Assembly (NCBI GenBank): GCA_963748015.1
Contig: CAVVHE010000008.1
Location: 222,070 to 286,069 of the forward strand
Length of the DNA: 64,000 bases
From: Terriglobia bacterium
GTDB lineage: Bacteria > Acidobacteriota > Polarisedimenticolia > Polarisedimenticolales > JAIQFR01
Direction: 5' to 3'
This document shows, one piece after another, positions 1 to 64,000 of the stretch. How positions within the stretch are numbered: the stretch's first letter is position 1; each line of letters starts with the position of its first letter. The notes below the pieces were generated by a model. That model saw nothing but the letters and a program-made list of their open reading frames with translations. It did no database searches and was not told the DNA's origin. Made by a program: the position numbers and the translations under genes.

Positions 1-840
1 ATGCTCAAGGGGGGCGTCATCATGGACGTCACCGACGACGCCCAGGCCAAGATCGCCGAGGACGCCGGCGCCACCGCCGTGATGGCCCTCGAGCGCGTGC
101 CGTCGGACATCCGCAAGCAGGGGGGGGTCGCGCGCATGTCCGACCCGGACATGATCGAGAAGATCATGGAGGCCGTGTCCATCCCGGTCATGGCCAAGTG
201 CCGGATCGGCCATTTCGCCGAGGCGCAGGTGCTCGAGGCGCTCGGTGTCGACTACATCGACGAGAGCGAGGTGCTCACCCCGGCCGACGAGGAGCACCAC
301 GTGGACAAGTTCGCGTTCAAGATCCCGTTCGTGTGCGGTTGCCGCGAGCTCGGCGAGGCGCTCCGCCGGATCGGCGAGGGAGCGGCGCTGCTCCGCACGA
401 AGGGGGAGGCCGGCACCGGGAACATCGTCGAGGCGGTGCGGCACATGCGGGCGGTCGTCTCCGGGATCCGCCGCCTCACGGTCCTCGGGCCGGAGGAGCT
501 GATGGCCGAGGCGAAGAAGCTCGGCGCGCCGTTCGAGCTGGTCCGCATGGTCGCGGCCGACGGCAAGCTCCCCGTGCCCAACTTCGCGGCCGGCGGCATC
601 GCGACGCCGGCGGACGCGGCGCTCATGATGCAGCTCGGCGCCGAGGCGGTGTTCGTCGGCTCCGGTATCTTCAAGTCGTCGGACCCCGCGAAGCGCGCGA
701 AGGCGATCGTGCGCGCGACGACGCACTACCGCGATCCACGGGCCGTCGCGGAGGTCTCCCGGGGTCTCGGCGACGCGATGCCGGGGATCGAGACGTCGAA
801 GCTGCCCGAGTCCGAGCTGCTGCAGACCCGAGGCTGGTGA
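1..840 (+). CDS. pdxS: Pyridoxal 5'-phosphate synthase lyase subunit PdxS (5' end cut by window edge)
   Basis: Translation LKGGVIMDV...RVPSDIR...[13 protein letters not shown]...[16 protein letters not shown] is the canonical PdxS/SNZ core. The ORF runs from base 1, so the true start lies upstream. Confidence 0.95.
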
Positions 841-1463
841 TGATTCGCGTCGGAGTGCTCGCCCTGCAGGGGGATTTCGGGGCGCATGCCAGGGCGATCG
901 AGCGCCTCGGCGCCGCCGTCGCCCTAGTCCGCAGGTGCGCGGAGCTCGCGGGGCTCGACGGCCTGGTCCTGCCCGGCGGCGAGAGCACGACGCTGCTCAA
1001 CCTGATGCAGGACGAGCCGTGGTTCGAGGCGGTCGAGCGGTTCCATCGCGAGGGAGGCGCGCTCCTGGGGACCTGCGCCGGAGCGATCCTGCTGTCGCGC
1101 CGGGTGCTGAATCCCGCGCAGCCTAGCTTAGGCCTGCTCGACGCCGTCGTGGAGCGGAACGGTTGGGGCCGCCAGGCGGACTCGTTCGAGACCCGTCTCG
1201 AGGCCCCCGAGCTCGGCGGGCCCATCGAGGCGGTGTTCATCCGCGCTCCGCGCTTCAAATCGCTGGGACGGAAGGTGACGGTCCTGGCGCGCATCCGCCG
1301 GGAGCCGGTCCTGGTCCGCCAGGGCCGCATCCTCGCGGCGACGTTTCATCCCGAGTTGACCGGCGACGGCCGCCTCCACCGGCACTTCCTGGAGCTGGCG
1401 GAGGAGGCGCGCGCGGCCATCGACGCGAACGACGAGGAGCGGTCGAAGGCGGTCGCTTCCTGA
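840..1463 (+). CDS. pdxT: Pyridoxal 5'-phosphate synthase glutaminase subunit PdxT
   Basis: [13 protein letters not shown]...LPGGESTT...GTCAG...FHPE is a class-I glutaminase of PdxT type. Its ATG overlaps the pdxS stop (TGATG) and lies in the frame of ORF 198..1463. Confidence 0.9.
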   Translation: MIRVGVLALQGDFGAHARAIERLGAAVALVRRCAELAGLDGLVLPGGESTTLLNLMQDEPWFEAVERFHREGGALLGTCAGAILLSRRVLNPAQPSLGLLDAVVERNGWGRQADSFETRLEAPELGGPIEAVFIRAPRFKSLGRKVTVLARIRREPVLVRQGRILAATFHPELTGDGRLHRHFLELAEEARAAIDANDEERSKAVAS

Positions 1464-1503
1464 CACGAACCGGGGCGCGGGGCGGCCCGCGACGGAGGCT
1501 CAG

Positions 1504-2400
1504 ATGAGCGTGCTGGTTTACGTTGACGGGAAGATGGTTCCGAAGGAAGAGGCCGTCGTGTCGGTGTTCGACCACGGGTTCCTCTACGGCGACGGCGTGT
1601 TCGAGGGGATCAGGGTGTACGAGGGGAACGTGTTCCGCCTCCGGGAGCACATCGACCGGCTGTACGAGTCGGCCAACACGATCGCCCTCGAGATCCCGAT
1701 GACCCGCGACCAGATGATCGCGACGACGCTCGAGACCGTGGCGGTGAACCGGAAGAAGGACGCCTACATCCGTCTCGTCGTGTCGCGGGGAGCCGGCGAC
1801 CTCGGGATCGACCCGGCCAAGTGCCGCCGCCCGACCGTCGTGATCATCGCCGACACGATCTCCCTCTACCCGCAGGAGCTGTACGACAACGGCGCCACGC
1901 TCGTCACCGCCAGCGTGCGTCGGATCCCAATGGAATCCCTCGATCCGCGGATCAAGTCGCTCAACTACCTGAACAACATCCTGGCGAAGATCGAGGCCAA
2001 GCGGGCCGGCGCCCTCGAGGCGATTATGCTCAACCACCACGGCCTCGTGGCGGAGTGCACCGCCGACAACCTGTTCATGGTCAAGCAGGGGACGCTCAAG
2101 ACCCCGGACCTGATGCAGGGGGCCCTCGGCGGGATCACCCGCGCCGCGGTGCTCGACCTCGCCCGCAAGGCGAAGATCCCGAGCGCCGAGACCGTCCTGG
2201 CGCTCCACGACCTCTACAACGCCGACGAGTGCTTCCTCACGGGGACCGGCGCCGAGATCGTCCCGGTGATCATGATCGACGGGCGGCGCATCGGCGACGG
2301 CAAGCCCGGCTCGATCACCAAGAAGCTGCTCGCGGACTTCCGCGTGCTGCGGACGCAGGACGGCATCAAGGTGCCCTACAAGGAAGCGGTCGCGCCGTAA
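1504..2400 (+). CDS. ilvE: Branched-chain amino acid aminotransferase (fold type IV PLP enzyme)
   Basis: The 298-aa product has FDHGFLYGDGVFEGIRVYEG, DAYIRLVVSRG and GITR motifs typical of class IV aminotransferases. A GGAGG lies 5 nt upstream of the ATG. Confidence 0.85.
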   Translation: MSVLVYVDGKMVPKEEAVVSVFDHGFLYGDGVFEGIRVYEGNVFRLREHIDRLYESANTIALEIPMTRDQMIATTLETVAVNRKKDAYIRLVVSRGAGDLGIDPAKCRRPTVVIIADTISLYPQELYDNGATLVTASVRRIPMESLDPRIKSLNYLNNILAKIEAKRAGALEAIMLNHHGLVAECTADNLFMVKQGTLKTPDLMQGALGGITRAAVLDLARKAKIPSAETVLALHDLYNADECFLTGTGAEIVPVIMIDGRRIGDGKPGSITKKLLADFRVLRTQDGIKVPYKEAVAP

Positions 2401-2415
2401 GCTACCCCGGCCGGG

Positions 2416-4590
2416 TCACGCGGGACGGGACGGGCGGGCCCCGGACAGCAGCTCGGCGACCGAGCGGAGCAGGTCGGCCATCGGCACGGGTTTCGAGAGA
2501 ATCTTGTCGATCCCTTCCTCGGACGCCCGTTCGGATCCGAGCTGCTGGCCCCAGCCCGTCACGAGCATCGTCGCCGCGTCGGGCTGGAGGTCGCGCATGA
2601 GGCGCAGCACCTCGATCCCGGACATGCCGGGCATGCCGAGGTCGCTGACGATCAGGTCGTAGCTCCGGCTCGAGGCCAGCTCGATCGCGGCCTTGCCGTC
2701 CGGCGCCTCGTCCACCTCGTGGCTCTCGAGGCGGAGGATGTCGGCCATCGCCTCGCGGACGTCCGCCTCGTCGTCCACGAGGAGGATCCGGCCCGTCGCG
2801 GCGCGGAGGACTTCGAGCGCGATCTCGGAGGCGCGCTCCGCCGCCGCCCCTGCGGCCGCCCCGGTCGCCGCCGGGAGGTCCACGGCGAACGTGGTGCCCC
2901 GGCCCGGCACCGATTCGACGCGGATGCTCCCCTCGTGCCGCTGGAGGATGCCGGCCGAGACCGACAGGCCGAGCCCCGTTCCCCGGGACCCCTTGGTGGA
3001 GAAGAACGGGGTGAAGATCTTCTCGAGGTGCTCCGGCGGGATCCCCACCCCGTCGTCCGCGACCTCGACGCGCACGCGGCCGTCCGAGGCCCGGCTTCGC
3101 AGCGTGATCGTGCCGCCGGACGGCATGGCGTCGGCCGCGTTCAACACCAGGTTGGTGAACACCTCGCGGATCTCCGAAGGGCTCGCCAGGACCGCCGGGA
3201 CCTCCGAGAGGTCGGTCGCCACGCGGATCGCGGCGCCGCGCGCCTGGGCCTGGTCCTTCCACCTGCCGCTCGTCAGCTCGACCACCTGCCGGAGCAGCTC
3301 GTTCACGTCGAGCCGCATGCGCCCCGACTCTCCCTGCATGCGCGCGAAGTCGAGCATCCGGCGGACGGTCGCGGACCCGTCGGTGGCGGAGCGAGCGATC
3401 ACCTCCACCCACCGTCGCTGCTCCGCGTCGGTCAGCGCCCGGTCGAGCATCTGCGCGCGCAGGAGAATCGCGGCCATCAGGTTGTTGAAGTCGTGGGCCA
3501 CGCCGCTCGCCAGCATTCCCATCGCGGCGAGGCGCGCCGAGTGGAGGGCCTGCATCTCCATCTCGCGCTGGCGGGTGACGTCGCGGGCGATCAGGACGAG
3601 CCCTTCCACGGCCCCGCCGGAGGAGCGGTAGGGGAAGGCGCCGAGGATGAAGAGACCGCCGAGGTGGGGGAGGTCCAGCTCCGCCGTGGCCGGCTGGCTT
3701 CCCTCGAGCGCCTTCGCGATCGGGTCGTTGTACGGCCGCACCCCGCCGCCGAACAGCAGCTGCGACGCGTTGCGCCCCGGCACGGCCACGATCGGCAGCC
3801 TGCAAAGAGCCGCGAACGCCAGGTTCGCGCGCCGGATCGTGCCGTCGCGATCCTGCAGGGCGACCGGATCGCTGATCGCGTCGAAGGTCCTCTCCCACTC
3901 CGTCTTGGCGTTCGCGATCTCGCGGAAGAGTCGCGCGTTGAGGACCGCCGGGACGATCTGCTCCGCGAGGATCTCCATGAGCTGCGCGAACGGCTCGTCG
4001 AAGGCGTTCCGGTGGACGCTCTCGATGTTCAGGACGCCCACGGGCTGCCCGGCGTTCATCAGCGGGATCGCCAGCTCCGACAGGGAGTTCGAGACTGCGA
4101 CGAAATCGGGGTCGCGGGACGTGTCGTTGCACAGGACCGGGGCCCGGGTGCGGACCGCGCGGCCGATGATGCCGCGATCGAGGCTCTGTCGGTAGCCCTC
4201 GAATTTCTCCGCGTCGATCTCCCCCGCGGAATCGCTGAAGACCATCGTGCGGTCCACGGGGTCGTACGTCATGATCGTCACGTGGTTGTAGCCGAATTCC
4301 GCGTGAATCGTGTGGACCAGGTAGTGGATCAGGGCATCCGGATCCAGCTGGGCGGCGGCCTCCCGCGAAATGCGGCTCACGGTCCCCAGGGTCTGCAGGT
4401 GGCGCTCGGAGCCGGCGACGAGCGCCGCCAGCCGGCGCCGCTCGCGGCGCCTCGCGACGAGGTGCACCGCGGCGCCCGCGACGAACGCGGCGAGGATCGT
4501 GATCGCGATACCCGCCCAGTGCTGCAGGAAGTCGTGGGGTGTCACCAGGCCGGCCGCGGAACCCGCTGTGGCGGTCAGCGCAGCGGACAC
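2416..4590 (-). CDS. Hybrid sensor histidine kinase (TM, GAF, PAS, HisKA, HATPase_c, C-terminal receiver)
   Basis: The 724-aa product has an N-terminal TM helix and a GAF-like region. It also has an H-box (GVAHDFNNLMAAI), G-boxes (DDGVGIP, GTGLGLS) and a C-terminal REC (ILLVDDE...DLIVSDLGMPGMSG). Confidence 0.85.
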   Translation of the reverse strand: MSAALTATAGSAAGLVTPHDFLQHWAGIAITILAAFVAGAAVHLVARRRERRRLAALVAGSERHLQTLGTVSRISREAAAQLDPDALIHYLVHTIHAEFGYNHVTIMTYDPVDRTMVFSDSAGEIDAEKFEGYRQSLDRGIIGRAVRTRAPVLCNDTSRDPDFVAVSNSLSELAIPLMNAGQPVGVLNIESVHRNAFDEPFAQLMEILAEQIVPAVLNARLFREIANAKTEWERTFDAISDPVALQDRDGTIRRANLAFAALCRLPIVAVPGRNASQLLFGGGVRPYNDPIAKALEGSQPATAELDLPHLGGLFILGAFPYRSSGGAVEGLVLIARDVTRQREMEMQALHSARLAAMGMLASGVAHDFNNLMAAILLRAQMLDRALTDAEQRRWVEVIARSATDGSATVRRMLDFARMQGESGRMRLDVNELLRQVVELTSGRWKDQAQARGAAIRVATDLSEVPAVLASPSEIREVFTNLVLNAADAMPSGGTITLRSRASDGRVRVEVADDGVGIPPEHLEKIFTPFFSTKGSRGTGLGLSVSAGILQRHEGSIRVESVPGRGTTFAVDLPAATGAAAGAAAERASEIALEVLRAATGRILLVDDEADVREAMADILRLESHEVDEAPDGKAAIELASSRSYDLIVSDLGMPGMSGIEVLRLMRDLQPDAATMLVTGWGQQLGSERASEEGIDKILSKPVPMADLLRSVAELLSGARPSRPA

Positions 4591-4812
4591 TAGACACCCT
4601 CCGGGCAGCCGGGCCAGAGAGGCCGACTCGAGATTAAATTAATTCAGGCTTAAACATAATTCCTTAAGGTCGGGCGTGTCAACCTCGCGAATCCGTGGCC
4701 TATCCGCACGGCGCGCCGCCGGGGTCGGCCGGCGCTTCGCGTCGCGACGGGCCGCGTTCCGTGTAAAGTGGGCCCGCGCCCCGAGGACCGGACCGGCGTA
4801 ACGGGAGCTCCG

Positions 4813-5790
4813 ATGCGAATCGCCCTGATCGGCTTGGTGTTCGCCATGCTGGCGACGATGGCTGCATTCCTGGCGTCGAAGGCGAGGAGGGGGAGGGACG
4901 GCGTCGAGGTGCTGGACACCGAGGGCCGTCGCCGGCTTCCCACACCGAGGAAAACACCCGCGACCCTGGTGGGCGGGGTCTTGCTCGCCGCTCTAGTCCT
5001 CGTCCTGCTCGCCTCGTCGGTCCGCGTCGTGCCGGTCGGCCACGGCCTCGTCGTGTTCAACACCGTCACCAAGACCTTCCGGCTCGCGCCGCAGGGGGTC
5101 GCCCTCGTCGTGCCGCTGGTCACCGACACCCAGATCTACGACCTCAGGCGCGTCGAGTACACGATGTCGGGGGTTCGCGGCGAGGGGAGGAAGTCGGAGG
5201 CGGACGACTCGCTCTGGTCGCCGACGCAGGAGGGGCTGCAGGTCGGGATCGACCTCACCGTCTGGCACCACCTCGACCCGCGGCGGGTGATCGACATCCA
5301 CCGCGGGATCGGCCCGGATTTCGAGGAGAAGATCATCCGTCCGGCGGTGCGCTCGGTGATCCGCCTCGTGATCTCCGAATACGCCGTCATGGACGTCTAC
5401 TCGGCGCGGCGGGCGCAGATCCAGGACGAGATCAACGCGAAGATCAAGAGGCTCGTGGAGAAGGACGGCTTCGTGATCGACGAGGTGGTGCTCCGGGACG
5501 TGAGGTTCACCGAGCAGTTCGCCAAGGCGATCGAGGCGAAGCAGATCGCCCAGCAGTCGGCGGAGCAGATGAAGTACGTCCTCGAGAAGGAGCAGAAGGA
5601 AGCGGAGCGGAAGGTGATCGAGGCCCAGGGGCGCTCGAAGGCGATCGAGACGATCAACGAGGCGCTCCGGCAGAACCCGAACTACATCCGGTACCTCTAC
5701 GTGGACAAGCTGTCCGACAAGATCTCCGTGATCGTCTCCGACCAGAACACGATCATGGACCTCAAGGGGATCCTGGACTCCAAGAAGTAG
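4813..5790 (+). CDS. SPFH/band-7 (prohibitin/HflC-like) membrane protein
   Basis: A TM segment is followed by VPVGHGLVVFNTV...VDVYSARR...VLRDVRFTEQFAKAIEAKQIAQQ, as in SPFH domains. I prefer the ATG at 4813 (GGGAG upstream) over the ORF-track start at 4768, but the start is uncertain. Confidence 0.8.
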   Translation: MRIALIGLVFAMLATMAAFLASKARRGRDGVEVLDTEGRRRLPTPRKTPATLVGGVLLAALVLVLLASSVRVVPVGHGLVVFNTVTKTFRLAPQGVALVVPLVTDTQIYDLRRVEYTMSGVRGEGRKSEADDSLWSPTQEGLQVGIDLTVWHHLDPRRVIDIHRGIGPDFEEKIIRPAVRSVIRLVISEYAVMDVYSARRAQIQDEINAKIKRLVEKDGFVIDEVVLRDVRFTEQFAKAIEAKQIAQQSAEQMKYVLEKEQKEAERKVIEAQGRSKAIETINEALRQNPNYIRYLYVDKLSDKISVIVSDQNTIMDLKGILDSKK

Positions 5791-5861
5791 CTCGTCCTCG
5801 CGCGGTCGTCCCGCGTTTCGCATTCGAGGCCGGGGGGGCATTCCGGGGGCTTCGGCCGAGA

Positions 5862-5913
5862 GCGGGAACGTTCCTCGCCGCCCCGGAAAAGGGGCGTCTG
5901 CGGACGTTCCCGC
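5862..5913. repeat. Two-tier palindromic element, copy A (GGGAACGTTCC-TCGCC-GCCCC-GGAAAA-GGGGC-GTCTGC-GGACGTTCCC)
   Basis: The outer stem, inner stem and loop were read directly. The element is related to the one at 6521-6605 and lies 72 nt downstream of the SPFH stop. Confidence 0.6.
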
Positions 5914-6068
5914 CCTCGACCTCGCGTGGTCGGGGCGAGCGCTTGACTGGAGGCGTGGTGCTGATCTGCGATTCGGATCACGTCGAAGTTTGTGTTGTCC
6001 CGCTCGGCGGTTGCCGTCCCTCTTCCGGGGTACAATGACCGCTCTTTGATTCCGGAAGGAGACGAGGC

Positions 6069-6509
6069 ATGGGCAGAATCTGCGACGTGATCAAGGAGAA
6101 GGGGGCGACCGTCCACAGCATCGAGGCGTCCGCGACCGTATTCGACGCGATCAAGCGCATGGTGGACGTCGGGGTCGGCGCGCTCCTCGTGACGGAAGAG
6201 GGGAAGATCTGCGGCATGATCACCGAGCGGGACTATCTCCGCCGGATCGCCGTGGAAGGCCGCACTTCGCGCGGGACCCTCGTCCGCGAGATCATGAACT
6301 CGCCCGTCATCTGCATCGAATCCAGCGCGGACGTCGCCGAGTGCATGGCCCTGATGACCCACAAGCGCATCCGGCACCTCCCGGTCGTGGACCAGGAGCG
6401 TCTCGTGGGCCTCGTGTCGATCGGCGACGTCGTTCGGGCCGTCTCGAAAGAGGCCACGTTCCACGCCCAGGTCCTCACCGACTACATCACCGGCAAGTAC
6501 CCCGCCTAA
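6069..6509 (+). CDS. CBS domain pair protein
   Basis: The 146-aa product has two CBS repeats (GALLVTEEGKICGMITERD..., HLPVVDQERLVGLVSIGD). A GGAAGGAG RBS lies upstream. Confidence 0.85.
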   Translation: MGRICDVIKEKGATVHSIEASATVFDAIKRMVDVGVGALLVTEEGKICGMITERDYLRRIAVEGRTSRGTLVREIMNSPVICIESSADVAECMALMTHKRIRHLPVVDQERLVGLVSIGDVVRAVSKEATFHAQVLTDYITGKYPA

Positions 6510-6520
6510 CGCGTCCGGAA

Positions 6521-6605
6521 GCCGACGCGCCTCGAAAACGGGAGTGTCCTCGCCAGCCCGAAAAAGGGCTGTCTCCGGACACTCCCGTTTTCGAGGCGCG
6601 TCGGC
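6521..6605. repeat. Two-tier palindromic element, copy B, with perfect 29-bp arms (6521-6549 / 6577-6605); possible bidirectional terminator between convergent genes
   Basis: The left arm gccgacgcgcctcgaaaacgggagtgtcc is the exact reverse complement of the right arm. An inner AGCCC-GAAAAA-GGGCT hairpin is present. The element sits between the CBS stop (6509) and the purL stop (6616). Confidence 0.7.
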
Positions 6606-6615
6606 GGGAGGGTCG

Positions 6616-9600
6616 CTAGAGTCCCGAGGCGACGGTGTCGACGCCGTTGCGGAAGATCGCGATGCCGGCGCCCTCCTCGGGGAAGGTGCGGGACGGGTCG
6701 GGCGTGTGGGCGTTGCGGGCGCGCCTGAACCAGAGCGGGTGCTGGAAGGCGTAGAGGTAGGCGTCGGGGTGCGGCATCATCCCGAAGAGGCGGCCGGAGG
6801 GGTCGCAGACCCCCGCGACGGCGCCGGGCGAGCCGTTCGGGTTCCACGGCCAGGCGAGCGTGGGGCTCCCGTCGGGACCGACGTAGCGCGCGGCGATCTG
6901 CCGGCCGGACTCGAGCCTCGACATCACCTCGCCGTCCGCGACGAGGAACTTCCCCTCGCCGTGGCGCGCGGGCACGTCGAGCGTCTCGACGCCGCGCGTC
7001 CAGACGCAAGGCGATTCCGGGTCGAATGCGAGGCGGACCCACGCGTTCCGGTAGCCCAGGCGGTCGTTCGGGGCCAGCGTCGCGCGCGGCGTGCGGTAGT
7101 CGCCGTCGAAGCCGGGAAGCATGCCGAGGCGCACCATCGTCTGGAACCCGTTGCAGATGCCGAGCGCCAGGCCGCCGCCGTCGATGAACTCCAGCAGACG
7201 GTCGTAGAGGCGCCACCGGATCTTGTTGGCGAACACCGAGCCGGCGCCGAGGTGGTCGCCGAAGGCGAACCCGCCGACGAACACGAGGATCGGGTACTCG
7301 GAGAGCGCCCGCGGGGCGCGGCCATCCAGAACGTCGAGGAGGTGGACCCGCTCGGGGACGGCCCCGGCGGTGCGGAACGCCGCGTCGGTCTCCTCCTCGC
7401 AGTTGAGCCCCAGCCCCGTCAGGATCAGGACACGCACCTCGGCGCGCCTGCGCTCCTTCTCGTCCTCGGGCAGGGACCGGAAGCGCGCGACGCGAAGGCC
7501 GGCCGGCTCCTCCCGCGCCGGGGAGGGGCCGCGGCCGGGCGACTCGATCGCCGGCCCCGGCTCGGGCTGCTCCTCTGCGAGGGTCGCCTTGAACGCGGTC
7601 TTGAGCTCGAACACGTCCGCGTCGAGCACGGTCTTCCCGCCGAGGCGGGCGACGAGGCGGGGCGCCCCGGTCACCGTCCCGATCCGCCGGCACGCGAGCC
7701 CCTCGAACCGGCGCGCGAACGCCGCGGCGTGCTCCTCCGGAACGGTCGCCACGAAGCGCCCTCCAGATTCGGCGAACAGCGCCACGTCGGCGGGCAGCGC
7801 GGCGAGGTCGGGGCAGCGGTCGAGGTCGAGGTCCATCCCGAGCTCGCCCGCCATCGCCGCGCGGGCGAGTGCCAGGGCCAGGCCGCCCCGCGCCGGCACC
7901 GACGCCGAGCGGACCAGCCGCTCGCGCACGGCGCTGTCGAAGGCGCGGTAGAGGGGCAGGGTCTCCGCCGGGTCCACGCGGGGCGCCTTGTTCCCGACGT
8001 AGGGGCACGGGGCGCCGGGCGGCTGCGCGAGGCCGTCCAGCTCTCCCCGATGGCGGAAGTACTCGGAGGCGCCCGTCTCGTCGCGCGTGGTCCCGATCAG
8101 GAAGACGGCGTCTCCCGGCGCCTTGAGGTCGAGCGTCACGGCGTCCCGCACGTCGTCGATCCGCCCGATCGCCGAGACCAGCAGCGTGGGCGGCACGCTG
8201 ATCTTCACGCCGCCCATCGTCGAGTCGTTCTTCATCGAGTCCTTGCCGGAGATCAGCGGCGTGCCGTACGCGACGCACAGGTCGTGGAGCCCGCGGCAGG
8301 CCCGCACGAGCTGCGCCATCTTGTACGCGCCGTCGGGGGTCGTCTCGCGACTCGACGGGGTCCGGCCAGCAGAAGTTGTCGAGCAGCGCGATCCGGTCGA
8401 GGCGCGCGCCGGCCGCGAGCTGCCGGCGCACCGCCTCGTCCACCGCGAGGGCGGCCATCGCGTACGCGTCGATGTCGGAGAGGAACGGATGGATCCCCTC
8501 CGACAGGACGTACCCCTTGACGGAGCCGTGCCGCGCGAGGAACACCGTTCCCTCGGCCGGAACGTCCGCGTTCACCCCGGTGAACGGCTTGACGACCGAG
8601 AGGCCCTTGACCTCGTGGTCGTAGTGCCGCGCCTTCCCCTCGATCGAGCAGAGGTTGAGCCGGCCGAGGAGGTCGCGCAGCAGCCCGCGTCGAGATCGGC
8701 CGGCGCGGGCCCCGGGGGCTCCGGGAAAGACGGCGGCGTCCAGCGGGCGGCGAGGTCGAGATCCGGATCCCCCTCGTGCAGGAACTCCATGTCGAGGAGC
8801 GCCACGATCTCAGCCCCGTAGGTCACGTGCGAGCCGGCCGCCCGAGGTGAACTCGCCGAGGACCGTGGCCTCGACCTCGCGGCGCCGCGCGAGCGCGAGG
8901 AACGCGCCGATCTTCTCCGGCGCGACCGCGAGGGTCATCCGCTCCTGCGCCTCCGAGAGGAGGATCTCCCACGGCGCGAGCCCGGCGTACTTGAGCGGGG
9001 CGAGGGAGAGGTCGAGCCGCGCGCCACCCGACCCGCGGGCCATCTCCCCGACGGAGGACGAGAGGCCGCCCGCGCCGTTATCGGTGATCGCCTCGTAGAG
9101 GCCGAGCTCCCGCGCCTCGAGGAGGAAGTCGAACATCCGCTTCTGCGTGATCGGGTCGCCGATCTGCACCGCCTGCACGGGCGACGACTCGTCGAGGGCG
9201 GCCGACGAGAAGGTCGCGCCGTGGATCCCGTCGGCGCCGATCCGGCCGCCGGTCATCACGATCAGGTCGCCCGGGCGGGCCGACTTGACGTGGCCCGGCC
9301 GCCCGGCGACGGTCACCGGGAGCGCGCCGACCGTGCCGCAGAACACCAGCGGCTTCCCGAGATAGCGCGCGTCGAAGACCTCGAAGCCGCGGCCGTACGG
9401 GATCCCGCTCTGGTTCCCGCCGTCGATCACGCCGCGGTGCACGCCGTCGCGGATCCGGCGCGGGTGGAGGAGGCCCTTCGGGACCGGGCCGTCGTGGAAC
9501 GGCGACGCGAAGCAGTAGCCCCAGACGTTCGCGAGGAGATCCGCGCCCAGTCCGGTGCCGAACGGGTCGCGGTTGACCCCGACGATCCCGGTGATCGCGC

Positions 9601-10591
9601 CGCCGTACGGGTCGAGCGCGGAGGGCGAGTTGTGGGTCTCGACCTTGTAGACGAGGCTCAGGTGGTGGTCGAAGGCGACGACGCCGGCGTTGTCGTGGAA
9701 GACCGAGACGAGCCAGGAGACGCCGTCACGCTCGCGGACCGCGCGGTCGACCTTCTCGGTGGCCCCGCGGATGAACGTCTTGAAGATCGAGCGGATCGTT
9801 TCCGGATCGCGACCCGGCTCGTGGTACGTCACGGTCGCGTTGAAGATCTTGTGCTTGCAGTGCTCGCTCCAGGTCTGGGCGATGCACTCGAGCTCGGCGT
9901 CGGTGGGAGCGTCGCCGAGGCCGGCCTCGCGGCGGGCGGGATCGGCGGCGGCGGCGCGGAAGTGGTCGCGGACCGCCCGCATCTCGGCCACGGAGAGCGA
10001 CAGCAGCCGCTCGCGGCTGATCCGCGCGAGCTCCTCGTCGCTCCCCGAGAGCGGGACCGTCGCGACGCGAGGCGTCTCGTGGCCGGCCACGTGCGGCACG
10101 GAGAGGTCGGGAGGGGAGGCGGCCCACGCCTCGCGGGTCTCCACCTGGACCGTCTGGATCACCGAGTTGGCGAGAAGGTCCCACGCGATCCGCTCGGCCT
10201 GCGCGCGGTCCACGCCGTCGAGAAGGTAGAGGGTCGACGTGTAGACGGCGGAGCCCTCTCCGAGCGCGCGCTGTAGCGTGTCCTCGACCGCGACGCGCGC
10301 GCTCTTCCCCACCGGATCGGTCACCCCCGGTTTGTACGCGACGGTGACCGCGACGTCGAACGGGCCGTCCTCGACCCGCCCGATGGCCCCCGTCTCGCGC
10401 ACCGGGTCCGCAAACTCCGTCAGGACCCGCCGGGCCTCTCCGGCGGTAAGCTCCGCCTCGATCCGGTAGACGTCCCGCGTGCGCACCCGCCGCACGGGAA
10501 TCCCCAGGAACCCGCGCACCGTGCGGGACACCTCTTCCCCCCGCGGGTCCCGCTGTCCGGGCCGCGTCGCGATCTCGATCCTCGTAACCAA
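6616..10591 (-). pseudogene. purL: Phosphoribosylformylglycinamidine synthase, large single-chain form (PurS-like N-domain + FGAM synthetase + glutaminase); interrupted by 3 frameshifts as assembled
   Basis: Fragments 8810..10591, 8572..8826, 6506..8575 (N-terminal part only) and 6616..8319 read as one continuous PurL when joined. The joins are at about 8830, about 8693 and the G5 run 8335-8339. The start is a TTG at 10591 with GGAGG upstream. Confidence 0.85.
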
Positions 10592-10740
10592 GAAGACCTC
10601 CGGGGTCGGACATTACTGGCGTAACAGCCGGGGTCCTAAGCTAGCAGATTTCAATGGTTTTTCGGAAATCGGCGGGGGCCGGATTCGACGGGAGAACCGC
10701 CCTGCCGCGATGGCGGCGGTCGGGGGGCGCGGGCACCCGT

Positions 10741-11073
10741 CTAACGCGCGCCCGCCTGCGCCTTCTTGAGCTGCTCGTTCTCCTTCCGCAGCCGCTCGAT
10801 CTCGGCGTCGAGAGCGCGGATCTTCTCGCGCATCTCGGCGTCCACCTCGTCGCGGGCCTTCTCGAGCGCGAGCCGCTCCTCGGGGGTCTTGGCCTTCCCG
10901 ATCATCGCGTCGGCGGCGGGGGAGGGGCGTTCGGCGGCCGGCGGCCGGCCGGAATCGGAACGCGGTGCGGCAGGGGGATCGCCCGCCGGGCCGCAGCCGG
11001 CGAGCAGGAGGAGCGCCGACGCCAGCAAGGACAGCGAGGGCGCGAGGCCTCGACGGCCCGCTCGGGACGTCAC
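10741..11073 (-). CDS. Small lipoprotein with C-terminal coiled coil (hypothetical)
   Basis: The GTG at 11073 overlaps the stop of the upstream gene (GTGA). The lipobox is LLLAGC. The C-terminus EERLALEKARDEVDAEMREKIRALDAEIERLRKENEQLKK is coiled-coil-like. Confidence 0.5.
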   Translation of the reverse strand: MTSRAGRRGLAPSLSLLASALLLLAGCGPAGDPPAAPRSDSGRPPAAERPSPAADAMIGKAKTPEERLALEKARDEVDAEMREKIRALDAEIERLRKENEQLKKAQAGAR

Positions 11074-11525
11074 TTGGCCTCCTTCGCGGGCTCCGAGCGG
11101 GGAGGCTCCTCCTCCTTCTTCGACTTCAGGTCGGCATTCTCCTTCCGGAGCTTCCCGGCCATCGCTTCCTTGGTGCGGATCACGTCGTTCCAGAACTCGC
11201 GGGTCGCTTGCTTGACCTCCTCGGCCGCCGACGAGGAAAAGGACTTCGTCTTGTCCCACCCCTGCTTGCTCGCCCCGGCGACGTCTCGCCCGAGCTCGCG
11301 GGCGGCCTCGTCGAGGTACTTGCCGGCCTTGCTGTTCTTGAGGTCGCGTCCCGCCTCCTTCGTGTCCTGGACGAGCTCGCGCCCCGCCTCCTTGACCTCG
11401 CCCGAGGCCGTTCCGGTGGCCTGGCCCTCCTTCTTCGGAGGATCCTCCGCGAGCGCCGGGGCCGTCGCGGCCAGCAAGAGGAGCATCGCGGGTAAAGTCA
11501 TGATCCTAAAACGGATAACGTGCAT
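11070..11525 (-). CDS. Secreted Lys/Glu-rich repeat protein (hypothetical)
   Basis: A signal peptide (MTLPAMLLLLAATAPALA) is present, with repeated KEAGR-type motifs. A GGAGG lies 5 nt upstream of the ATG at 11525. Confidence 0.5.
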   Translation of the reverse strand: MHVIRFRIMTLPAMLLLLAATAPALAEDPPKKEGQATGTASGEVKEAGRELVQDTKEAGRDLKNSKAGKYLDEAARELGRDVAGASKQGWDKTKSFSSSAAEEVKQATREFWNDVIRTKEAMAGKLRKENADLKSKKEEEPPRSEPAKEAK

Positions 11526-11703
11526 AGCGACCTCCCCGGCGGCGGGACGGAACCCGTCCCGGTGCCGATCCCCACAAGGGAAGATTAACCCCGGCGCGCA
11601 TGGCCCCGCAACCGGTCCGCGGAGCTCCCATCATGGCGGAAAATCTTTTCGATTGCAGTCCGTACCCGGAGAGGTGTAAAAAGGAATCGACCTCCCCATT
11701 CTA

Positions 11704-11742
11704 GGCGCGCGCGAAGCCCCATTTCTCGCGCGCCAGTTTTTT
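11704..11742 (+). terminator. Intrinsic-terminator-like hairpin (GGCGCGCG / CGCGCGCC, 15-nt loop) followed by T6
   Basis: Read directly from the sequence. It lies in an AT-richer 330-nt spacer, about 110 nt upstream of the S9 peptidase start, and no annotated plus-strand gene precedes it. Confidence 0.4.
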
Positions 11743-11854
11743 ATGGATTGTCCCGTTTTTCCGGGATGAGCCCCTCCGGCGCGGTGGGGCGCCCCGTCGC
11801 GCCAGGGTGGTATTCTCCGAGTCCGGCCAACGGCAGGCCGGCCCAGGAGCCTCC

Positions 11855-14539
11855 ATGCGATCCTCGCGCAAGACGGGAATCCTCCTCGCGCTCTTCCTTG
11901 CGGCGGCCTCCCTCGCGGCGAAGCCCCCGGCACGGACGGAAAGAAAGATGAACGAGCCAGAAATCCCTTCGAAGGCCGTGGCACCCGCCGTGACGAGATG
12001 GCTCGTCCTCGGCCCGGTGCTCGATTCCCTGCCTGTCTTCCACGAGGAAAAACCGGGTTCGTACGGCATCGAGGAGCTGCTCAAGTCGGACCGTTTCACG
12101 GCAAGGCCGTGGCGCCCGGCGGAAGGAATCGAGGAGTCGTGGTTCGGCGGGGTGAGTCTTCGCTGGTCGGCTCGGGATGCCGGTCCGGACGGCCTCGTGA
12201 GCCTCGGCGTGCCCGCGGGCACCGGCGAGGGAAGGCCCGCGACCGCGTGGCTCGCGACGTACGTCGCGGCGGGACGGTACGCGTCGCTCGACCTCGTGGT
12301 GAACGGGACGCACGCGCGCCGGGCCTGGCTCGACGGAGAGCAGGTCGCCGTCGGCGGGACGGACAAGGACGCGGCGTCGCCCGCGGAGGTCAAGGGGAAG
12401 CTGGAGCTGACCGCAGGCAAGCACCTCCTCGTCATCGAGACGGCGTTCGACCCGGCGAAGGCGGACGCCTGGACCGCCGGGGCGTCCCTCAAGGCGCGCA
12501 AGGAAAGCGGCGAGGCGAGCGCCGCGTTCACGGCGACGCTCGACCCCGTATGGGACCTCGATATTCGCGACATCCTCGACCCCCCGCAGATCGTGTCGCT
12601 CGCGGTGTCGCCCGAAGGCACCGAGGTCGCGGTGTCCCTTTCCCGCATCGTCCCCGCGACCGACGATGCCGAGCGGTGGGTGGAGTTCCGTTCCACGGCC
12701 GACGGCGCGCTGCTCGGCACGTGGCGCGGCGGTCCGGCCGCGAGGCAGGTCGCCTACGATCCGCAGGGACGCTGGCTGTCGTACGTCACCGAGGTCAAGG
12801 GCGCTTCCGGAGACGCGGATCGCTCCACCCTCTGGATCCTGGACCGCCGGACGCAGGAAGCCCGCCCCTTGCTCGAGCGGGTGGAGTCCTTCTCCGACTA
12901 CGAATGGTCCCCCGACGGGCGCGCGGTCGCCTACTCGACGACCGTGAAGCCCGAGGCCGACAAGCGCGGGCTCAAGCGCTTCGAAGGGCTCCTCGACCGG
13001 CAAAAGGACTACCGCACGAAAACCTACCTGCACCTCGCGACGGTCCCGCAGGGGACGCGCCGGCGGCTCACGGCAGGCTCGCTCTCCGCGACCGGCGCCT
13101 CGTTCTCGCCCGGCGGGGATCGACTCCTGTTCGTCCGCGAGGTCGAGGACTTCGGCGCGCGCCCCTACACGAGGAAGGAGCTGTGGGAGATCGAGCTCGG
13201 CACCTTCGCGGCCCGCAAGCTGCGCGACGGGCGGTGGTTCGAGTCCGCGCAATACGCGCCCGACGGGAAGCGGATCCTGATCCAGGCGGGCCCCTCCGAG
13301 TTCGGGTCCGCCGGGATCAACGTTCCCGAGGGAACGGTCCCCAACGAGGGGGACGGCCAGCTCTACGTCTGGGACCCCGCGACCAGCCAGGTCGAGGCGA
13401 TCACGCGGGACTTCGACCCGGCCGTGACCTCGGCCACGTGGAGCCGCGCGGACGGCAACATCTACGTGAAAGCCGAGGACCGCGACCGCGTGCGCGTCTT
13501 CCGGTACGACGCGGCGGCGAGGACCTTCGCGCCGGTCGGGACGGAATGCGAGGTCGTGAGCGAGGCGGCGTTCGCCGAGCGCGCCCCCGTGGCCGCGGTG
13601 AGCGGGACCTCCCCCTGGACGCCGTCGCGTCTCGCCGTCGCCGACCTCAAGAGCGGGGCGTCGAAGGTGCTGCTGGAGCCTGCGGCGGCCGCGCTGGCCG
13701 GGGTGCGGAAGGGAACGGTCGAATTGTGGAGCTTCGCCGCCGCGAGCGGGCGCACGATCGACGGGCGGGTCTACCTCCCGCCCGGCTTCGAGGCCGCGCG
13801 CGCCGCGAAGTACCCGGTGATCGTCTACTACTACGGCGGGACCTCTCCCGTGACCCGCGACTTCGGCGGTCGATACCCGAAGGAGTGGTGGGCGGCGAAC
13901 GGGTACGTGGTCTACGTCCTCCAGCCGTCGGGGGCCACCGGGTTCGGGCAGGCGTTCTCGGCCCCGCACGTCAACGACTGGGGGGAGATCACGGCGCAGG
14001 AGATCATCGAGGGGACGCGGAAGTTCCTCGAGGCGCACCCCTACGCGGACCCGAAGCGCGTCGGGTGCATCGGCGCCTCGTTCGGCGGGTTCATGACCGA
14101 GCTGATCGTCACCAAGACGGACCTGTTCGCCGCCGCGGTGTCGCACGCGGGAATCTCGTCCATCTCGTCGTACTGGGGGGAGGGGTACTGGGGGTATTCC
14201 TACAGCGCGCTCGCGACGGCCGGGTCGTTCCCCTGGAACCGCAAGGACATCTACGTCGAGCGCAGCCCGCTGTTCCGCGCCGACAAGGCCCGGACCCCGC
14301 TCCTCCTGACGCACGGCTCGGTCGACACGAACGTGCCGCCCGGAGAGAGCGCCTCGTTCTACGCGGCCCTCAAGCTCCTCGGGGTCCCGGTCGAGTACGT
14401 GCAGGTCGAGGGGATGGACCACCTGATCCTGGATCACGCCAAGCGCATCGTGTGGTCGCGGACGATCCTCGCGTGGTTCGACCGCTGGCTCAAAGGGCAG
14501 CCGGAGTGGTGGGACGCGCTCTACCCGAAGGAGAAGTAG
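11855..14539 (+). CDS. S9 family serine peptidase (prolyl oligopeptidase/dipeptidyl peptidase type) with N-terminal beta-propeller region
   Basis: A signal peptide is present and the nucleophile elbow is GASFGGFM. The C-terminal alpha/beta-hydrolase region has LLLTHGSVDTNVP and MDH. I chose the ATG at 11855, which has AGGAG upstream (the ORF-track start is 11807). Confidence 0.8.
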   Translation: MRSSRKTGILLALFLAAASLAAKPPARTERKMNEPEIPSKAVAPAVTRWLVLGPVLDSLPVFHEEKPGSYGIEELLKSDRFTARPWRPAEGIEESWFGGVSLRWSARDAGPDGLVSLGVPAGTGEGRPATAWLATYVAAGRYASLDLVVNGTHARRAWLDGEQVAVGGTDKDAASPAEVKGKLELTAGKHLLVIETAFDPAKADAWTAGASLKARKESGEASAAFTATLDPVWDLDIRDILDPPQIVSLAVSPEGTEVAVSLSRIVPATDDAERWVEFRSTADGALLGTWRGGPAARQVAYDPQGRWLSYVTEVKGASGDADRSTLWILDRRTQEARPLLERVESFSDYEWSPDGRAVAYSTTVKPEADKRGLKRFEGLLDRQKDYRTKTYLHLATVPQGTRRRLTAGSLSATGASFSPGGDRLLFVREVEDFGARPYTRKELWEIELGTFAARKLRDGRWFESAQYAPDGKRILIQAGPSEFGSAGINVPEGTVPNEGDGQLYVWDPATSQVEAITRDFDPAVTSATWSRADGNIYVKAEDRDRVRVFRYDAAARTFAPVGTECEVVSEAAFAERAPVAAVSGTSPWTPSRLAVADLKSGASKVLLEPAAAALAGVRKGTVELWSFAAASGRTIDGRVYLPPGFEAARAAKYPVIVYYYGGTSPVTRDFGGRYPKEWWAANGYVVYVLQPSGATGFGQAFSAPHVNDWGEITAQEIIEGTRKFLEAHPYADPKRVGCIGASFGGFMTELIVTKTDLFAAAVSHAGISSISSYWGEGYWGYSYSALATAGSFPWNRKDIYVERSPLFRADKARTPLLLTHGSVDTNVPPGESASFYAALKLLGVPVEYVQVEGMDHLILDHAKRIVWSRTILAWFDRWLKGQPEWWDALYPKEK

Positions 14540-14549
14540 CGGCTGCGCG

Positions 14550-15140
14550 CTAGCGAACGGTCAGCTTCCCGCCGGCCCACGTGACGGCGATCCCGTTGCC
14601 GGGGGGAAGGCCCGGGCCGACGACCTCGCCGTGCCCGTCCACGAAGGCGATCGGGCTGGCGACGATCGCCTTCGTCCCGATGAACGAGAGGACGATCAGG
14701 TCCCGCGCATCCGTCACGTCGACGCCCGCGACCGTGCCTCCCGCGTTCTGGATCCGGGAGATGCCCACCTTGATCTTGCCCGGCGTCGTGTTCGGGTCCA
14801 CCTGGACGGCAATATCGGTCCCGCCGTCGCGGAGGAACGACGACGCGCCGTCGAAGGTGTGGTACGCCACGGCGGTGTTGTCGTAGGAGATCCAGAACGC
14901 CGCCCCGAAGAAGTCCGGGACGCCCTTCACGGACACCTTCACCTGGGACAGCCTCCCCGACACCTCGCCGGGCTGCAGGGTCACCGACCCGTCGGCGGGC
15001 GACGGCTCGTCGGGGGTGAAAGTCGCAACGGCCGCCGGGACCGTGGTTTGCGCGGAGCCTCCGCACGAGAGGACGAGGAGGCAGCCGAGCGCGGCCGCGA
15101 CGGCGGGAGAAAGCATGGGACGCGGGGTTCGCCGTTGCAT
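14550..15140 (-). CDS. Lipoprotein with one cohesin-like domain
   Basis: The 196-aa product has lipobox LVLSC. It has a beta-sandwich pattern: VKVSVKGVPDFFGAAFWISYD...DLIVLSFIGTK...IAVTWAGGKLTV. A GGAGGAAGGA RBS is present, and the gene lies 20 nt downstream of the dockerin protein gene. Confidence 0.65.
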   Translation of the reverse strand: MQRRTPRPMLSPAVAAALGCLLVLSCGGSAQTTVPAAVATFTPDEPSPADGSVTLQPGEVSGRLSQVKVSVKGVPDFFGAAFWISYDNTAVAYHTFDGASSFLRDGGTDIAVQVDPNTTPGKIKVGISRIQNAGGTVAGVDVTDARDLIVLSFIGTKAIVASPIAFVDGHGEVVGPGLPPGNGIAVTWAGGKLTVR

Positions 15141-15160
15141 CGTCGTTCCTTCCTCCGCCG

Positions 15161-17797
15161 TCAGGGACATGCGAGGCCGAAGAACGCGGCCACGAAGGCC
15201 AGGTCGTCGCCGTCCACCGTGCCGTTCAGGTCCACGTCCGCCGGGGCGAAGTACCGGGCCGGCGTGAGCGCCCGGTCGGAGGCGAAGGCGGTGGTGACCC
15301 ACAGCAGGTCCTTGCCGTCCACCTGCCCGTCGCCGTCGAGGTCGGGGAGCGTCGGCTTCGCCGACGCCGTGCCGCCGAGGTGGCCGAGGTTCGAGCGGCC
15401 GCCGTTCGGCTGCGGCTCGGTCGAGTAGTCCGCCGCCGGGTCGGCGGTGTCGATCGCCGCCGAGCAGCGCCCGAGCGCGTAGTCGTCGACGAGCTTCGGG
15501 TCCCCCGAGATGACGGTGTCGTCCACCGTCAGCTCCCCTTCGAGCGTCCGCTCGAAGTCGACCCGGGTATTCCCGAAGACGTCCGTGTAGGCCACGTGGA
15601 TGCCGAGGTCCCGCTCGCCCCCCTGCTGCATCTTGCCGTCGTCCCGCGCCAGGGGGCCGCCGATGCCCATCCCGACGTTGTTCGCGAGGATCGAGTTCGA
15701 GACGTCGACGCGAGCGCTCCCGCCGGGCGCGCCGTCGGACTCGATCTCGATGGCCGCCGCGCCCTCGTCGGACCGGTTGGCCGCGATCGTGCAGAAGTCC
15801 ACCGCCGTCCCGGCCTGCCCCTCGCCACCGCGCAGGTAGAGGAACAGGCCGCCACCGGTGGCGTCGTCGGTGTCCGCTTTCGTCGCGACGTTCTCCGCCA
15901 CGAGGTTGCGAGAGAACCGGGCGGACGCTCCCGATGCTCCCTCGGACTCGATCGCGAGAACGGCGCCCGCGCCGAAAGAGGTGGCCGAGTTCTTCCAGAT
16001 CGTGCTCGTCTCGACCACCATCGACCCGCCCGCGCCGGGGCCTCCCGACGAGAGGGTGGCGCGCAGTCCTCCTCCCGCCACCGCCGTGTTGCCCGCGATC
16101 GTGTTTCCGCTCGCGGCGAGGCTTCCGGCCTCCGCGGACGACGGGCCGTGGAGGAGAGCGAGGTCGAGCCCTCCGCCCGAGCCGCCCGCCCGATTGCCCG
16201 AGACCAGGTTGAGGGTGGCGTCGACCCGGCGCTGCCCCGGCCCGTCGCCCGCGACGCGCAGGAGCATCCCGCCGCCGTCGGCCGCGGCCGTGTTCAGCTC
16301 CACGACGTTGCCGCTCGCGGTGATGCGCGCGCCGCCCGCGACCCCGAGGTCCACGACGGCGCCGCCGCCCCGTCCCGCCGCGTCGTTCGCGACGATGGCG
16401 TTCTTGTTCAGCACGACGTCCGCCTGTGCCGCATCGCCGCCGAGCGATGCCACCACGGCGACCGCGCCGCCGTCCTGGGCCGCGTTCACGCCGAGCGAGT
16501 TGTCCTCGACACTCACGCTGAAGCGTCCCTCGCCGGACGCGAGCGCCAGGAGCGCGCCGCCGCTCCCCGTCGCGGCGTTGCGGATCATCTCGTTGCCGCT
16601 CGCGACGAGACGCGTGCCGGAGTCCGGGAAGGTGACGGTGCGCAGGAACACGCCGCCGCCTCCGTGCCCCGGACCGGCCGCGTCCGCGACGTTGTCTCGA
16701 ATCGCGTTGTTCTCGACGCGAACCTCGGTCGCCAAGAGGCACGGCCCCCACTGCACGCAGACCGATCCGGCTCCGGCGTCGATGCAGTCCTGGCTGACCG
16801 CGCAGGTCACCGCCGGGTCGTCGCGGCACACCAGGCATCCCGGGTTGCCCGTGCAGGCGAGGGCCGTGTTCCCCCAGCAGGCCGCGGGCACCGCCGCCTG
16901 CGCCGGCTCGAGAAGGATGGCTCCCCCGTCGGACCCCGTCGCGCGGTTGCTCGCGATGCGGTTGCGGGAGATGGTTCCGGAGCCCGCGAGGCGCACTCCC
17001 GAGAACCCCCCGCCGTACACCGTGAATCCGGTGAGTGTCGAGCCTGTCCCGAGGTCGAACACCGGCGCCACCGTGAGCGGGTCGCAGCTCTCTCCTTCGG
17101 GACAATCGGCGCTCGACGAGCACCACGCTCCCGAGACGCTGCAGGTCCCCTCGATCCGGCTGCAGCTACCGAAGTCGCAGTCCAGGTTGGCGCAGGTGCC
17201 GTTGCCGAGGCACTCGACCGTCGGGTGCCTCTTGCACGTGCCCTTCGTCTGGCCGGTCGGGATTTCGCAGGTGTCGGGCGTGCAGGACGCGGTCCTGTCG
17301 TTCGTGCAGGCCCCGACGTCCACCGTCGCCGTGCAGGTCTCGCCGGTCGGGCACTCGGCATCCACCACGCAATACCGGGTCTTGGTCACGCTGCAGACCT
17401 TGTTGTTGCAGAAGCCCTTGCAGTAGTCCGCGCTGGGGCCGTAACAGGCGATGCTCTTCCGGTCCTCGCAGCTGTTGCCTCCGCAGGTCCCCGTGCCGTC
17501 GACGATCGTGACGAGGCTCGACGGAGGGTTCACCTCGCTCGCGGTCGCGACGAAGGAGAGGCGCCTGCCCGACGCGTTCACGCACTCGCGGTAGAGCCCC
17601 GGCCGCACGCGGACCGTGTCGCCGTCCGCCGCCACGCTCGCCGCGTGGCCGACGGTCGCGAAGGGGGCCGAGCTCGATCCGTTGCCGGCGACGTCGTCGC
17701 CGGTGGCGGACACGTACCAGGTCCGCGCCGCGGCGAGGGCCGGAAGCGAGGCGAGCACCAGCACCAGCGGCGGCAGCAACCGCCGGATCGATCTCAT
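15161..17797 (-). CDS. Secreted right-handed beta-helix (PMP-like GGA[ILV] repeats) protein with Cys-rich insert and C-terminal type-I dockerin
   Basis: The 878-aa product has a signal peptide and many GGAILL/GGALLAL/GGGLDL coils. The C-terminal duplicated Ca-binding segments are DLDGDGQVDGKDLLWV and DVDLNGTVDGDDLAFV. Confidence 0.75.
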   Translation of the reverse strand: MRSIRRLLPPLVLVLASLPALAAARTWYVSATGDDVAGNGSSSAPFATVGHAASVAADGDTVRVRPGLYRECVNASGRRLSFVATASEVNPPSSLVTIVDGTGTCGGNSCEDRKSIACYGPSADYCKGFCNNKVCSVTKTRYCVVDAECPTGETCTATVDVGACTNDRTASCTPDTCEIPTGQTKGTCKRHPTVECLGNGTCANLDCDFGSCSRIEGTCSVSGAWCSSSADCPEGESCDPLTVAPVFDLGTGSTLTGFTVYGGGFSGVRLAGSGTISRNRIASNRATGSDGGAILLEPAQAAVPAACWGNTALACTGNPGCLVCRDDPAVTCAVSQDCIDAGAGSVCVQWGPCLLATEVRVENNAIRDNVADAAGPGHGGGGVFLRTVTFPDSGTRLVASGNEMIRNAATGSGGALLALASGEGRFSVSVEDNSLGVNAAQDGGAVAVVASLGGDAAQADVVLNKNAIVANDAAGRGGGAVVDLGVAGGARITASGNVVELNTAAADGGGMLLRVAGDGPGQRRVDATLNLVSGNRAGGSGGGLDLALLHGPSSAEAGSLAASGNTIAGNTAVAGGGLRATLSSGGPGAGGSMVVETSTIWKNSATSFGAGAVLAIESEGASGASARFSRNLVAENVATKADTDDATGGGLFLYLRGGEGQAGTAVDFCTIAANRSDEGAAAIEIESDGAPGGSARVDVSNSILANNVGMGIGGPLARDDGKMQQGGERDLGIHVAYTDVFGNTRVDFERTLEGELTVDDTVISGDPKLVDDYALGRCSAAIDTADPAADYSTEPQPNGGRSNLGHLGGTASAKPTLPDLDGDGQVDGKDLLWVTTAFASDRALTPARYFAPADVDLNGTVDGDDLAFVAAFFGLACP

Positions 17798-18063
17798 GAA
17801 GACAACCCTCCTCCACGGCGAGACGACCCGAACACAGAAGCCGCCCGTGGCGGCGGCCGCTAACTGTATCCCAACTCGGGCATGGCATCGAACGCGAGGC
17901 GGGCGGGGCCGCCCGCGCGCGGGGGAACGACCCGGCCGGGACGGGCCGCCGGGCGAATCCGCTGGTATTTCCCCCGCGGTGCACTAGATTCTCCCGGGGG
18001 GACAGGCCTGCGCGGAGCGCGGGCGCCGGCGGGGTGCGTCGTCCGCCGGAAGGCGAGGGAGCC

Positions 18064-19947
18064 ATGAGGAAGTCCTTGGCGTTCGCGTTGGCATGGGCTG
18101 CGCTCGCGACGGTCCCCGCGGAGGGCGCCACCCTGTGGGTGGCGCGCTGCAGCGTCTCGGGCGACGGCTCTCGCCTGCGCCCGCTCTGCAGCATCCAGGA
18201 GGGCGTGGACGCCGCCGCTCCGGGGGACACCGTCCGGGTGCTGCCCGGCACCTACCGCGAGTGCGTGGTTGCGATCGGCCCGCCGGTCTCGCTCGTCGCG
18301 GACGATTTCGCGGTGGCGGGCCTGCGGACCACGACGATCGTGGACGGGACCGGCCTCTGCGACGACCCGTCGGCTCCGTCCTCGACGGTCCTGCTGCTCG
18401 GCGGCTCGGCGATCGAGGGGTTCACGGTGCGCGGGGGAGGCTACTCCGGAGTCGCCGGACTCGGGAGCGTGGCGATCACGAGCAACGTGATCGAGGGGAA
18501 CAGCTCGGCCGACGACGGCGGGGGCATCTACGTCAATGCCAGCGACTACTTCGGCGGGGCCGGAGACCTCGTCATCTCCGGCAACGTCGTCCAGGACAAC
18601 CAGGCCTACCGGAACGGCGGGGGGATCTTCGTCTACGGCTACGTGCAGCCCGGGGCCGGAAGGCGCGTCGTCGTGGACGGGAACGCCGTGCGTCGAAACG
18701 TGGCGGGGAACTTCGGTGGGGGCGTCGGCTCCCTTTCCGCGACCCCGTACCTCGGCGACGTCGAGGTGGCCATCACCCGGAACGTGATCGAGGACAACGC
18801 GGCGACGGGTTTCGCCGGGTACAGCTACGGCTACGGAGGGGGGATCTGGGCGAGCACCGGCGGAGAGGGAGCGGAGACGCTCCGCGTCGAGGACAACGAC
18901 GTCCGCCGGAACGAGTCGGGAGGAGGGGGCGGCGGGCTGTCCGCGTGGCTCCGCGCGACGTACGCCGGCTGGCACGCCGTGACCGTCGACGGGAACCGGG
19001 TCGCGCAGAACATGACGGTGGGATACGGGGGCGGCCTCGACCTCTACGTGAAGGCCGTCGACCTGGCGGTCTCCTACGCGCCGTTCTTCGAGGCGCGCGG
19101 GAACGACGTGACGTCGAACCAGGCGTACGCGGGGGCGGGAGGGATGCTGGACGTCTTCGTGGATGCCACCAACGCTTACGTCGCCTCGCGCGCGAGCCTC
19201 GTGTTCGAGGGAAATCGCGTGGCCGACAACGGGGGCGACGGGGACGCCGCGCCGCAATACGGCGCGGGGCTCGAGGTCGGCATCGAGGCGGGCGGGCCGG
19301 CGATCGCGACCGCGGACCTGCGCTTCAACACGATCGTCCGCAACCTCAGCGATCTCGCCGCGGGCGGGATCGACGTGGGGGTCAACACCGCGTTCGACGG
19401 CTCCGGGACCTACGAGGGACTGGCCTCGCTGACGCTCGAGGACTCGATCGTCGCGGACAACGAGGGGTTCGGCATCGGCAAGGCGCCGGCCATCTCCGGC
19501 AGCACCGACAACTGGACGTACGTCATCCGCTACAACGACGTGTTCGGGAACGGGCAGGACTACGAGCCGGTCGTCGGCATACCTCCTCCCGAGGACCGCA
19601 ACATCTCGGCGGACCCGCTGCTCCTCGCCCTCGACGTTCCGGACCTCTGCTCTCCCACGACCGATGCCGCCGACCCGGCCGAGGTCTTCGACCTCGAGCC
19701 GCAGCCGAACGGCGGCCGGGCGAACCAGGGGCATCTCGGCGGCACGGCCGCCGCCACGCAGAGCCTTCCCGACGTGAACGGCGACCTGCTCGTGGACGGG
19801 GTGGACGTGCTGAGGATCGCGACCGCGTTCGCCTCCACGGCCGCGCAGGCGCGCTTCTATGCCGCGGCCGACCTCGACCTGAACGGGATCGTGGACGGCG
19901 ACGACCTCGCCTACGTGGCGGCACGGTTCGGCAAGGACTGCCGGTGA
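18064..19947 (+). CDS. Secreted right-handed beta-helix (PMP-like) protein with C-terminal type-I dockerin
   Basis: A signal peptide ([21 protein letters not shown]) is present, with GGGIYV/GGGIFV/GGGIWA/GGGLDL coils. The C-terminal segments are [16 protein letters not shown] and [17 protein letters not shown] chose the ATG at 18064, which has GAGGGAG upstream. Confidence 0.75.
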
Positions 19948-19958
19948 AGGGGGCGGGG

Positions 19959-21014
19959 ATGAGCCGACTCTGCACGACTTCTCGATGTCTGATCGCCGCC
20001 GCGGCGCTCGCCTGCGCCGCGTCCCTCGCCTGCGGAGGAGGCGGCGGCGGGGGCACCACTCCCCCGGGGCTGGCCGCGACCTTCACCCCGGCCGTCGCAA
20101 CGCCGCCCGCCGGAGGGATCGGCATGCGGGCGGGCGCTCCAACGGGCGATCTCTTCGACGTGAAGGTCTCCGTGACGGGGGACGTGAGCGATTTCTACCG
20201 GGCGGCGTTTCACGTCGTCTACGACGGCTCCGTCGCGGAGTACGTGTCCGCCGCCGACGCGTCGTCGTTCCTCCGCGACGGCGGCGCGGCGGCGCAGTTC
20301 ACCTACCAGCAGGCGGCGGGGGACCTCGCGGTGACCGCGACGCGCCTCCCGTACCCGCCCGTTCCGAACGCGTCGTTCGCCGCGTCGTCCGGCACCCCGC
20401 CCACGGGGAGCGTGGTCCTCGCCGCGGGGACGGCCGCGGGCGACACCTTCGAGGTGAAGGTCGCGGTGACGGGGGTGAGCGACTTTTTCGGGGCCGCGTT
20501 CCACGTTCTGTACGACCCCGCGGTCGCGGAGTACGTCTCGGCGGACGACGGCGCCTCGTTCCTCCGGCAGGGAGGAGCCGGCACGAGCTTCCTCTACGGC
20601 GGGTCTCCCGGCGATCTCGCCGTCTCGGCGACGCGCCTGCAGGACGGGGGCGGCTCCGTCCGCGGCGTGAACGTCCCCGGCACGGCCGACCTCCTCGTGC
20701 TCACGTTCCGCGCGAAGGCGACCGCGGCCGCGAGCCCGTTCGCCTTCGGGGTCCCGCTCGAGGTGCGGGACTCGTCGCAGCCGCCGCCCGGGCACGCGAT
20801 CTCGGTGATCTGGGAAGGGGGGACGATGACGGCCACGGTGCCGGCCGGCGCCCTCGTGACCGGCACGCGCGACCTCGTCGTGCTCCGCTTCCGCGCTCGC
20901 CAGGCGACGGCGGGGAGCGCGCTCGCGTTCTCCGCCTCGCGGCAGGTGGAGAACGCGGGGCAGGGGCCGATCTCGCTGTCGGGATGGACGGGAGGGACGC
21001 TGACCGCGAGGTGA
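19959..21014 (+). CDS. Lipoprotein with two cohesin-like domains arranged N-half/N-half/C-half/C-half
   Basis: The lipobox is SLAC followed by a Gly run. Two VKV[SA]VTG..DF[YF]..AFHV.YD segments are followed by two DL.VL.FRA...GGT.TA segments. The gene starts 11 nt after the stop of the dockerin gene. Confidence 0.65.
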
Positions 21015-21055
21015 GCGTCGAGGCATGAGTCCCTCGCTCGGACAGGATCCTCCGG

Positions 21056-22854
<1,799 letters not shown>

Positions 22855-23174
22855 GTTATCCCGTTACCCGTTGGAGCGATTGAGGATAGCACCGCCGGCA
22901 CCGTCTGTCTCGGGGCCTCGGGGGCGGCGGTGTCCGTTCCGCGTCCGTTCTGCCGAGTTCCGCCTCGAGGGTGTCCGCCGCGGGCCGAGGTGGGAGGGCG
23001 ACAGGCGCATGCAGCGGCTCGCCCGCCCAGCTCGAAAAGGGGGCGCCAAAGGCGTCTCGGCGGATGCCCTTGTTTTCCGGCCTGGTCGGGCGTACAAGGT
23101 CCACGAGCGAACTCGTTCGGTTCGCGCGGCCGGGACGAACCCTCCCGCGTGCACGCTGGTTCGATAGGCGACTC

Positions 23175-25400
23175 ATGAGAACGAACCGAGTTCTGCCACT
23201 TCCGACTGCGGTGTGCGTGCTGCTCGCTCTCTCTTCGGCTGCCGCCCTCGCTCAGGGCCGGGCGCCCACGCCAGCGAGCGATCCTGGAATCGCGGAAGGC
23301 GCTACCGACGCTCCCGTGGACTGGTACCTCCGAACTCCCGCCACGAGCCCGCCTGCCCGCGACCTGGCCGGGATGGCGTACGACAGCGCCCGGGGGCACG
23401 CCGTCCTCTTCGGGGGGTACAACGGCAGAGGAGGCGAGCTCTATTTCTCCGACACCTGGGTGTGGGACGGGGTGACGTGGATCCAAAAGGCGCCCCCGAC
23501 GAGCCCGTCGCCTCGCGCTCCCAGCGCGACGGCGTACGACAGCGCGCGGGACCGCGTGGTCCTCTTCGGGGGCTGGAACGGGACAGCGAATCCTCCCGTT
23601 TACGCCGACACATGGGAATGGGACGGGAAGACATGGGCCCAACGGACTCCTGCCACAAGGCCCAGCGCACGCGTGGCCGGGGGGTCGGCATACGACAGCG
23701 CGCGGGGACGCGTCGTGCTCTTCGGGGGGTACAACGGTACGAGCGGATACCTCGCAGACACATGGGAATGGGACGGGACCACGTGGGTGAGCAGGACGAG
23801 CACGACGAATCCCCCCGGGCGCGAGCTGGCCGGGATGGCGTACGACAGCGCGCGGGGACGCGTCGTGCTCTTCGGGGGGTTCCGCTGGCCCCCGGGCGAA
23901 GCTTACGACGACACATGGGAGTGGGACGGGAACGTGTGGATTCAGAGGACGCCGGCCACGAGCCCGTCGGCCCGCTACGGCGCCGCGATGGCGTACGACA
24001 GCCGGCGGGGGCGCGTCGTCCTGTTCGGGGGTATGGCGATCGGATTGCCGGACTGTCTCGTCGACACGTGGGAATGGGACGGGAACACGTGGGTCCAAAG
24101 GACGCCCGCCACGAGCCCGGGTCCCCGCGACGCTGCCGCGTCCGCTTACGACAGCGCGCGGGGGCGCGTCGTCCTGTTCGGGGGACAAAACCAGAACTAC
24201 TTTTTCGCGGATACGTGGGAGTACAAGCTGGCCGAGATCTGCAATGGCATCGACGACGACGGCGACGGCATCGTCCCCCCGGGCGAGTTCGACCACGATG
24301 GCGACCTCTACGTCGCCTGCTCGTCCTGGGTCGGCTCCGATCCGAACGTTGTCGGTGGCGGCGACTGCGACGACAACGACCCGACGGTCTACCCCGGTGC
24401 CCCGGATCCGCCGTGCGACGGTTGGAACCCGAACTGCCTCGACCCGGCTTGGCCGGCCGTCCCCCCGGACGAGATCGACCACGATGGTGACCACTACGTC
24501 GCCTGCTCGCCCTGGATCGGCTCCGATCCGGACGTCCTCGGCGGCGGCGACTGCGACGACAACGACCTATCGGTCTACCCGGGTGCCCCGGAGCAGCGGT
24601 GCGACGGAAAGATCCAGAACTGCCTGGACCCGGCCTGGCCAACCGTCCCGCCGGAAGAGATCGATCACGACGGCGACCACTACGTCGCCTGCTCGCCGTG
24701 GGTAGGAGCGGTCCAATCGATTTGGGGCGGGGGGGACTGCGACGACACGCGGGCCGACGTCTACCCTGGATACCCGGAGGTCTGCGACGGTCTGGACAAC
24801 GACTGCAACGGACAGATCGACGACGCGGGCGCGGATTCGGATCAGGATGGTGTCCACAACCTGTGCGACAACTGTCGCTTCGTCTACAACCCGGGCCAAG
24901 CCGACACCGACGTCGACGGCGTCGGCGATGCCTGCGACAACTGCCCCGGCGAGTTCAACCCCGACCAAGCGGACTACGACGGCGACGGTGTCGGGGGGGC
25001 GTGCGACAACTGCCCGGCGGACTACAACCCATCCCAAAGCGACGTGAACGGCGACCATGTCGGGGACGTGTGCGACCCGAACGACGGCTTGATCTACGTT
25101 TTCGCCGGGTACCTCTCGAGCATCGAGTGGTACCCGGAGACCGGTCCGACGACCTGGAACGTGTACGAAGGCGAGCTGGACGTCCTCCGTTCCACCGGCG
25201 TCTACACCCAGGAGCCCGGGTCCAACGACCTCGCCGCCAGATTCTGCGGGGTGACGGACACGTGGATTGCGGACGACGCATCGCCGCCGCTTGGCAAGGT
25301 CAAGTTCACGCTGGTGACCGGGGTGCAGAACGGGGTCGAGTGGAGCCTGGGGACGGGATCGCAGGGGGTCACGAGGCCGAACACGAATCCGTGCCCGTGA
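23175..25400 (+). CDS. Secreted mosaic protein: 6 Kelch-type blades + 3 MopE-like Cys/Asp metal-binding repeats + thrombospondin type-3 Ca-binding repeats + C-terminal domain
   Basis: A signal peptide is present at the ATG at 23175. There are six [13 protein letters not shown]...DTWEWDG units and three 62-aa DHDGD.YVAC...GGGDCDD...YPGAP..CDG units. These are followed by DSDQDG..CDNC...[22 protein letters not shown]3 repeats. Confidence 0.7.
24288..24800 (+). repeat. Intragenic tandem repeat, 186-nt period (units start at 24288, 24474, 24660; third unit diverges)
   Basis: The unit starts were located directly (ttc/atc gaccacgatgg.gac...). The repeat encodes the MopE-like 62-aa units. Confidence 0.8.
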
Positions 25401-25404
25401 GCGG

Positions 25405-25436
25405 GTGGGGTCGATCCCGCGCCCCACTTTCCTTTC
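25405..25436 (+). terminator. Putative intrinsic terminator after the Kelch/TSP3 gene (GTGGGG...CCCCAC followed by TTTCCTTTC)
   Basis: The hairpin and T-rich tract begin 5 nt after the stop codon. Confidence 0.4.
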
Positions 25437-25550
25437 GCATCATCCCGGCGGGCCGCGCCGAAGGTGAGCCTGGTCCTTCTGGTCAGCGCCGAAGTGGCGG
25501 ATGCGCTGGGACCTCATGCGTCTCTAGGCTCGCGCATCGTCGATCTGCCG

Positions 25551-26327
25551 TCAGTAGCCCATGACGTGATACCCGGCGTCCACGTAGAGCGTGGTGCCGG
25601 TGATCCCGGAGGACAGGGGGCTGCACAGGAAGAGGGCGGCGTCTCCCACCTCGGACGGCTCGATGTTGCGGCCGAGAGGGGCGTACTTGCGGTGGTGCGT
25701 GGCGAGCGTGTTGAACCCGGTGATCCCGCGCGCCGACAGCGTCGGCACGGGGCCGGCCGAGATCACGTTGACCCGGATGTTGTGCGGCCCCAGCTCGAAC
25801 GAGAGGTGGCGCGCGGCCTGCTCGAGGGCCGCCTTGGCGGTCCCCATGACGTTGTAGTTCGGGAAGACGCGCGAGCTCCCCTGGAACGAGAGCGCGACGA
25901 TGCTCCCGCCTTCCTTGTCCATCAACCGCGCCGCCCTGTCGGCCAGCGCGACCAGGGAATACGCGGAGACGTCGAGGGCGATCCTCCATCCCTCGCGGCT
26001 CGTCTTGCGAAACTCCCCCTCGAGCTCCTCGCGCCGCGCGTGGGCGATGGAGTGGATCAGGATGTCGAGCTTGCCGAACTGGCTCCGGAGCTGCGAGAAG
26101 ACGCCGTCCATCTGATCCTCGCTCATCACGTCGCACGCCATGACGAGCGAGCCGGGGATCTTGGAGGCGAGCGAGGTGACGTTCTCCTGGAGGCGCTCCC
26201 CCTGGTAGGTGAACGCGAGGCGGGCGCCGGCCTTCGACAGCGCGGACGCGATCGCCCAGGCGAGCGAGCGCTGGTTCGCGACGCCCATCACGAGCGCGGT
26301 CTTACCCTTCAGGTCGATGGCTCGCAC
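25551..26327 (-). CDS. fabI: Enoyl-[acyl-carrier-protein] reductase (NADH) FabI
   Basis: The 258-aa product has GKTALVMGVANQRSLAW, the Y-x6-K region (NVMGTAKAALE) and the C-terminus ITGTTLYVDAGYH. Confidence 0.9.
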   Translation of the reverse strand: MRAIDLKGKTALVMGVANQRSLAWAIASALSKAGARLAFTYQGERLQENVTSLASKIPGSLVMACDVMSEDQMDGVFSQLRSQFGKLDILIHSIAHARREELEGEFRKTSREGWRIALDVSAYSLVALADRAARLMDKEGGSIVALSFQGSSRVFPNYNVMGTAKAALEQAARHLSFELGPHNIRVNVISAGPVPTLSARGITGFNTLATHHRKYAPLGRNIEPSEVGDAALFLCSPLSSGITGTTLYVDAGYHVMGY

Positions 26328-26372
26328 GGTTTACCTCCTTGCCCCGGCTCCCAGGCCGCATATCCATAGCGT

Positions 26373-26401
26373 AGATTAGGAGATAGGGCCGGGACTTGCA
26401 A
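26373..26401 (-). promoter_or_regulatory. Candidate sigma70-type promoter for fabI (TTGCAA - 17 nt - TAATCT on minus strand)
   Basis: The hexamers were read on the minus strand, 45-75 nt upstream of the fabI ATG. There is no experimental support. Confidence 0.3.
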
Positions 26402-26433
26402 CGACGGCGCGTTTCGCCCAGGCACCCCCGTCT

Positions 26434-27459
26434 TCAGAGCCTCAGGTTCGGATCGGCGTTGAGATCGAGCCCGGCGTGGTCGCCCCGCTCGAGGTGGAGG
26501 AACCCCGCGGCGGCGATCATCGCGGCGTTGTCGGTGGTGTACACCGGCGAGGGCATGAACACGGACAGGCCGTTCTCGCGCGCGGCGTCGAGGAACGCCC
26601 GCCTCAGCCTCCGGTTGCACGCGACCCCCCCGGCGAGCAGCACCGTCCGCACGTCCTCGCGCCGGCAGGCGCGGAGCGTCGTGTCCACGAGCGCCTCGAC
26701 GGCCGCGCGCTGGAACGAGGCCACGACGTCGCGGACGCGCGGCGAGACCTCCCCGCCGGTCGCCGCCGGCTGCACCAGCCCCTCCCGCTGAGCGAGCCTG
26801 CGGACGGCCGTCTTGAGGCCGCTGAAGGAGAAGTCGAGCGAGCGGTCCTTCATCACCGCTTTCGGGAACGCGATCGCGCTCTCGTCCGCTCCCTCCGACA
26901 GCCGGTCGATGACCGGGCCGCCGGGGTACCCGAGTCCGAGGAGCTTCGCGACCTTGTCGAACGCCTCGCCCGCCGCGTCGTCGCGCGTCCGCGCGAGGAG
27001 GCGGTAGGTGCCTTCCTCCGGGCAGAGGTAGAGCGACGTGTGCCCTCCGGACACCACCAGGGCGACCGCGGGCAGCGCGATCTCGGGATGCTCGATGAAC
27101 GGCGAGCGGATGTGCCCCTCGAGGTGGTTCACGGCCAGCAGCGGGATGCCGCGGTGCCAGGCGATCGCCTTCGCGGCGCAGAGGCCGACGAGGAGCGAGC
27201 CGACGAGGCCGGGACCCGCGGTCACCGCCACCGCGTCGATCCGCTCGATCCCTCCTCCCGCGGCCTCGAGCGCCTCGGTCACGATCGGGCCGATCGCCTC
27301 CACGTGGTGGCGCGAGGCCAGCTCGGGCACCACGCCGCCGTACTTCCGGTGCACGTCCACCTGCGAGGCCACCACGGAGGAGAGGACGCGCGTGCGGTCC
27401 TCGACCACGGCGGCGGCGGTCTCGTCGCAGGAGGTCTCGATGGCGAGGATGCGCGGCAT
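26434..27459 (-). CDS. tsaD: tRNA N6-adenosine threonylcarbamoyltransferase TsaD
   Basis: MPRILAIETSCDETAAAVV...GGHTSLY...LGLGYPGGP is typical of TsaD. I chose the internal ATG at 27459, because the ORF-track N-terminal extension is Arg/Pro-rich junk. Confidence 0.9.
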   Translation of the reverse strand: MPRILAIETSCDETAAAVVEDRTRVLSSVVASQVDVHRKYGGVVPELASRHHVEAIGPIVTEALEAAGGGIERIDAVAVTAGPGLVGSLLVGLCAAKAIAWHRGIPLLAVNHLEGHIRSPFIEHPEIALPAVALVVSGGHTSLYLCPEEGTYRLLARTRDDAAGEAFDKVAKLLGLGYPGGPVIDRLSEGADESAIAFPKAVMKDRSLDFSFSGLKTAVRRLAQREGLVQPAATGGEVSPRVRDVVASFQRAAVEALVDTTLRACRREDVRTVLLAGGVACNRRLRRAFLDAARENGLSVFMPSPVYTTDNAAMIAAAGFLHLERGDHAGLDLNADPNLRL

Positions 27460-27464
27460 GGCGT

Positions 27465-28510
27465 CTACGTCGCGCCGAAGAGGGAAGGAATCGAGGCGCG
27501 GTAGGGGGGCCGGGCGATCCCCTTCTCGGTGACGATCGCGGTGACGTAGCGGGCGGGGGTCACGTCGAACGCGGGGTTCCGCACCGCGACGCCCACGGGC
27601 GCGAGCTGCACGCCGTAGAGCTCCACCACCTCCCGCGGGTCGCGCTCCTCGATCGGAATGTGGTCCCCGTCGGGGCAATCGAGATCGACCGACGAGAGGG
27701 GCGCCGCGACGTAGAACGGCACGCCGTTCGCCGCCGCGAGCACCGCCACCGAATAGGTCCCGATCTTGTTCGCCACGTCGCCGTTCGCCGCGATGCGGTC
27801 GGCGCCCACGACGACCAGGTCGATCTCGCCGCGGTAGAGGAACTCCCGGCCATGTTGTCGGTGATCAGGGTCGTCTCGATGCCGTCCTTCATCAGCTCCC
27901 AGGCCGTGAGCCGCGCCCCCTGGAGGTACGGGCGCGTCTCGTCGGCGAACACGCGGACCTTCTTCCCGGCCTCCACCGCGGCCCGCACGACGCCGAGCGC
28001 CGTGCCGTAGCCCGCGGTCGCGAGGCCGCCCGCGTTGCAGTGGGTCAGGATCGATGCGGTCTCGGGGACGAGTGCTTCGCCGTGGCGCCCGATCGCGCGG
28101 CAGGCCTCGAGGTCTTCGTCCCGGATGCGGCGGGCCTCGTCCTCGAGCAGCGCCGCCACGTCGCGCGGACCGAGGCCGCCCGTCCGGGCGCGCTGCGCCG
28201 CGCCCCGCATCCTCGCGATCGCCCAGGGGAGGTTGACCGCGGTGGGCCTCGCCGCGCGCATCAGCCGGTACAGCTCGTCCATCCTCCGGTCGAACTCCGG
28301 TCCGTCGAGCCCCGCGGCCTGCGTCGCGCCGAGCGCCAGCCCGAATCCCGCCGCCACCCCGATCGCCGGCGCCCCCCGCACCGCCATCCCCCGGATCGCC
28401 TCGGCCACCTCCTCGGGACTCCCGGCTTCGAGGTACACCTCTTCCCGCGGAAGCCTCCTCTGGTCGATCATCCGGACCCCGCCCTCGCTTCTCTCGACCG
28501 TGACGAACAT
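27465..28510 (-). CDS. mtnA: S-methyl-5-thioribose-1-phosphate isomerase MtnA (one frameshift at about 27843 as assembled)
   Basis: The N-terminal part comes from ORF 27560..28510 (MIDQRRLP...[17 protein letters not shown]...ITDNMAG). The C-terminal part comes from ORF 27465..27809 ([18 protein letters not shown]...AFDVTP). They join after a 1-nt indel. Confidence 0.8.
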
Positions 28511-28515
28511 GCCGG

Positions 28516-28684
28516 GATTATATGCATGGTGGTGCGCACCTTGTGACGAACGTCAAGGAACATGTTGAAAGGAAAGGGCTTGCAGCTTCGGGGCGCAGGT
28601 GTCGCATCCCGGAGGGGTGAGCCCCGTCCCGGCGCGCCAATTCGCGCCGCGCTCCACAAGCTTCGCACCACCATGCTTATAATC
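28516..28684. promoter_or_regulatory. Divergent control region bounded by a 21-nt inverted repeat (28516-28536 / 28664-28684, 1 mismatch), each arm carrying an outward-facing TATAAT
   Basis: The minus-strand TATAAT (28522->28517) lies 6 nt from the mtnA ATG (28510). The plus-strand TATAAT (28678-28683) lies 7 nt from the mutase ATG (28691). An internal palindrome TGACGAACGTCA is at 28544-28555. Confidence 0.5.
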
Positions 28685-28690
28685 GAGGGG

Positions 28691-30355
28691 ATGCAAGAAG
28701 AAGGTGCCGGCGCCAGATCGAGGTGGGAGAACGGGATCCTCCGGGAGGCGCTCGCGAAGGCGCCGGAGCGGCGGGAGCGGTTCGAGACGGGGTCGGGGCT
28801 GCCGGTGGAGCGGCTCTACACCGCGGAGGACGTGGCGTCGCTCGATCCGGAGGGCGACCTGGGGTACCCGGGGGAGTTCCCGTTCACGCGGGGCACGCAG
28901 CCCACGATGTACCGCGGCCGGCTCTGGACCATGCGGCAGTACGCCGGGTTCGGGACGGCGCTCGAGACCAACCGGCGCTTCCGCTACCTCCTCGAGCAGG
29001 GGCAGACCGGCCTCTCGGTGGCGTTCGACCTCCCGACCCAGATGGGGTACGACTCGGACCACCCCCTGGCCGCGGGAGAGGTCGGCAAGGTCGGCGTCGC
29101 GATCTCGTCGCTCGAGGACATGGAGGAGCTCCTCGACGGGATCCCCCTCGACCGCGTCTCCACCTCGATGACGATCAACGCGACCGCGGCGATCCTCCTC
29201 GCGCTCTACGTCGCGACGGCGCAGAAGCGCGGGATCGAGCCGGCCCGCCTCGGCGGGACGGTCCAGAACGACCTCCTCAAGGAGTACGTCGCGCGCGGGA
29301 CCTACATCTATCCCCCCGCGGCCTCGCTCCGCCTCACGACCGACCTCATGGCCTGGTGCCGCGACAACGTCCCGCGCTGGAACACGATCTCGATCTCCGG
29401 CTACCACATGCGCGAGGCGGGCTCGACCGCCGTGCAGGAGGTCGCGTTCACGCTCGCGAACGCCGTCGCCTACTGCGAGGCGGCGGTCTCGCGCGGCCTC
29501 AGGTTCGAGGAGTTCGCGCCGCGGATCTCCTTCTTCTTCAACGGCCACTCCAACTTCTTCGAGGAGGTCGCGAAGTTCCGCGCGGCGCGGCGCCTCTGGG
29601 CGCGTCTCGTGCGCGAGCGGTTCGGCGTCGCGGATCCCGAGGCGTGCAAGCTGAGGTTCCACACGCAGACCGCGGGCTCGACCCTGACCGCGCAGCAGCC
29701 CGAGGTCAACGTGGTGCGCACCGCGCTCGAGGCGCTCGCGGCGGTCCTCGGCGGCACGCAGTCGCTCCACACGAACTCGATGGACGAGGCGCTCGGACTC
29801 CCCACCGAGCGCGCGGCGCTGCTCGCGCTCCGCACGCAGCAGGTGATCGCCTACGAGACCGGGGTCGCGGACACCGTGGACCCGCTGGCGGGATCGTACT
29901 TCGTCGAGGCGCTCACCGACGCGGTGGAGCGCGGCGCGCGGGAGTACCTCGCGCGCATCGACGCCATGGGGGGCGCGGTCCGGGCGATCGAGCGGGGTTT
30001 CCAGCAGCGGGAGATCCACGAGGCCGCGTACCGCTGGCAGAAGCGCGTGGAGTCGGGGGACGCCACCGTCGTCGGCGTGAACCGGTTCTCGGACGGCGCC
30101 TCGGCGCCCCCGCCCGTCCTCAGGGTGAACGAGGGGCTGGAGCGCGAGAGGGTCGAGCGGCTCGCCGCGCTCAGGGCAAGGCGCGACGGGGCCGCCGTGT
30201 CGCACGCCCTCTCCGCCGTCGAGGCCGCCGCCGGCGAAGGGAGGAACGTCGTGCCTCCGATCCTCGCCGCCGTCGAGCGGCTCGCGACCCTCGGGGAGAT
30301 CTCCGACCGGCTCCGGTCGGTGTTCGGCGTCCACCGCGAGACGTTCTCGTTCTGA
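28691..30355 (+). CDS. Methylmalonyl-CoA mutase family protein, catalytic (N-terminal TIM-barrel) subunit without fused B12-binding domain
   Basis: [28 protein letters not shown]...[20 protein letters not shown]...[10 protein letters not shown] are hallmark acyl-CoA mutase motifs. The start is ambiguous (28562, 28673 or 28691). Confidence 0.85.
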
Positions 30356-30378
30356 CCTCCACCGGGAGAATCACCGTC

Positions 30379-31269
30379 ATGCGATTCCGGGCCTGCTTCC
30401 TTGCCGCCGCCGTCGCCTCCGCCCTCGCGGTGGGGGCGGAGACGGCTCCCGCCCCCAAGGTCTCCGCCGGCCTCGACGGCCTCGTCGCCGCCGAGCGGGC
30501 CTTCGCGAAGATGTCCGAGGAGAAGGGGATGCGCGAGGCGTTCCTCGCCTGGCTCGGCGAGGACGCCGTGCTGTTCCGTCCGCGCCCGGTCCCGGGGCTC
30601 GCCTGGATGCGCGAGCGGCCCGCCCCCAAGGGAGCGCTGCTGTGGAGCCCCGATTTCGCGGAGCTCTCCGACGCGGGGGACCTCGGCGTGACCTCGGGGC
30701 CCTGGGAGTACAGGCCCCCGGCCGACGCGAAGCAGCCGTCCGAGCACGGGCACTTCGTGACCGTGTGGCGGCACCGCCCGGGAGAGGGATGGAAGGTCGC
30801 GGTGGACATCGGCATCTCCCACCCGCCGGACCCCGCCGCCGCGGAAGGAGTGACCTCGCCGCCCCCCCGCTCCGCGTCGAGCGTCAGGAAGGACGCGGTC
30901 CGCTCGAGCATCGACTTGTCGCTCCTCGCCGCGGAGGAGGAGCTCGAGAAGGCGGCCGCGGAGAAGGGCTTCGCCGCGGCGCTCCTCGATCGCGCCGCCT
31001 ACGACCTCCGCCTGTACCGCGAGGGGTCGGTCCCGGCCGTCACCCGCCCGGCCGCGGGCGCCGCGCTCGCCTCGGACGCCTCGAGGCCGACGTTCAAGGT
31101 CGAGGGCTCCGGCTTCTCGCGCTCGGGAGACCTCGGCTATGTCTACGGCGCGCGCTTCGCGCAGCCGGGGAAGCAGGACGCCGCCTTCCTCCGGATCTGG
31201 CGCCGGGGCCCCGGCAAGGTCTGGCGCGTCTCGCTCGACCTGGCCATGCCGGTGCCGGCGGGCTCCTAG
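30379..31269 (+). CDS. Secreted protein with two NTF2/SnoaL-like (DUF4440-type) halves (hypothetical)
   Basis: The ATG at 30379 lies in the frame of ORF 28723..31269, and a signal peptide (MRFRACFLAAAVASALAVGA) is present. Two similar halves each end in a W(R/K)V..D motif. The family call is tentative. Confidence 0.45.
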   Translation: MRFRACFLAAAVASALAVGAETAPAPKVSAGLDGLVAAERAFAKMSEEKGMREAFLAWLGEDAVLFRPRPVPGLAWMRERPAPKGALLWSPDFAELSDAGDLGVTSGPWEYRPPADAKQPSEHGHFVTVWRHRPGEGWKVAVDIGISHPPDPAAAEGVTSPPPRSASSVRKDAVRSSIDLSLLAAEEELEKAAAEKGFAAALLDRAAYDLRLYREGSVPAVTRPAAGAALASDASRPTFKVEGSGFSRSGDLGYVYGARFAQPGKQDAAFLRIWRRGPGKVWRVSLDLAMPVPAGS

Positions 31270-31339
31270 GCGCCGGCTCCGCCCGTACGGCGATAGAATG
31301 GGGAGGCCCGCCTCGGGAAGGCACGACTGGAGGGCCGCC

Positions 31340-32326
31340 ATGGACGCCGCCGCACAGACCCGCTATCGCGACGGATTGACCGACCGGCGCCGCCGGCTCG
31401 CCTCCGCGATCGACGCCCACGGCCCGAGCGAGGACCTCGGCCGCCTCATCGGCGAGGTGGACGCCGCGCTCGAGCGGATGCAGGGCGGAACTTACGGGAT
31501 CTGCGAGACCTGCCACGACCCGATCGAGGAGGACCGGCTCGCGGTCGATCCCCTCCTCCGCTTCTGCCTCGACCACCTGACCCCGCCGGAGCAGCGCGCC
31601 CTCGAGCAGGACCTCCAGCTCGCGGGCCGCATTCAGGGAGGCCTCCTCCCGCGGCCCGACGTGCGTGCCCACGGCTGGGAAGTCCACCGCCGCTACGAGC
31701 CGCTCGGCGCGGTGAGCGGCGACTACTGCGACCTCGTCGCCGCCGGCGGCGGGCCGGAGCAGTACCTGCTCCTCGGGGACGTCGCGGGCAAGGGCGTCTC
31801 GGCCTCCATCATGATGGCGCAGCTCCACGCCACGTTCCGGACGCTCATCGACTTCGGGCTCCCGCTCGAGACGCTCCTCGAGCGGGCGAACCGGATCTTC
31901 TGCGAGAGCGTGGCGTCGTCGAAGTACGCGACGCTGGTCTGCGCGAAGCTCGGCCCGTCCGGCGGCGTCGCCATAGCGAACGCCGGGCACCTTCCGCCGC
32001 TCCTCTTGAGCGCCGGTGGCGTCACGCCGTTCCCGGCATCGGGGCTCCCGATGGGTCTCTTCTGCTCGGGGAGCTTCTCGCTGCAGGCCGTCGCCCTCCG
32101 GCCCGGGGACACGCTGTTCCTCTACACGGACGGCCTCACCGAGGCGCGCAATCCCGCGGGAGAGGAATACGGTCTCGACCGCCTCGCGGCCTTCCTCGCC
32201 CCGCGTCGCGAGCTCTCCCCCGCCGCGTTGGCGGACGCCTGCCTCGCCGACCTCGCGTCCTTCGGCGCCGGCGTCCCGCGCACCGACGACCTCACGCTGA
32301 TGGTGGCGCGGCGGACCGGCTCCTAG
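31340..32326 (+). CDS. Fusion protein: DksA/TraR-type zinc finger + PP2C/SpoIIE-family protein phosphatase
   Basis: The N-terminal C-E-T-C-x17-C-L-D-H motif (nt about 31502-31576) has DksA spacing. The C-terminal SGDYCD...[17 protein letters not shown]...LYTDGLTEA...DDLTLMV is SpoIIE/PP2C. The alternative start is 31298. Confidence 0.7.
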
Positions 32327-33352
32327 ATGCCCGCGTTGCTGGAGGTCGAGAACCTCCGCGTCGCGTACGACGGCGCCGCGGGGCCCGTGCGCGCGGTGGA
32401 CGGCGTGTCGTTCGCCATCGAGGAGGGCGAGACCTACGCCCTCGTCGGCGAGTCCGGCTGCGGCAAGTCCGCGACCGCTCTCGCCGTGCTCCGGCTCGCC
32501 GAGCCCGGGCGCATCACCGGCGGCCGGATCGTGTTCGAGGGGCGCGACCTCACGGCGCTGCCCGAGCCCGAGATGCGCAAGGTGCGGGGGGCGAGGATCG
32601 GGATGATCTTCCAGGAGGCCGCCGCCGCGCTCAACCCGGTGATGCGGGTCGGCACGCAGGTCGGCGAGGCCCTGCGCATCCACCGCGGCCTCTCCAGGAA
32701 GGAAGCCGCCGCCGAGGCGGTCCGGCTCCTCCGCCTCGTCTCGCTCCCCGATCCCGAGCGGCAGGTCCGCGCGTATCCCCACGAGCTTTCGGGGGGCATG
32801 AAGCAGCGGGTCATGGCGGCGATCGCGCTGTCCTGCTCCCCGGCGCTCCTGATCGCCGACGAGCCGACCACCTCGGTCGACGTCACGATCCAGGCGCAGA
32901 TCCTGGCGCTCCTGCGCGACCTCAAGCGCTCGATGCGGCTGACCGTCCTGCTCATCACGCACGACCTGGGCGTGGTGGCCGAGAACGCCGACCGCGTCGG
33001 CGTCATGTACGCGGGACGGATGGCCGAGGAGGCGGGGGTGGCGGAGCTCTTTCGCGATCCCCGGCATCCCTACACCCGCGGGCTGCTCCGCTCGGTGATG
33101 GGCGCGCTCCCCGGCGAGCCCCCGCCGCCGGACGGACGGCGCCGGCGCCTCCCGACGCTTCCCGGAGCGGTTCCCGATCCCGCGGCACCTCCCGCGGGTT
33201 GCCGCTTCCACCCGAGGTGCCCGGAGGCGTTCGAGCCGTGCGCGCGCCTTGCGCCGCCGGACGTCCCGGTGGGGCCCCGCCGGCGCGCCGCCTGCTTTCT
33301 CGAGGACCCGGCGCACGCGCCGGCCCGAACCGCCCCGGGAGCGCGCGCATGA
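32327..33352 (+). CDS. ABC transporter ATP-binding protein, Opp/Dpp (peptide/nickel) D-type
   Basis: Walker A is GESGCGKS, the signature is LSGGMKQR and Walker B is LLIADEPTT. The oligopeptide C-terminal motif HPYTRGLL...CRFHPRC is present. The ATG directly follows the stop of the phosphatase gene. Confidence 0.85.
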
Positions 33353-34350
33353 GCGCGGGCGGGAAGGTCCTCGTCGAGGCCCGGGGGCTCGCGAAGTCGT
33401 TCGCCTCGCGCGGGCGGATCTTCGGCGGCAAGGGCCCGGCCGTGCGCGCGGTGGACGGCGTCGATCTCGACGTTCGCGAGGGAGAGACGCTCGGCCTCGT
33501 CGGCGAGTCGGGCTCGGGCAAGTCCACGACGGGGAGGATGCTGATCCGGCTGGTCGAGCCGGACGCCGGCTCGATCCGCTTCGACGGCGCCGACCTGCTC
33601 GCGCTCCCGCCGCGGGAGCTGCGCCGAAAGCGGCGGGAGTTCCAGCTCGTCTTCCAGGATCCGTACGGGTCGCTCAACCCGCGGATGCGCGTCGGGAGCA
33701 TCGTCGGCGAGCCGCTGGCGATCCACGGCATCGGCGCCACCCGGGCCGAGCGCAAGGCGCGGGTCGCCGAGCTGCTCGGCTGGGTCGGCCTCGACCCGTC
33801 CGTCGCGGACCGGTACCCTCACGAGTTTTCGGGAGGGCAGCGGCAGCGCATCGGCATCGCGCGGGCGATCGCGTGCTCGCCGCGGTTCGTCGTCGCGGAC
33901 GAGCCGGTGTCGGCGCTCGACCCGCCGGTGCAGGCCCAGATCGTGAACCTCCTGGTCGAGCTGCAGGAGCGTCTCGGCCTCGCGTACCTCTTCATCGCCC
34001 ACGACTTGCGGGTCGTCGAGCACATCAGCGACCGGGTCGCGGTGATGTACCTCGGGAGGATCGTCGAGGAGGCGGACGCCGCGTCGCTCTACCGCGAGCC
34101 GCTCCACCCCTACACGAAGGCGCTGCTGGCCTCGGCGCCGCGCCCCTCGCCCGGCCCGCCGGCCCCCCCGGCGCTGACCGGCGAGCCCCCCTCGCCGACG
34201 AGCCCCCCCTCGGGCTGCCGGTTCCACCCGCGGTGCCCGGTCGCCGACGAGGTCTGCGGGCGCCTCGACCCGGCCCTGCTCCCGGCGGGGGAGAGGCGCA
34301 AGGTCGCCTGCCACCGGATCCACCCCCCGGCCGGCAGGCAAGGCTCCTGA
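33349..34350 (+). CDS. ABC transporter ATP-binding protein, Opp/Dpp F-type
   Basis: [28 protein letters not shown] and HPYTKALL...CRFHPRC are present. The start shows an ATGA overlap with the upstream stop. Confidence 0.85.
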
Positions 34351-34425
34351 AACCGGGGGTTGCAGCCAAGCGTAATAAATGCGAGAACTTCCAGTTCCGT
34401 TCCGGGAGAAGAGGGAGGGTTCGAG

Positions 34426-36065
34426 GTGAGACGCATCCTTATCGTGCTGCTGACGGCATGCCTGGTTTCTCTTTCGGCGACTCCGCCGCAGGCCGCCCCG
34501 CAGGCCGCGCCTGCGAACGAAGAGAACGGCCTCCGCATGTCCCTGGCGGAATGCCTCCAGAGGGCGCTGGAGAACAACCTGGATCTCGTGATCGCCAGGA
34601 AAGAACCCGAAGATCGCCGAGGTGGGTATCGAGACCGAGAAGGCCCCGTTCGATCCGGTCCTGCAAGCTTCAGGTACGTACTCTCGACACCCGCCGAGAC
34701 CGACAAGAAGACCAGGGACAAGAACCTATCTCGATCCTCCGAACGAAAGCGTGTCCGGTCGAATAGCGCGAGTCCCACGCGACACGCCGCTCCGGGGCGA
34801 TTTTTCGTTCGGCCAGTTGCTGAAGTTCGGAGGAGCGTACTCGGTCGACTTCACTTACAGCCAATCCAATCCGTCCGCGTCCCTGGTCACCCTCGGGCCC
34901 GGGTCTGACCTACCGAGCCGAGAGCAAGTCACGGAATTTCGTTCCGACGCTGAGCTTCACGCAGCCGCTCCTGAAGGGGTTCGGCACCGAAGTGAACACG
35001 TTCAGCCTTGTTCTCGCGAAAAGCAATTCGCCATCAGCAAGGAGACCCTCAAACTCAAAGCGCAGACCACCATCCAGCAGGTCGAGAACGCCTACTGGGA
35101 CCTTCTCGCGGCGCGAAAGCGGCCCAGAACGTGGCCAAGGAGTCGCTCAAGCTCGCGCAGGACCTCTACGACCTCAACAAGAAGAAGGTGGAGGTCGGGA
35201 CGCTCGCCCCGATCGAGATCACCCAGGCCGAGGCGGGCGTTGCGTCCCGCGAGGAAGGCGGTCATCGTCGCCGATACCGCGGTGCAAAACGCGCGAGGAC
35301 AACTTGCGCATCTGATGGCCGACCCAAGGACGATCCGTCGTGGTCCCGACGATTCTCCCGACGGACAGGCCGAAGTACGAGGACCGCAGCGGTGGACACG
35401 AGGCCGCTCTGCCAAGGCCCTCGAGCTCCGTCCCGGAGATCATGACTGCGCGGCAAGAGCTCCAAGACCAGCGAACTTTCCGAGCGAGTCGCGCGGAAGA
35501 ACGTAAGCACTCGTTGGACTGACGGCCGCATGGTCGCCTTACTGGGGAGGAACGAGCAGTACACACGAGTCCGGAACGTGATCAGCTCCGGCACTCGACG
35601 CCGATCGTCAGGCAACCGACAGGTACCATCGAGTCGCCGGGGCTGGAGCGTGAGGCCTCCTGTACGGCGTTCCCGATCCACAATCGCGCGGCCAAGGCGA
35701 ACTACGCCGATCGCGACGATCAATCGCGAAAAGCCGAGGTCGACCTGAAGAACACCGAGCAGACGATCCGCGTGGACGTGAGGACTGCGGCGCGCAACGT
35801 CGAGTCCGGCGTCAAGCGGGTCGCTGCGGCCCGCTCGAACACGGTACTCCAGCGAAAGACGGTCGAGGCCGAGCAGAAGAAGTTCGAGAACGGCATGTCC
35901 ACGTCGTTCGAGGTCCTGAGAATCCAGAACGACCTCTTCAGCGCCCAGCTCGCCGAGATCCAGGCGATCCTCTCCTACACCAAGTCGCTCGCCGATCTCG
36001 AGCGGGCGCAGGGAACCCTCCTCGAGGCCCGCGGCCTCAGCCTCGATCCGAAAGCGGGGCACTGA
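34426..36065 (+). pseudogene. TolC-family outer membrane efflux protein, reading frame broken many times (at least about 12 frame changes) as assembled
   Basis: A GTG start and signal peptide are present (VRRILIVLLTACLVSLSA). TolC-like segments are scattered over all three frames. Examples are LRMSLAECLQRALENNLDLVIARKEP; KIAEVGIETEKAPFDPVLQASGTY; PTLSFTQPLLKGFGTEVNTF; AISKETLKLKAQTTIQQVENAYWDLLAARK; AAQNVAKESLKLAQDLYDLNKKKVEVGTLAPIEITQAE. The final 97 aa (35772..36065) are intact. Confidence 0.75.
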
Positions 36066-36067
36066 CC

Positions 36068-36841
36068 ATGGAGGCCACACCGGGATCGACGGGCGCTACG
36101 AGCGAGATGGGGGCGGTCTCCCGGCTCTTCAACGTTTACTTCTCGCCCGCGAAGACCTTCGAGTCCATCGGCCGGAAGCGCGGATGGGACTGGCTCGTTC
36201 CCGTGGTCATCCTCATCGCGCTCAGCATCCTCGGCGCGCTGATCATCTCGCCGAAGCTCGACGTGGACGACGCGGTCCGCATGCAGATGCAGCGGATCGA
36301 GAAGATGCGGCCGGGGATGACGGACGAAGATCGCGCGAAGATCGAGGAGGCGTCGCGGAAAGGCATGAAGTCCATGACCAGCGGGCCGTGGCGGTTCATC
36401 ACGGCCATGTTCGTGCCGATCATGATCTTCTTCGTGCCGCTGCTCTACCACGGCATCGCGATGGCCTGGGGGAAGGCCACCGGCTATCTCACGGTGGTCG
36501 CGGCCTACGCCTACGTGCAGATGGTCCAAGTGCTCAAGGGGATCCTCATGATCGCCGTGGCGGCGCCGCGGAAGAGCATCGGCATCATGGAGATCAACTC
36601 CCTCCTGAAGTCCAACCTCGGCGCCTTCATGAACCCTGAGACGGCGAGCCGCCCGCTGCTGACCCTCGCATCGAACGTGGACATCTTCGAGATCTGGGCG
36701 ATCGTGGTCGGCGCGATCGCCCTCTCGCGGGTCACCCGGCTCTCGCTCAAGGGCGCGACCTTCACGGTCGTCGGTCTCTGGGCCCTCTGGGTCTGTGTTC
36801 AGCTCGCGGGCGCCGTGATCGGCGCCGCTTTCGGCGGGTAG
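36068..36841 (+). CDS. Yip1-domain integral membrane protein
   Basis: The 257-aa product has the N-terminal [15 protein letters not shown] motif followed by about 5 TM helices, an architecture typical of YIP1/DUF1282 proteins. Confidence 0.55.
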
Positions 36842-36853
36842 GTCGAGGCGAAG

Positions 36854-38236
36854 GTGACGAATCTCCAGAAATCGCTCGTCGGCGGCGGGGTCGTCGTCGT
36901 GCTCGGCGTCATCGTGACCGCCTCCCTCCTCAGCCGGCAGCAGGCGAAGGGGGAAGAGGTCTACATGTCCAAGGCGGAGAAGAAGGACGTGATCTCCGCC
37001 GTCAGCGCGTCGGGACGCATCCAGCCCCGCAAGAAGGTCAACGTCCAGTCCCAGGTCATGGGCGAGATCGTGAAGCTGCCGGTGAAGGAGGGGGACCCCG
37101 TCAAGAGGGACGATCTCCTCGTCCAGCTCAAGCCCGACCAGTACAAGTCCGAGGTGGACCGGCTCGAGGCGAATCTCCGCATGGGACGGATCGCCCTGGA
37201 GCAGCAGGAGGTTGCGCTCGAGAACAGCCGCCGGACCTTGAAGCGGAATCGCGCGCTCTACGCCGACCAGCTGATCTCCCCCGAGATCCTCGAGAAGAAC
37301 GAGCTGGAGGTGAAGAGCGGCGAGATCAACCTCAAGAGCCTCAACGAGCAGATCTCGCAGTCCGAGGCGAGCCTCGCCACCGCCAGGGACTGGCTGCGGA
37401 AGACCACCATCGTCTCGCCGATCGACGGGATCGTGACCCTGCTCAACGCGGAGCTGGGCGAGATGACGCTCACCGGCACGATGAACAACCCGGGAACGGT
37501 GATCATGGTGGTCTCCGACATGGGCGAGGTCCTCGCCGAGGTGGACGTGGACGAGACCCGCGTGGTCCAGGTCCAGCCGGGGCAGACGGCGCGGGTGACC
37601 GTGGACGCGGTCGGCGAGACGCACCCCTACGACGGCACGGTCTCGGAGATCGGCGGGACGGCGACGACGCGGTCCGGACAGCAGGTTCTCGTCTTCCCGG
37701 TCAAGATCGCGCTGGCCAAGCCCGACGCGTCGCTCCGGCCCGGCATGACCGCGAAGGCTCGGATCGAGACGAAGCGCGCCGACGGCGCCGTCACGGTCCC
37801 GATCCAGGCGGTGCTCATGCGCCCGGTGGCCGAGGTGGACAAGCTGCTCGCCGAGCGGGCCAAGGGCGGCAAGGGCAAGGGCGGCTCCGAACCCAAGCCG
37901 GCGGCCGGCGAGGCCAAGGCGGCCGAGGGCGCCGCGACGGGCTCGCCCGCCGTGGCGGTCGCCGCGGCCGCGAAGACGGGCCTCGCGGCCTCCGACATGC
38001 GCGAGGTCGTGCTGAAGGTGGTCGACGGGAAGACGGTTCTCGTTCCGGTCAAGACCGGCATCAGCGACGAGACCCACGTCGTGATCCTCGAGGGGGTCGC
38101 GGTCGGGGACACCGTGGTCACCGGCCCCTACCGCGCGACGAAGAAGCTCAAGGACGGCGAAGCGGTCAAGGAATCGAGCGGCAAGACGAAGGGCAAGGAC
38201 GAAGAGGGCTCCGGGAGCGAGTCCGGCATCGACTGA
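36854..38236 (+). CDS. Efflux transporter periplasmic adaptor subunit (HlyD/MacA family)
   Basis: An N-terminal TM helix, a long coiled-coil hairpin and beta-barrel motifs ([29 protein letters not shown]) are present. The start is a GTG. Confidence 0.8.
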
Positions 38237-38265
38237 CGCCCGCGCGGGCGAGACGAAGGCGCGAG

Positions 38266-38982
38266 ATGGAATCGCTGATCATCCTCGACGACGTCCACAA
38301 GAACTACGACATGGGCCAGGCCCAGGTGAACGCCCTGGACGGGGTCTCGATCGAGATCCAGAAGGGCGACTACGTCGCGGTCATGGGGCCGTCCGGCTCG
38401 GGGAAATCTACCCTGATGAACCTGATCGGCTGCCTCGACTCCCCGACGACCGGCTCGTACCGCCTCAAGGGGCAGGAGATCGGCGCCCTCGTGGACGACG
38501 ACCTGGCGAGGATCCGCAACCGCGAGATCGGCTTCATCTTCCAGACGTTCAACCTCCTCCCCAGGACCGACGCGCTGCAGAACGTCGAGCTGCCGCTGAT
38601 CTACTCCGGCGTCTCGAGGCGCGAGCGTCACGAGCGCGCCAAGCACGCGCTCGAAGCGGTGGGCCTCGCCGACCGGATGCACCACCGCCCCAACGAGATG
38701 TCGGGCGGGCAGCGCCAGCGCGTCGCGATCGCCCGCGCGCTCGTGAACAACCCCGCGATCCTCCTCGCGGACGAGCCGACGGGGAACCTCGACTCGCGCA
38801 CGGGCGACGAGATCATGGCGCTCGTCGACAAGCTCCACGCCGACGGGAACACGCTGATCCTCGTGACCCACGAGGACGACCTCGCGAGGCGCGCGGGTCG
38901 CGTGATCCGCCTCCGCGACGGCAAGATCTTGTCGGACACCCTGAATCACCGCGACGGGACCCCCGCAAGCGCCGGTGCGTGA
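38266..38982 (+). CDS. ABC transporter ATP-binding protein (MacB/LolD family)
   Basis: [25 protein letters not shown] and [11 protein letters not shown] are present. Confidence 0.9.
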
Positions 38983-38985
38983 CCC

Positions 38986-40200
38986 GTGTTCCTCGAAAAC
39001 CTGATCGTCGCGCTGAAGTCGCTCTGGTCGAACAAGATGCGGTCGTTCCTCACGACGCTGGGGATCGTCATCGGCGTCGCGGCGGTCATCGCGGTCGTGT
39101 CGATCGTCCAGGGCTTCAGCCAGGTCATCACGGCCGAGATCGAGAACCTCGGATCCAACTCGGTCGTCATCGGGCCGCGGCGGCCTTCCGGCAAGGAGGG
39201 CGAGAAGCTCTCTCGCGTCGAGCTGACGTACGAGGACGGACTGGCGCTCGTGGCGGCGAGCCGCTACGTCGAGGCGGTCGCGCCGATCATCCAGCAGTTC
39301 GGCCGCGTCAAGGCGGGGGAGGAGTCGGGCGACTTCCCGGTGATCGGCACCACGCCGATCTTCCAGGACCTGCGGAACTACTACGTGGAGAGCGGCCGCT
39401 TCTTCAGCGCGGTGGACGATCGCGAGCGCCAGAAGGTCTGCGTGGTCGGCCACGGCCTGCTGAAGGAGCTGAAGCTGCCGGCGAATCCCCTCGGGCGCAC
39501 CCTCACGGTGGCCGGCGACGCGTACCGGATCATCGGCGTCATGGAGGCCAAGGGGCAGCTCCTCGGCCAGGACTTCGACAAGTTCGTGATGATCCCCTTC
39601 GGCACCGCGGTGGGCGTGTACGGCGACAACGTCTCGAAGCAGGTGGCCCTGCTCGTCCACGTGAAGGCCGCCGCCAACGTGGATCGCGCCACGGCCGAGA
39701 TGGAGAACTTCCTGAGGATCCGCCACCGTCTCCGCTCCGACCAGCCCAACGACTTCGAGATCACCTCCCAGACCCAGATCCTGAAGTCGTTCAGCAAGTT
39801 CGCGAACGGCGTGACCTACGTGGTGGCCGGCGTCGTCTCGATCGCGCTCCTCGTCGGCGGCATCGGGATCATGAACATCATGCTGGTGTCGGTCACCGAG
39901 CGGACGCGGGAGATCGGCGTCCGGAAGGCGGTCGGCGCGCGGCGCTCGCACATCATGGTGCAGTTCGTGATCGAGGCCGTGGTGCTCGCGCTGATGGGCG
40001 GAATGGTCGGGATCTTCCTGGGGGTCCTCACCGGGATGCTCGCCGCCAAGCTGATCCCGAACTGGCCCGGCGCCTTCGTCCCGGTCTGGGCCGTCGTTCT
40101 CTCGTTCGGCTTCTCCTCCGCGGTCGGTCTGTTCTTCGGCATCTACCCCGCCGCCAAGGCCGCGCGCCTCGACCCGATCGAGTCCCTCCGCTACGAGTAG
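38986..40200 (+). CDS. ABC transporter permease (MacB/FtsX family)
   Basis: The product has a MacB_PCD-type periplasmic domain between TM1 and TM2. A C-terminal FtsX domain (REIGVRKAVGARRSHIMVQF) is present. The start is a GTG. Confidence 0.85.
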   Translation: MFLENLIVALKSLWSNKMRSFLTTLGIVIGVAAVIAVVSIVQGFSQVITAEIENLGSNSVVIGPRRPSGKEGEKLSRVELTYEDGLALVAASRYVEAVAPIIQQFGRVKAGEESGDFPVIGTTPIFQDLRNYYVESGRFFSAVDDRERQKVCVVGHGLLKELKLPANPLGRTLTVAGDAYRIIGVMEAKGQLLGQDFDKFVMIPFGTAVGVYGDNVSKQVALLVHVKAAANVDRATAEMENFLRIRHRLRSDQPNDFEITSQTQILKSFSKFANGVTYVVAGVVSIALLVGGIGIMNIMLVSVTERTREIGVRKAVGARRSHIMVQFVIEAVVLALMGGMVGIFLGVLTGMLAAKLIPNWPGAFVPVWAVVLSFGFSSAVGLFFGIYPAAKAARLDPIESLRYE

Positions 40201-40288
40201 GCCGCCCGCGCGCGGCTTCCGGACAGGCCTGTTTTTGACAGTCCCCGGGGCGCGGGATACCATCCCAAGAGGCGTGGGAGGGATTCGA

Positions 40289-40942
40289 GTGGACATCTTC
40301 GGGAGCTTGCCGGGGGCGCTTTGGAAGCACTACCTGGCCGGCGGTTTCGCCATGCACCCGATCACCCTCTGCTCGCTCGTCGCGCTCGCCGCCATCGTCT
40401 ACAAGCTGATCGTCTTTCGCCGCGCCCGCATGGACACGGGAGAGTTCCTCGCGAGCATCCGCGCGGCGCTCCTCGACGGGAGGGTGAAGGAGGCGGTGGA
40501 GACCTGCCGCCGCCACCGCGGTCCCGTCGCCGTCTCCGTGAGGGCCGGCCTCCTCAAGCACGGCGCGCCGCCCGAAGTGGTGGACCGCGCGATGGAGCAC
40601 GCCGCGCTCGCCGAGATCGCGTACCTCGAGCGGTACCTCCCGCTCCTCGCGAGCATCACCGCCATCGCCCCGCTGCTGGGGTTCCTCGGCACCGTGACCG
40701 GGCTCATCGTCGCCTTCGACGCGGTCTCCGAGCAGGGGCTCGGCAACCCCGGCGTCGTCGCGCAGGGGATGTCGGTCGCCCTGCACGCGACGGCGTGGGG
40801 GCTGGTCGTCGCCTTCGTGACCAAGGCTTTCCACGATTACTTCTCCAACCGCGTCGGCACCCACGCCCGCGAGATGGAGATCGCCGCGTGCGCCGTCGTC
40901 GAGACCTTCTCCGACGTGGAGCGGATCGGAACGAAGGTCTGA
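40289..40942 (+). CDS. exbB: MotA/TolQ/ExbB proton-channel protein
   Basis: LASITAIAPLLGFLGTVTGLIVAF...ALHATAWGLVVA is typical of this family. I prefer the GTG at 40289 (GGGAGGG upstream), but the start is uncertain (ORF-track start 40235). Confidence 0.75.
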   Translation: MDIFGSLPGALWKHYLAGGFAMHPITLCSLVALAAIVYKLIVFRRARMDTGEFLASIRAALLDGRVKEAVETCRRHRGPVAVSVRAGLLKHGAPPEVVDRAMEHAALAEIAYLERYLPLLASITAIAPLLGFLGTVTGLIVAFDAVSEQGLGNPGVVAQGMSVALHATAWGLVVAFVTKAFHDYFSNRVGTHAREMEIAACAVVETFSDVERIGTKV

Positions 40943-40983
40943 AGCCTTCGCTCCGCCGCGCCACGGGTGCCGGGGGCGGCGTC

Positions 40984-41400
40984 TTGGCCGTGCCGCTGGC
41001 GACCCTCGCTGCCCTGCTCGCGCCTTTCCTCCTCCTGGCGCTCGTTTCCGAGGCGGACCGCAGCCGCGTGGGCCTCCCGGTTTCGGAGATCCGCGTCGCC
41101 GCTCCTCGCGGGGCCGCGTGCGTCGTGATCGCGAGGGAGGCCGGAGAGGAGCAGTGGGGGAGTCTCGTCTACCGGTTCACGGACGGGCGGGAGGCGAGCC
41201 GCCGCCTCGGCGGGCCCACCGACATCTTCCTCGCCGCCCTGCGGGTGGTCGCGGAGGACCCCGACCGGCCGTTCGCGATCAAGGCGGACGCCGGCGTGCG
41301 GTACGGTCTCGTGGACGACGTGCTGGAGCAGCTCCGCAAGGCGGGCGTCCGCGAGCTGGTCCTCCTCACCGGGCCGCCGCCGAAGGGGCCGGCGTCATGA
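40984..41400 (+). CDS. exbD: ExbD/TolR-like biopolymer transport protein (start codon uncertain: CTG 40939, TTG 40984 or GTG 40990)
   Basis: A single TM helix is followed by ...FAIKADAGVRYGLVDDVLEQLRKAGVRELVLLT. No ATG is available in this frame after the exbB stop. Confidence 0.5.
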   Translation: MAVPLATLAALLAPFLLLALVSEADRSRVGLPVSEIRVAAPRGAACVVIAREAGEEQWGSLVYRFTDGREASRRLGGPTDIFLAALRVVAEDPDRPFAIKADAGVRYGLVDDVLEQLRKAGVRELVLLTGPPPKGPAS

Positions 41401-41891
41401 GGCTGCGCACCGGAGGAAGCCGCGCGGACATCCCCGCCGCCCCGGCCGCGGCGCTGTCCCTGCTCCTGATCCTGCTCGTGGGGCTCTCGGCGGCGTTTTC
41501 CTCGGATCGTGGCCTGGTGGTGCGGCTCGGGGGCAGGACGGAGCGCGCGACGCTGCCCGAGCCGGCCGCGGCGGTGTTCCTCTCGGTGCTGCCGGACGCC
41601 TCGCTGGTCCTCGATGGCGAGCCGGTGCCGCTCGAGCTGCTCCTCTCCCGGGTCGAGTCGAAGATCGGCCGGCACGCGTCGAGACCCGTCGTCCTCCACG
41701 TCACGGACGATGCGCCGTACGCGATGATGGTCGCGGTCGTGGACCGCCTCGCGCGGGGGGATGCCGCGACGGGATTCAGGGTGCGCCGCCTGATGATCCC
41801 CACCCACGCGGAGATCCGGGACTGGGCGAGGGCGCTCGGACGCGATCCGTTCGGCACGGGGGCCGCGGCGGTCGCCGAGGACCATCCGTGA
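41397..41891 (+). CDS. exbD: ExbD/TolR-like biopolymer transport protein (second copy)
   Basis: The start shows an ATGA overlap with the upstream stop. A TM helix is followed by VVLHVTDDAPYAMMVAVVDRL. Confidence 0.5.
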   Translation: MRLRTGGSRADIPAAPAAALSLLLILLVGLSAAFSSDRGLVVRLGGRTERATLPEPAAAVFLSVLPDASLVLDGEPVPLELLLSRVESKIGRHASRPVVLHVTDDAPYAMMVAVVDRLARGDAATGFRVRRLMIPTHAEIRDWARALGRDPFGTGAAAVAEDHP

Positions 41892-42643
41892 TCCCCGAAA
41901 CGGGCGACCTGCGCCTCGAGGAGCGGCTTCGCGCGACCGGCGAGCACCATCTCTCGCTGCTCCACCGCGGCGAGGGAGGACGGCTCGGCGCGGCGATCGC
42001 GGCCGCGGTGGCGATCCACGCCGCGGCGTTCCTGATCCCGTTCCCCGAGGCCGGATCGAGCCGCTCTCCGGCGCCGCGTCCCGCCGTTCGCAAGGCGGTC
42101 GAGGCACAGGCGGTGGTTCCCGGGCCGCCGGAGCTCCCGCGCGCGGCTCCTCCGGCCCGCGAGGCTCCGGGGACCCCGGCCGTCGCCGCGGTCCGGCCCG
42201 CTTCCATTTCGCGGGCTCCGGCGCCGGCTCCGCTGCCCGACGTGCTCGAGCCGCTCGTGGAGTCCGAGCAGGAGATGGCGCCGGACGAACTCCCCTCGGA
42301 TGTCGCGATTCTCCTCGGCGCCCCCGAGCCGCCGCCGGCGGGCCCGTCGCCGGTCGAGACCGGGGTCGCGACGGCTCCGGAGCTGATCCCGGAGTCCCGC
42401 GTCCGGCCGGTCTTCCCTCAGCGCGCGCGCCAGCTCGGCGTCTCCGGCACCGTCCTTCTCGGCGTCGGCGTTCTCGCCGACGGCACCGTCGGCGCGATCG
42501 CGGTGCTGCGCTGCACGCCGCCCGACGTCGGCTTCTGCCAGTCGGCCGTGAGGGCGGTGAAGCGCTGGCGCTACCGCCCGGCCCTGCACGACGGGAGGCC
42601 GGTGCAGACGTACGTCACCGTGCAAGTGGACTTCGTGCCATGA
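41888..42643 (+). CDS. tonB: TonB-family energy transducer (Pro-rich spacer + TonB C-terminal domain)
   Basis: The start shows a GTGA overlap. A Pro/Ala-rich middle region is present. The C-terminus is PVFPQRARQLGVSGTVLLGVGVLADGTV...RWRYRPALHDGRPV. Confidence 0.7.
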   Translation: MIPETGDLRLEERLRATGEHHLSLLHRGEGGRLGAAIAAAVAIHAAAFLIPFPEAGSSRSPAPRPAVRKAVEAQAVVPGPPELPRAAPPAREAPGTPAVAAVRPASISRAPAPAPLPDVLEPLVESEQEMAPDELPSDVAILLGAPEPPPAGPSPVETGVATAPELIPESRVRPVFPQRARQLGVSGTVLLGVGVLADGTVGAIAVLRCTPPDVGFCQSAVRAVKRWRYRPALHDGRPVQTYVTVQVDFVP

Positions 42644-43713
42644 AGGGACGCCGACTCGTCCTGCTCGCGGCGATTGCGGCGCCGCTCCTCCTCGCCGGCG
42701 GGACGGCGCGCGCGGATTTCGACCAGGCGATCGGGTACTTCAAGGCGGGGAAGTTCCTCGAGGCCGCGGCCCAGTTCCAGGGGATGGTGGATGCGGCTCC
42801 GGGATACGACTACGGCCAGTACATGCTGGGACACTGCCTGCTTCGCATCGGACGTCCTGCGGACGCGGAGCTCCATTTCCGCAAGGCGATCGAGCTTCGC
42901 GGCGACAAGCCGGAGTACCGCCACGGTCTCGCGGTGGCGCTCAAGGACCAGCGCCGCTACGGAATGGCCGTCGCCGTGCTCTCGGACAGGACGCCGCTGG
43001 TGCACGACCCGCGGACCGCGTACGCCTTCCTCGCGCTGCGGGGATACCTCTTTGCGGCGCTGAGGCGCTGGCCGGACGCCGCGGGCGACCTCGAGCGGGC
43101 GGTATCGCTCAAGCGGGATCCGACGCTCCTGGTCCTCCTGGGGAAGTCGTACTTCTCCCTCGGGCGCTACGACCGCGCGGCGGCGGCGTTCGCTGCGGCG
43201 ATCGACGGGGTTCCCGGCGACCCGCAGCCGGTGCGGCTGCTCTCGGAGTCGCTCCTGCAGCTGGCCGCCGCTACTCCCGCCCCCGCGAGAAAGAAGGCGC
43301 TCTACTCGAACGCCATGGAAATCGCGGAGCGGCTGCGGCAGCTCACCCCGGACGATCTGGAGGCGATGGCCGTCCTCGGCCGCGCCGCGCTGGGAGCCGG
43401 GCAGTACACGGTGGCCGAGGGGGCCTTTCGGACGGTGCTCGCCTCCCGTCCCGGAGCGTGCCACACGATGGTCAACCTCTCGCGGGCCCTCGTCGCGCAG
43501 GACCGCACCCGCGAGGCGGAGCAGACGCTCGGCGACGCCTCGAGGTGCGCCCCGACGATGCCGGAGGTCCACGAGGGGCTCGGCCGCGTGTACTACCGGC
43601 AGCAGAGGTTCTCCCTGGCGCTCGAGGCGTTCCGGCGGGCCAACGAAATCCAGCCGTCCAGCGCGGCACGCTCCGGCATCGAGGCGGTCCAGGCCAAGCT
43701 CGACGGCCGCTGA
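42640..43713 (+). CDS. Secreted tetratricopeptide-repeat protein
   Basis: The start shows an ATGA overlap with tonB, and a signal peptide is present. Several TPR-like A..F..A helix pairs are visible. Confidence 0.65.
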   Translation: MKGRRLVLLAAIAAPLLLAGGTARADFDQAIGYFKAGKFLEAAAQFQGMVDAAPGYDYGQYMLGHCLLRIGRPADAELHFRKAIELRGDKPEYRHGLAVALKDQRRYGMAVAVLSDRTPLVHDPRTAYAFLALRGYLFAALRRWPDAAGDLERAVSLKRDPTLLVLLGKSYFSLGRYDRAAAAFAAAIDGVPGDPQPVRLLSESLLQLAAATPAPARKKALYSNAMEIAERLRQLTPDDLEAMAVLGRAALGAGQYTVAEGAFRTVLASRPGACHTMVNLSRALVAQDRTREAEQTLGDASRCAPTMPEVHEGLGRVYYRQQRFSLALEAFRRANEIQPSSAARSGIEAVQAKLDGR

Positions 43714-43791
43714 CCTTCGCGCCGAGGCCTCCGGGACGGCGCGCCGATCGTTCCAACCCTATGACGCGGCGAGGCTTTTCCCCGAGTCGCA

Positions 43792-43821
43792 TTGACACTT
43801 TTTCGAGCGCTGTGTTAGAGT
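43792..43821 (+). promoter_or_regulatory. Candidate sigma70-type promoter of the nuo operon (TTGACA - 18 nt - TAGAGT, TG at the extended -10 position)
   Basis: The hexamers were read directly, about 105 nt upstream of the nuoA GTG. Confidence 0.4.
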
Positions 43822-43925
43822 CCCCGGCCCGGCTCCGCGAGATAAAAGGACGATCCTCGACGGTCTCTCCCCTCCGCGGGGAACGGCGCGTTGCGCCAGG
43901 AGACCAGCGGGCGGAGGAGAGCCTC

Positions 43926-44294
43926 GTGAGCGACAGCCTGGTGCCGGTTTTCCTCGCCCTGGTCGCGGCGGTGGCGATCGCCGGGGCATTCCTGCTCCTC
44001 TCCCACCTCCTCGGCCGGCCGAAGAAGTCCCTGGTGGACCGCGCGCCCTACGAGTGCGGCTCGCGGCCGTTCGCCCCCGCGCAGTCGCACCGCTACTCCG
44101 TCAAGTTCTACCTCGTCGCGATGCTCTTCATCCTGTTCGACATCGAGGCGGCGTTCCTCTATCCCTGGGCGGTGACGTTCCGCGGCTTCGCGGACGACAA
44201 GCTCTTCGTGCTCGGCGAGATGGCGGTCTTCCTCGGGATCCTCGTGATCGGGTTCGTCTACGTCTGGCGCCGCGGCGCCCTCGAGTGGGACTGA
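43926..44294 (+). CDS. nuoA: NADH-quinone oxidoreductase subunit A
   Basis: The start is a GTG with GGAGGAG upstream. YECG...FYLVAMLFILFDIEAAFLYPWA is typical of NuoA. Confidence 0.85.
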   Translation: MSDSLVPVFLALVAAVAIAGAFLLLSHLLGRPKKSLVDRAPYECGSRPFAPAQSHRYSVKFYLVAMLFILFDIEAAFLYPWAVTFRGFADDKLFVLGEMAVFLGILVIGFVYVWRRGALEWD

Positions 44295-44297
44295 GCC

Positions 44298-44756
44298 ATG
44301 GCCGACGGGGCGAAGGCCGTCGACGGCATCCGGGCGAAGTTCCCCGGCGCGCTGGCCGGCGCGGGGGAGTTCCGCGATCAGCACTGGGCGGTCGTGCGGC
44401 GGGAGAGCCTGCAGGAGGTCTGCCGCTGGCTGCGCGACGACCGCGAGACGGCGTACGACCTCCTTCTCGACGCGACCGCGACCCACTGGCCCGACGACCC
44501 CGAGCCGTTCGAGCTGGTCTATCACCTCTACAGCACGTCGCGGAACGACCGGCTGCGGCTCAAGGTCCGCCTGCGCGAAGGAGAGGCGGTCCCGACGCTC
44601 TCGGGCCTCTGGGCGTCGGCCGACTGGAACGAGCGGGAGACCTACGACATGTTCGGGATCGCCTTCGAGGGACATCCCGACCTGCGACGCATCCTGATGC
44701 CCGACGACTACACGGATTTCCCGCTCCGCAAGGAGTTCCCGCTCTACCGCGGGTAA
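44298..44756 (+). CDS. nuoC: NADH-quinone oxidoreductase subunit C
   Basis: LVYHLYS...[29 protein letters not shown] is typical of NuoC. The gene starts 3 nt after the nuoA stop, so no nuoB lies between them. Confidence 0.85.
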
Positions 44757-44778
44757 GCGCGGACGCGCCGGACGGATC

Positions 44779-45976
44779 ATGGCAGCGACCTTCGATCGAT
44801 CGGAAGAGCATCCCGACATCGTCACGCTCAACATGGGGCCGTCGCACCCGGCCACCCACGGCGTGCTGAGGATCGTGCTGCGCCTCGACGGAGAGAGGGT
44901 GGTCACGGCCGTGCCCCACATCGGCTACCTCCACCGGGGCATGGAGAAGATCGCCGAGAACCGGACCTACCTCCAGTTCATCCCGTACACCGACCGGATG
45001 GACTACCTGAGCCCGCTGGCCGCGAACGTCGGCTTCGCGCTCGCCATCGAGGCGCTCCTCGGCATCCGGGTGCCGCCTCGCTGCGAGGTCATCCGCGTCC
45101 TCTGCTGCGAGCTGGCGCGGGTCGGCTCCCACCAGGTCTGGCTGGGAACGCACGCCCTCGACCTCGGCGCCGGGACGGTGTTCTTTCACACCTTCCGCGA
45201 CCGCGAGTGGCACTACGACCTGATCGAGGACCTGACGGGCGCCCGGCTGACGACCTCCTTCACGCGGGTCGGCGGCGTGGCGCGCGACGTGGACCGGGCC
45301 TGGCTGGGCAGGCTTCGCGAGTTCGTGGACGCGATGCCGCGCCGGATCGACGAGTACGAGTCGCTATTGACCAAGAACGCGATCTGGCTCGAGAGGACGC
45401 GCGGCGTCGGGGTGCTGCGCGCCGCGGATGCGATCGCCTACGGGGTCACGGGCCCCGTGCTCCGCGGGTCCGGCGTCGAGTACGACGTCCGCAAGGCGCG
45501 CCCGTACTCCGGCTACGAGCAGTACGACTTCGAGGTCCCGGTGGGGACGGAAGGGGACATCTACGATCGCTACCTCGTCCGGATCGAGGAGATGCGGCAG
45601 TCGGTCCGCATCCTCGACCAGGCGCTCCGGAACCTCCCCGACGGTCCGGTGAACGTGGACGACCCCAAGATCTTCCCTCCCCCGAAGCAGAAGGTCCTCA
45701 CCAGCATGGAGGAGCTGATCCACCAGTTCATGCTGGTCACCGAGGGATTCGAGTGCCCGGCCGGGCGAGGTGTTCCACTCGACCGAGGTCCCCAAGGGCG
45801 AGCTGGGGTTCTACGTGATCTCGACCGGAGGGAAGTCGCCCTACCGCCTCAGGATCCGGTCCCCGAGCTTCAACAACCTGTCCACGATGCCCATCCTCTG
45901 CGAGGGGGGGCTCGTGGCGGACGTGATCGCGAACATCGGCAGCCTCGATCCCGTGCTGGGCGAGGTGGACCGCTGA
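44779..45976 (+). CDS. nuoD: NADH-quinone oxidoreductase subunit D (one frameshift at 45766 as assembled)
   Basis: [18 protein letters not shown]...GYLHRGMEK comes from ORF 44779. The C-terminus [17 protein letters not shown]...RSPSFNNL comes from ORF 45770..45976. Confidence 0.9.
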
Positions 45977-45998
45977 TCGAGCCATCTCCGGAGTAGGC

Positions 45999-46464
45999 AT
46001 GCTGGGTCCCGAGTTCGAGGCGAAGGTGAACGCGGTGGTCGCGCGCTACCCGGAGCCGCAGGCCGCCCTTCTTCCCGATCCTCTGGCTCGTCCAGAGGAC
46101 GAAGGGATGGGTGGACCTCGACTCCGAGGCGTGGATCGCGAGCCGCCTCGGCGTGAGCCCGGCGCACGTGCACGGGGTCGTGACCTTCTACACGATGTAC
46201 AAGCGCCGCCCCTGGGGGAAGTACCACATCCAGGTCTGCACCACGCTCTCGTGCATGCTCCGCGGCTCCGACGACCTGATGGCGCACCTCGAGAAGCGGC
46301 TCGGGATCAAGCCCGGGCAGACCAGCCCCGACGGGCGCTTCTCCCTGATCAAGGTCGAGTGCCTCGGATCCTGCGGCACGGCGCCGATGCTCCAGCTCAA
46401 CGACGACTACCACGAGAACCTGACGATCGAGAGCCTCGACCGGTTGCTCGACGGCCTCCCCTGA
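45999..46464 (+). CDS. nuoE: NADH-quinone oxidoreductase subunit E (one frameshift at 46077 as assembled)
   Basis: The N-terminus comes from ORF 45999. The remainder comes from ORF 46111..46464, with 2Fe-2S motifs ([21 protein letters not shown]). Confidence 0.85.
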
Positions 46465-46474
46465 CGGAGATCGG

Positions 46475-47741
46475 ATGGAACGGATCCTGACCCGCAACGT
46501 GGACAAGGAGGCCTCCCACACGCTCGCCGTGTACGAGGCGGGGGGGGGCTACCGGGCGTTCCGCAGCGTGCTGCGCTCGACGACCCCCGACGGGGTCACG
46601 GACCTGGTCAAGAAGTCCGGCCTTCGCGGGCGCGGCGGCGCCGGGTTCCCGACGGGGCTCAAGTGGTCCTTCATGCCGAAGGAATCGCCGAAGCCGAAGT
46701 ACCTGATCTGCAACGCCGACGAGTCGGAGCCCGGGACCTTCAAGGACCGCGTGCTGCTCGAGCGCGACCCGCACCTCGTCCTCGAGGGATGCCTGATCTC
46801 CGCGTTCGCGATGTCGGCGCGGGCGGCGTTCGTCTACATCCGCGGCGAGTACGTGTTCGCCTCGCGGATCCTCGAGCAGGCGATCGCCGAGGCGTACGCC
46901 GCCGGTCTCGCCGGGAAGAACATCCTCGGCAGCGGCTTCGACTGCGACCTCGTGCTCCACGTCGGCGCGGGCGCCTACATCTGCGGCGAGGAGACCTCGC
47001 TGATGAGCTCCCTCGAGGGGAACCGCGGCTACCCGAGGCTCAAGCCGCCGTTCCCCGCGCAGGCGGGTCTCTGGGGCTGTCCCACCACGATCAACAACGT
47101 CGAGACCCTGGCGAACGTGCCGTTCATCGTCGAGCGCGGAGCCGGACTGGTTCCTCTCGATCGGCAAGCCGCCGAAGAACACCGGCCCGAAGCTGTACGC
47201 GCTGAGCGGCCACGTGAAGCGCCCGGGCGTGTACGAGGGGCCGATGGGCCTCCCGCTCCGCGAGCTGATCTACGAGCTCGGCGGCGGGATGCTGCGCGAC
47301 GACCGGCCGCTCAAGGCCGTGATCCCCGGCGGGTCGTCGGTCCCGGTGCTCACCGCGGACGAGTGCGAGGTGGATCTCGACTTCGACTCGCTGGCGGCCA
47401 AGGGGAGCATGCTCGGCTCCGCCGGCGTGATCGTGATGGACAGCTCGACGTGCATGGTGAAGGCGATCGAGCGCCTCGCGCACTTCTACGCGCACGAGTC
47501 CTGCGGCCAGTGCACCCCCTGCCGCGAGGGGTGCGGCTGGATGGAGCGGATCCTCTCCCGGATCGAGCGCGGCGGCGGGCGGCAGGAGGACATGGACCTG
47601 CTCGCGGACATCGCCTCGAACATCCTGGGGAACACCATCTGCCCGCTCGGGGACGCGGCAGCCATGCCCGTGGCCTCGTTCGTGACCAAGTTCCGGCCCG
47701 AATTCCAGTACCACGTGGACCACAAGAAGTGCATGGTGTGA
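46475..47741 (+). CDS. nuoF: NADH-quinone oxidoreductase subunit F (one frameshift at 47144 as assembled)
   Basis: [16 protein letters not shown]...[14 protein letters not shown]...YICGEETSL comes from the first frame. [12 protein letters not shown] comes from ORF 47214..47741. Confidence 0.9.
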
Positions 47742-47742
47742 G

Positions 47743-49328
47743 ATGCCGAAGCTGATCCTGGACGGCGAGGAGATCGAGGTCGCGCCGGGGACGACGGTCC
47801 TCGCGGCGGCGGTCTCCCGCGGCCGCGAGATACCGCACTACTGCTGGCACCCCGGGCTCTCCATCTCCGGCAACTGCCGGATGTGCCTGGTGGAGGTCGA
47901 GAAGGCCCCGAAGCTCGTGATCGCGTGCTCGACGCCGGTGGCCGACGGGATGGTGGTCCGCACGGAGACCGACCGGGTGAAGAAGGCCCGGGAGGCGATG
48001 ATGGAGTTCTTCCTCATCAACCACCCGCTCGACTGCCCGATCTGCGACCAGGCGGGGGAGTGCCGCCTGCAGGAGTACGCGGTCGAGCACGGGACCGGGA
48101 AGAGCCGCTTCGTCGAGACGAAGCTCAACCTGAGCAAGTCGGTGGACATCGGCCCGCACGTCCTCCTCGACCAGGAGCGGTGCATCCAGTGCAGCCGGTG
48201 CATCCGCTTCTGCAACGAGGTCACCGGAACGTCCGAGCTGGCCTTCTTCAACCGCGGCGAGCGGACCGTGATCGGGATCTACCCGGGGCGCCCGCTCGAC
48301 AACGCCTACTCCGGGAACGTCGTGGACATCTGCCCCGTGGGTGCCTTGACCCTCAAGGAGTTCCGCTTCGAGACGCGGGTGTGGTACCTCAAGAACACCC
48401 CGTCCGTCTGCGCCGCCTGCGCCCGCGGCTGCAACGTGCTCGTCGCCGTCGGTCAGAAGCAGGTCCAGATGACGTCGCCGGGACAGCTCGACGACCGGAT
48501 CAAGCGGATCGTCCCCCGCCCGAACGAGGACGTGAACGGGCACTGGATGTGCGACGAGGGGCGGCTCTCGTACCGTCGCCTCGCGGCCGCCCCGCGGCTC
48601 GCGACCGCCGAGGCCCCGGCCGGGACGCCTTCGGACTGGGACGCCGCCATAGGTTCGGCGGGGGCGCTCCTCGCCGGCGCGGCAGGGAAGGGACGCCTCG
48701 CGGCGATCCTGTCCCCCGCCTCACGTCGGAGGACCTGTTCGCGTGGCGCAGGCTGCTCGGCGCGCTCGGCGGCGCCCGGATCGGCGTTCGCCGGCTCGCG
48801 CGCGGCGAGGACGACGCGCTCCTGGTCCGCGCCGACAAGGGCGCGAACTCGAAGGGGGCGTCCTGGATCCTCGGCGACGACGCGACCGAGACGGCGATCC
48901 TCGCCGCCGCGGGGCGCGGCGAGGTGGACACGCTGCTCGTGGCCGGCGACCCGCTGGATCCGGCGGACACCGCGGTGCTCGAGCCCGCGGCGCGCTCGCG
49001 CGTGGCGCACGTCGTCTTCGTCGGACCGTTCGTCTCCGGCGCGGCCGCCGGCGCAGACGTGCTGCTCCCGTCCTCGGCCTGGGCCGAGGAGGACGGCACC
49101 TTCGTCAACTTCGAGGGGCGCGTGCAGCGCGTAGGGCGTTGCCACCTCCCGCGCGGCGAGGGGCGGCCGGGCTGGCGCGTGGCGGCGGACCTCGGTCTCG
49201 CGGCGGGCGTGACGATGCCGCAGTGGACCTCGGCGGACGAGATCCTTGCCACGCTCGCCGCGGTGTGCAAACCATTCGAGGGGCTGACCCCCTCGGCGAT
49301 CGGCCTCCTGGGCGTGTCGCGAGGGTGA
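47743..49328 (+). CDS. nuoG: NADH-quinone oxidoreductase subunit G (one frameshift in the C5 run 48713-48717 as assembled)
   Basis: The 2Fe-2S and 4Fe-4S motifs are present ([46 protein letters not shown]). The C-terminal part continues in the frame of ORF 47883..49328. Confidence 0.9.
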
Positions 49329-49329
49329 C

Positions 49330-50379
49330 GTGAGCGATCTCCTGTTCAACGTGCTGATCACCGCAGCCAAGCTCGCCATCGCGATCGGCGGCCTGTTCGG
49401 CGTGGTCGTGATCATGGAGTGGATCGAGCGGCGGCTGTCGGCGCTCATCCAGTTCCGCTGGGGCCCGAACCGCGTCGGCCCCTTCGGCCTGTTCCAGCCG
49501 GTCGCGGACGGCATCAAGTTCCTCTGGAAGCAGGAGCTGTTCCCCGCCGAGGCGCACAAGCCGGCGTTCCTCCTCGCCCCGGCGATGGCGCTGATCCCCG
49601 CCCTCTTCGCGTTCACCGTGATCCCGTTCGGCCCGACGGTCGAGATCTTCGGCCACAAGGTCGCGCTCGCGGTCCTCGACCTCGACGGCGGGATCCTCTT
49701 CGCGTTCGCGGCGAGCTCCCTCGGGGTCCTCGGCATCGTCACCGCGGGCTGGGCCTCGCGGAACAAGTACGCGCTGATGGGCGGCCTGAGGTCGTCGGCG
49801 CAGATGATCTCCTACGAGCTGGCGATGGTCCTCTCGGTGATCGGCGTGCTGCTCGTGTCCGGCACGCTGCGGCCGACCGCGATCGTGGAGCGGCAGTCGG
49901 GCTGGTTCTGGAACTGGAACGCCTTCGCGGGCGGCTGGCAGTTCCTCGGCTTCCTGATCTTCCTGATCGCGGGGTTCGCGGAGACGAACCGGCTGCCGTT
50001 CGACCTCCCCGAGGCCGAGTCGGAGCTGGTCGCCGGATACCACACCGAGTACTCGTCCATCAAGTTCGCGATGTTCTTCATGGCCGAGTACATGAACATG
50101 GCCACCTCGTCCGCGCTGCTCGTCACGCTGTTCCTCGGCGGCTGGCAGCTCGGCTTCCCGGTGCCGCTCGCCGGCTGGCCGCTCTGGACGCTGCAGATCC
50201 TGGCGTTCTGCGCGAAGCTCGCGTTCTTCCAGGTCTTCTTCGTGTGGGTCCGCTGGACCCTCCCGAGGTTCCGCTACGACCAGCTCATGAGCCTCGGCTG
50301 GAAGGGGCTGTTCCCGCTGGCGCTGGCCAACCTGATGCTGACCGCCGTCCTGACCGCCTTCGGCCTGGTCAAGAGGTGA
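49330..50379 (+). CDS. nuoH: NADH-quinone oxidoreductase subunit H
   Basis: RWGPNRVGPFGLFQPVADGIKF...FAETNRLPFDLPEAESELVAGYHTEYS is typical of NuoH. Confidence 0.95.
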   Translation: MSDLLFNVLITAAKLAIAIGGLFGVVVIMEWIERRLSALIQFRWGPNRVGPFGLFQPVADGIKFLWKQELFPAEAHKPAFLLAPAMALIPALFAFTVIPFGPTVEIFGHKVALAVLDLDGGILFAFAASSLGVLGIVTAGWASRNKYALMGGLRSSAQMISYELAMVLSVIGVLLVSGTLRPTAIVERQSGWFWNWNAFAGGWQFLGFLIFLIAGFAETNRLPFDLPEAESELVAGYHTEYSSIKFAMFFMAEYMNMATSSALLVTLFLGGWQLGFPVPLAGWPLWTLQILAFCAKLAFFQVFFVWVRWTLPRFRYDQLMSLGWKGLFPLALANLMLTAVLTAFGLVKR

Positions 50380-50389
50380 GGGGAGAGCG

Positions 50390-50884
50390 ATGGAGCTGAT
50401 CGCCTTCTTCGTCCTCGCCGTCCTCGCGGTCGCGTCCGCGCTGGTGGTGATCACGCACCGCAACCCGGTGATCTCGGCGCTCGCGCTGGGCATCAACCTG
50501 ATCTCGATCGCGGGCTTCTACCTCGTGCTCAGGGCGCAGTTCCTCGCGCTCCTCCAGATCATCGTGTACGCCGGCGCGATCCTCGTGCTGATCGTGTTCG
50601 TGATCATGCTCCTGAACCTCAAGGACGAGGCGCGCCAGCGGGAATCGGGCTCGATCCAGCGCTGGCTCGGGCCGCTCCTCGCCCTGGCGTTCGCGGTGAT
50701 CCTCGGCCGCGCGATCGTCGCGGGGGCGGGTCTCGGGCTCAGCGCGGCGCGCCCCGGCTTCGGCACGGTGGAGGCGCTCGGGCGCGAGCTGTTCACCCGC
50801 TTCTACTATCCGTTCGAGGTCATCTCCCTCCTGCTGATCGTCGCCATGGTGGGAGCCGTGCTCCTCGCCAAGAGGAGGCTGTAA
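50390..50884 (+). CDS. nuoJ: NADH-quinone oxidoreductase subunit J
   Basis: [45 protein letters not shown] is typical of NuoJ. The gene starts 10 nt after the nuoH stop, so no nuoI lies between them. Confidence 0.85.
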
Positions 50885-50886
50885 TC

Positions 50887-51186
50887 GTGGAGCCCCGGCT
50901 GATCCTCGCGGTCTCGGCCGTGCTGTTCGCCATCGGCGTCCTCGGGGTGCTCCTGCGGCGGGGCGCGATCACGATCCTGATGAGCGTCGAGCTGATGCTC
51001 AACGCCGGCAATCTCGCGTTCGTCGCGTTCGCCCGCCAGCTCGGGCAGTCCGAGGGGCAGATCTACGCCTTCTTCGTCATGACGCTCGCGGCCGCCGAAG
51101 CCGCGGTCGGGCTCGCCATCGTCATCGCGCTGTTCCGCCTGCGCGGGACCACCGACGTGGACGAGATCCACCTCCTGAAGTGGTAG
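50887..51186 (+). CDS. nuoK: NADH-quinone oxidoreductase subunit K
   Basis: The 99-aa product has [19 protein letters not shown]...[17 protein letters not shown]. Confidence 0.9.
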
Positions 51187-51193
51187 GGCGCCC

Positions 51194-53167
<1,974 letters not shown>

Positions 53168-53173
53168 GCCTGA

Positions 53174-54631
53174 GTGATGGGTGACTTCAACCTGATGCCG
53201 GTTCTCCCGGTCCTGGCGCTGGCGGCGTTCGGCCTGCTCGCGCTCCTGTTCGCCCCCTCGCTGAAGGGCCAGTCGCGCGTCCTGGGCGGGATCTCGCTGC
53301 TCGGGGTCGCGGTCGCGGGGGCCGCGACCGCGAGGCTCTGGCAGGTCGCGGGCGGGGGAGACCCGATCGAGACGGCGGGCGGCATGGTCCGCGTGGACGG
53401 CATCGGGCTGTTCTTCGCGTCCCTCCTGCTCGGCATCGGCGCCCTCACGATCGTCGCGTCGCTCAGGTTCCTCGAGCGGGAGGAGGCGGACCACGCCGAG
53501 TTCTACCCTCTCGTGCTGTTCGCGCTGGCCGGCATGATCGCGATGGTGCAGACCACCCACCTCCTGATGGTGCTGATCGGCCTCGAGGTGTTCTCGCTGT
53601 CGCTGTACGTGCTCACGGGCTTGACGCGCGGCCGCGTGCGCTCGGTGGAGTCGGCGCTCAAGTACTTCCTCCTCGGGGCGTTCTCGTCCGGATTCCTCGT
53701 GTACGGGATGGCGCTCCTCTACGGGGCCGTCGGGTCGCTCGACATGCGCCGGATCGGCGCCGCGGCCGCGTCTTCGCCCTCCTCGATGCTCTGGATGGGG
53801 ATGGGGCTCGTGCTGATCGGCCTCGCGTTCAAGATCGGTGTGGTGCCGTTCCACCACTGGGTCCCGGACGTCTACGAGGGGGCGCCGACCAACGTCGCGG
53901 GGTTCATGGCGACCGCCACCAAGACGGCGGCGTTCGCCGTGCTGCTCCGGTTCCTCCTCGGGGCCTTCGCCGGGAACGAGGGGGCCTGGGTCCCGCTCGT
54001 GACGTGGCTCGCGATCCTGACCATGACCGTGGCCAACGTGGTCGCGCTCGCCCAGACGAACATCAAGCGGCTGCTCGCGTTCTCCTCGATCGGGCACGCC
54101 GGCTACCTGCTGATCGCGGTGGTCTGCCGCCCCGAGGACGGTGTCGAGGCGATCCTGTTCTACCTGACCTCCTACGCCTTCATGACGCTCGGCGCCTTCG
54201 CGGTCGCGTCCGCGGTGGGGCACGGGGACGCGAGGTCCGAGCCCGGCTACGATCTCCGCTCGTGGTCCGGCCTCGGCTGGCGGCGGAAGGGGCTCGGCAT
54301 CGCGATGTCGCTCTTCCTGTTCTCGCTGGCCGGGATCCCGCCGACCGGCGGCTTCCTCGGCAAGTACGTCATCTTCATGTCCGCGATGCACTCGCACCGG
54401 TACCTGCTCGCGGTCGTCGGCGTACTGAACGCGGTGGTGGCCGCGTACTACTATCTTCGCGTCGTCGTGACGATGTGGATGCGCGAGCCCGAGACCGACG
54501 AGGAGCCGCTTCCGGTCCCCGCGTCGCTCGCCGCGGTCCTCGCGGTCGCGGCGCTCGGCGTGCTCTACCTCGGCCTCGCCCCCGGCCGCCTGCTCGACCT
54601 GCTCGCCGGGCTCACGTCCGGATTGATCTGA
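53174..54631 (+). CDS. nuoN: NADH-quinone oxidoreductase subunit N
   Basis: LEVFSLSLYVL...KYFLLGAFSSG...FKIGVVPFHHWVPDVYEGAPT is the NuoN-type motif. The gene starts 6 nt after the nuoL stop, so no nuoM lies between them. Confidence 0.85.
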   Translation: MMGDFNLMPVLPVLALAAFGLLALLFAPSLKGQSRVLGGISLLGVAVAGAATARLWQVAGGGDPIETAGGMVRVDGIGLFFASLLLGIGALTIVASLRFLEREEADHAEFYPLVLFALAGMIAMVQTTHLLMVLIGLEVFSLSLYVLTGLTRGRVRSVESALKYFLLGAFSSGFLVYGMALLYGAVGSLDMRRIGAAAASSPSSMLWMGMGLVLIGLAFKIGVVPFHHWVPDVYEGAPTNVAGFMATATKTAAFAVLLRFLLGAFAGNEGAWVPLVTWLAILTMTVANVVALAQTNIKRLLAFSSIGHAGYLLIAVVCRPEDGVEAILFYLTSYAFMTLGAFAVASAVGHGDARSEPGYDLRSWSGLGWRRKGLGIAMSLFLFSLAGIPPTGGFLGKYVIFMSAMHSHRYLLAVVGVLNAVVAAYYYLRVVVTMWMREPETDEEPLPVPASLAAVLAVAALGVLYLGLAPGRLLDLLAGLTSGLI

Positions 54632-54659
54632 GAAGCTCTCCGAACCGTCTCCGCGGAGC

Positions 54660-55121
54660 GTGCGAATCGTGAAGCCTGCGGCCGGTTTCCCCCCGACCGT
54701 CGTGCGCGTGGACCTCGCCGCGAGGAGTCGCGATCACGTCCTGCGGCTGCTGGTCGCCGACCTTCGCGCGGCGGGAGCGGTGCGCGAGGAGGAGGAGCCG
54801 CTCCGCAAGCTGCTCGAGCGCGAGGAGGCCGCGACGACCGCCCTCGGCGGCGGCATCGCGCTGCCGCACGCGCGCACGGCGAGCTGCCCCGACCCGCGTC
54901 TCGCGGTCGCCCGGCTCGCGCCGGCGGTGGACTTCGGCGCGACCGACACGATCCCCGTCGACCTGGTCTTCCTGCTGCTCGGCCCGCCCGAGGCGCCGGG
55001 GGAGCACGTCAAGCTCCTCGCCCGGATCGCCAAGCTCGCGCAGCGCAAGAGCGTCCTCGCCGAGCTCCGCGGCGCGGCCGGCGAGCCGGAGTTCCGCGCG
55101 ATTCTCGACAGGGAGCTGTAG
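54660..55121 (+). CDS. PTS EIIA type-2 / PtsN-like regulatory protein
   Basis: The active-site region is GGGIALPHAR, with DLVFLLLGP. The product is 153 aa. Confidence 0.7.
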   Translation: MRIVKPAAGFPPTVVRVDLAARSRDHVLRLLVADLRAAGAVREEEEPLRKLLEREEAATTALGGGIALPHARTASCPDPRLAVARLAPAVDFGATDTIPVDLVFLLLGPPEAPGEHVKLLARIAKLAQRKSVLAELRGAAGEPEFRAILDREL

Positions 55122-55171
55122 CCCCCCCTTCGGCGACGGGCCGCGTCGCGGGGCGGCGCAGGCAGCCCGGC

Positions 55172-57097
55172 TCACCGCTCAGCCGGGACCGTCAGCGTGA
55201 ACGCCATCAGGCGATTGTCCGCGAACGTCGGGAACACCACCTGCCCGGTCTCGGGGACGTAAGTGAAGTCCGCGATGCCCGTCTCCGTGGCCGTCAGATC
55301 GAGGAGCTTCGTGACCGTGCCGGACGCGTCCACGCGGTACAGCCGTCCCTCGTTGTGCGAGACCAGCCAGCCTCCGGCCGGGTGGTCGGCGACTCCGTCG
55401 ATGATCCCCCCCTGCAATTCGGCGATCACGGCGATCTTGCCGCTCGCGAGGTCCGCGGCTTTCAGCTTCCCATCGCCGTTGTTCCCCCATACGAGGCGCT
55501 GCCCGGACACGCACACCCCGTTCGGCCTGTCCACCTCCGGGCCCTGGAGCCAGGCTTCCCACGCGCCGGCCCGTCGCCGGTAGATGACGCCCTGGGCCGA
55601 ATCGGACACGTACAGGGTCCCGGCGGGGCCCACGGCGACGTCGTTCAAGCGGATCGCGCCGGGCACGGGCTCGCGCTTCGTGACGCGCGCCGCGGCGATG
55701 TCGATCTCCACGACGGAGGTGGGCTCCACCGCGAACAGGACCCCGGCCGAGACGGCGAGACCCGTCGGGTTGCGAAGGCCGGTCACCCACGGGCGAGGCT
55801 CGCCGGTGCCGCCGGCGGGAACCGCCGAGACCGCCTGGCGCCCCTCGGCCCCGCTCGGTACGTACGCCTCGTAGTTGGACACGAAGAGGGTGCGGGTCGC
55901 CGGGTCGTATGCCGCCGACTCCGGCAGGGCGAACGACTTCTTCGTGGACCACGCGCGGCGCAGCCCGGGCGCGGCGTACTCCGCCGTCCCGTCCTGGAGC
56001 GTGAAGCCCCACCCGCCCATCGTCTCGATCAGCGCGATCACGATCTCGTTGTCCCCCTTCCGGAGGGGCAGGTACACGGTGTCGCTCGAGCCGACGATCC
56101 CCAGGAAGGAGGGGTCTCGCCCCTGGTACTGGCTGTTTCCCTCGAACACGGAGGCGCCGTTGCAGAACACCCGGACGATGTCGCTGTACCCGATCCGGAA
56201 GGGGCGGGCGCCGTCCCGCTCGGCGCGAATCACCGTCTTCGCGAAGACCAGCTCCGGTCCCGTACCGCGAGCGCGGTACCGGGAGACGTCCACGAGCCCG
56301 CCCGCGTCCGCCCTCGCCTCGATCCACCGCAGCGACGGCAGCTGGCGCGAGAGGGGCTCGTCGAGATCCACGCGGAGCGCCGGGATCGTCTGCGACAGCT
56401 TCCAGTCGCTCACGAACCCGGGCCCGACATCCCTGCGGGGCGGCGGGTCGAAGCGCAGCGAATCGTCCTTCCTGAATGCGAAGCTCGAGAAGTAGGCGCT
56501 GCCGTCCGCCGGCCCCATCAGGCCGATGCCGCCGCGCCGCGCGCCGTGCCGGAGCTCGGGCACGATGAGCGCCGGCGTCGGGGCATCGTCGAGGAAGACG
56601 CGCGCCTGGGTGCCGAGGACCTCGACCTTGACGTGGAACCAGCGCCCGATCGGGATCGTTGCCGGGGCGGTGTAGCCCCGGCCGCTGTAGAGCTGCCACG
56701 AGTCCACGCGGTTCCACGCGGGCACGTACTGCACGACGTCGGGATAGAGCGGCGGCGGCACGACGCCCGCGCGGTGCGGGCGGAGGTAGACACGCTCCCA
56801 GCTCCCGTCCGGTTGCGACCGAAAGACGATCCCGGGGTAGGAGCGCGCGCCGGTCACGGCCACGTCGAATTCGAGCACTCCGTTCTCGAACTCCGCGCCC
56901 GCGACGAACGCCGTGCCGGCGAGGGCGCTGCGGCCCAGGTGCTCGACCGTCCTGGCGTTGTCCAGGTTCCATCGGCCGGAATCGAAGGGAACCGCGCCCT
57001 CGGGCTCGGCGCGGATCGAGCTCGCCGGCCACGCCACGGCGATCAGGGAAGGCATGAGCAAGAAAAAGAGAGACCAGCCGCTTCGAGAGGTCCGCAT
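55172..57097 (-). CDS. Secreted multidomain protein: DUF1080/LamG-like + beta-sandwich + C-terminal SMP-30/NHL-like beta-propeller
   Basis: This is only the C-terminal 642 codons of the 1815-aa ORF-track entry. The ATG at 57097 has AGGAG upstream, and a signal peptide (SLFFLLMPSLIAVAWPA) is present. The domain calls are made by eye and are tentative. Confidence 0.55.
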   Translation of the reverse strand: MRTSRSGWSLFFLLMPSLIAVAWPASSIRAEPEGAVPFDSGRWNLDNARTVEHLGRSALAGTAFVAGAEFENGVLEFDVAVTGARSYPGIVFRSQPDGSWERVYLRPHRAGVVPPPLYPDVVQYVPAWNRVDSWQLYSGRGYTAPATIPIGRWFHVKVEVLGTQARVFLDDAPTPALIVPELRHGARRGGIGLMGPADGSAYFSSFAFRKDDSLRFDPPPRRDVGPGFVSDWKLSQTIPALRVDLDEPLSRQLPSLRWIEARADAGGLVDVSRYRARGTGPELVFAKTVIRAERDGARPFRIGYSDIVRVFCNGASVFEGNSQYQGRDPSFLGIVGSSDTVYLPLRKGDNEIVIALIETMGGWGFTLQDGTAEYAAPGLRRAWSTKKSFALPESAAYDPATRTLFVSNYEAYVPSGAEGRQAVSAVPAGGTGEPRPWVTGLRNPTGLAVSAGVLFAVEPTSVVEIDIAAARVTKREPVPGAIRLNDVAVGPAGTLYVSDSAQGVIYRRRAGAWEAWLQGPEVDRPNGVCVSGQRLVWGNNGDGKLKAADLASGKIAVIAELQGGIIDGVADHPAGGWLVSHNEGRLYRVDASGTVTKLLDLTATETGIADFTYVPETGQVVFPTFADNRLMAFTLTVPAER

Positions 57098-57150
57098 GGC
57101 TGACTCCTGCGCAGGTGGTCGCCGCGGGGCACGCGAGGCCGGCTCGGGTT

Positions 57151-58179
57151 TCAGCTTGCCTCGCTCGGAGAGCCGGCCGCGGCGACGTCTCTCACGCACC
57201 GGAACCCGATGCCGCGCATCGACTTCGGCAGCACGCTGATGCCACCGGTGTAGTTGACCGCGAAGGCGGTCGTGCGGTCGGCTTCCTCCGACGACCAGTA
57301 ATAGATGGGGGCCTCGTCGGGCGCCCACAGCGGGGTCTCCTTGTCCGGAGGCGTGCGGCACGCGGCGTGGGGCGACCGGCGGTCCCACGCGCACCCCGCA
57401 TTCGTTCCACCGCGCGTGAGCGAGAGCACGATCTCGTCCGCGGTCGGCAGCCGCCAGCTCGCGGCGGGCGCGGAGAGAAGCGAGGCTCCGTCTTCGCTCA
57501 GAAACGCGCAGCGATCGTTTGACGAGCCGCCGTGGCGGGTCAGTGACTCCCAGGAAAGGGGGCCGGTCCCGGGCTCGTCCGAGTTCCACCCCGCGCCCCG
57601 GGGCGCCCACTCCAGGGTGACGCCGTTCCCCTCGATGACCCGCGCTCCTCGAAGGCCGTCGTCGTGCCTGGCGAGCAGCCCCGGCAACTGCTGCACCGCC
57701 AGGATGGAGACGCCGAGGAGCGGCACGCCGACGAGAAGGACGTATCGGTAGCTCCGAACGATCCAGCGCGGCGACGCAGCGACGCCCTCCTCTCGCAGCA
57801 GGCGCCGGTGGCGCCCCTCGAGCAGGAAGAGAAGCGCCGCCAGAACGACGGGCCCCAGGAGCATTGCGGCGCTGAAGAGAAGCTGGCCGAGGGGCGCCAT
57901 GCCTCGCTGCACCTGCACGGTCAGCCACAGCGCCCAAGCGACGAATCCGGCGCCCAGCAACAAGGCGCCGCCGGCCCGGGGCCACCGCAGCGCCACGAGG
58001 AACAACGCAAGCAGGGCGAGCGCCGGGGCCAGGTAGCCCGCCATTCGCGCGATGGGCTGTCCCCACCCCTCGTAGAACAGGCTGGCGGTGCCGGTGAACG
58101 CCACGACGGTCGTCGCGATGACCGCGAGCACGGTTGCGAGCACACCGGGAAGGCCTCGGACGACGTGGCTCGGTGCCAT
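57151..58179 (-). CDS. Membrane protein with C-terminal DUF1566 (Lcl-like) domain
   Basis: About 5 N-terminal TM helices are present. The C-terminal part WRLPTADEI...YYWSSEE...FRCVRD is typical of DUF1566. Confidence 0.5.
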   Translation of the reverse strand: MAPSHVVRGLPGVLATVLAVIATTVVAFTGTASLFYEGWGQPIARMAGYLAPALALLALFLVALRWPRAGGALLLGAGFVAWALWLTVQVQRGMAPLGQLLFSAAMLLGPVVLAALLFLLEGRHRRLLREEGVAASPRWIVRSYRYVLLVGVPLLGVSILAVQQLPGLLARHDDGLRGARVIEGNGVTLEWAPRGAGWNSDEPGTGPLSWESLTRHGGSSNDRCAFLSEDGASLLSAPAASWRLPTADEIVLSLTRGGTNAGCAWDRRSPHAACRTPPDKETPLWAPDEAPIYYWSSEEADRTTAFAVNYTGGISVLPKSMRGIGFRCVRDVAAAGSPSEAS

Positions 58180-58209
58180 GACGACCTCCTCGCGGCCCGG
58201 CCGGCCGGG

Positions 58210-60552
58210 CTACGGCGTGCGGTCCTTCGGCGAGCGCGGGCTCGCGGACGAGGTCGAGAGCGGCAGGCCCAGCGACGCGCCGCGTCCGGGACCGGCGAAG
58301 GCGACCGCGGGGACCGGTACGGGGCCCGCGGGCATCGTGCGCAGCTCGAGGTAGCGGCGGATCGCGGCGACCGTGCACCCGAGGCCGAGGAACATCGTCC
58401 CGGCCCAGAGGAAGCCGATCATCGGCTTGTTGCTGGCCTCGACGACGAGGACCTCGGATGCCGAGCCCGCGCGGTCGTCGGCCTGCACCAGGATCATCCC
58501 CTGCTCGACCGCCATCCGGTTCATCTTCAGGGTGACGCCGGGGAGGGACTTCGGCTCGACGGGCGTTGCGTCGAGCCGCCCTTCCGAGAACCGCATCGGG
58601 AGCGTCACCGTCTCCTGCTCGGCGCCGCGGGCGATCCGCACCTGCGCTCGAACGGTCATCACGTGCTCCTCGCCGCTCGCCGGGGTCTCGAACTTGACGA
58701 ACGTGAGGGTGGCGTCGCGGAAGGGGACCGGCTGGCCCTTCACCAGCTGGAGCGGGCCCGACTGGCCGCCCATCTCGAGCGCGAGGGGCGCGATGTAGAC
58801 GTCGCGGGAGAACTCCCGGTGAATGTCCGGGAAGCGCATCGTCTGCATCCTCCCGTCCTCCCCTTGCCCCTTGTTGTACATCCGGACCTCGAGCAGCTCC
58901 TCGGCCTTGCCCGGCGACATCAACGCGACCCGCCAGCGGTCCTTGGGCTGCGATCCGTCCACGTGGCCGCGGTAGGTCAGGATCACGCCGGCCGATTCCA
59001 CGGGCTCGCCGAGCGGGAGGCGCACCTCGTGCTTGCTCCCCCAGGCGCCGCTGGCGACGATCCCGACGAACATCAGCGCGAAGCCGAGGTGCGCGGTCGC
59101 CGCCCCGGTGGCGAGGAGGCTCGTGCGCGCGACGAGGACGAGGCGCACGACGTTCGCGGTCATCGCGGCCAGCGCGACGAAGAACAGGACGAGCTCGGCC
59201 GCGCCGCCGTAGCCGAGGGCGAGGGCGGCGGCGCAGCCCGCCACGCCGGCGACCAGCGGGAGGACGAGGTGCTTTCCCCACTCCTTGAACGGGCGGCCGA
59301 CCCACGAGAGGAACGGGCCGACCGCGAGGAGGCCGAGCAGGACGACGTAGAGCGGGAGGCTCCAGCGGTTGTACCAGTCGGGCTCGTAGGTACCCGGCTT
59401 GCCCAGCATCGAGGAGGGGAGCGGGTATGTCGTGCCCCAGAACACGAGGAGCGCCGAGATGCCCAGCACCACGATCACGAGCAGGAGGACGAGCGGCCAG
59501 GCGAAGTGCGTGTCCACCGGCGCGCCGTCCATCTTGCCGCGGCGGAAGAGCGCCCAGGCGCCCGCGGCCAGGATGAGCACGAGCGCCGCCAGCATCTCGA
59601 CGTTCACCGGGACCGCCCAGAAGCTCACCCCCGCCTCGAACGAGTGGACCGAGAACTTCGCGAGCACGCCGGTCCGCGTGAGGAACGTCGAGTACACGAT
59701 CAGCCAGTACGCGGCCAGCGAGAGGACGAGATTCGTCCGGCGGAGCGCGCCGGTCGCGCGCTGAACCAGCAGGCCGTGGATCAGCGCGGCAGCGACGATC
59801 CACGGGATCAGCGAGGCGTTCTCGACCGGGTCCCAGCCCCAGTAGCCGCCCCAGCCGAGCGTCTTGTACGCCCAGAAGCCGCCGAGCACGACGCCGACGC
59901 CGAGCGAGATGAAGCCGAAGAGGGCCCAGCGCAGGGCAGTGCCGAGCCAGCGCTCCTCCTGCCTCTTGAGGAGCGCGACGAAGGCGAGGACGCCGGGGAT
60001 CGTGAGCGCGGCGTAGCCGACGAACACGGCCGGCGGGTGGCTGGCCATCCACGGGTCCTGCAGCAGGTCGTTCAGCCCGTCGCCGTCGGGGGGGATCGGG
60101 AGCAAGAGGCGGAACGGGTTGCCGCCCGACTTGAACAGCCCCGGCACGTCCACCATCAGCCCGATCAGGAAGAGGATGGTCGGGACGTAGCAGGCCATGA
60201 CGGCTGCGGGCTCCCACGACCGCTTCCGGAACAGCGCGTACCCCATGATCGCGGAGAACAGCGCCCACAAGAGGAACGTCCCTTGCTGTCCTCCCCAGAA
60301 CGCCGAGATGAGGTAGACGAGGGGAAGATCGCGGGACGAGTACCGCGCCACGTAGTCGTACCGGAAGTCGTGGGTCAGGATCGCGACCATCAGGAAGACG
60401 GACGCGACCGCCAGCACGATGGTCATGCCGTGGTAGGCAAGCCGGAAGGTGGCCGCCGAAGCCTCGCGCCCCCGCGCCCAGCGCGTCGCCTCCACGAACG
60501 CGAGCACCCCGAGCGCCGCCGCCAACCACACCGCAATGGTCCCTGGTGTCAT
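58210..60552 (-). CDS. ccmF: Cytochrome c-type biogenesis heme lyase CcmF/NrfE family
   Basis: The 780-aa polytopic product carries the WWD heme-handling motif WGGYWGWDPVENASL and a conserved His after it (ALIHG). Confidence 0.8.
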   Translation of the reverse strand: MTPGTIAVWLAAALGVLAFVEATRWARGREASAATFRLAYHGMTIVLAVASVFLMVAILTHDFRYDYVARYSSRDLPLVYLISAFWGGQQGTFLLWALFSAIMGYALFRKRSWEPAAVMACYVPTILFLIGLMVDVPGLFKSGGNPFRLLLPIPPDGDGLNDLLQDPWMASHPPAVFVGYAALTIPGVLAFVALLKRQEERWLGTALRWALFGFISLGVGVVLGGFWAYKTLGWGGYWGWDPVENASLIPWIVAAALIHGLLVQRATGALRRTNLVLSLAAYWLIVYSTFLTRTGVLAKFSVHSFEAGVSFWAVPVNVEMLAALVLILAAGAWALFRRGKMDGAPVDTHFAWPLVLLLVIVVLGISALLVFWGTTYPLPSSMLGKPGTYEPDWYNRWSLPLYVVLLGLLAVGPFLSWVGRPFKEWGKHLVLPLVAGVAGCAAALALGYGGAAELVLFFVALAAMTANVVRLVLVARTSLLATGAATAHLGFALMFVGIVASGAWGSKHEVRLPLGEPVESAGVILTYRGHVDGSQPKDRWRVALMSPGKAEELLEVRMYNKGQGEDGRMQTMRFPDIHREFSRDVYIAPLALEMGGQSGPLQLVKGQPVPFRDATLTFVKFETPASGEEHVMTVRAQVRIARGAEQETVTLPMRFSEGRLDATPVEPKSLPGVTLKMNRMAVEQGMILVQADDRAGSASEVLVVEASNKPMIGFLWAGTMFLGLGCTVAAIRRYLELRTMPAGPVPVPAVAFAGPGRGASLGLPLSTSSASPRSPKDRTP

Positions 60553-60584
60553 GTCCTCTCCTTCCGGTCGAGCCCCCTAAGATA

Positions 60585-61478
60585 CTAAAGGACCGATTCG
60601 GTGCGCAAAAAAGGTGCAAGGTAGGGGGTCAGGTCTTCGAAGGAGGCGATGCGGGAGACGAGGTCGGCGGCGGAGGCTCCCCAGGCGAGGAGGGGGGCGG
60701 GGTTCAGGGTGTGGAGGTCGTGGTGGCCCTCCTCGAGGTTGCCGTGGTCGCTCACGACGACGAGGCGGCTCGTCGAGAGGTCGAGGGCCTGGAGCGCCGC
60801 GTCCACGAGATCCTCGGCGCGGCGCGCCTGGAGAAGCCTCGCCTCGCGGTTTCCCCGGTGCCCGGCGATGTCGGTGAGGAAATACTCGTAGAACACCAGG
60901 TCGTGTTGCTCGAGGAGGCCCGCGAGGATTCCCGCCGCGTGCCTCGCGTCGTGGACCGGGGCATCCAGCGAGCGGCTCCACGGCGTGTCGCCCGCCCAAT
61001 CGTGGAAGAGGGCCTCGCCCCGCCGCCCCTCCACGTCCAGCATCCTGAAGGGAACGCCCGACGCGCGGACCATCCGGGTCGATGCCGACCAGCGCGGACG
61101 CTTGGCCTCGAGGTGGCCGGGGGTGTACGCGTTGGCGAACGTCGGCCTGCGTCCCCCCTTCACGAGCCGCGAGAACAGCGAGTCGCCCTCGAGCAGCCGG
61201 CGGAGCGAGGGACCGGGGAGCCCCGGCAGGTGCCGCCCCGCGAGGCGCGCCGCGTTGACCCCGGTGAGGAGCGTCGTCTGTCCGGTCGCGGACTGCGGCA
61301 GGCCGGGAACGCCGAGCGTCGCGTCGAGCGGGCGGAACGCGCAGTCGTCGTCGGGCTTCCGTCCCGCGAGCGGCGCCAAGCGGCGCACCCCGGCGGCGGC
61401 GAACGGATTGGTCTCCGCATCGTCCCGGCCGATGCCGATTCCGTCGAAGAACAGGAGCAGCGTTCGCACGGGCTCCAT
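60585..61478 (-). CDS. Alkaline-phosphatase-superfamily metalloenzyme (iPGM/phosphopentomutase-like)
   Basis: The N-terminal LLLFFDGIGIG, QSATGQTTLLTG and C-terminal VVVSDHGNLEE...H resemble the metal-ligand motifs of that superfamily. The specific activity is unknown. Confidence 0.5.
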   Translation of the reverse strand: MEPVRTLLLFFDGIGIGRDDAETNPFAAAGVRRLAPLAGRKPDDDCAFRPLDATLGVPGLPQSATGQTTLLTGVNAARLAGRHLPGLPGPSLRRLLEGDSLFSRLVKGGRRPTFANAYTPGHLEAKRPRWSASTRMVRASGVPFRMLDVEGRRGEALFHDWAGDTPWSRSLDAPVHDARHAAGILAGLLEQHDLVFYEYFLTDIAGHRGNREARLLQARRAEDLVDAALQALDLSTSRLVVVSDHGNLEEGHHDLHTLNPAPLLAWGASAADLVSRIASFEDLTPYLAPFLRTESVL

Positions 61479-61564
61479 GCTAGCCGTCGCGCCGCGCCCC
61501 CGCGAGTGCGCGATATACTCGGCCTCCTCCCGGCCCCGGGGGAGCGACGTGGGGGGGCCGAGCG

Positions 61565-62482
61565 TTGGGCGAGCCCGTCATCGAAGCCCGCGACCTGACG
61601 AAGCGCTACGGCGCGACCGTGGGGCTCGAGGGGCTCGACCTCGCCGTGGAGCGCGGCGAGGTGTTCGGCTTCCTCGGCCCGAACGGCTCCGGCAAGACCA
61701 CGACGATCCGCCTCTTGCTCGACCTCATCCGGCCCACGCGCGGCACGGCGCGGCTGTTCGGGCGCCCGGCCGCGGACCCGGACGCGCGCCGGCGCGTCGG
61801 CCACCTTCCCGGCGATCTCGTTCTCGACGGGCGCCTCACGGGACTCGACACGCTGCGCTTCCTTTCCTCGCTGCAAGGCCGCACACCCCCCGCCGCGAGC
61901 GCGATGCGGGGCCGGGAGCTCGCCGACCTCCTCGGCCTGACGGAGAAGGACCTCGGCCGGCGAGTGCGCGAGTACTCGCGGGGCATGCGGCAGAAGCTCG
62001 GACTCGTCGCCGCGTTTCAGCACCGCCCGGACGTCCTGATCCTCGACGAGCCGACCACGGGGCTCGACCCGCTGGTCCGCGAGGTGGTCTTCGACCTGCT
62101 TCAGCAAGCCGGGCGCGATGGCCGCACGGTGTTCCACTCGTCCCACATCCTCAGCGAGGTGGAGCGCACCTGCTCGCGAGTGGGGATTCTCCGCACGGGA
62201 CGCCTGGTGTCGGTCGCGCGCACCGACGAGCTCCGCCGCGCGTCGGTGCGCCGCATGGTCGTGCGCTTCGCCCGGCCCGTCCCCGCCGAGGAGTTCGCCA
62301 TGCCCGGCGTTGAGGTGGTGGAGCACGACGGCGCGCGCGTCGTGCTGAAGGTGACCGCGTCGCTCGATCCTCTCCTTCGCGTCCTGTCCCGACACCCCGT
62401 CGAGCACCTGGCGTTTCCCGAGCCGAGCCTCGAGGAGGCCTTCGTGGAGCTGTACCGCGAGGCGGAGGAGGACCGGCCGTGA
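61565..62482 (+). CDS. ABC transporter ATP-binding protein (ABC-2/DrrA type)
   Basis: GPNGSGKTTT, YSRGMRQKLGL and LILDEPTTGLDP are present. The start is a TTG or GTG near 61565. Confidence 0.85.
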   Translation: MGEPVIEARDLTKRYGATVGLEGLDLAVERGEVFGFLGPNGSGKTTTIRLLLDLIRPTRGTARLFGRPAADPDARRRVGHLPGDLVLDGRLTGLDTLRFLSSLQGRTPPAASAMRGRELADLLGLTEKDLGRRVREYSRGMRQKLGLVAAFQHRPDVLILDEPTTGLDPLVREVVFDLLQQAGRDGRTVFHSSHILSEVERTCSRVGILRTGRLVSVARTDELRRASVRRMVVRFARPVPAEEFAMPGVEVVEHDGARVVLKVTASLDPLLRVLSRHPVEHLAFPEPSLEEAFVELYREAEEDRP

Positions 62483-63279
62483 CCTGGTCCCTCTTCATGC
62501 GAAACCTGCGGCACCACGCGCGCCTGCTCGTCTCGATGACGCTCGGCCTCGCGGCGTTCGAGGTGCTGATCGTCTGGGTCGCGGCGAAGATCGAGGAAGG
62601 GTCGGGCCTCCGCGAGTTCCTCGAGCAGCTCCTCCCGCCGGAGGCGCAGGAGGCGGTCTTCTCCCAGTTCGGCCTCGTGTCGTTCCCGGGGGCCGTGGCG
62701 TTCGGGTTCATGCACCCGGTCGCGATCGTCGCGGCGGCGGCGTTCGTGGTCGTGGCGGCGACCGTCCCCGCGGCCGAGCGCGAGTCGGGCTTCCTCGATC
62801 TCGTGCTCGCCCGGCCCGTGCCCCGCGCGCGGTACCTTCTCGCCGTGGTGCTGCTCGTCATCGTCGGATCGCTGCTGCTGCCGGCGGCGCTCCTCGGCGG
62901 GGCCGCCGTCGCCCTTGCCATCGTGCAGGTGGAGGAGAGGCTTCCGCTCGCGAGATACGTCCCCGCGGCGGCCGGGCTCGTCTTCCTGCTCCTGGCGGTG
63001 GGCGGGTACGCGCTGCTCTTCGCCGCGGGCGCCAAGCGGCGCGGCGCAGCCGTCGGGCGCGCGGTGGGGCTGACGCTCGCCCTCTACGTCGTCGAGTTCC
63101 TGGCCGATTTCTGGAAGCCGCTCGACCGGATCCGCTGGCTGAGCCCGTTCCACTACTACAAGCCGATCGCCGCGGCGATCGTGCCGAGCACCCCGATCGA
63201 GAATCCCGCCGTTCTCCTACTCGCCTTCGCGGTGCTCGTCGCGGCGGCGGTCCTTCGCTTCCGCAGGCAGGATCTCTGA
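62479..63279 (+). CDS. ABC-2 type transporter permease
   Basis: The gene shows a 4-nt overlap with the ATPase gene. The 266-aa product has about 6 TM helices. Confidence 0.6.
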   Translation: MTWSLFMRNLRHHARLLVSMTLGLAAFEVLIVWVAAKIEEGSGLREFLEQLLPPEAQEAVFSQFGLVSFPGAVAFGFMHPVAIVAAAAFVVVAATVPAAERESGFLDLVLARPVPRARYLLAVVLLVIVGSLLLPAALLGGAAVALAIVQVEERLPLARYVPAAAGLVFLLLAVGGYALLFAAGAKRRGAAVGRAVGLTLALYVVEFLADFWKPLDRIRWLSPFHYYKPIAAAIVPSTPIENPAVLLLAFAVLVAAAVLRFRRQDL

Positions 63280-63332
63280 CCGGTGGGCTGTTCCCGGAAA
63301 GCGCGGCGGCGCCGGCCGGCGGGCCCGCCCGC

Positions 63333-63360
63333 TTGACTCCCTGCGCCCTGGCGGTACACT
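63333..63360 (+). promoter_or_regulatory. Candidate ssrA promoter (TTGACT - 16 nt - TACACT)
   Basis: The hexamers were read directly. The -10 element ends 21 nt upstream of the mature tmRNA 5' end. Confidence 0.4.
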
Positions 63361-63381
63361 TCTCTTGCCAGTCCTTCGCAC

Positions 63382-63731
63382 GGGGGCGAACTGGTTTCGA
63401 CGGAAAGGAAGAGGCGGGAGTAGCACGCCGAGGGCCACCTCCTCGTTAAACCGGTGGAATTAAAACAGCCAACGACAACTCGCTGGCTTTCGCGGCTTAA
63501 GCCGTGACGTCTCCCGGGCCGCTCTCCCGAGGCAGCCCGGCGAGGCGACGACAATTCGGGATGGTCTGGCGGTGACGCCCGTAACCGCTGGACGAGAATT
63601 ACGGGCTGGCCGTCCTCCCATTTGCCGCTCAGCGGAAGGACGGCGAGACTAAAAAACCGAGTCGGCTAAGCGTGTAGAAGCTTCCGTACGAACCTTTTCG
63701 GACGCGGGTTCGATTCCCGCCGCCTCCACCA
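63382..63731 (+). ncRNA. ssrA: tmRNA (SsrA), one-piece; tag ORF 63468-63500 encodes ANDNSLAFAA*
   Basis: The 5' GGGGGCGAACUGGUUUCGACG pairs with the 3' ...CGCCUCCACCA, including the G3:U pair. The T-arm is GGACGCGGGUUCGAUUCCCGCC. The resume codon GCC is followed by AAC GAC AAC TCG CTG GCT TTC GCG GCT TAA. Confidence 0.93.
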
Positions 63732-63790
63732 TTCGACTCGCGCCTTCGGCGCTCGCTCATGGCGGGCCATCCATCGCGAGTCGAATGGTG
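63727..63790. repeat. Perfect 16-bp inverted repeat (63727-63742 / 63775-63790) whose left arm includes the tmRNA 3' CACCA; followed by nested palindromes 63790-63846
   Basis: caccattcgactcgcg and cgcgagtcgaatggtg were read directly. The gtcgaagggcccttcgac palindrome is at 63818-63835. Confidence 0.7.
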
Positions 63791-63891
63791 CCCTGAGCAA
63801 GCGAGCGAAGCGAGCGCGTCGAAGGGCCCTTCGACAAGCTCAGGGCAGGCTGCTTGGTCCGGCGTCGGTCCCCGCCTCTCCGGATTCTCCC

Positions 63892-64000
63892 GTGTTCTTC
63901 GTCTACATCCTCGTCTGCTCCGACGGCTCGTACTACGTCGGCCACACCAGCGATCTCGACGCTCGGGTCAACGTGCACAACGCCGGTAGCGGAGCCACGC
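63892..64000 (+). CDS. GIY-YIG nuclease-domain protein (3' end cut by window edge)
   Basis: After the GTG start, FFVYILVCSDGSYYVGHTSDLDARVNVHNAG matches the GIY-(x9-11)-YIG core pattern. Confidence 0.55.
   Translation, partial: MFFVYILVCSDGSYYVGHTSDLDARVNVHNAGSGAT

Follow-up and report, generated by a model that had tools for sequence, protein, structure and literature searches.

Two divergent gene pairs

Why do two cohesin-dockerin gene pairs lie at a locus where no glycoside hydrolase, carbohydrate-binding module (CBM), multi-module scaffoldin, or sortase is found near them? In the window (the whole 64,000-nucleotide stretch of DNA analysed), gene A (15161-17797, minus strand, 878 aa) and gene B (18064-19947, plus strand, 627 aa) encode beta-helix proteins, here called the cargo. 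The stop codon of A is followed after 20 nt by the start codon of A2 (14550-15140, minus strand, 196 aa), which encodes a single-cohesin lipoprotein. The stop codon of B is followed after 11 nt by the start codon of B2 (19959-21014, plus strand, 351 aa), which encodes another cohesin lipoprotein. The two pairs diverge from an intergenic spacer of 266 nt (17798-18063), in which a simple scan found no sigma-70-like site. Shine-Dalgarno-like GGAGG runs were found upstream of the start codons of A, A2, and B. The cargo proteins are paralogues (BLASTP 9e-46, about 32% identity), and so are the lipoproteins (39% identity, 2e-29). Thus, the coordinates, gaps, spacer, and paralogy given in a first-pass annotation of this DNA were all confirmed on the sequence. 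The same is true of its remark that the enzymes and scaffold genes named above are missing nearby, as the genes around the pairs are lepA, an S9 peptidase gene, purL, fabI, and tsaD. The host genome is of a diderm, aerobe type and encodes complex I and CcmF.

I suggest, with a probability of roughly 0.7, that the two genes of each pair form a cassette dedicated to cohesin-dockerin tethering in a diderm host of the Acidobacteriota type, the cargo being taken as non-catalytic. The two proteins of a pair would bind each other physically, and the two pairs may be orthogonal.

Beta-helix cargo with a C-terminal dockerin

Each cargo protein has a Sec signal peptide, a right-handed parallel beta-helix, and a C-terminal dockerin. 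The GG[AG][ILVMF] motif occurs 10 times in A and six times in B at a spacing of about 33 aa, against about 1.1 times in shuffled sequences, in line with the GG[AG][ILV]-type beta-helix coils first noticed. Protein A, which scores 645 bits with the family HMM, has two insertions rich in Cys (20 of them at aa 110-238 and eight at aa 307-353) and a homologue over its full length in an Acidobacteriia MAG (P0040, 879 aa). Protein B passes the Pfam cut-offs of Beta_helix (29.0 bits; cut-off 25.9) and DUF1565 (22.0 bits; cut-off 20.3). In its AF2 model (pLDDT 89.7, pTM 0.89), residues 1-19 are disordered and are followed by three-stranded coils that repeat about every 33 residues. Two Cys pairs of B, C67/C99 and C529/C626, fall in conserved alignment columns, and such conserved pairs would be, judging from the alignment, an extracytoplasmic signature. 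The cargo proteins gave no match to Chlam_PMP or POMP at E <= 1, so that their initial label "PMP-like" is unsupported.

The dockerin of A (15164-15361, minus strand) scores 84.7 bits with the family dockerin HMM and that of B (19753-19944, plus strand) 101.7 bits. With Pfam Dockerin_1 they score 21.5 bits (E 2.7e-4) and 21.9 bits, respectively, slightly below the cut-off of 22.9. The Ca-loop segments of the A dockerin are DLDGDGQVDGKD and DVDLNGTVDGDD, with ...GLACP as the last residues of the protein; the dockerin of B also has two Ca-loop segments, and protein B ends in ...GKDCR. In each of the four segments, D or N occupies the Ca-ligand positions 1, 3, 5, 9, and 12. When a profile of 30 C-termini of the family was compared with the PDB, the 12 best matches were all solved dockerins, the best being 2y3n_B (6.4e-10, aligned over the full length). 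The modelled dockerin of B superposes on 2y3n_B with an rmsd of 1.4 A over 57 residues (TMt 0.78). These results uphold the early description of both modules as canonical two-segment dockerins. The shared segment before the dockerin is present as described, but it is more than a mere linker; it is conserved and modelled with confidence, and the family C-terminal motif CSPT...EPxPNGGRxNxGHLGGT precedes the dockerin.

In 35 of 36 dockerins, one of the last three residues is a Cys, and this Cys goes together with another one some 100 residues earlier in the chain. Thus, the dockerin is likely stapled by a disulfide to the helix cap through this conserved pair, a feature that had been overlooked at first. 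The pTM of 0.89 for the whole of B indicates that, in the model, the orientation of the dockerin is fixed. In P0043 and P0044, two beta-helix relatives without a dockerin, neither Cys of the C529/C626 pair is present. These relatives have a different C-terminal domain at the position of the dockerin, which suggests that the dockerin is a module for attachment that can be exchanged.

Cohesin lipoproteins and the predicted nesting of B2

The lipoboxes LSC and LAC that had been pointed out are VLSC in A2 (Cys26, nt 15063-15065, invariant in alignment A6) and SLAC in B2 (Cys25, nt 20031-20033), after which comes a Gly-rich tether. The lipobox Cys is present in 36/36 partner genes and is invariant across the aligned homologues, with which a putative lipid anchor agrees. 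B2 matches Pfam Cohesin (3.8e-19, 69.7 bits; cut-off 24.1). Its AF2 model (pLDDT 87.7, pTM 0.74) has cohesins as the best Foldseek matches, with solved cohesins at a TM of about 0.7. A2 has no Pfam Cohesin match of its own and scores 238 bits with the family cohesin HMM. The nine PDB matches of the A6 profile, which represents the A2 family, are all cohesins, albeit weak ones (best E 0.017). A2 is regarded as a cohesin because it is homologous to B2. Of the module assignments first made, Pfam thus supports the cohesin of B2, stops just short of the cut-off for the dockerins of A and B, and does not recover A2.

The cohesin is the sole folded part of the lipoprotein partner, one in A2 and a predicted nested pair in B2. 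In B2, the N-terminal half of an outer cohesin (aa 39-130, 20073-20348, plus strand; half-module HMM "Nhalf" 2.4e-29) is followed by a whole inner cohesin (aa 137-293, 20367-20837; "Nhalf" 1.5e-33, then "Chalf" 1.2e-26) and by the C-terminal half of the outer one (aa 297-351, 20847-21011; "Chalf" 3e-17). The inner cohesin aligns to A2 across 160 aa. When aa 36-134 of B2 are spliced to aa 294-351, the resulting 157 aa align with A2 from end to end at 39% identity (2e-23), with a gap of only one residue at the junction. The half-modules follow each other as N-N-C-C in 10 proteins and as N-N-N-C-C-C in P0004, while classical multi-cohesin proteins have a tandem N-C order. B2 is thus predicted, from sequence and model, to be one cohesin inside a loop of another, with a triple nest in relatives. 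The first-pass annotation was right about lipoproteins made of cohesin modules and missed the nesting; the half-module order and the alignment of the spliced outer module speak against two tandem modules in B2.

Conservation of the gene pair

Is the adjacency of the two genes kept in related genomes, as had been set beforehand as a check? Acidobacteriota MAGs and metagenomes were searched starting at either gene. In all 36 informative, non-duplicate pairs, the dockerin gene is directly followed by the cohesin lipoprotein gene. Starting from the dockerin, every locus scoring 85-102 bits with the family HMM has the cohesin gene directly downstream. Starting from the cohesin, the dockerin lies directly upstream in 26 of 29 metagenome loci, and the other three end at a contig edge. 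The protein upstream of the cohesin belongs to the same beta-helix family in all cases. The distance from the dockerin stop codon to the lipobox Cys codon is 47-127 nt in the 36 pairs, with a median of about 86.

Proposed function and alternatives

The following mechanism is proposed. The cargo and anchor genes would be co-transcribed, so that their amounts are matched. The cargo would be exported by Sec into the oxidising envelope, where its disulfides form, one of them binding the last dockerin residues to the helix cap, and where the dockerin takes up Ca2+. The cohesin would be lipidated at the invariant Cys and suspended by the Gly-rich tether. Insertion of the dockerin into the cohesin would then keep the beta-helix at a membrane surface, which may be periplasmic or on the outside of the cell. 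The nested B2 would offer two sockets in a rigid orientation, and its relatives three; through two such sockets, two cargo molecules could be held at a fixed geometry to each other.

What is the cargo? Among 34 homologues, the conserved columns of the helix core are nearly all G or N, and the core has no invariant acid-base, catalytic, or Ca-binding residue set, which had also escaped notice. Since only structural Gly and Asn are kept, the cargo is taken as non-catalytic. I take it, from these sequences, to be an envelope or surface protein, presumably either an adhesin or a coat protein that binds matrix, and not an enzyme. By analogy with the beta-helix enzymes held in alginate and Pel-type systems, the same architecture might instead hold a polysaccharide-active enzyme (a lyase, epimerase, or esterase) at a periplasmic export route for exopolysaccharide or capsule. 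PL6/PL9 lyases, pectin methylesterases, and AlgE/AlgG epimerases share the fold class of the cargo and are the only full-length structural matches of the B model, and the N-terminal cap weakly matches Pel9A-like, DUF1565, and PelN models. At two loci (L001 and L006), the cassette is followed by genes for GT2 glycosyltransferases, sugar-nucleotide enzymes, a Wzx-type flippase, or a GGDEF-PilZ protein, which would fit a cargo enzyme acting on exopolysaccharide. However, the core lacks a catalytic set, the matched structures agree poorly with the model (TM 0.25-0.43 and rmsd 9-15 A), so that the resemblance appears only generic, and the neighbours in the window and at three other loci (L007, L008, and L072) are housekeeping genes (lepA, S9 peptidase, purL, fabI) with no polysaccharide genes. 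Thus, an enzymatic cargo seems unlikely.

It is quite improbable that there is no binding between the partners, in which case the dockerin would only be a cap that stabilises the cargo by taking up Ca2+, and the lipoprotein would be linked to the cargo for another reason, for example as a folding or export helper or an inhibitor. For many dockerin-like modules outside cellulosomes, no cohesin lies in the vicinity, as at loci L016-L042 of Planctomycetota, Phycisphaerae, and Verrucomicrobiota. A co-variation test also gave the dockerin no preference over the helix cap; the distance matrices correlate with that of the cohesin at r = 0.74 and r = 0.75, respectively, so that the correlation reflects shared ancestry only. 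Against this stand the strict adjacency in 36/36 pairs, a partner whose only folded part is the cohesin, the match of both modules to solved counterparts, and the swapping of the dockerin for another domain in two relatives. To my knowledge, all characterised cohesins bind a dockerin. Cohesin plus dockerin is also the hallmark of the cellulosome, and the cargo fold is found in pectate lyases, but a small cellulosome-like complex degrading plant or other external polysaccharides is disfavoured as extremely improbable. There is no match to GH, PL, CE, or CBM families in the four proteins and about 24 neighbouring genes, each cohesin family has a single dedicated cargo family, no CBM-bearing scaffoldin accompanies it, and the host is of the diderm, aerobe type.

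Relation to known systems

The proposed tethering cassette resembles OlpA (Cthe_3080) and OlpC (Cthe_0452) of Clostridium thermocellum, in which a single envelope-anchored cohesin likewise captures dockerin proteins without a large scaffoldin. Their complex structures (3ul4 and 4dh2) are among the fold matches of B2, together with the non-cellulosomal cohesins of Archaeoglobus fulgidus (2xdh) and Clostridium perfringens (2jh2 and 2vo8). However, OlpA and OlpC are attached to a Gram-positive wall by SLH anchoring and accept many cellulosomal enzymes, whereas A2 and B2 have a predicted N-terminal lipid in a diderm and one dedicated non-CAZyme family encoded directly upstream. Multi-cohesin forms of the A2/B2 family appear nested and not tandem. 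As for the cargo, B shares its fold with DUF1565/Pel9A/PbH1 beta-helix proteins but has no close solved relative among them (TM <= 0.43), and its family has no conserved catalytic signature and its own pre-dockerin motif.

Non-cellulosomal cohesin and dockerin modules were reportedly surveyed by Peer et al. 2009 (FEMS Microbiol Lett 291:1). This survey is cited in PMC10066038 and PMC13487519, and the latter paper describes the parent proteins as mostly non-catalytic. Like A, A2, B, and B2, these modules occur in proteins not tied to cellulose degradation. Syntrophic sulfate-reducing bacteria and ANME archaea express adjacent cohesin/dockerin "adhesins", for which adhesion or partner recognition was proposed (PMC10553843, PMC9012536). 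Compared by description, these resemble the present pairs in the adjacency of cohesin and dockerin, including in diderm bacteria, but they belong to other phyla, have other parent proteins, and are known from domain annotations only, with no lipoprotein anchor, pairing statistics, or nested topology reported. In the literature examined beyond Peer et al. 2009, a lipoprotein-anchored cohesin, an obligate beta-helix-dockerin operon, and a cohesin within a cohesin are not described. Since the gene pair is kept in dozens of environmental genomes, it would represent a cohesin-dockerin system of minimal size that has no relation to cellulose degradation, and A/A2 and B/B2 make this minimal system amenable to direct testing.

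Two divergent cargo-anchor gene pairs

Two pairs of genes lie within 14550-21014 of the window (G+C ~70%) and diverge from a 266-nt spacer (17798-18063). On the reverse strand, gene A (15161-17797, 878 aa) encodes a beta-helix cargo protein with a C-terminal dockerin, and the start of the cohesin lipoprotein gene A2 (14550-15140, reverse strand, 196 aa) lies 20 nt past the stop codon of A. On the forward strand, the cargo gene B (18064-19947, 627 aa) is followed after 11 nt by the cohesin lipoprotein gene B2 (19959-21014, 351 aa). GGAGG-type ribosome-binding sequences lie upstream of the start codons of A, A2, and B. The first-pass annotation had described two such divergent pairs; on re-reading of the ORFs and the sequence, its coordinates, gaps, and motifs were all correct, so that the observation was confirmed, and the core of its interpretation is supported. 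A and B are paralogous (BLASTP 9e-46, ~32% identity), as are A2 and B2 (39% identity, 2e-29), and A and B are old paralogues rather than a recent duplication. The gene order tsaD, fabI, (lepA), cargo, cohesin, convergent S9 peptidase, and purL is common to the window and the homologous loci L008 and L072. Compared with L008, pair B lies between A and lepA, and the identical divergent layout was found in a 93%-identity relative (L005).

Two neighbors deserve mention. The S9 (prolyl oligopeptidase family) peptidase (11807-14539, forward strand) has a signal peptide and an N-terminal beta-propeller, and it is the convergent neighbor of the cohesin gene in the window, L007, L008, and L072. This neighborhood could reflect shared ancestry or a functional link. 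Between lepA and fabI, a secreted protein of 809 aa (22971-25400, forward strand) has Kelch beta-propeller repeats, MopE-type metal-binding motifs, and thrombospondin type 3 (Ca-binding) repeats; the counterpart gene is absent at the syntenic L008 locus.

It was found that some conserved genes of the window are broken. The lepA (EF4) gene (21059-22854, reverse strand), directly beside B2, has no single open frame. The LepA of L008 aligned to the window in frame -2 (aa 1-423), frame -3 (aa 325-550), and frame -1 (aa 543-598), and the translation of the first stretch appears to leave the frame and then return. Either a pseudogene or assembly indel errors may explain lepA. The purL gene (6616-10612, reverse strand) is split into two ORFs (PurS-linker-AIRS-AIRS_C and AIRS_C-GATase), while the nuoF ORF (46464-47741, forward strand) is without the N-terminal domain; both cases fit scattered assembly frameshifts. 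Since these conserved genes are broken, the assembly may carry indel errors. Despite this, the S9 peptidase gene and the four cassette genes are intact, and the latter have full-length homologs of almost equal length, including P0014 for B (626 aa, 92% identity), P0001 for B2 (351 aa, 93% identity), and P0040 for A (879 aa). A related long contig (L006) has a similarly fragmented lepA and a similarly fragmented IF-2B family gene.

Conservation of the dockerin-cohesin adjacency

Is this pairing common in other genomes? In the homologous loci of B and B2 (L001, L004, L005, L006, L007, and L008), the dockerin gene is followed by the cohesin gene with a gap of 11-18 nt or a small overlap. For the scan from the dockerin side, the cargo C-terminus served as the query, and each species was represented by one genome. 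A cohesin gene lies directly downstream of the dockerin in every locus with a strong family match (family HMM, 85-102 bits), and the named sources of these loci are Acidobacteriota, Terriglobia, and Acidobacteriia MAGs. The cohesin gene is present downstream in a more distant Acidobacteriota locus (L020) as well. The weaker matches of the same scan, in Planctomycetota and further phyla, are dockerin-only and lack this downstream cohesin. A scan of metagenomes from the cohesin side with the pattern DFFGAAF[HRT] gave 29 loci. A dockerin ORF ends directly upstream in 26 of them, and the other three are uninformative because the cohesin sits at a contig edge. The upstream protein always belongs to the same beta-helix family (600-830 bits when complete). 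Thus, the synteny comparison suggested by the first-pass annotation, made from both genes, revealed that the adjacency is kept in all 36 non-duplicate pairs, with 47-127 nt (median ~86) between the dockerin stop codon and the lipobox Cys codon. The size of the cohesin family was gauged by searching a profile against 1.84 billion cluster representatives (50% identity level). At E <= 1e-3 there were 1638 proteins, of which 627 were at <= 1e-10 and 111 at <= 1e-30. Most of these proteins are ~200 aa, lipoprotein-sized, and aligned end to end.

Cohesin lipoproteins and a probable cohesin nested in a cohesin

Cohesins are nine-stranded beta-sandwich (jelly-roll) domains that bind dockerins in a Ca2+-dependent manner. 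Two stretches of B2 matched the Pfam Cohesin model (PF00963), scoring 69.7 bits where 24.1 is the gathering score (E 3.8e-19), while A2 alone had no match at E <= 1, so that the Pfam check proposed earlier bore out the cohesin assignment for B2 only. A2 was counted as a cohesin because it is directly homologous to B2; homologs of A2 have precomputed PF00963 matches, and a profile centered on A2 found exclusively cohesins in the PDB, but weakly (best E 0.017). The AF2 model of B2 from a 15-sequence alignment is all-beta (pLDDT 87.7, pTM 0.74), and its best Foldseek matches in the PDB are almost all cohesins (5nrm_A and 2jh2_C, both TMt 0.72). Type I cohesins and the non-cellulosomal cohesins of C. 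perfringens and A. fulgidus matched the model with TM ~0.65-0.72.

In bacterial lipoproteins, the substrates of SPase II, the signal peptide terminates in a lipobox whose Cys is invariant (PROSITE PS51257-type). The lipobox read from the sequence is VLSC in A2 and SLAC in B2, each followed by Gly and a Gly-rich stretch. In agreement with the lipoboxes (LSC and LAC) annotated previously, the Cys is invariant in the family alignments A1 and A6, the latter built around the A2 protein, and the Cys and a Gly/Ser/Asp-rich stretch are present in all 36 partner proteins. A2 and B2 are thus predicted lipoproteins. The mature lipoproteins of the 36 loci mostly start with C-G-G-G and then acidic or polar residues (e.g., CGGGDDT, CGGGNDS, and CGGGSDG). 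Speculatively, such a start bears a loose resemblance to the acidic signals for surface export in Bacteroidota lipoproteins. In the profile search, the identical cohesin subfamily was also found at the C-terminus of lipoproteins behind one to three DUF11/CARDB- or Ig-like-looking repeats. The proteins listed for such side architectures are P0159, P0173, P0175, P0195, P0206, P0127, P0129, and P0135; in P0135 (892 aa), the cohesin is at the N-terminus, and a lipase-like region and TSP3 repeats are present.

The two lipoproteins had been described as consisting only of cohesin-like modules. The cohesin identity holds, but the arrangement of B2 had been overlooked. Half-module HMMs made from the N-terminal and C-terminal halves of single-module proteins revealed the order N-N-C-C in B2 and nine diverged relatives and N-N-N-C-C-C in the homologous protein P0004, whereas classical multi-cohesin proteins gave N-C tandems in the same search. 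When aa 135-293 were removed from B2, the remaining 157 residues could be aligned to A2 over the full length (39% identity, 2e-23), the junction showing a gap of one residue. In the AF2 model, pLDDT exceeds 90 in both halves at the pTM of 0.74. The half-module order, the splicing, and the model strongly suggest that B2 is a cohesin inserted within a cohesin. In L004 (2801-4938), the triple-nested lipoprotein P0004 (512 aa) is directly followed by a single-cohesin gene of 201 aa, making four cohesin modules in total downstream of one dockerin-bearing cargo gene.

A dockerin probably stapled to the beta-helix

A type I dockerin has two segments of ~22 residues. In both, a helix follows a Ca2+ loop of 12 residues, of which positions 1, 3, 5, 9, and 12 are D or N. 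The dockerin segments of A are DLDGDGQVDGKD and DVDLNGTVDGDD, and all four Ca-loops of A and B have D or N at these five positions. The ligand columns are invariant or nearly so in the alignment of 30 family C-termini. Pfam Dockerin_1 (PF00404) gave 21.5 bits for A and 21.9 bits for B (E about 2e-4), just below the gathering score of 22.9. On the dockerin side, the proposed Pfam check thus narrowly missed the cut-off, while the family profile and the model reach solved dockerins. The best 12 PDB matches of the profile of the 30 C-termini are solved dockerins, led by 2y3n_B (6.4e-10, positions 7-62 of 64). In the AF2 model of B, helices are found at 579-588 and 612-620, and the C-terminus superposes on 2y3n_B with an rmsd of 1.4 A over 57 residues (TMt 0.78) and on 4wi0_B with 1.2 A over 53 residues. 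The two-segment dockerin of the first-pass annotation is borne out by both the Ca-loop pattern and the fold.

The segment before the dockerin, which had been called a linker, is not flexible. The family conserves it as a motif, ten columns of which are invariant in the family alignment A3, and it was confidently modeled. Four Cys residues are conserved in the cargo family: C67 and C99 close to the N-terminal cap, C529 within 'CSPT', and C626 as the penultimate residue. The final three residues include a Cys in 35 of 36 dockerins. Judging from the conservation and the model, a disulfide C529-C626 probably ties the C-terminus of the dockerin to the helix cap. The pTM of 0.89 over the whole B chain fits a fixed orientation of the dockerin. 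Two dockerin-less homologs of B (P0043 and P0044) are without the equivalents of both C529 and C626 and have another beta-rich domain at the C-terminus; therefore, the C-terminal attachment module seems exchangeable.

What is the cargo?

The right-handed beta-helix built of GG[AG]-type coils was confirmed. B exceeded the Pfam cut-offs for Beta_helix (PF13229; 29.0 bits, cut-off 25.9) and DUF1565 (22.0 bits, cut-off 20.3), and A belongs to the beta-helix family by its homology to B. The AF2 model of B (pLDDT 89.7) is a regular three-stranded coil with a period of ~33 residues. There are 10 copies of the motif GG[AG][ILVMF] in A and 6 in B, where shuffled sequences give ~1.1 (~6- to 9-fold enrichment), and the copies are spaced ~33 residues apart. 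A has two Cys-rich insertions that are not found in B, aa 110-238 (20 Cys) and aa 307-353 (8 Cys), and the first weakly matches TIGR04201.

Chlamydial PMPs have the PF02415 repeat model and a C-terminal autotransporter barrel. The description of A and B as PMP-like is unsupported, because neither matched the Chlam_PMP or POMP repeat models at E <= 1. Their C-terminus is a dockerin instead of a barrel. In the database, PF02415 occurs solely in relatives that are distant (E > 1e-7).

As to the function of the cargo, I favor a non-catalytic adhesin or coat protein. Among 34 homologs, the conserved columns of the helix core are almost all Gly or Asn, T423 being the sole invariant exception, and no acid-base catalytic set is conserved there. 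The matches of the B model to PL6, PL9, and CE8 enzymes are generic full-length fold matches (TM <= 0.43), and the cargo family has neither the conserved catalytic residues in a groove nor the close CAZy match expected of a polysaccharide lyase, hydrolase, or esterase. An exopolysaccharide-active enzyme is a live alternative, since the cassette adjoins polysaccharide genes in two loci. Downstream of the cassette and on its strand, L001 (8669-15171) has GT2 glycosyltransferases, enzymes that modify sugar nucleotides, and a Wzx-like flippase, and L006 (9019-12261) has a GGDEF-PilZ protein together with GT2 genes. These neighborhoods hint at an exopolysaccharide link in some lineages.

Proposed mechanism and comparison with known systems

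The observed features of the cassette are its module identities, the signal peptide and lipobox sequences, the operon-like spacing, the obligate adjacency, and the single cargo family. Given the 36/36 gene adjacency, the cohesin and the dockerin may bind each other in a Ca2+-dependent manner. The two genes would be co-expressed; the cargo would be exported by Sec, after which disulfides would form and Ca2+ would load in the envelope; the cohesin protein would be lipidated; and the dockerin-cohesin binding would tether the beta-helix to the membrane, with B2 providing two rigidly arranged sockets. Disulfides and Ca2+ would be compatible with a periplasmic as well as a surface location, and the locus has no linked secretion system. 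The dockerins of A and B were compared at positions which I take to be the cohesin-contacting ones in solved type I complexes. Several of them differ: positions 11/15/17 of segment 1 are K/W/T in A and V/R/A in B, and positions 15/19/22 of segment 2 are F/F/L in A and Y/R/K in B. Thus, distinct specificities of the two pairs are plausible from the sequences. A dockerin/cohesin co-variation test did not discriminate, the helix cap correlating with the cohesin equally well.

Cellulosomes are assembled on a multi-cohesin scaffoldin, usually with a CBM, to which dockerin-bearing carbohydrate-active enzymes bind. In agreement with the first-pass annotation, which saw no glycoside hydrolase, CBM, or scaffoldin nearby, no GH, PL, CE, or CBM was matched in the four proteins and their neighbors. 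Only one cargo family goes with the cohesin family here, and it is not a CAZyme family. A cellulosome was rejected, as there is no CAZyme cargo, CBM, or multi-enzyme scaffoldin. By analogy, the cassette may work like the single-cohesin anchoring proteins OlpA and OlpC of C. thermocellum. Non-cellulosomal cohesin-dockerin occurrences have been catalogued and are largely uncharacterized, and to my knowledge their role has been an open question since then. The cassette belongs with these occurrences. In sulfate-reducing bacteria that are partners of ANME archaea, neighboring cohesin and dockerin domains have been noted as putative adhesins (PMC10553843). Four features look new, and no description of them turned up in the literature searched, the 2009 survey of non-cellulosomal modules being outside its scope: anchoring by a lipid, a two-gene cassette dedicated to one cargo family, the probable dockerin staple, and the nesting of cohesins.

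As a tentative overall reading, to which I would give a probability of roughly 30%, the cassette may represent a cellulosome-independent cohesin-dockerin system that is conserved throughout one phylum of diderms. The lipid-anchored socket would have gained valency by recursive insertion (two levels, and three in relatives) instead of tandem repetition. The resulting rigid sockets, with two or three places, would assemble disulfide-stapled beta-helix proteins into an envelope or surface array, such as an adhesive or protective coat, and the paralogous pairs would be insulated by the divergent contact residues of their dockerins. With one cargo family and one anchor family that are always adjacent, the cassette is a minimal self-contained test case for non-cellulosomal function, and it is abundant in Acidobacteriota of soils and sediments. 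If the binding is confirmed, natural and possibly mutually orthogonal cohesin-dockerin pairs would become available to engineers of protein assemblies, and the cassette would show how a diderm envelope can use lipoproteins to display or retain other proteins. The nested cohesins would then be one of the rare cases in nature of a domain inserted in its own copy to make a rigid multivalent receptor.
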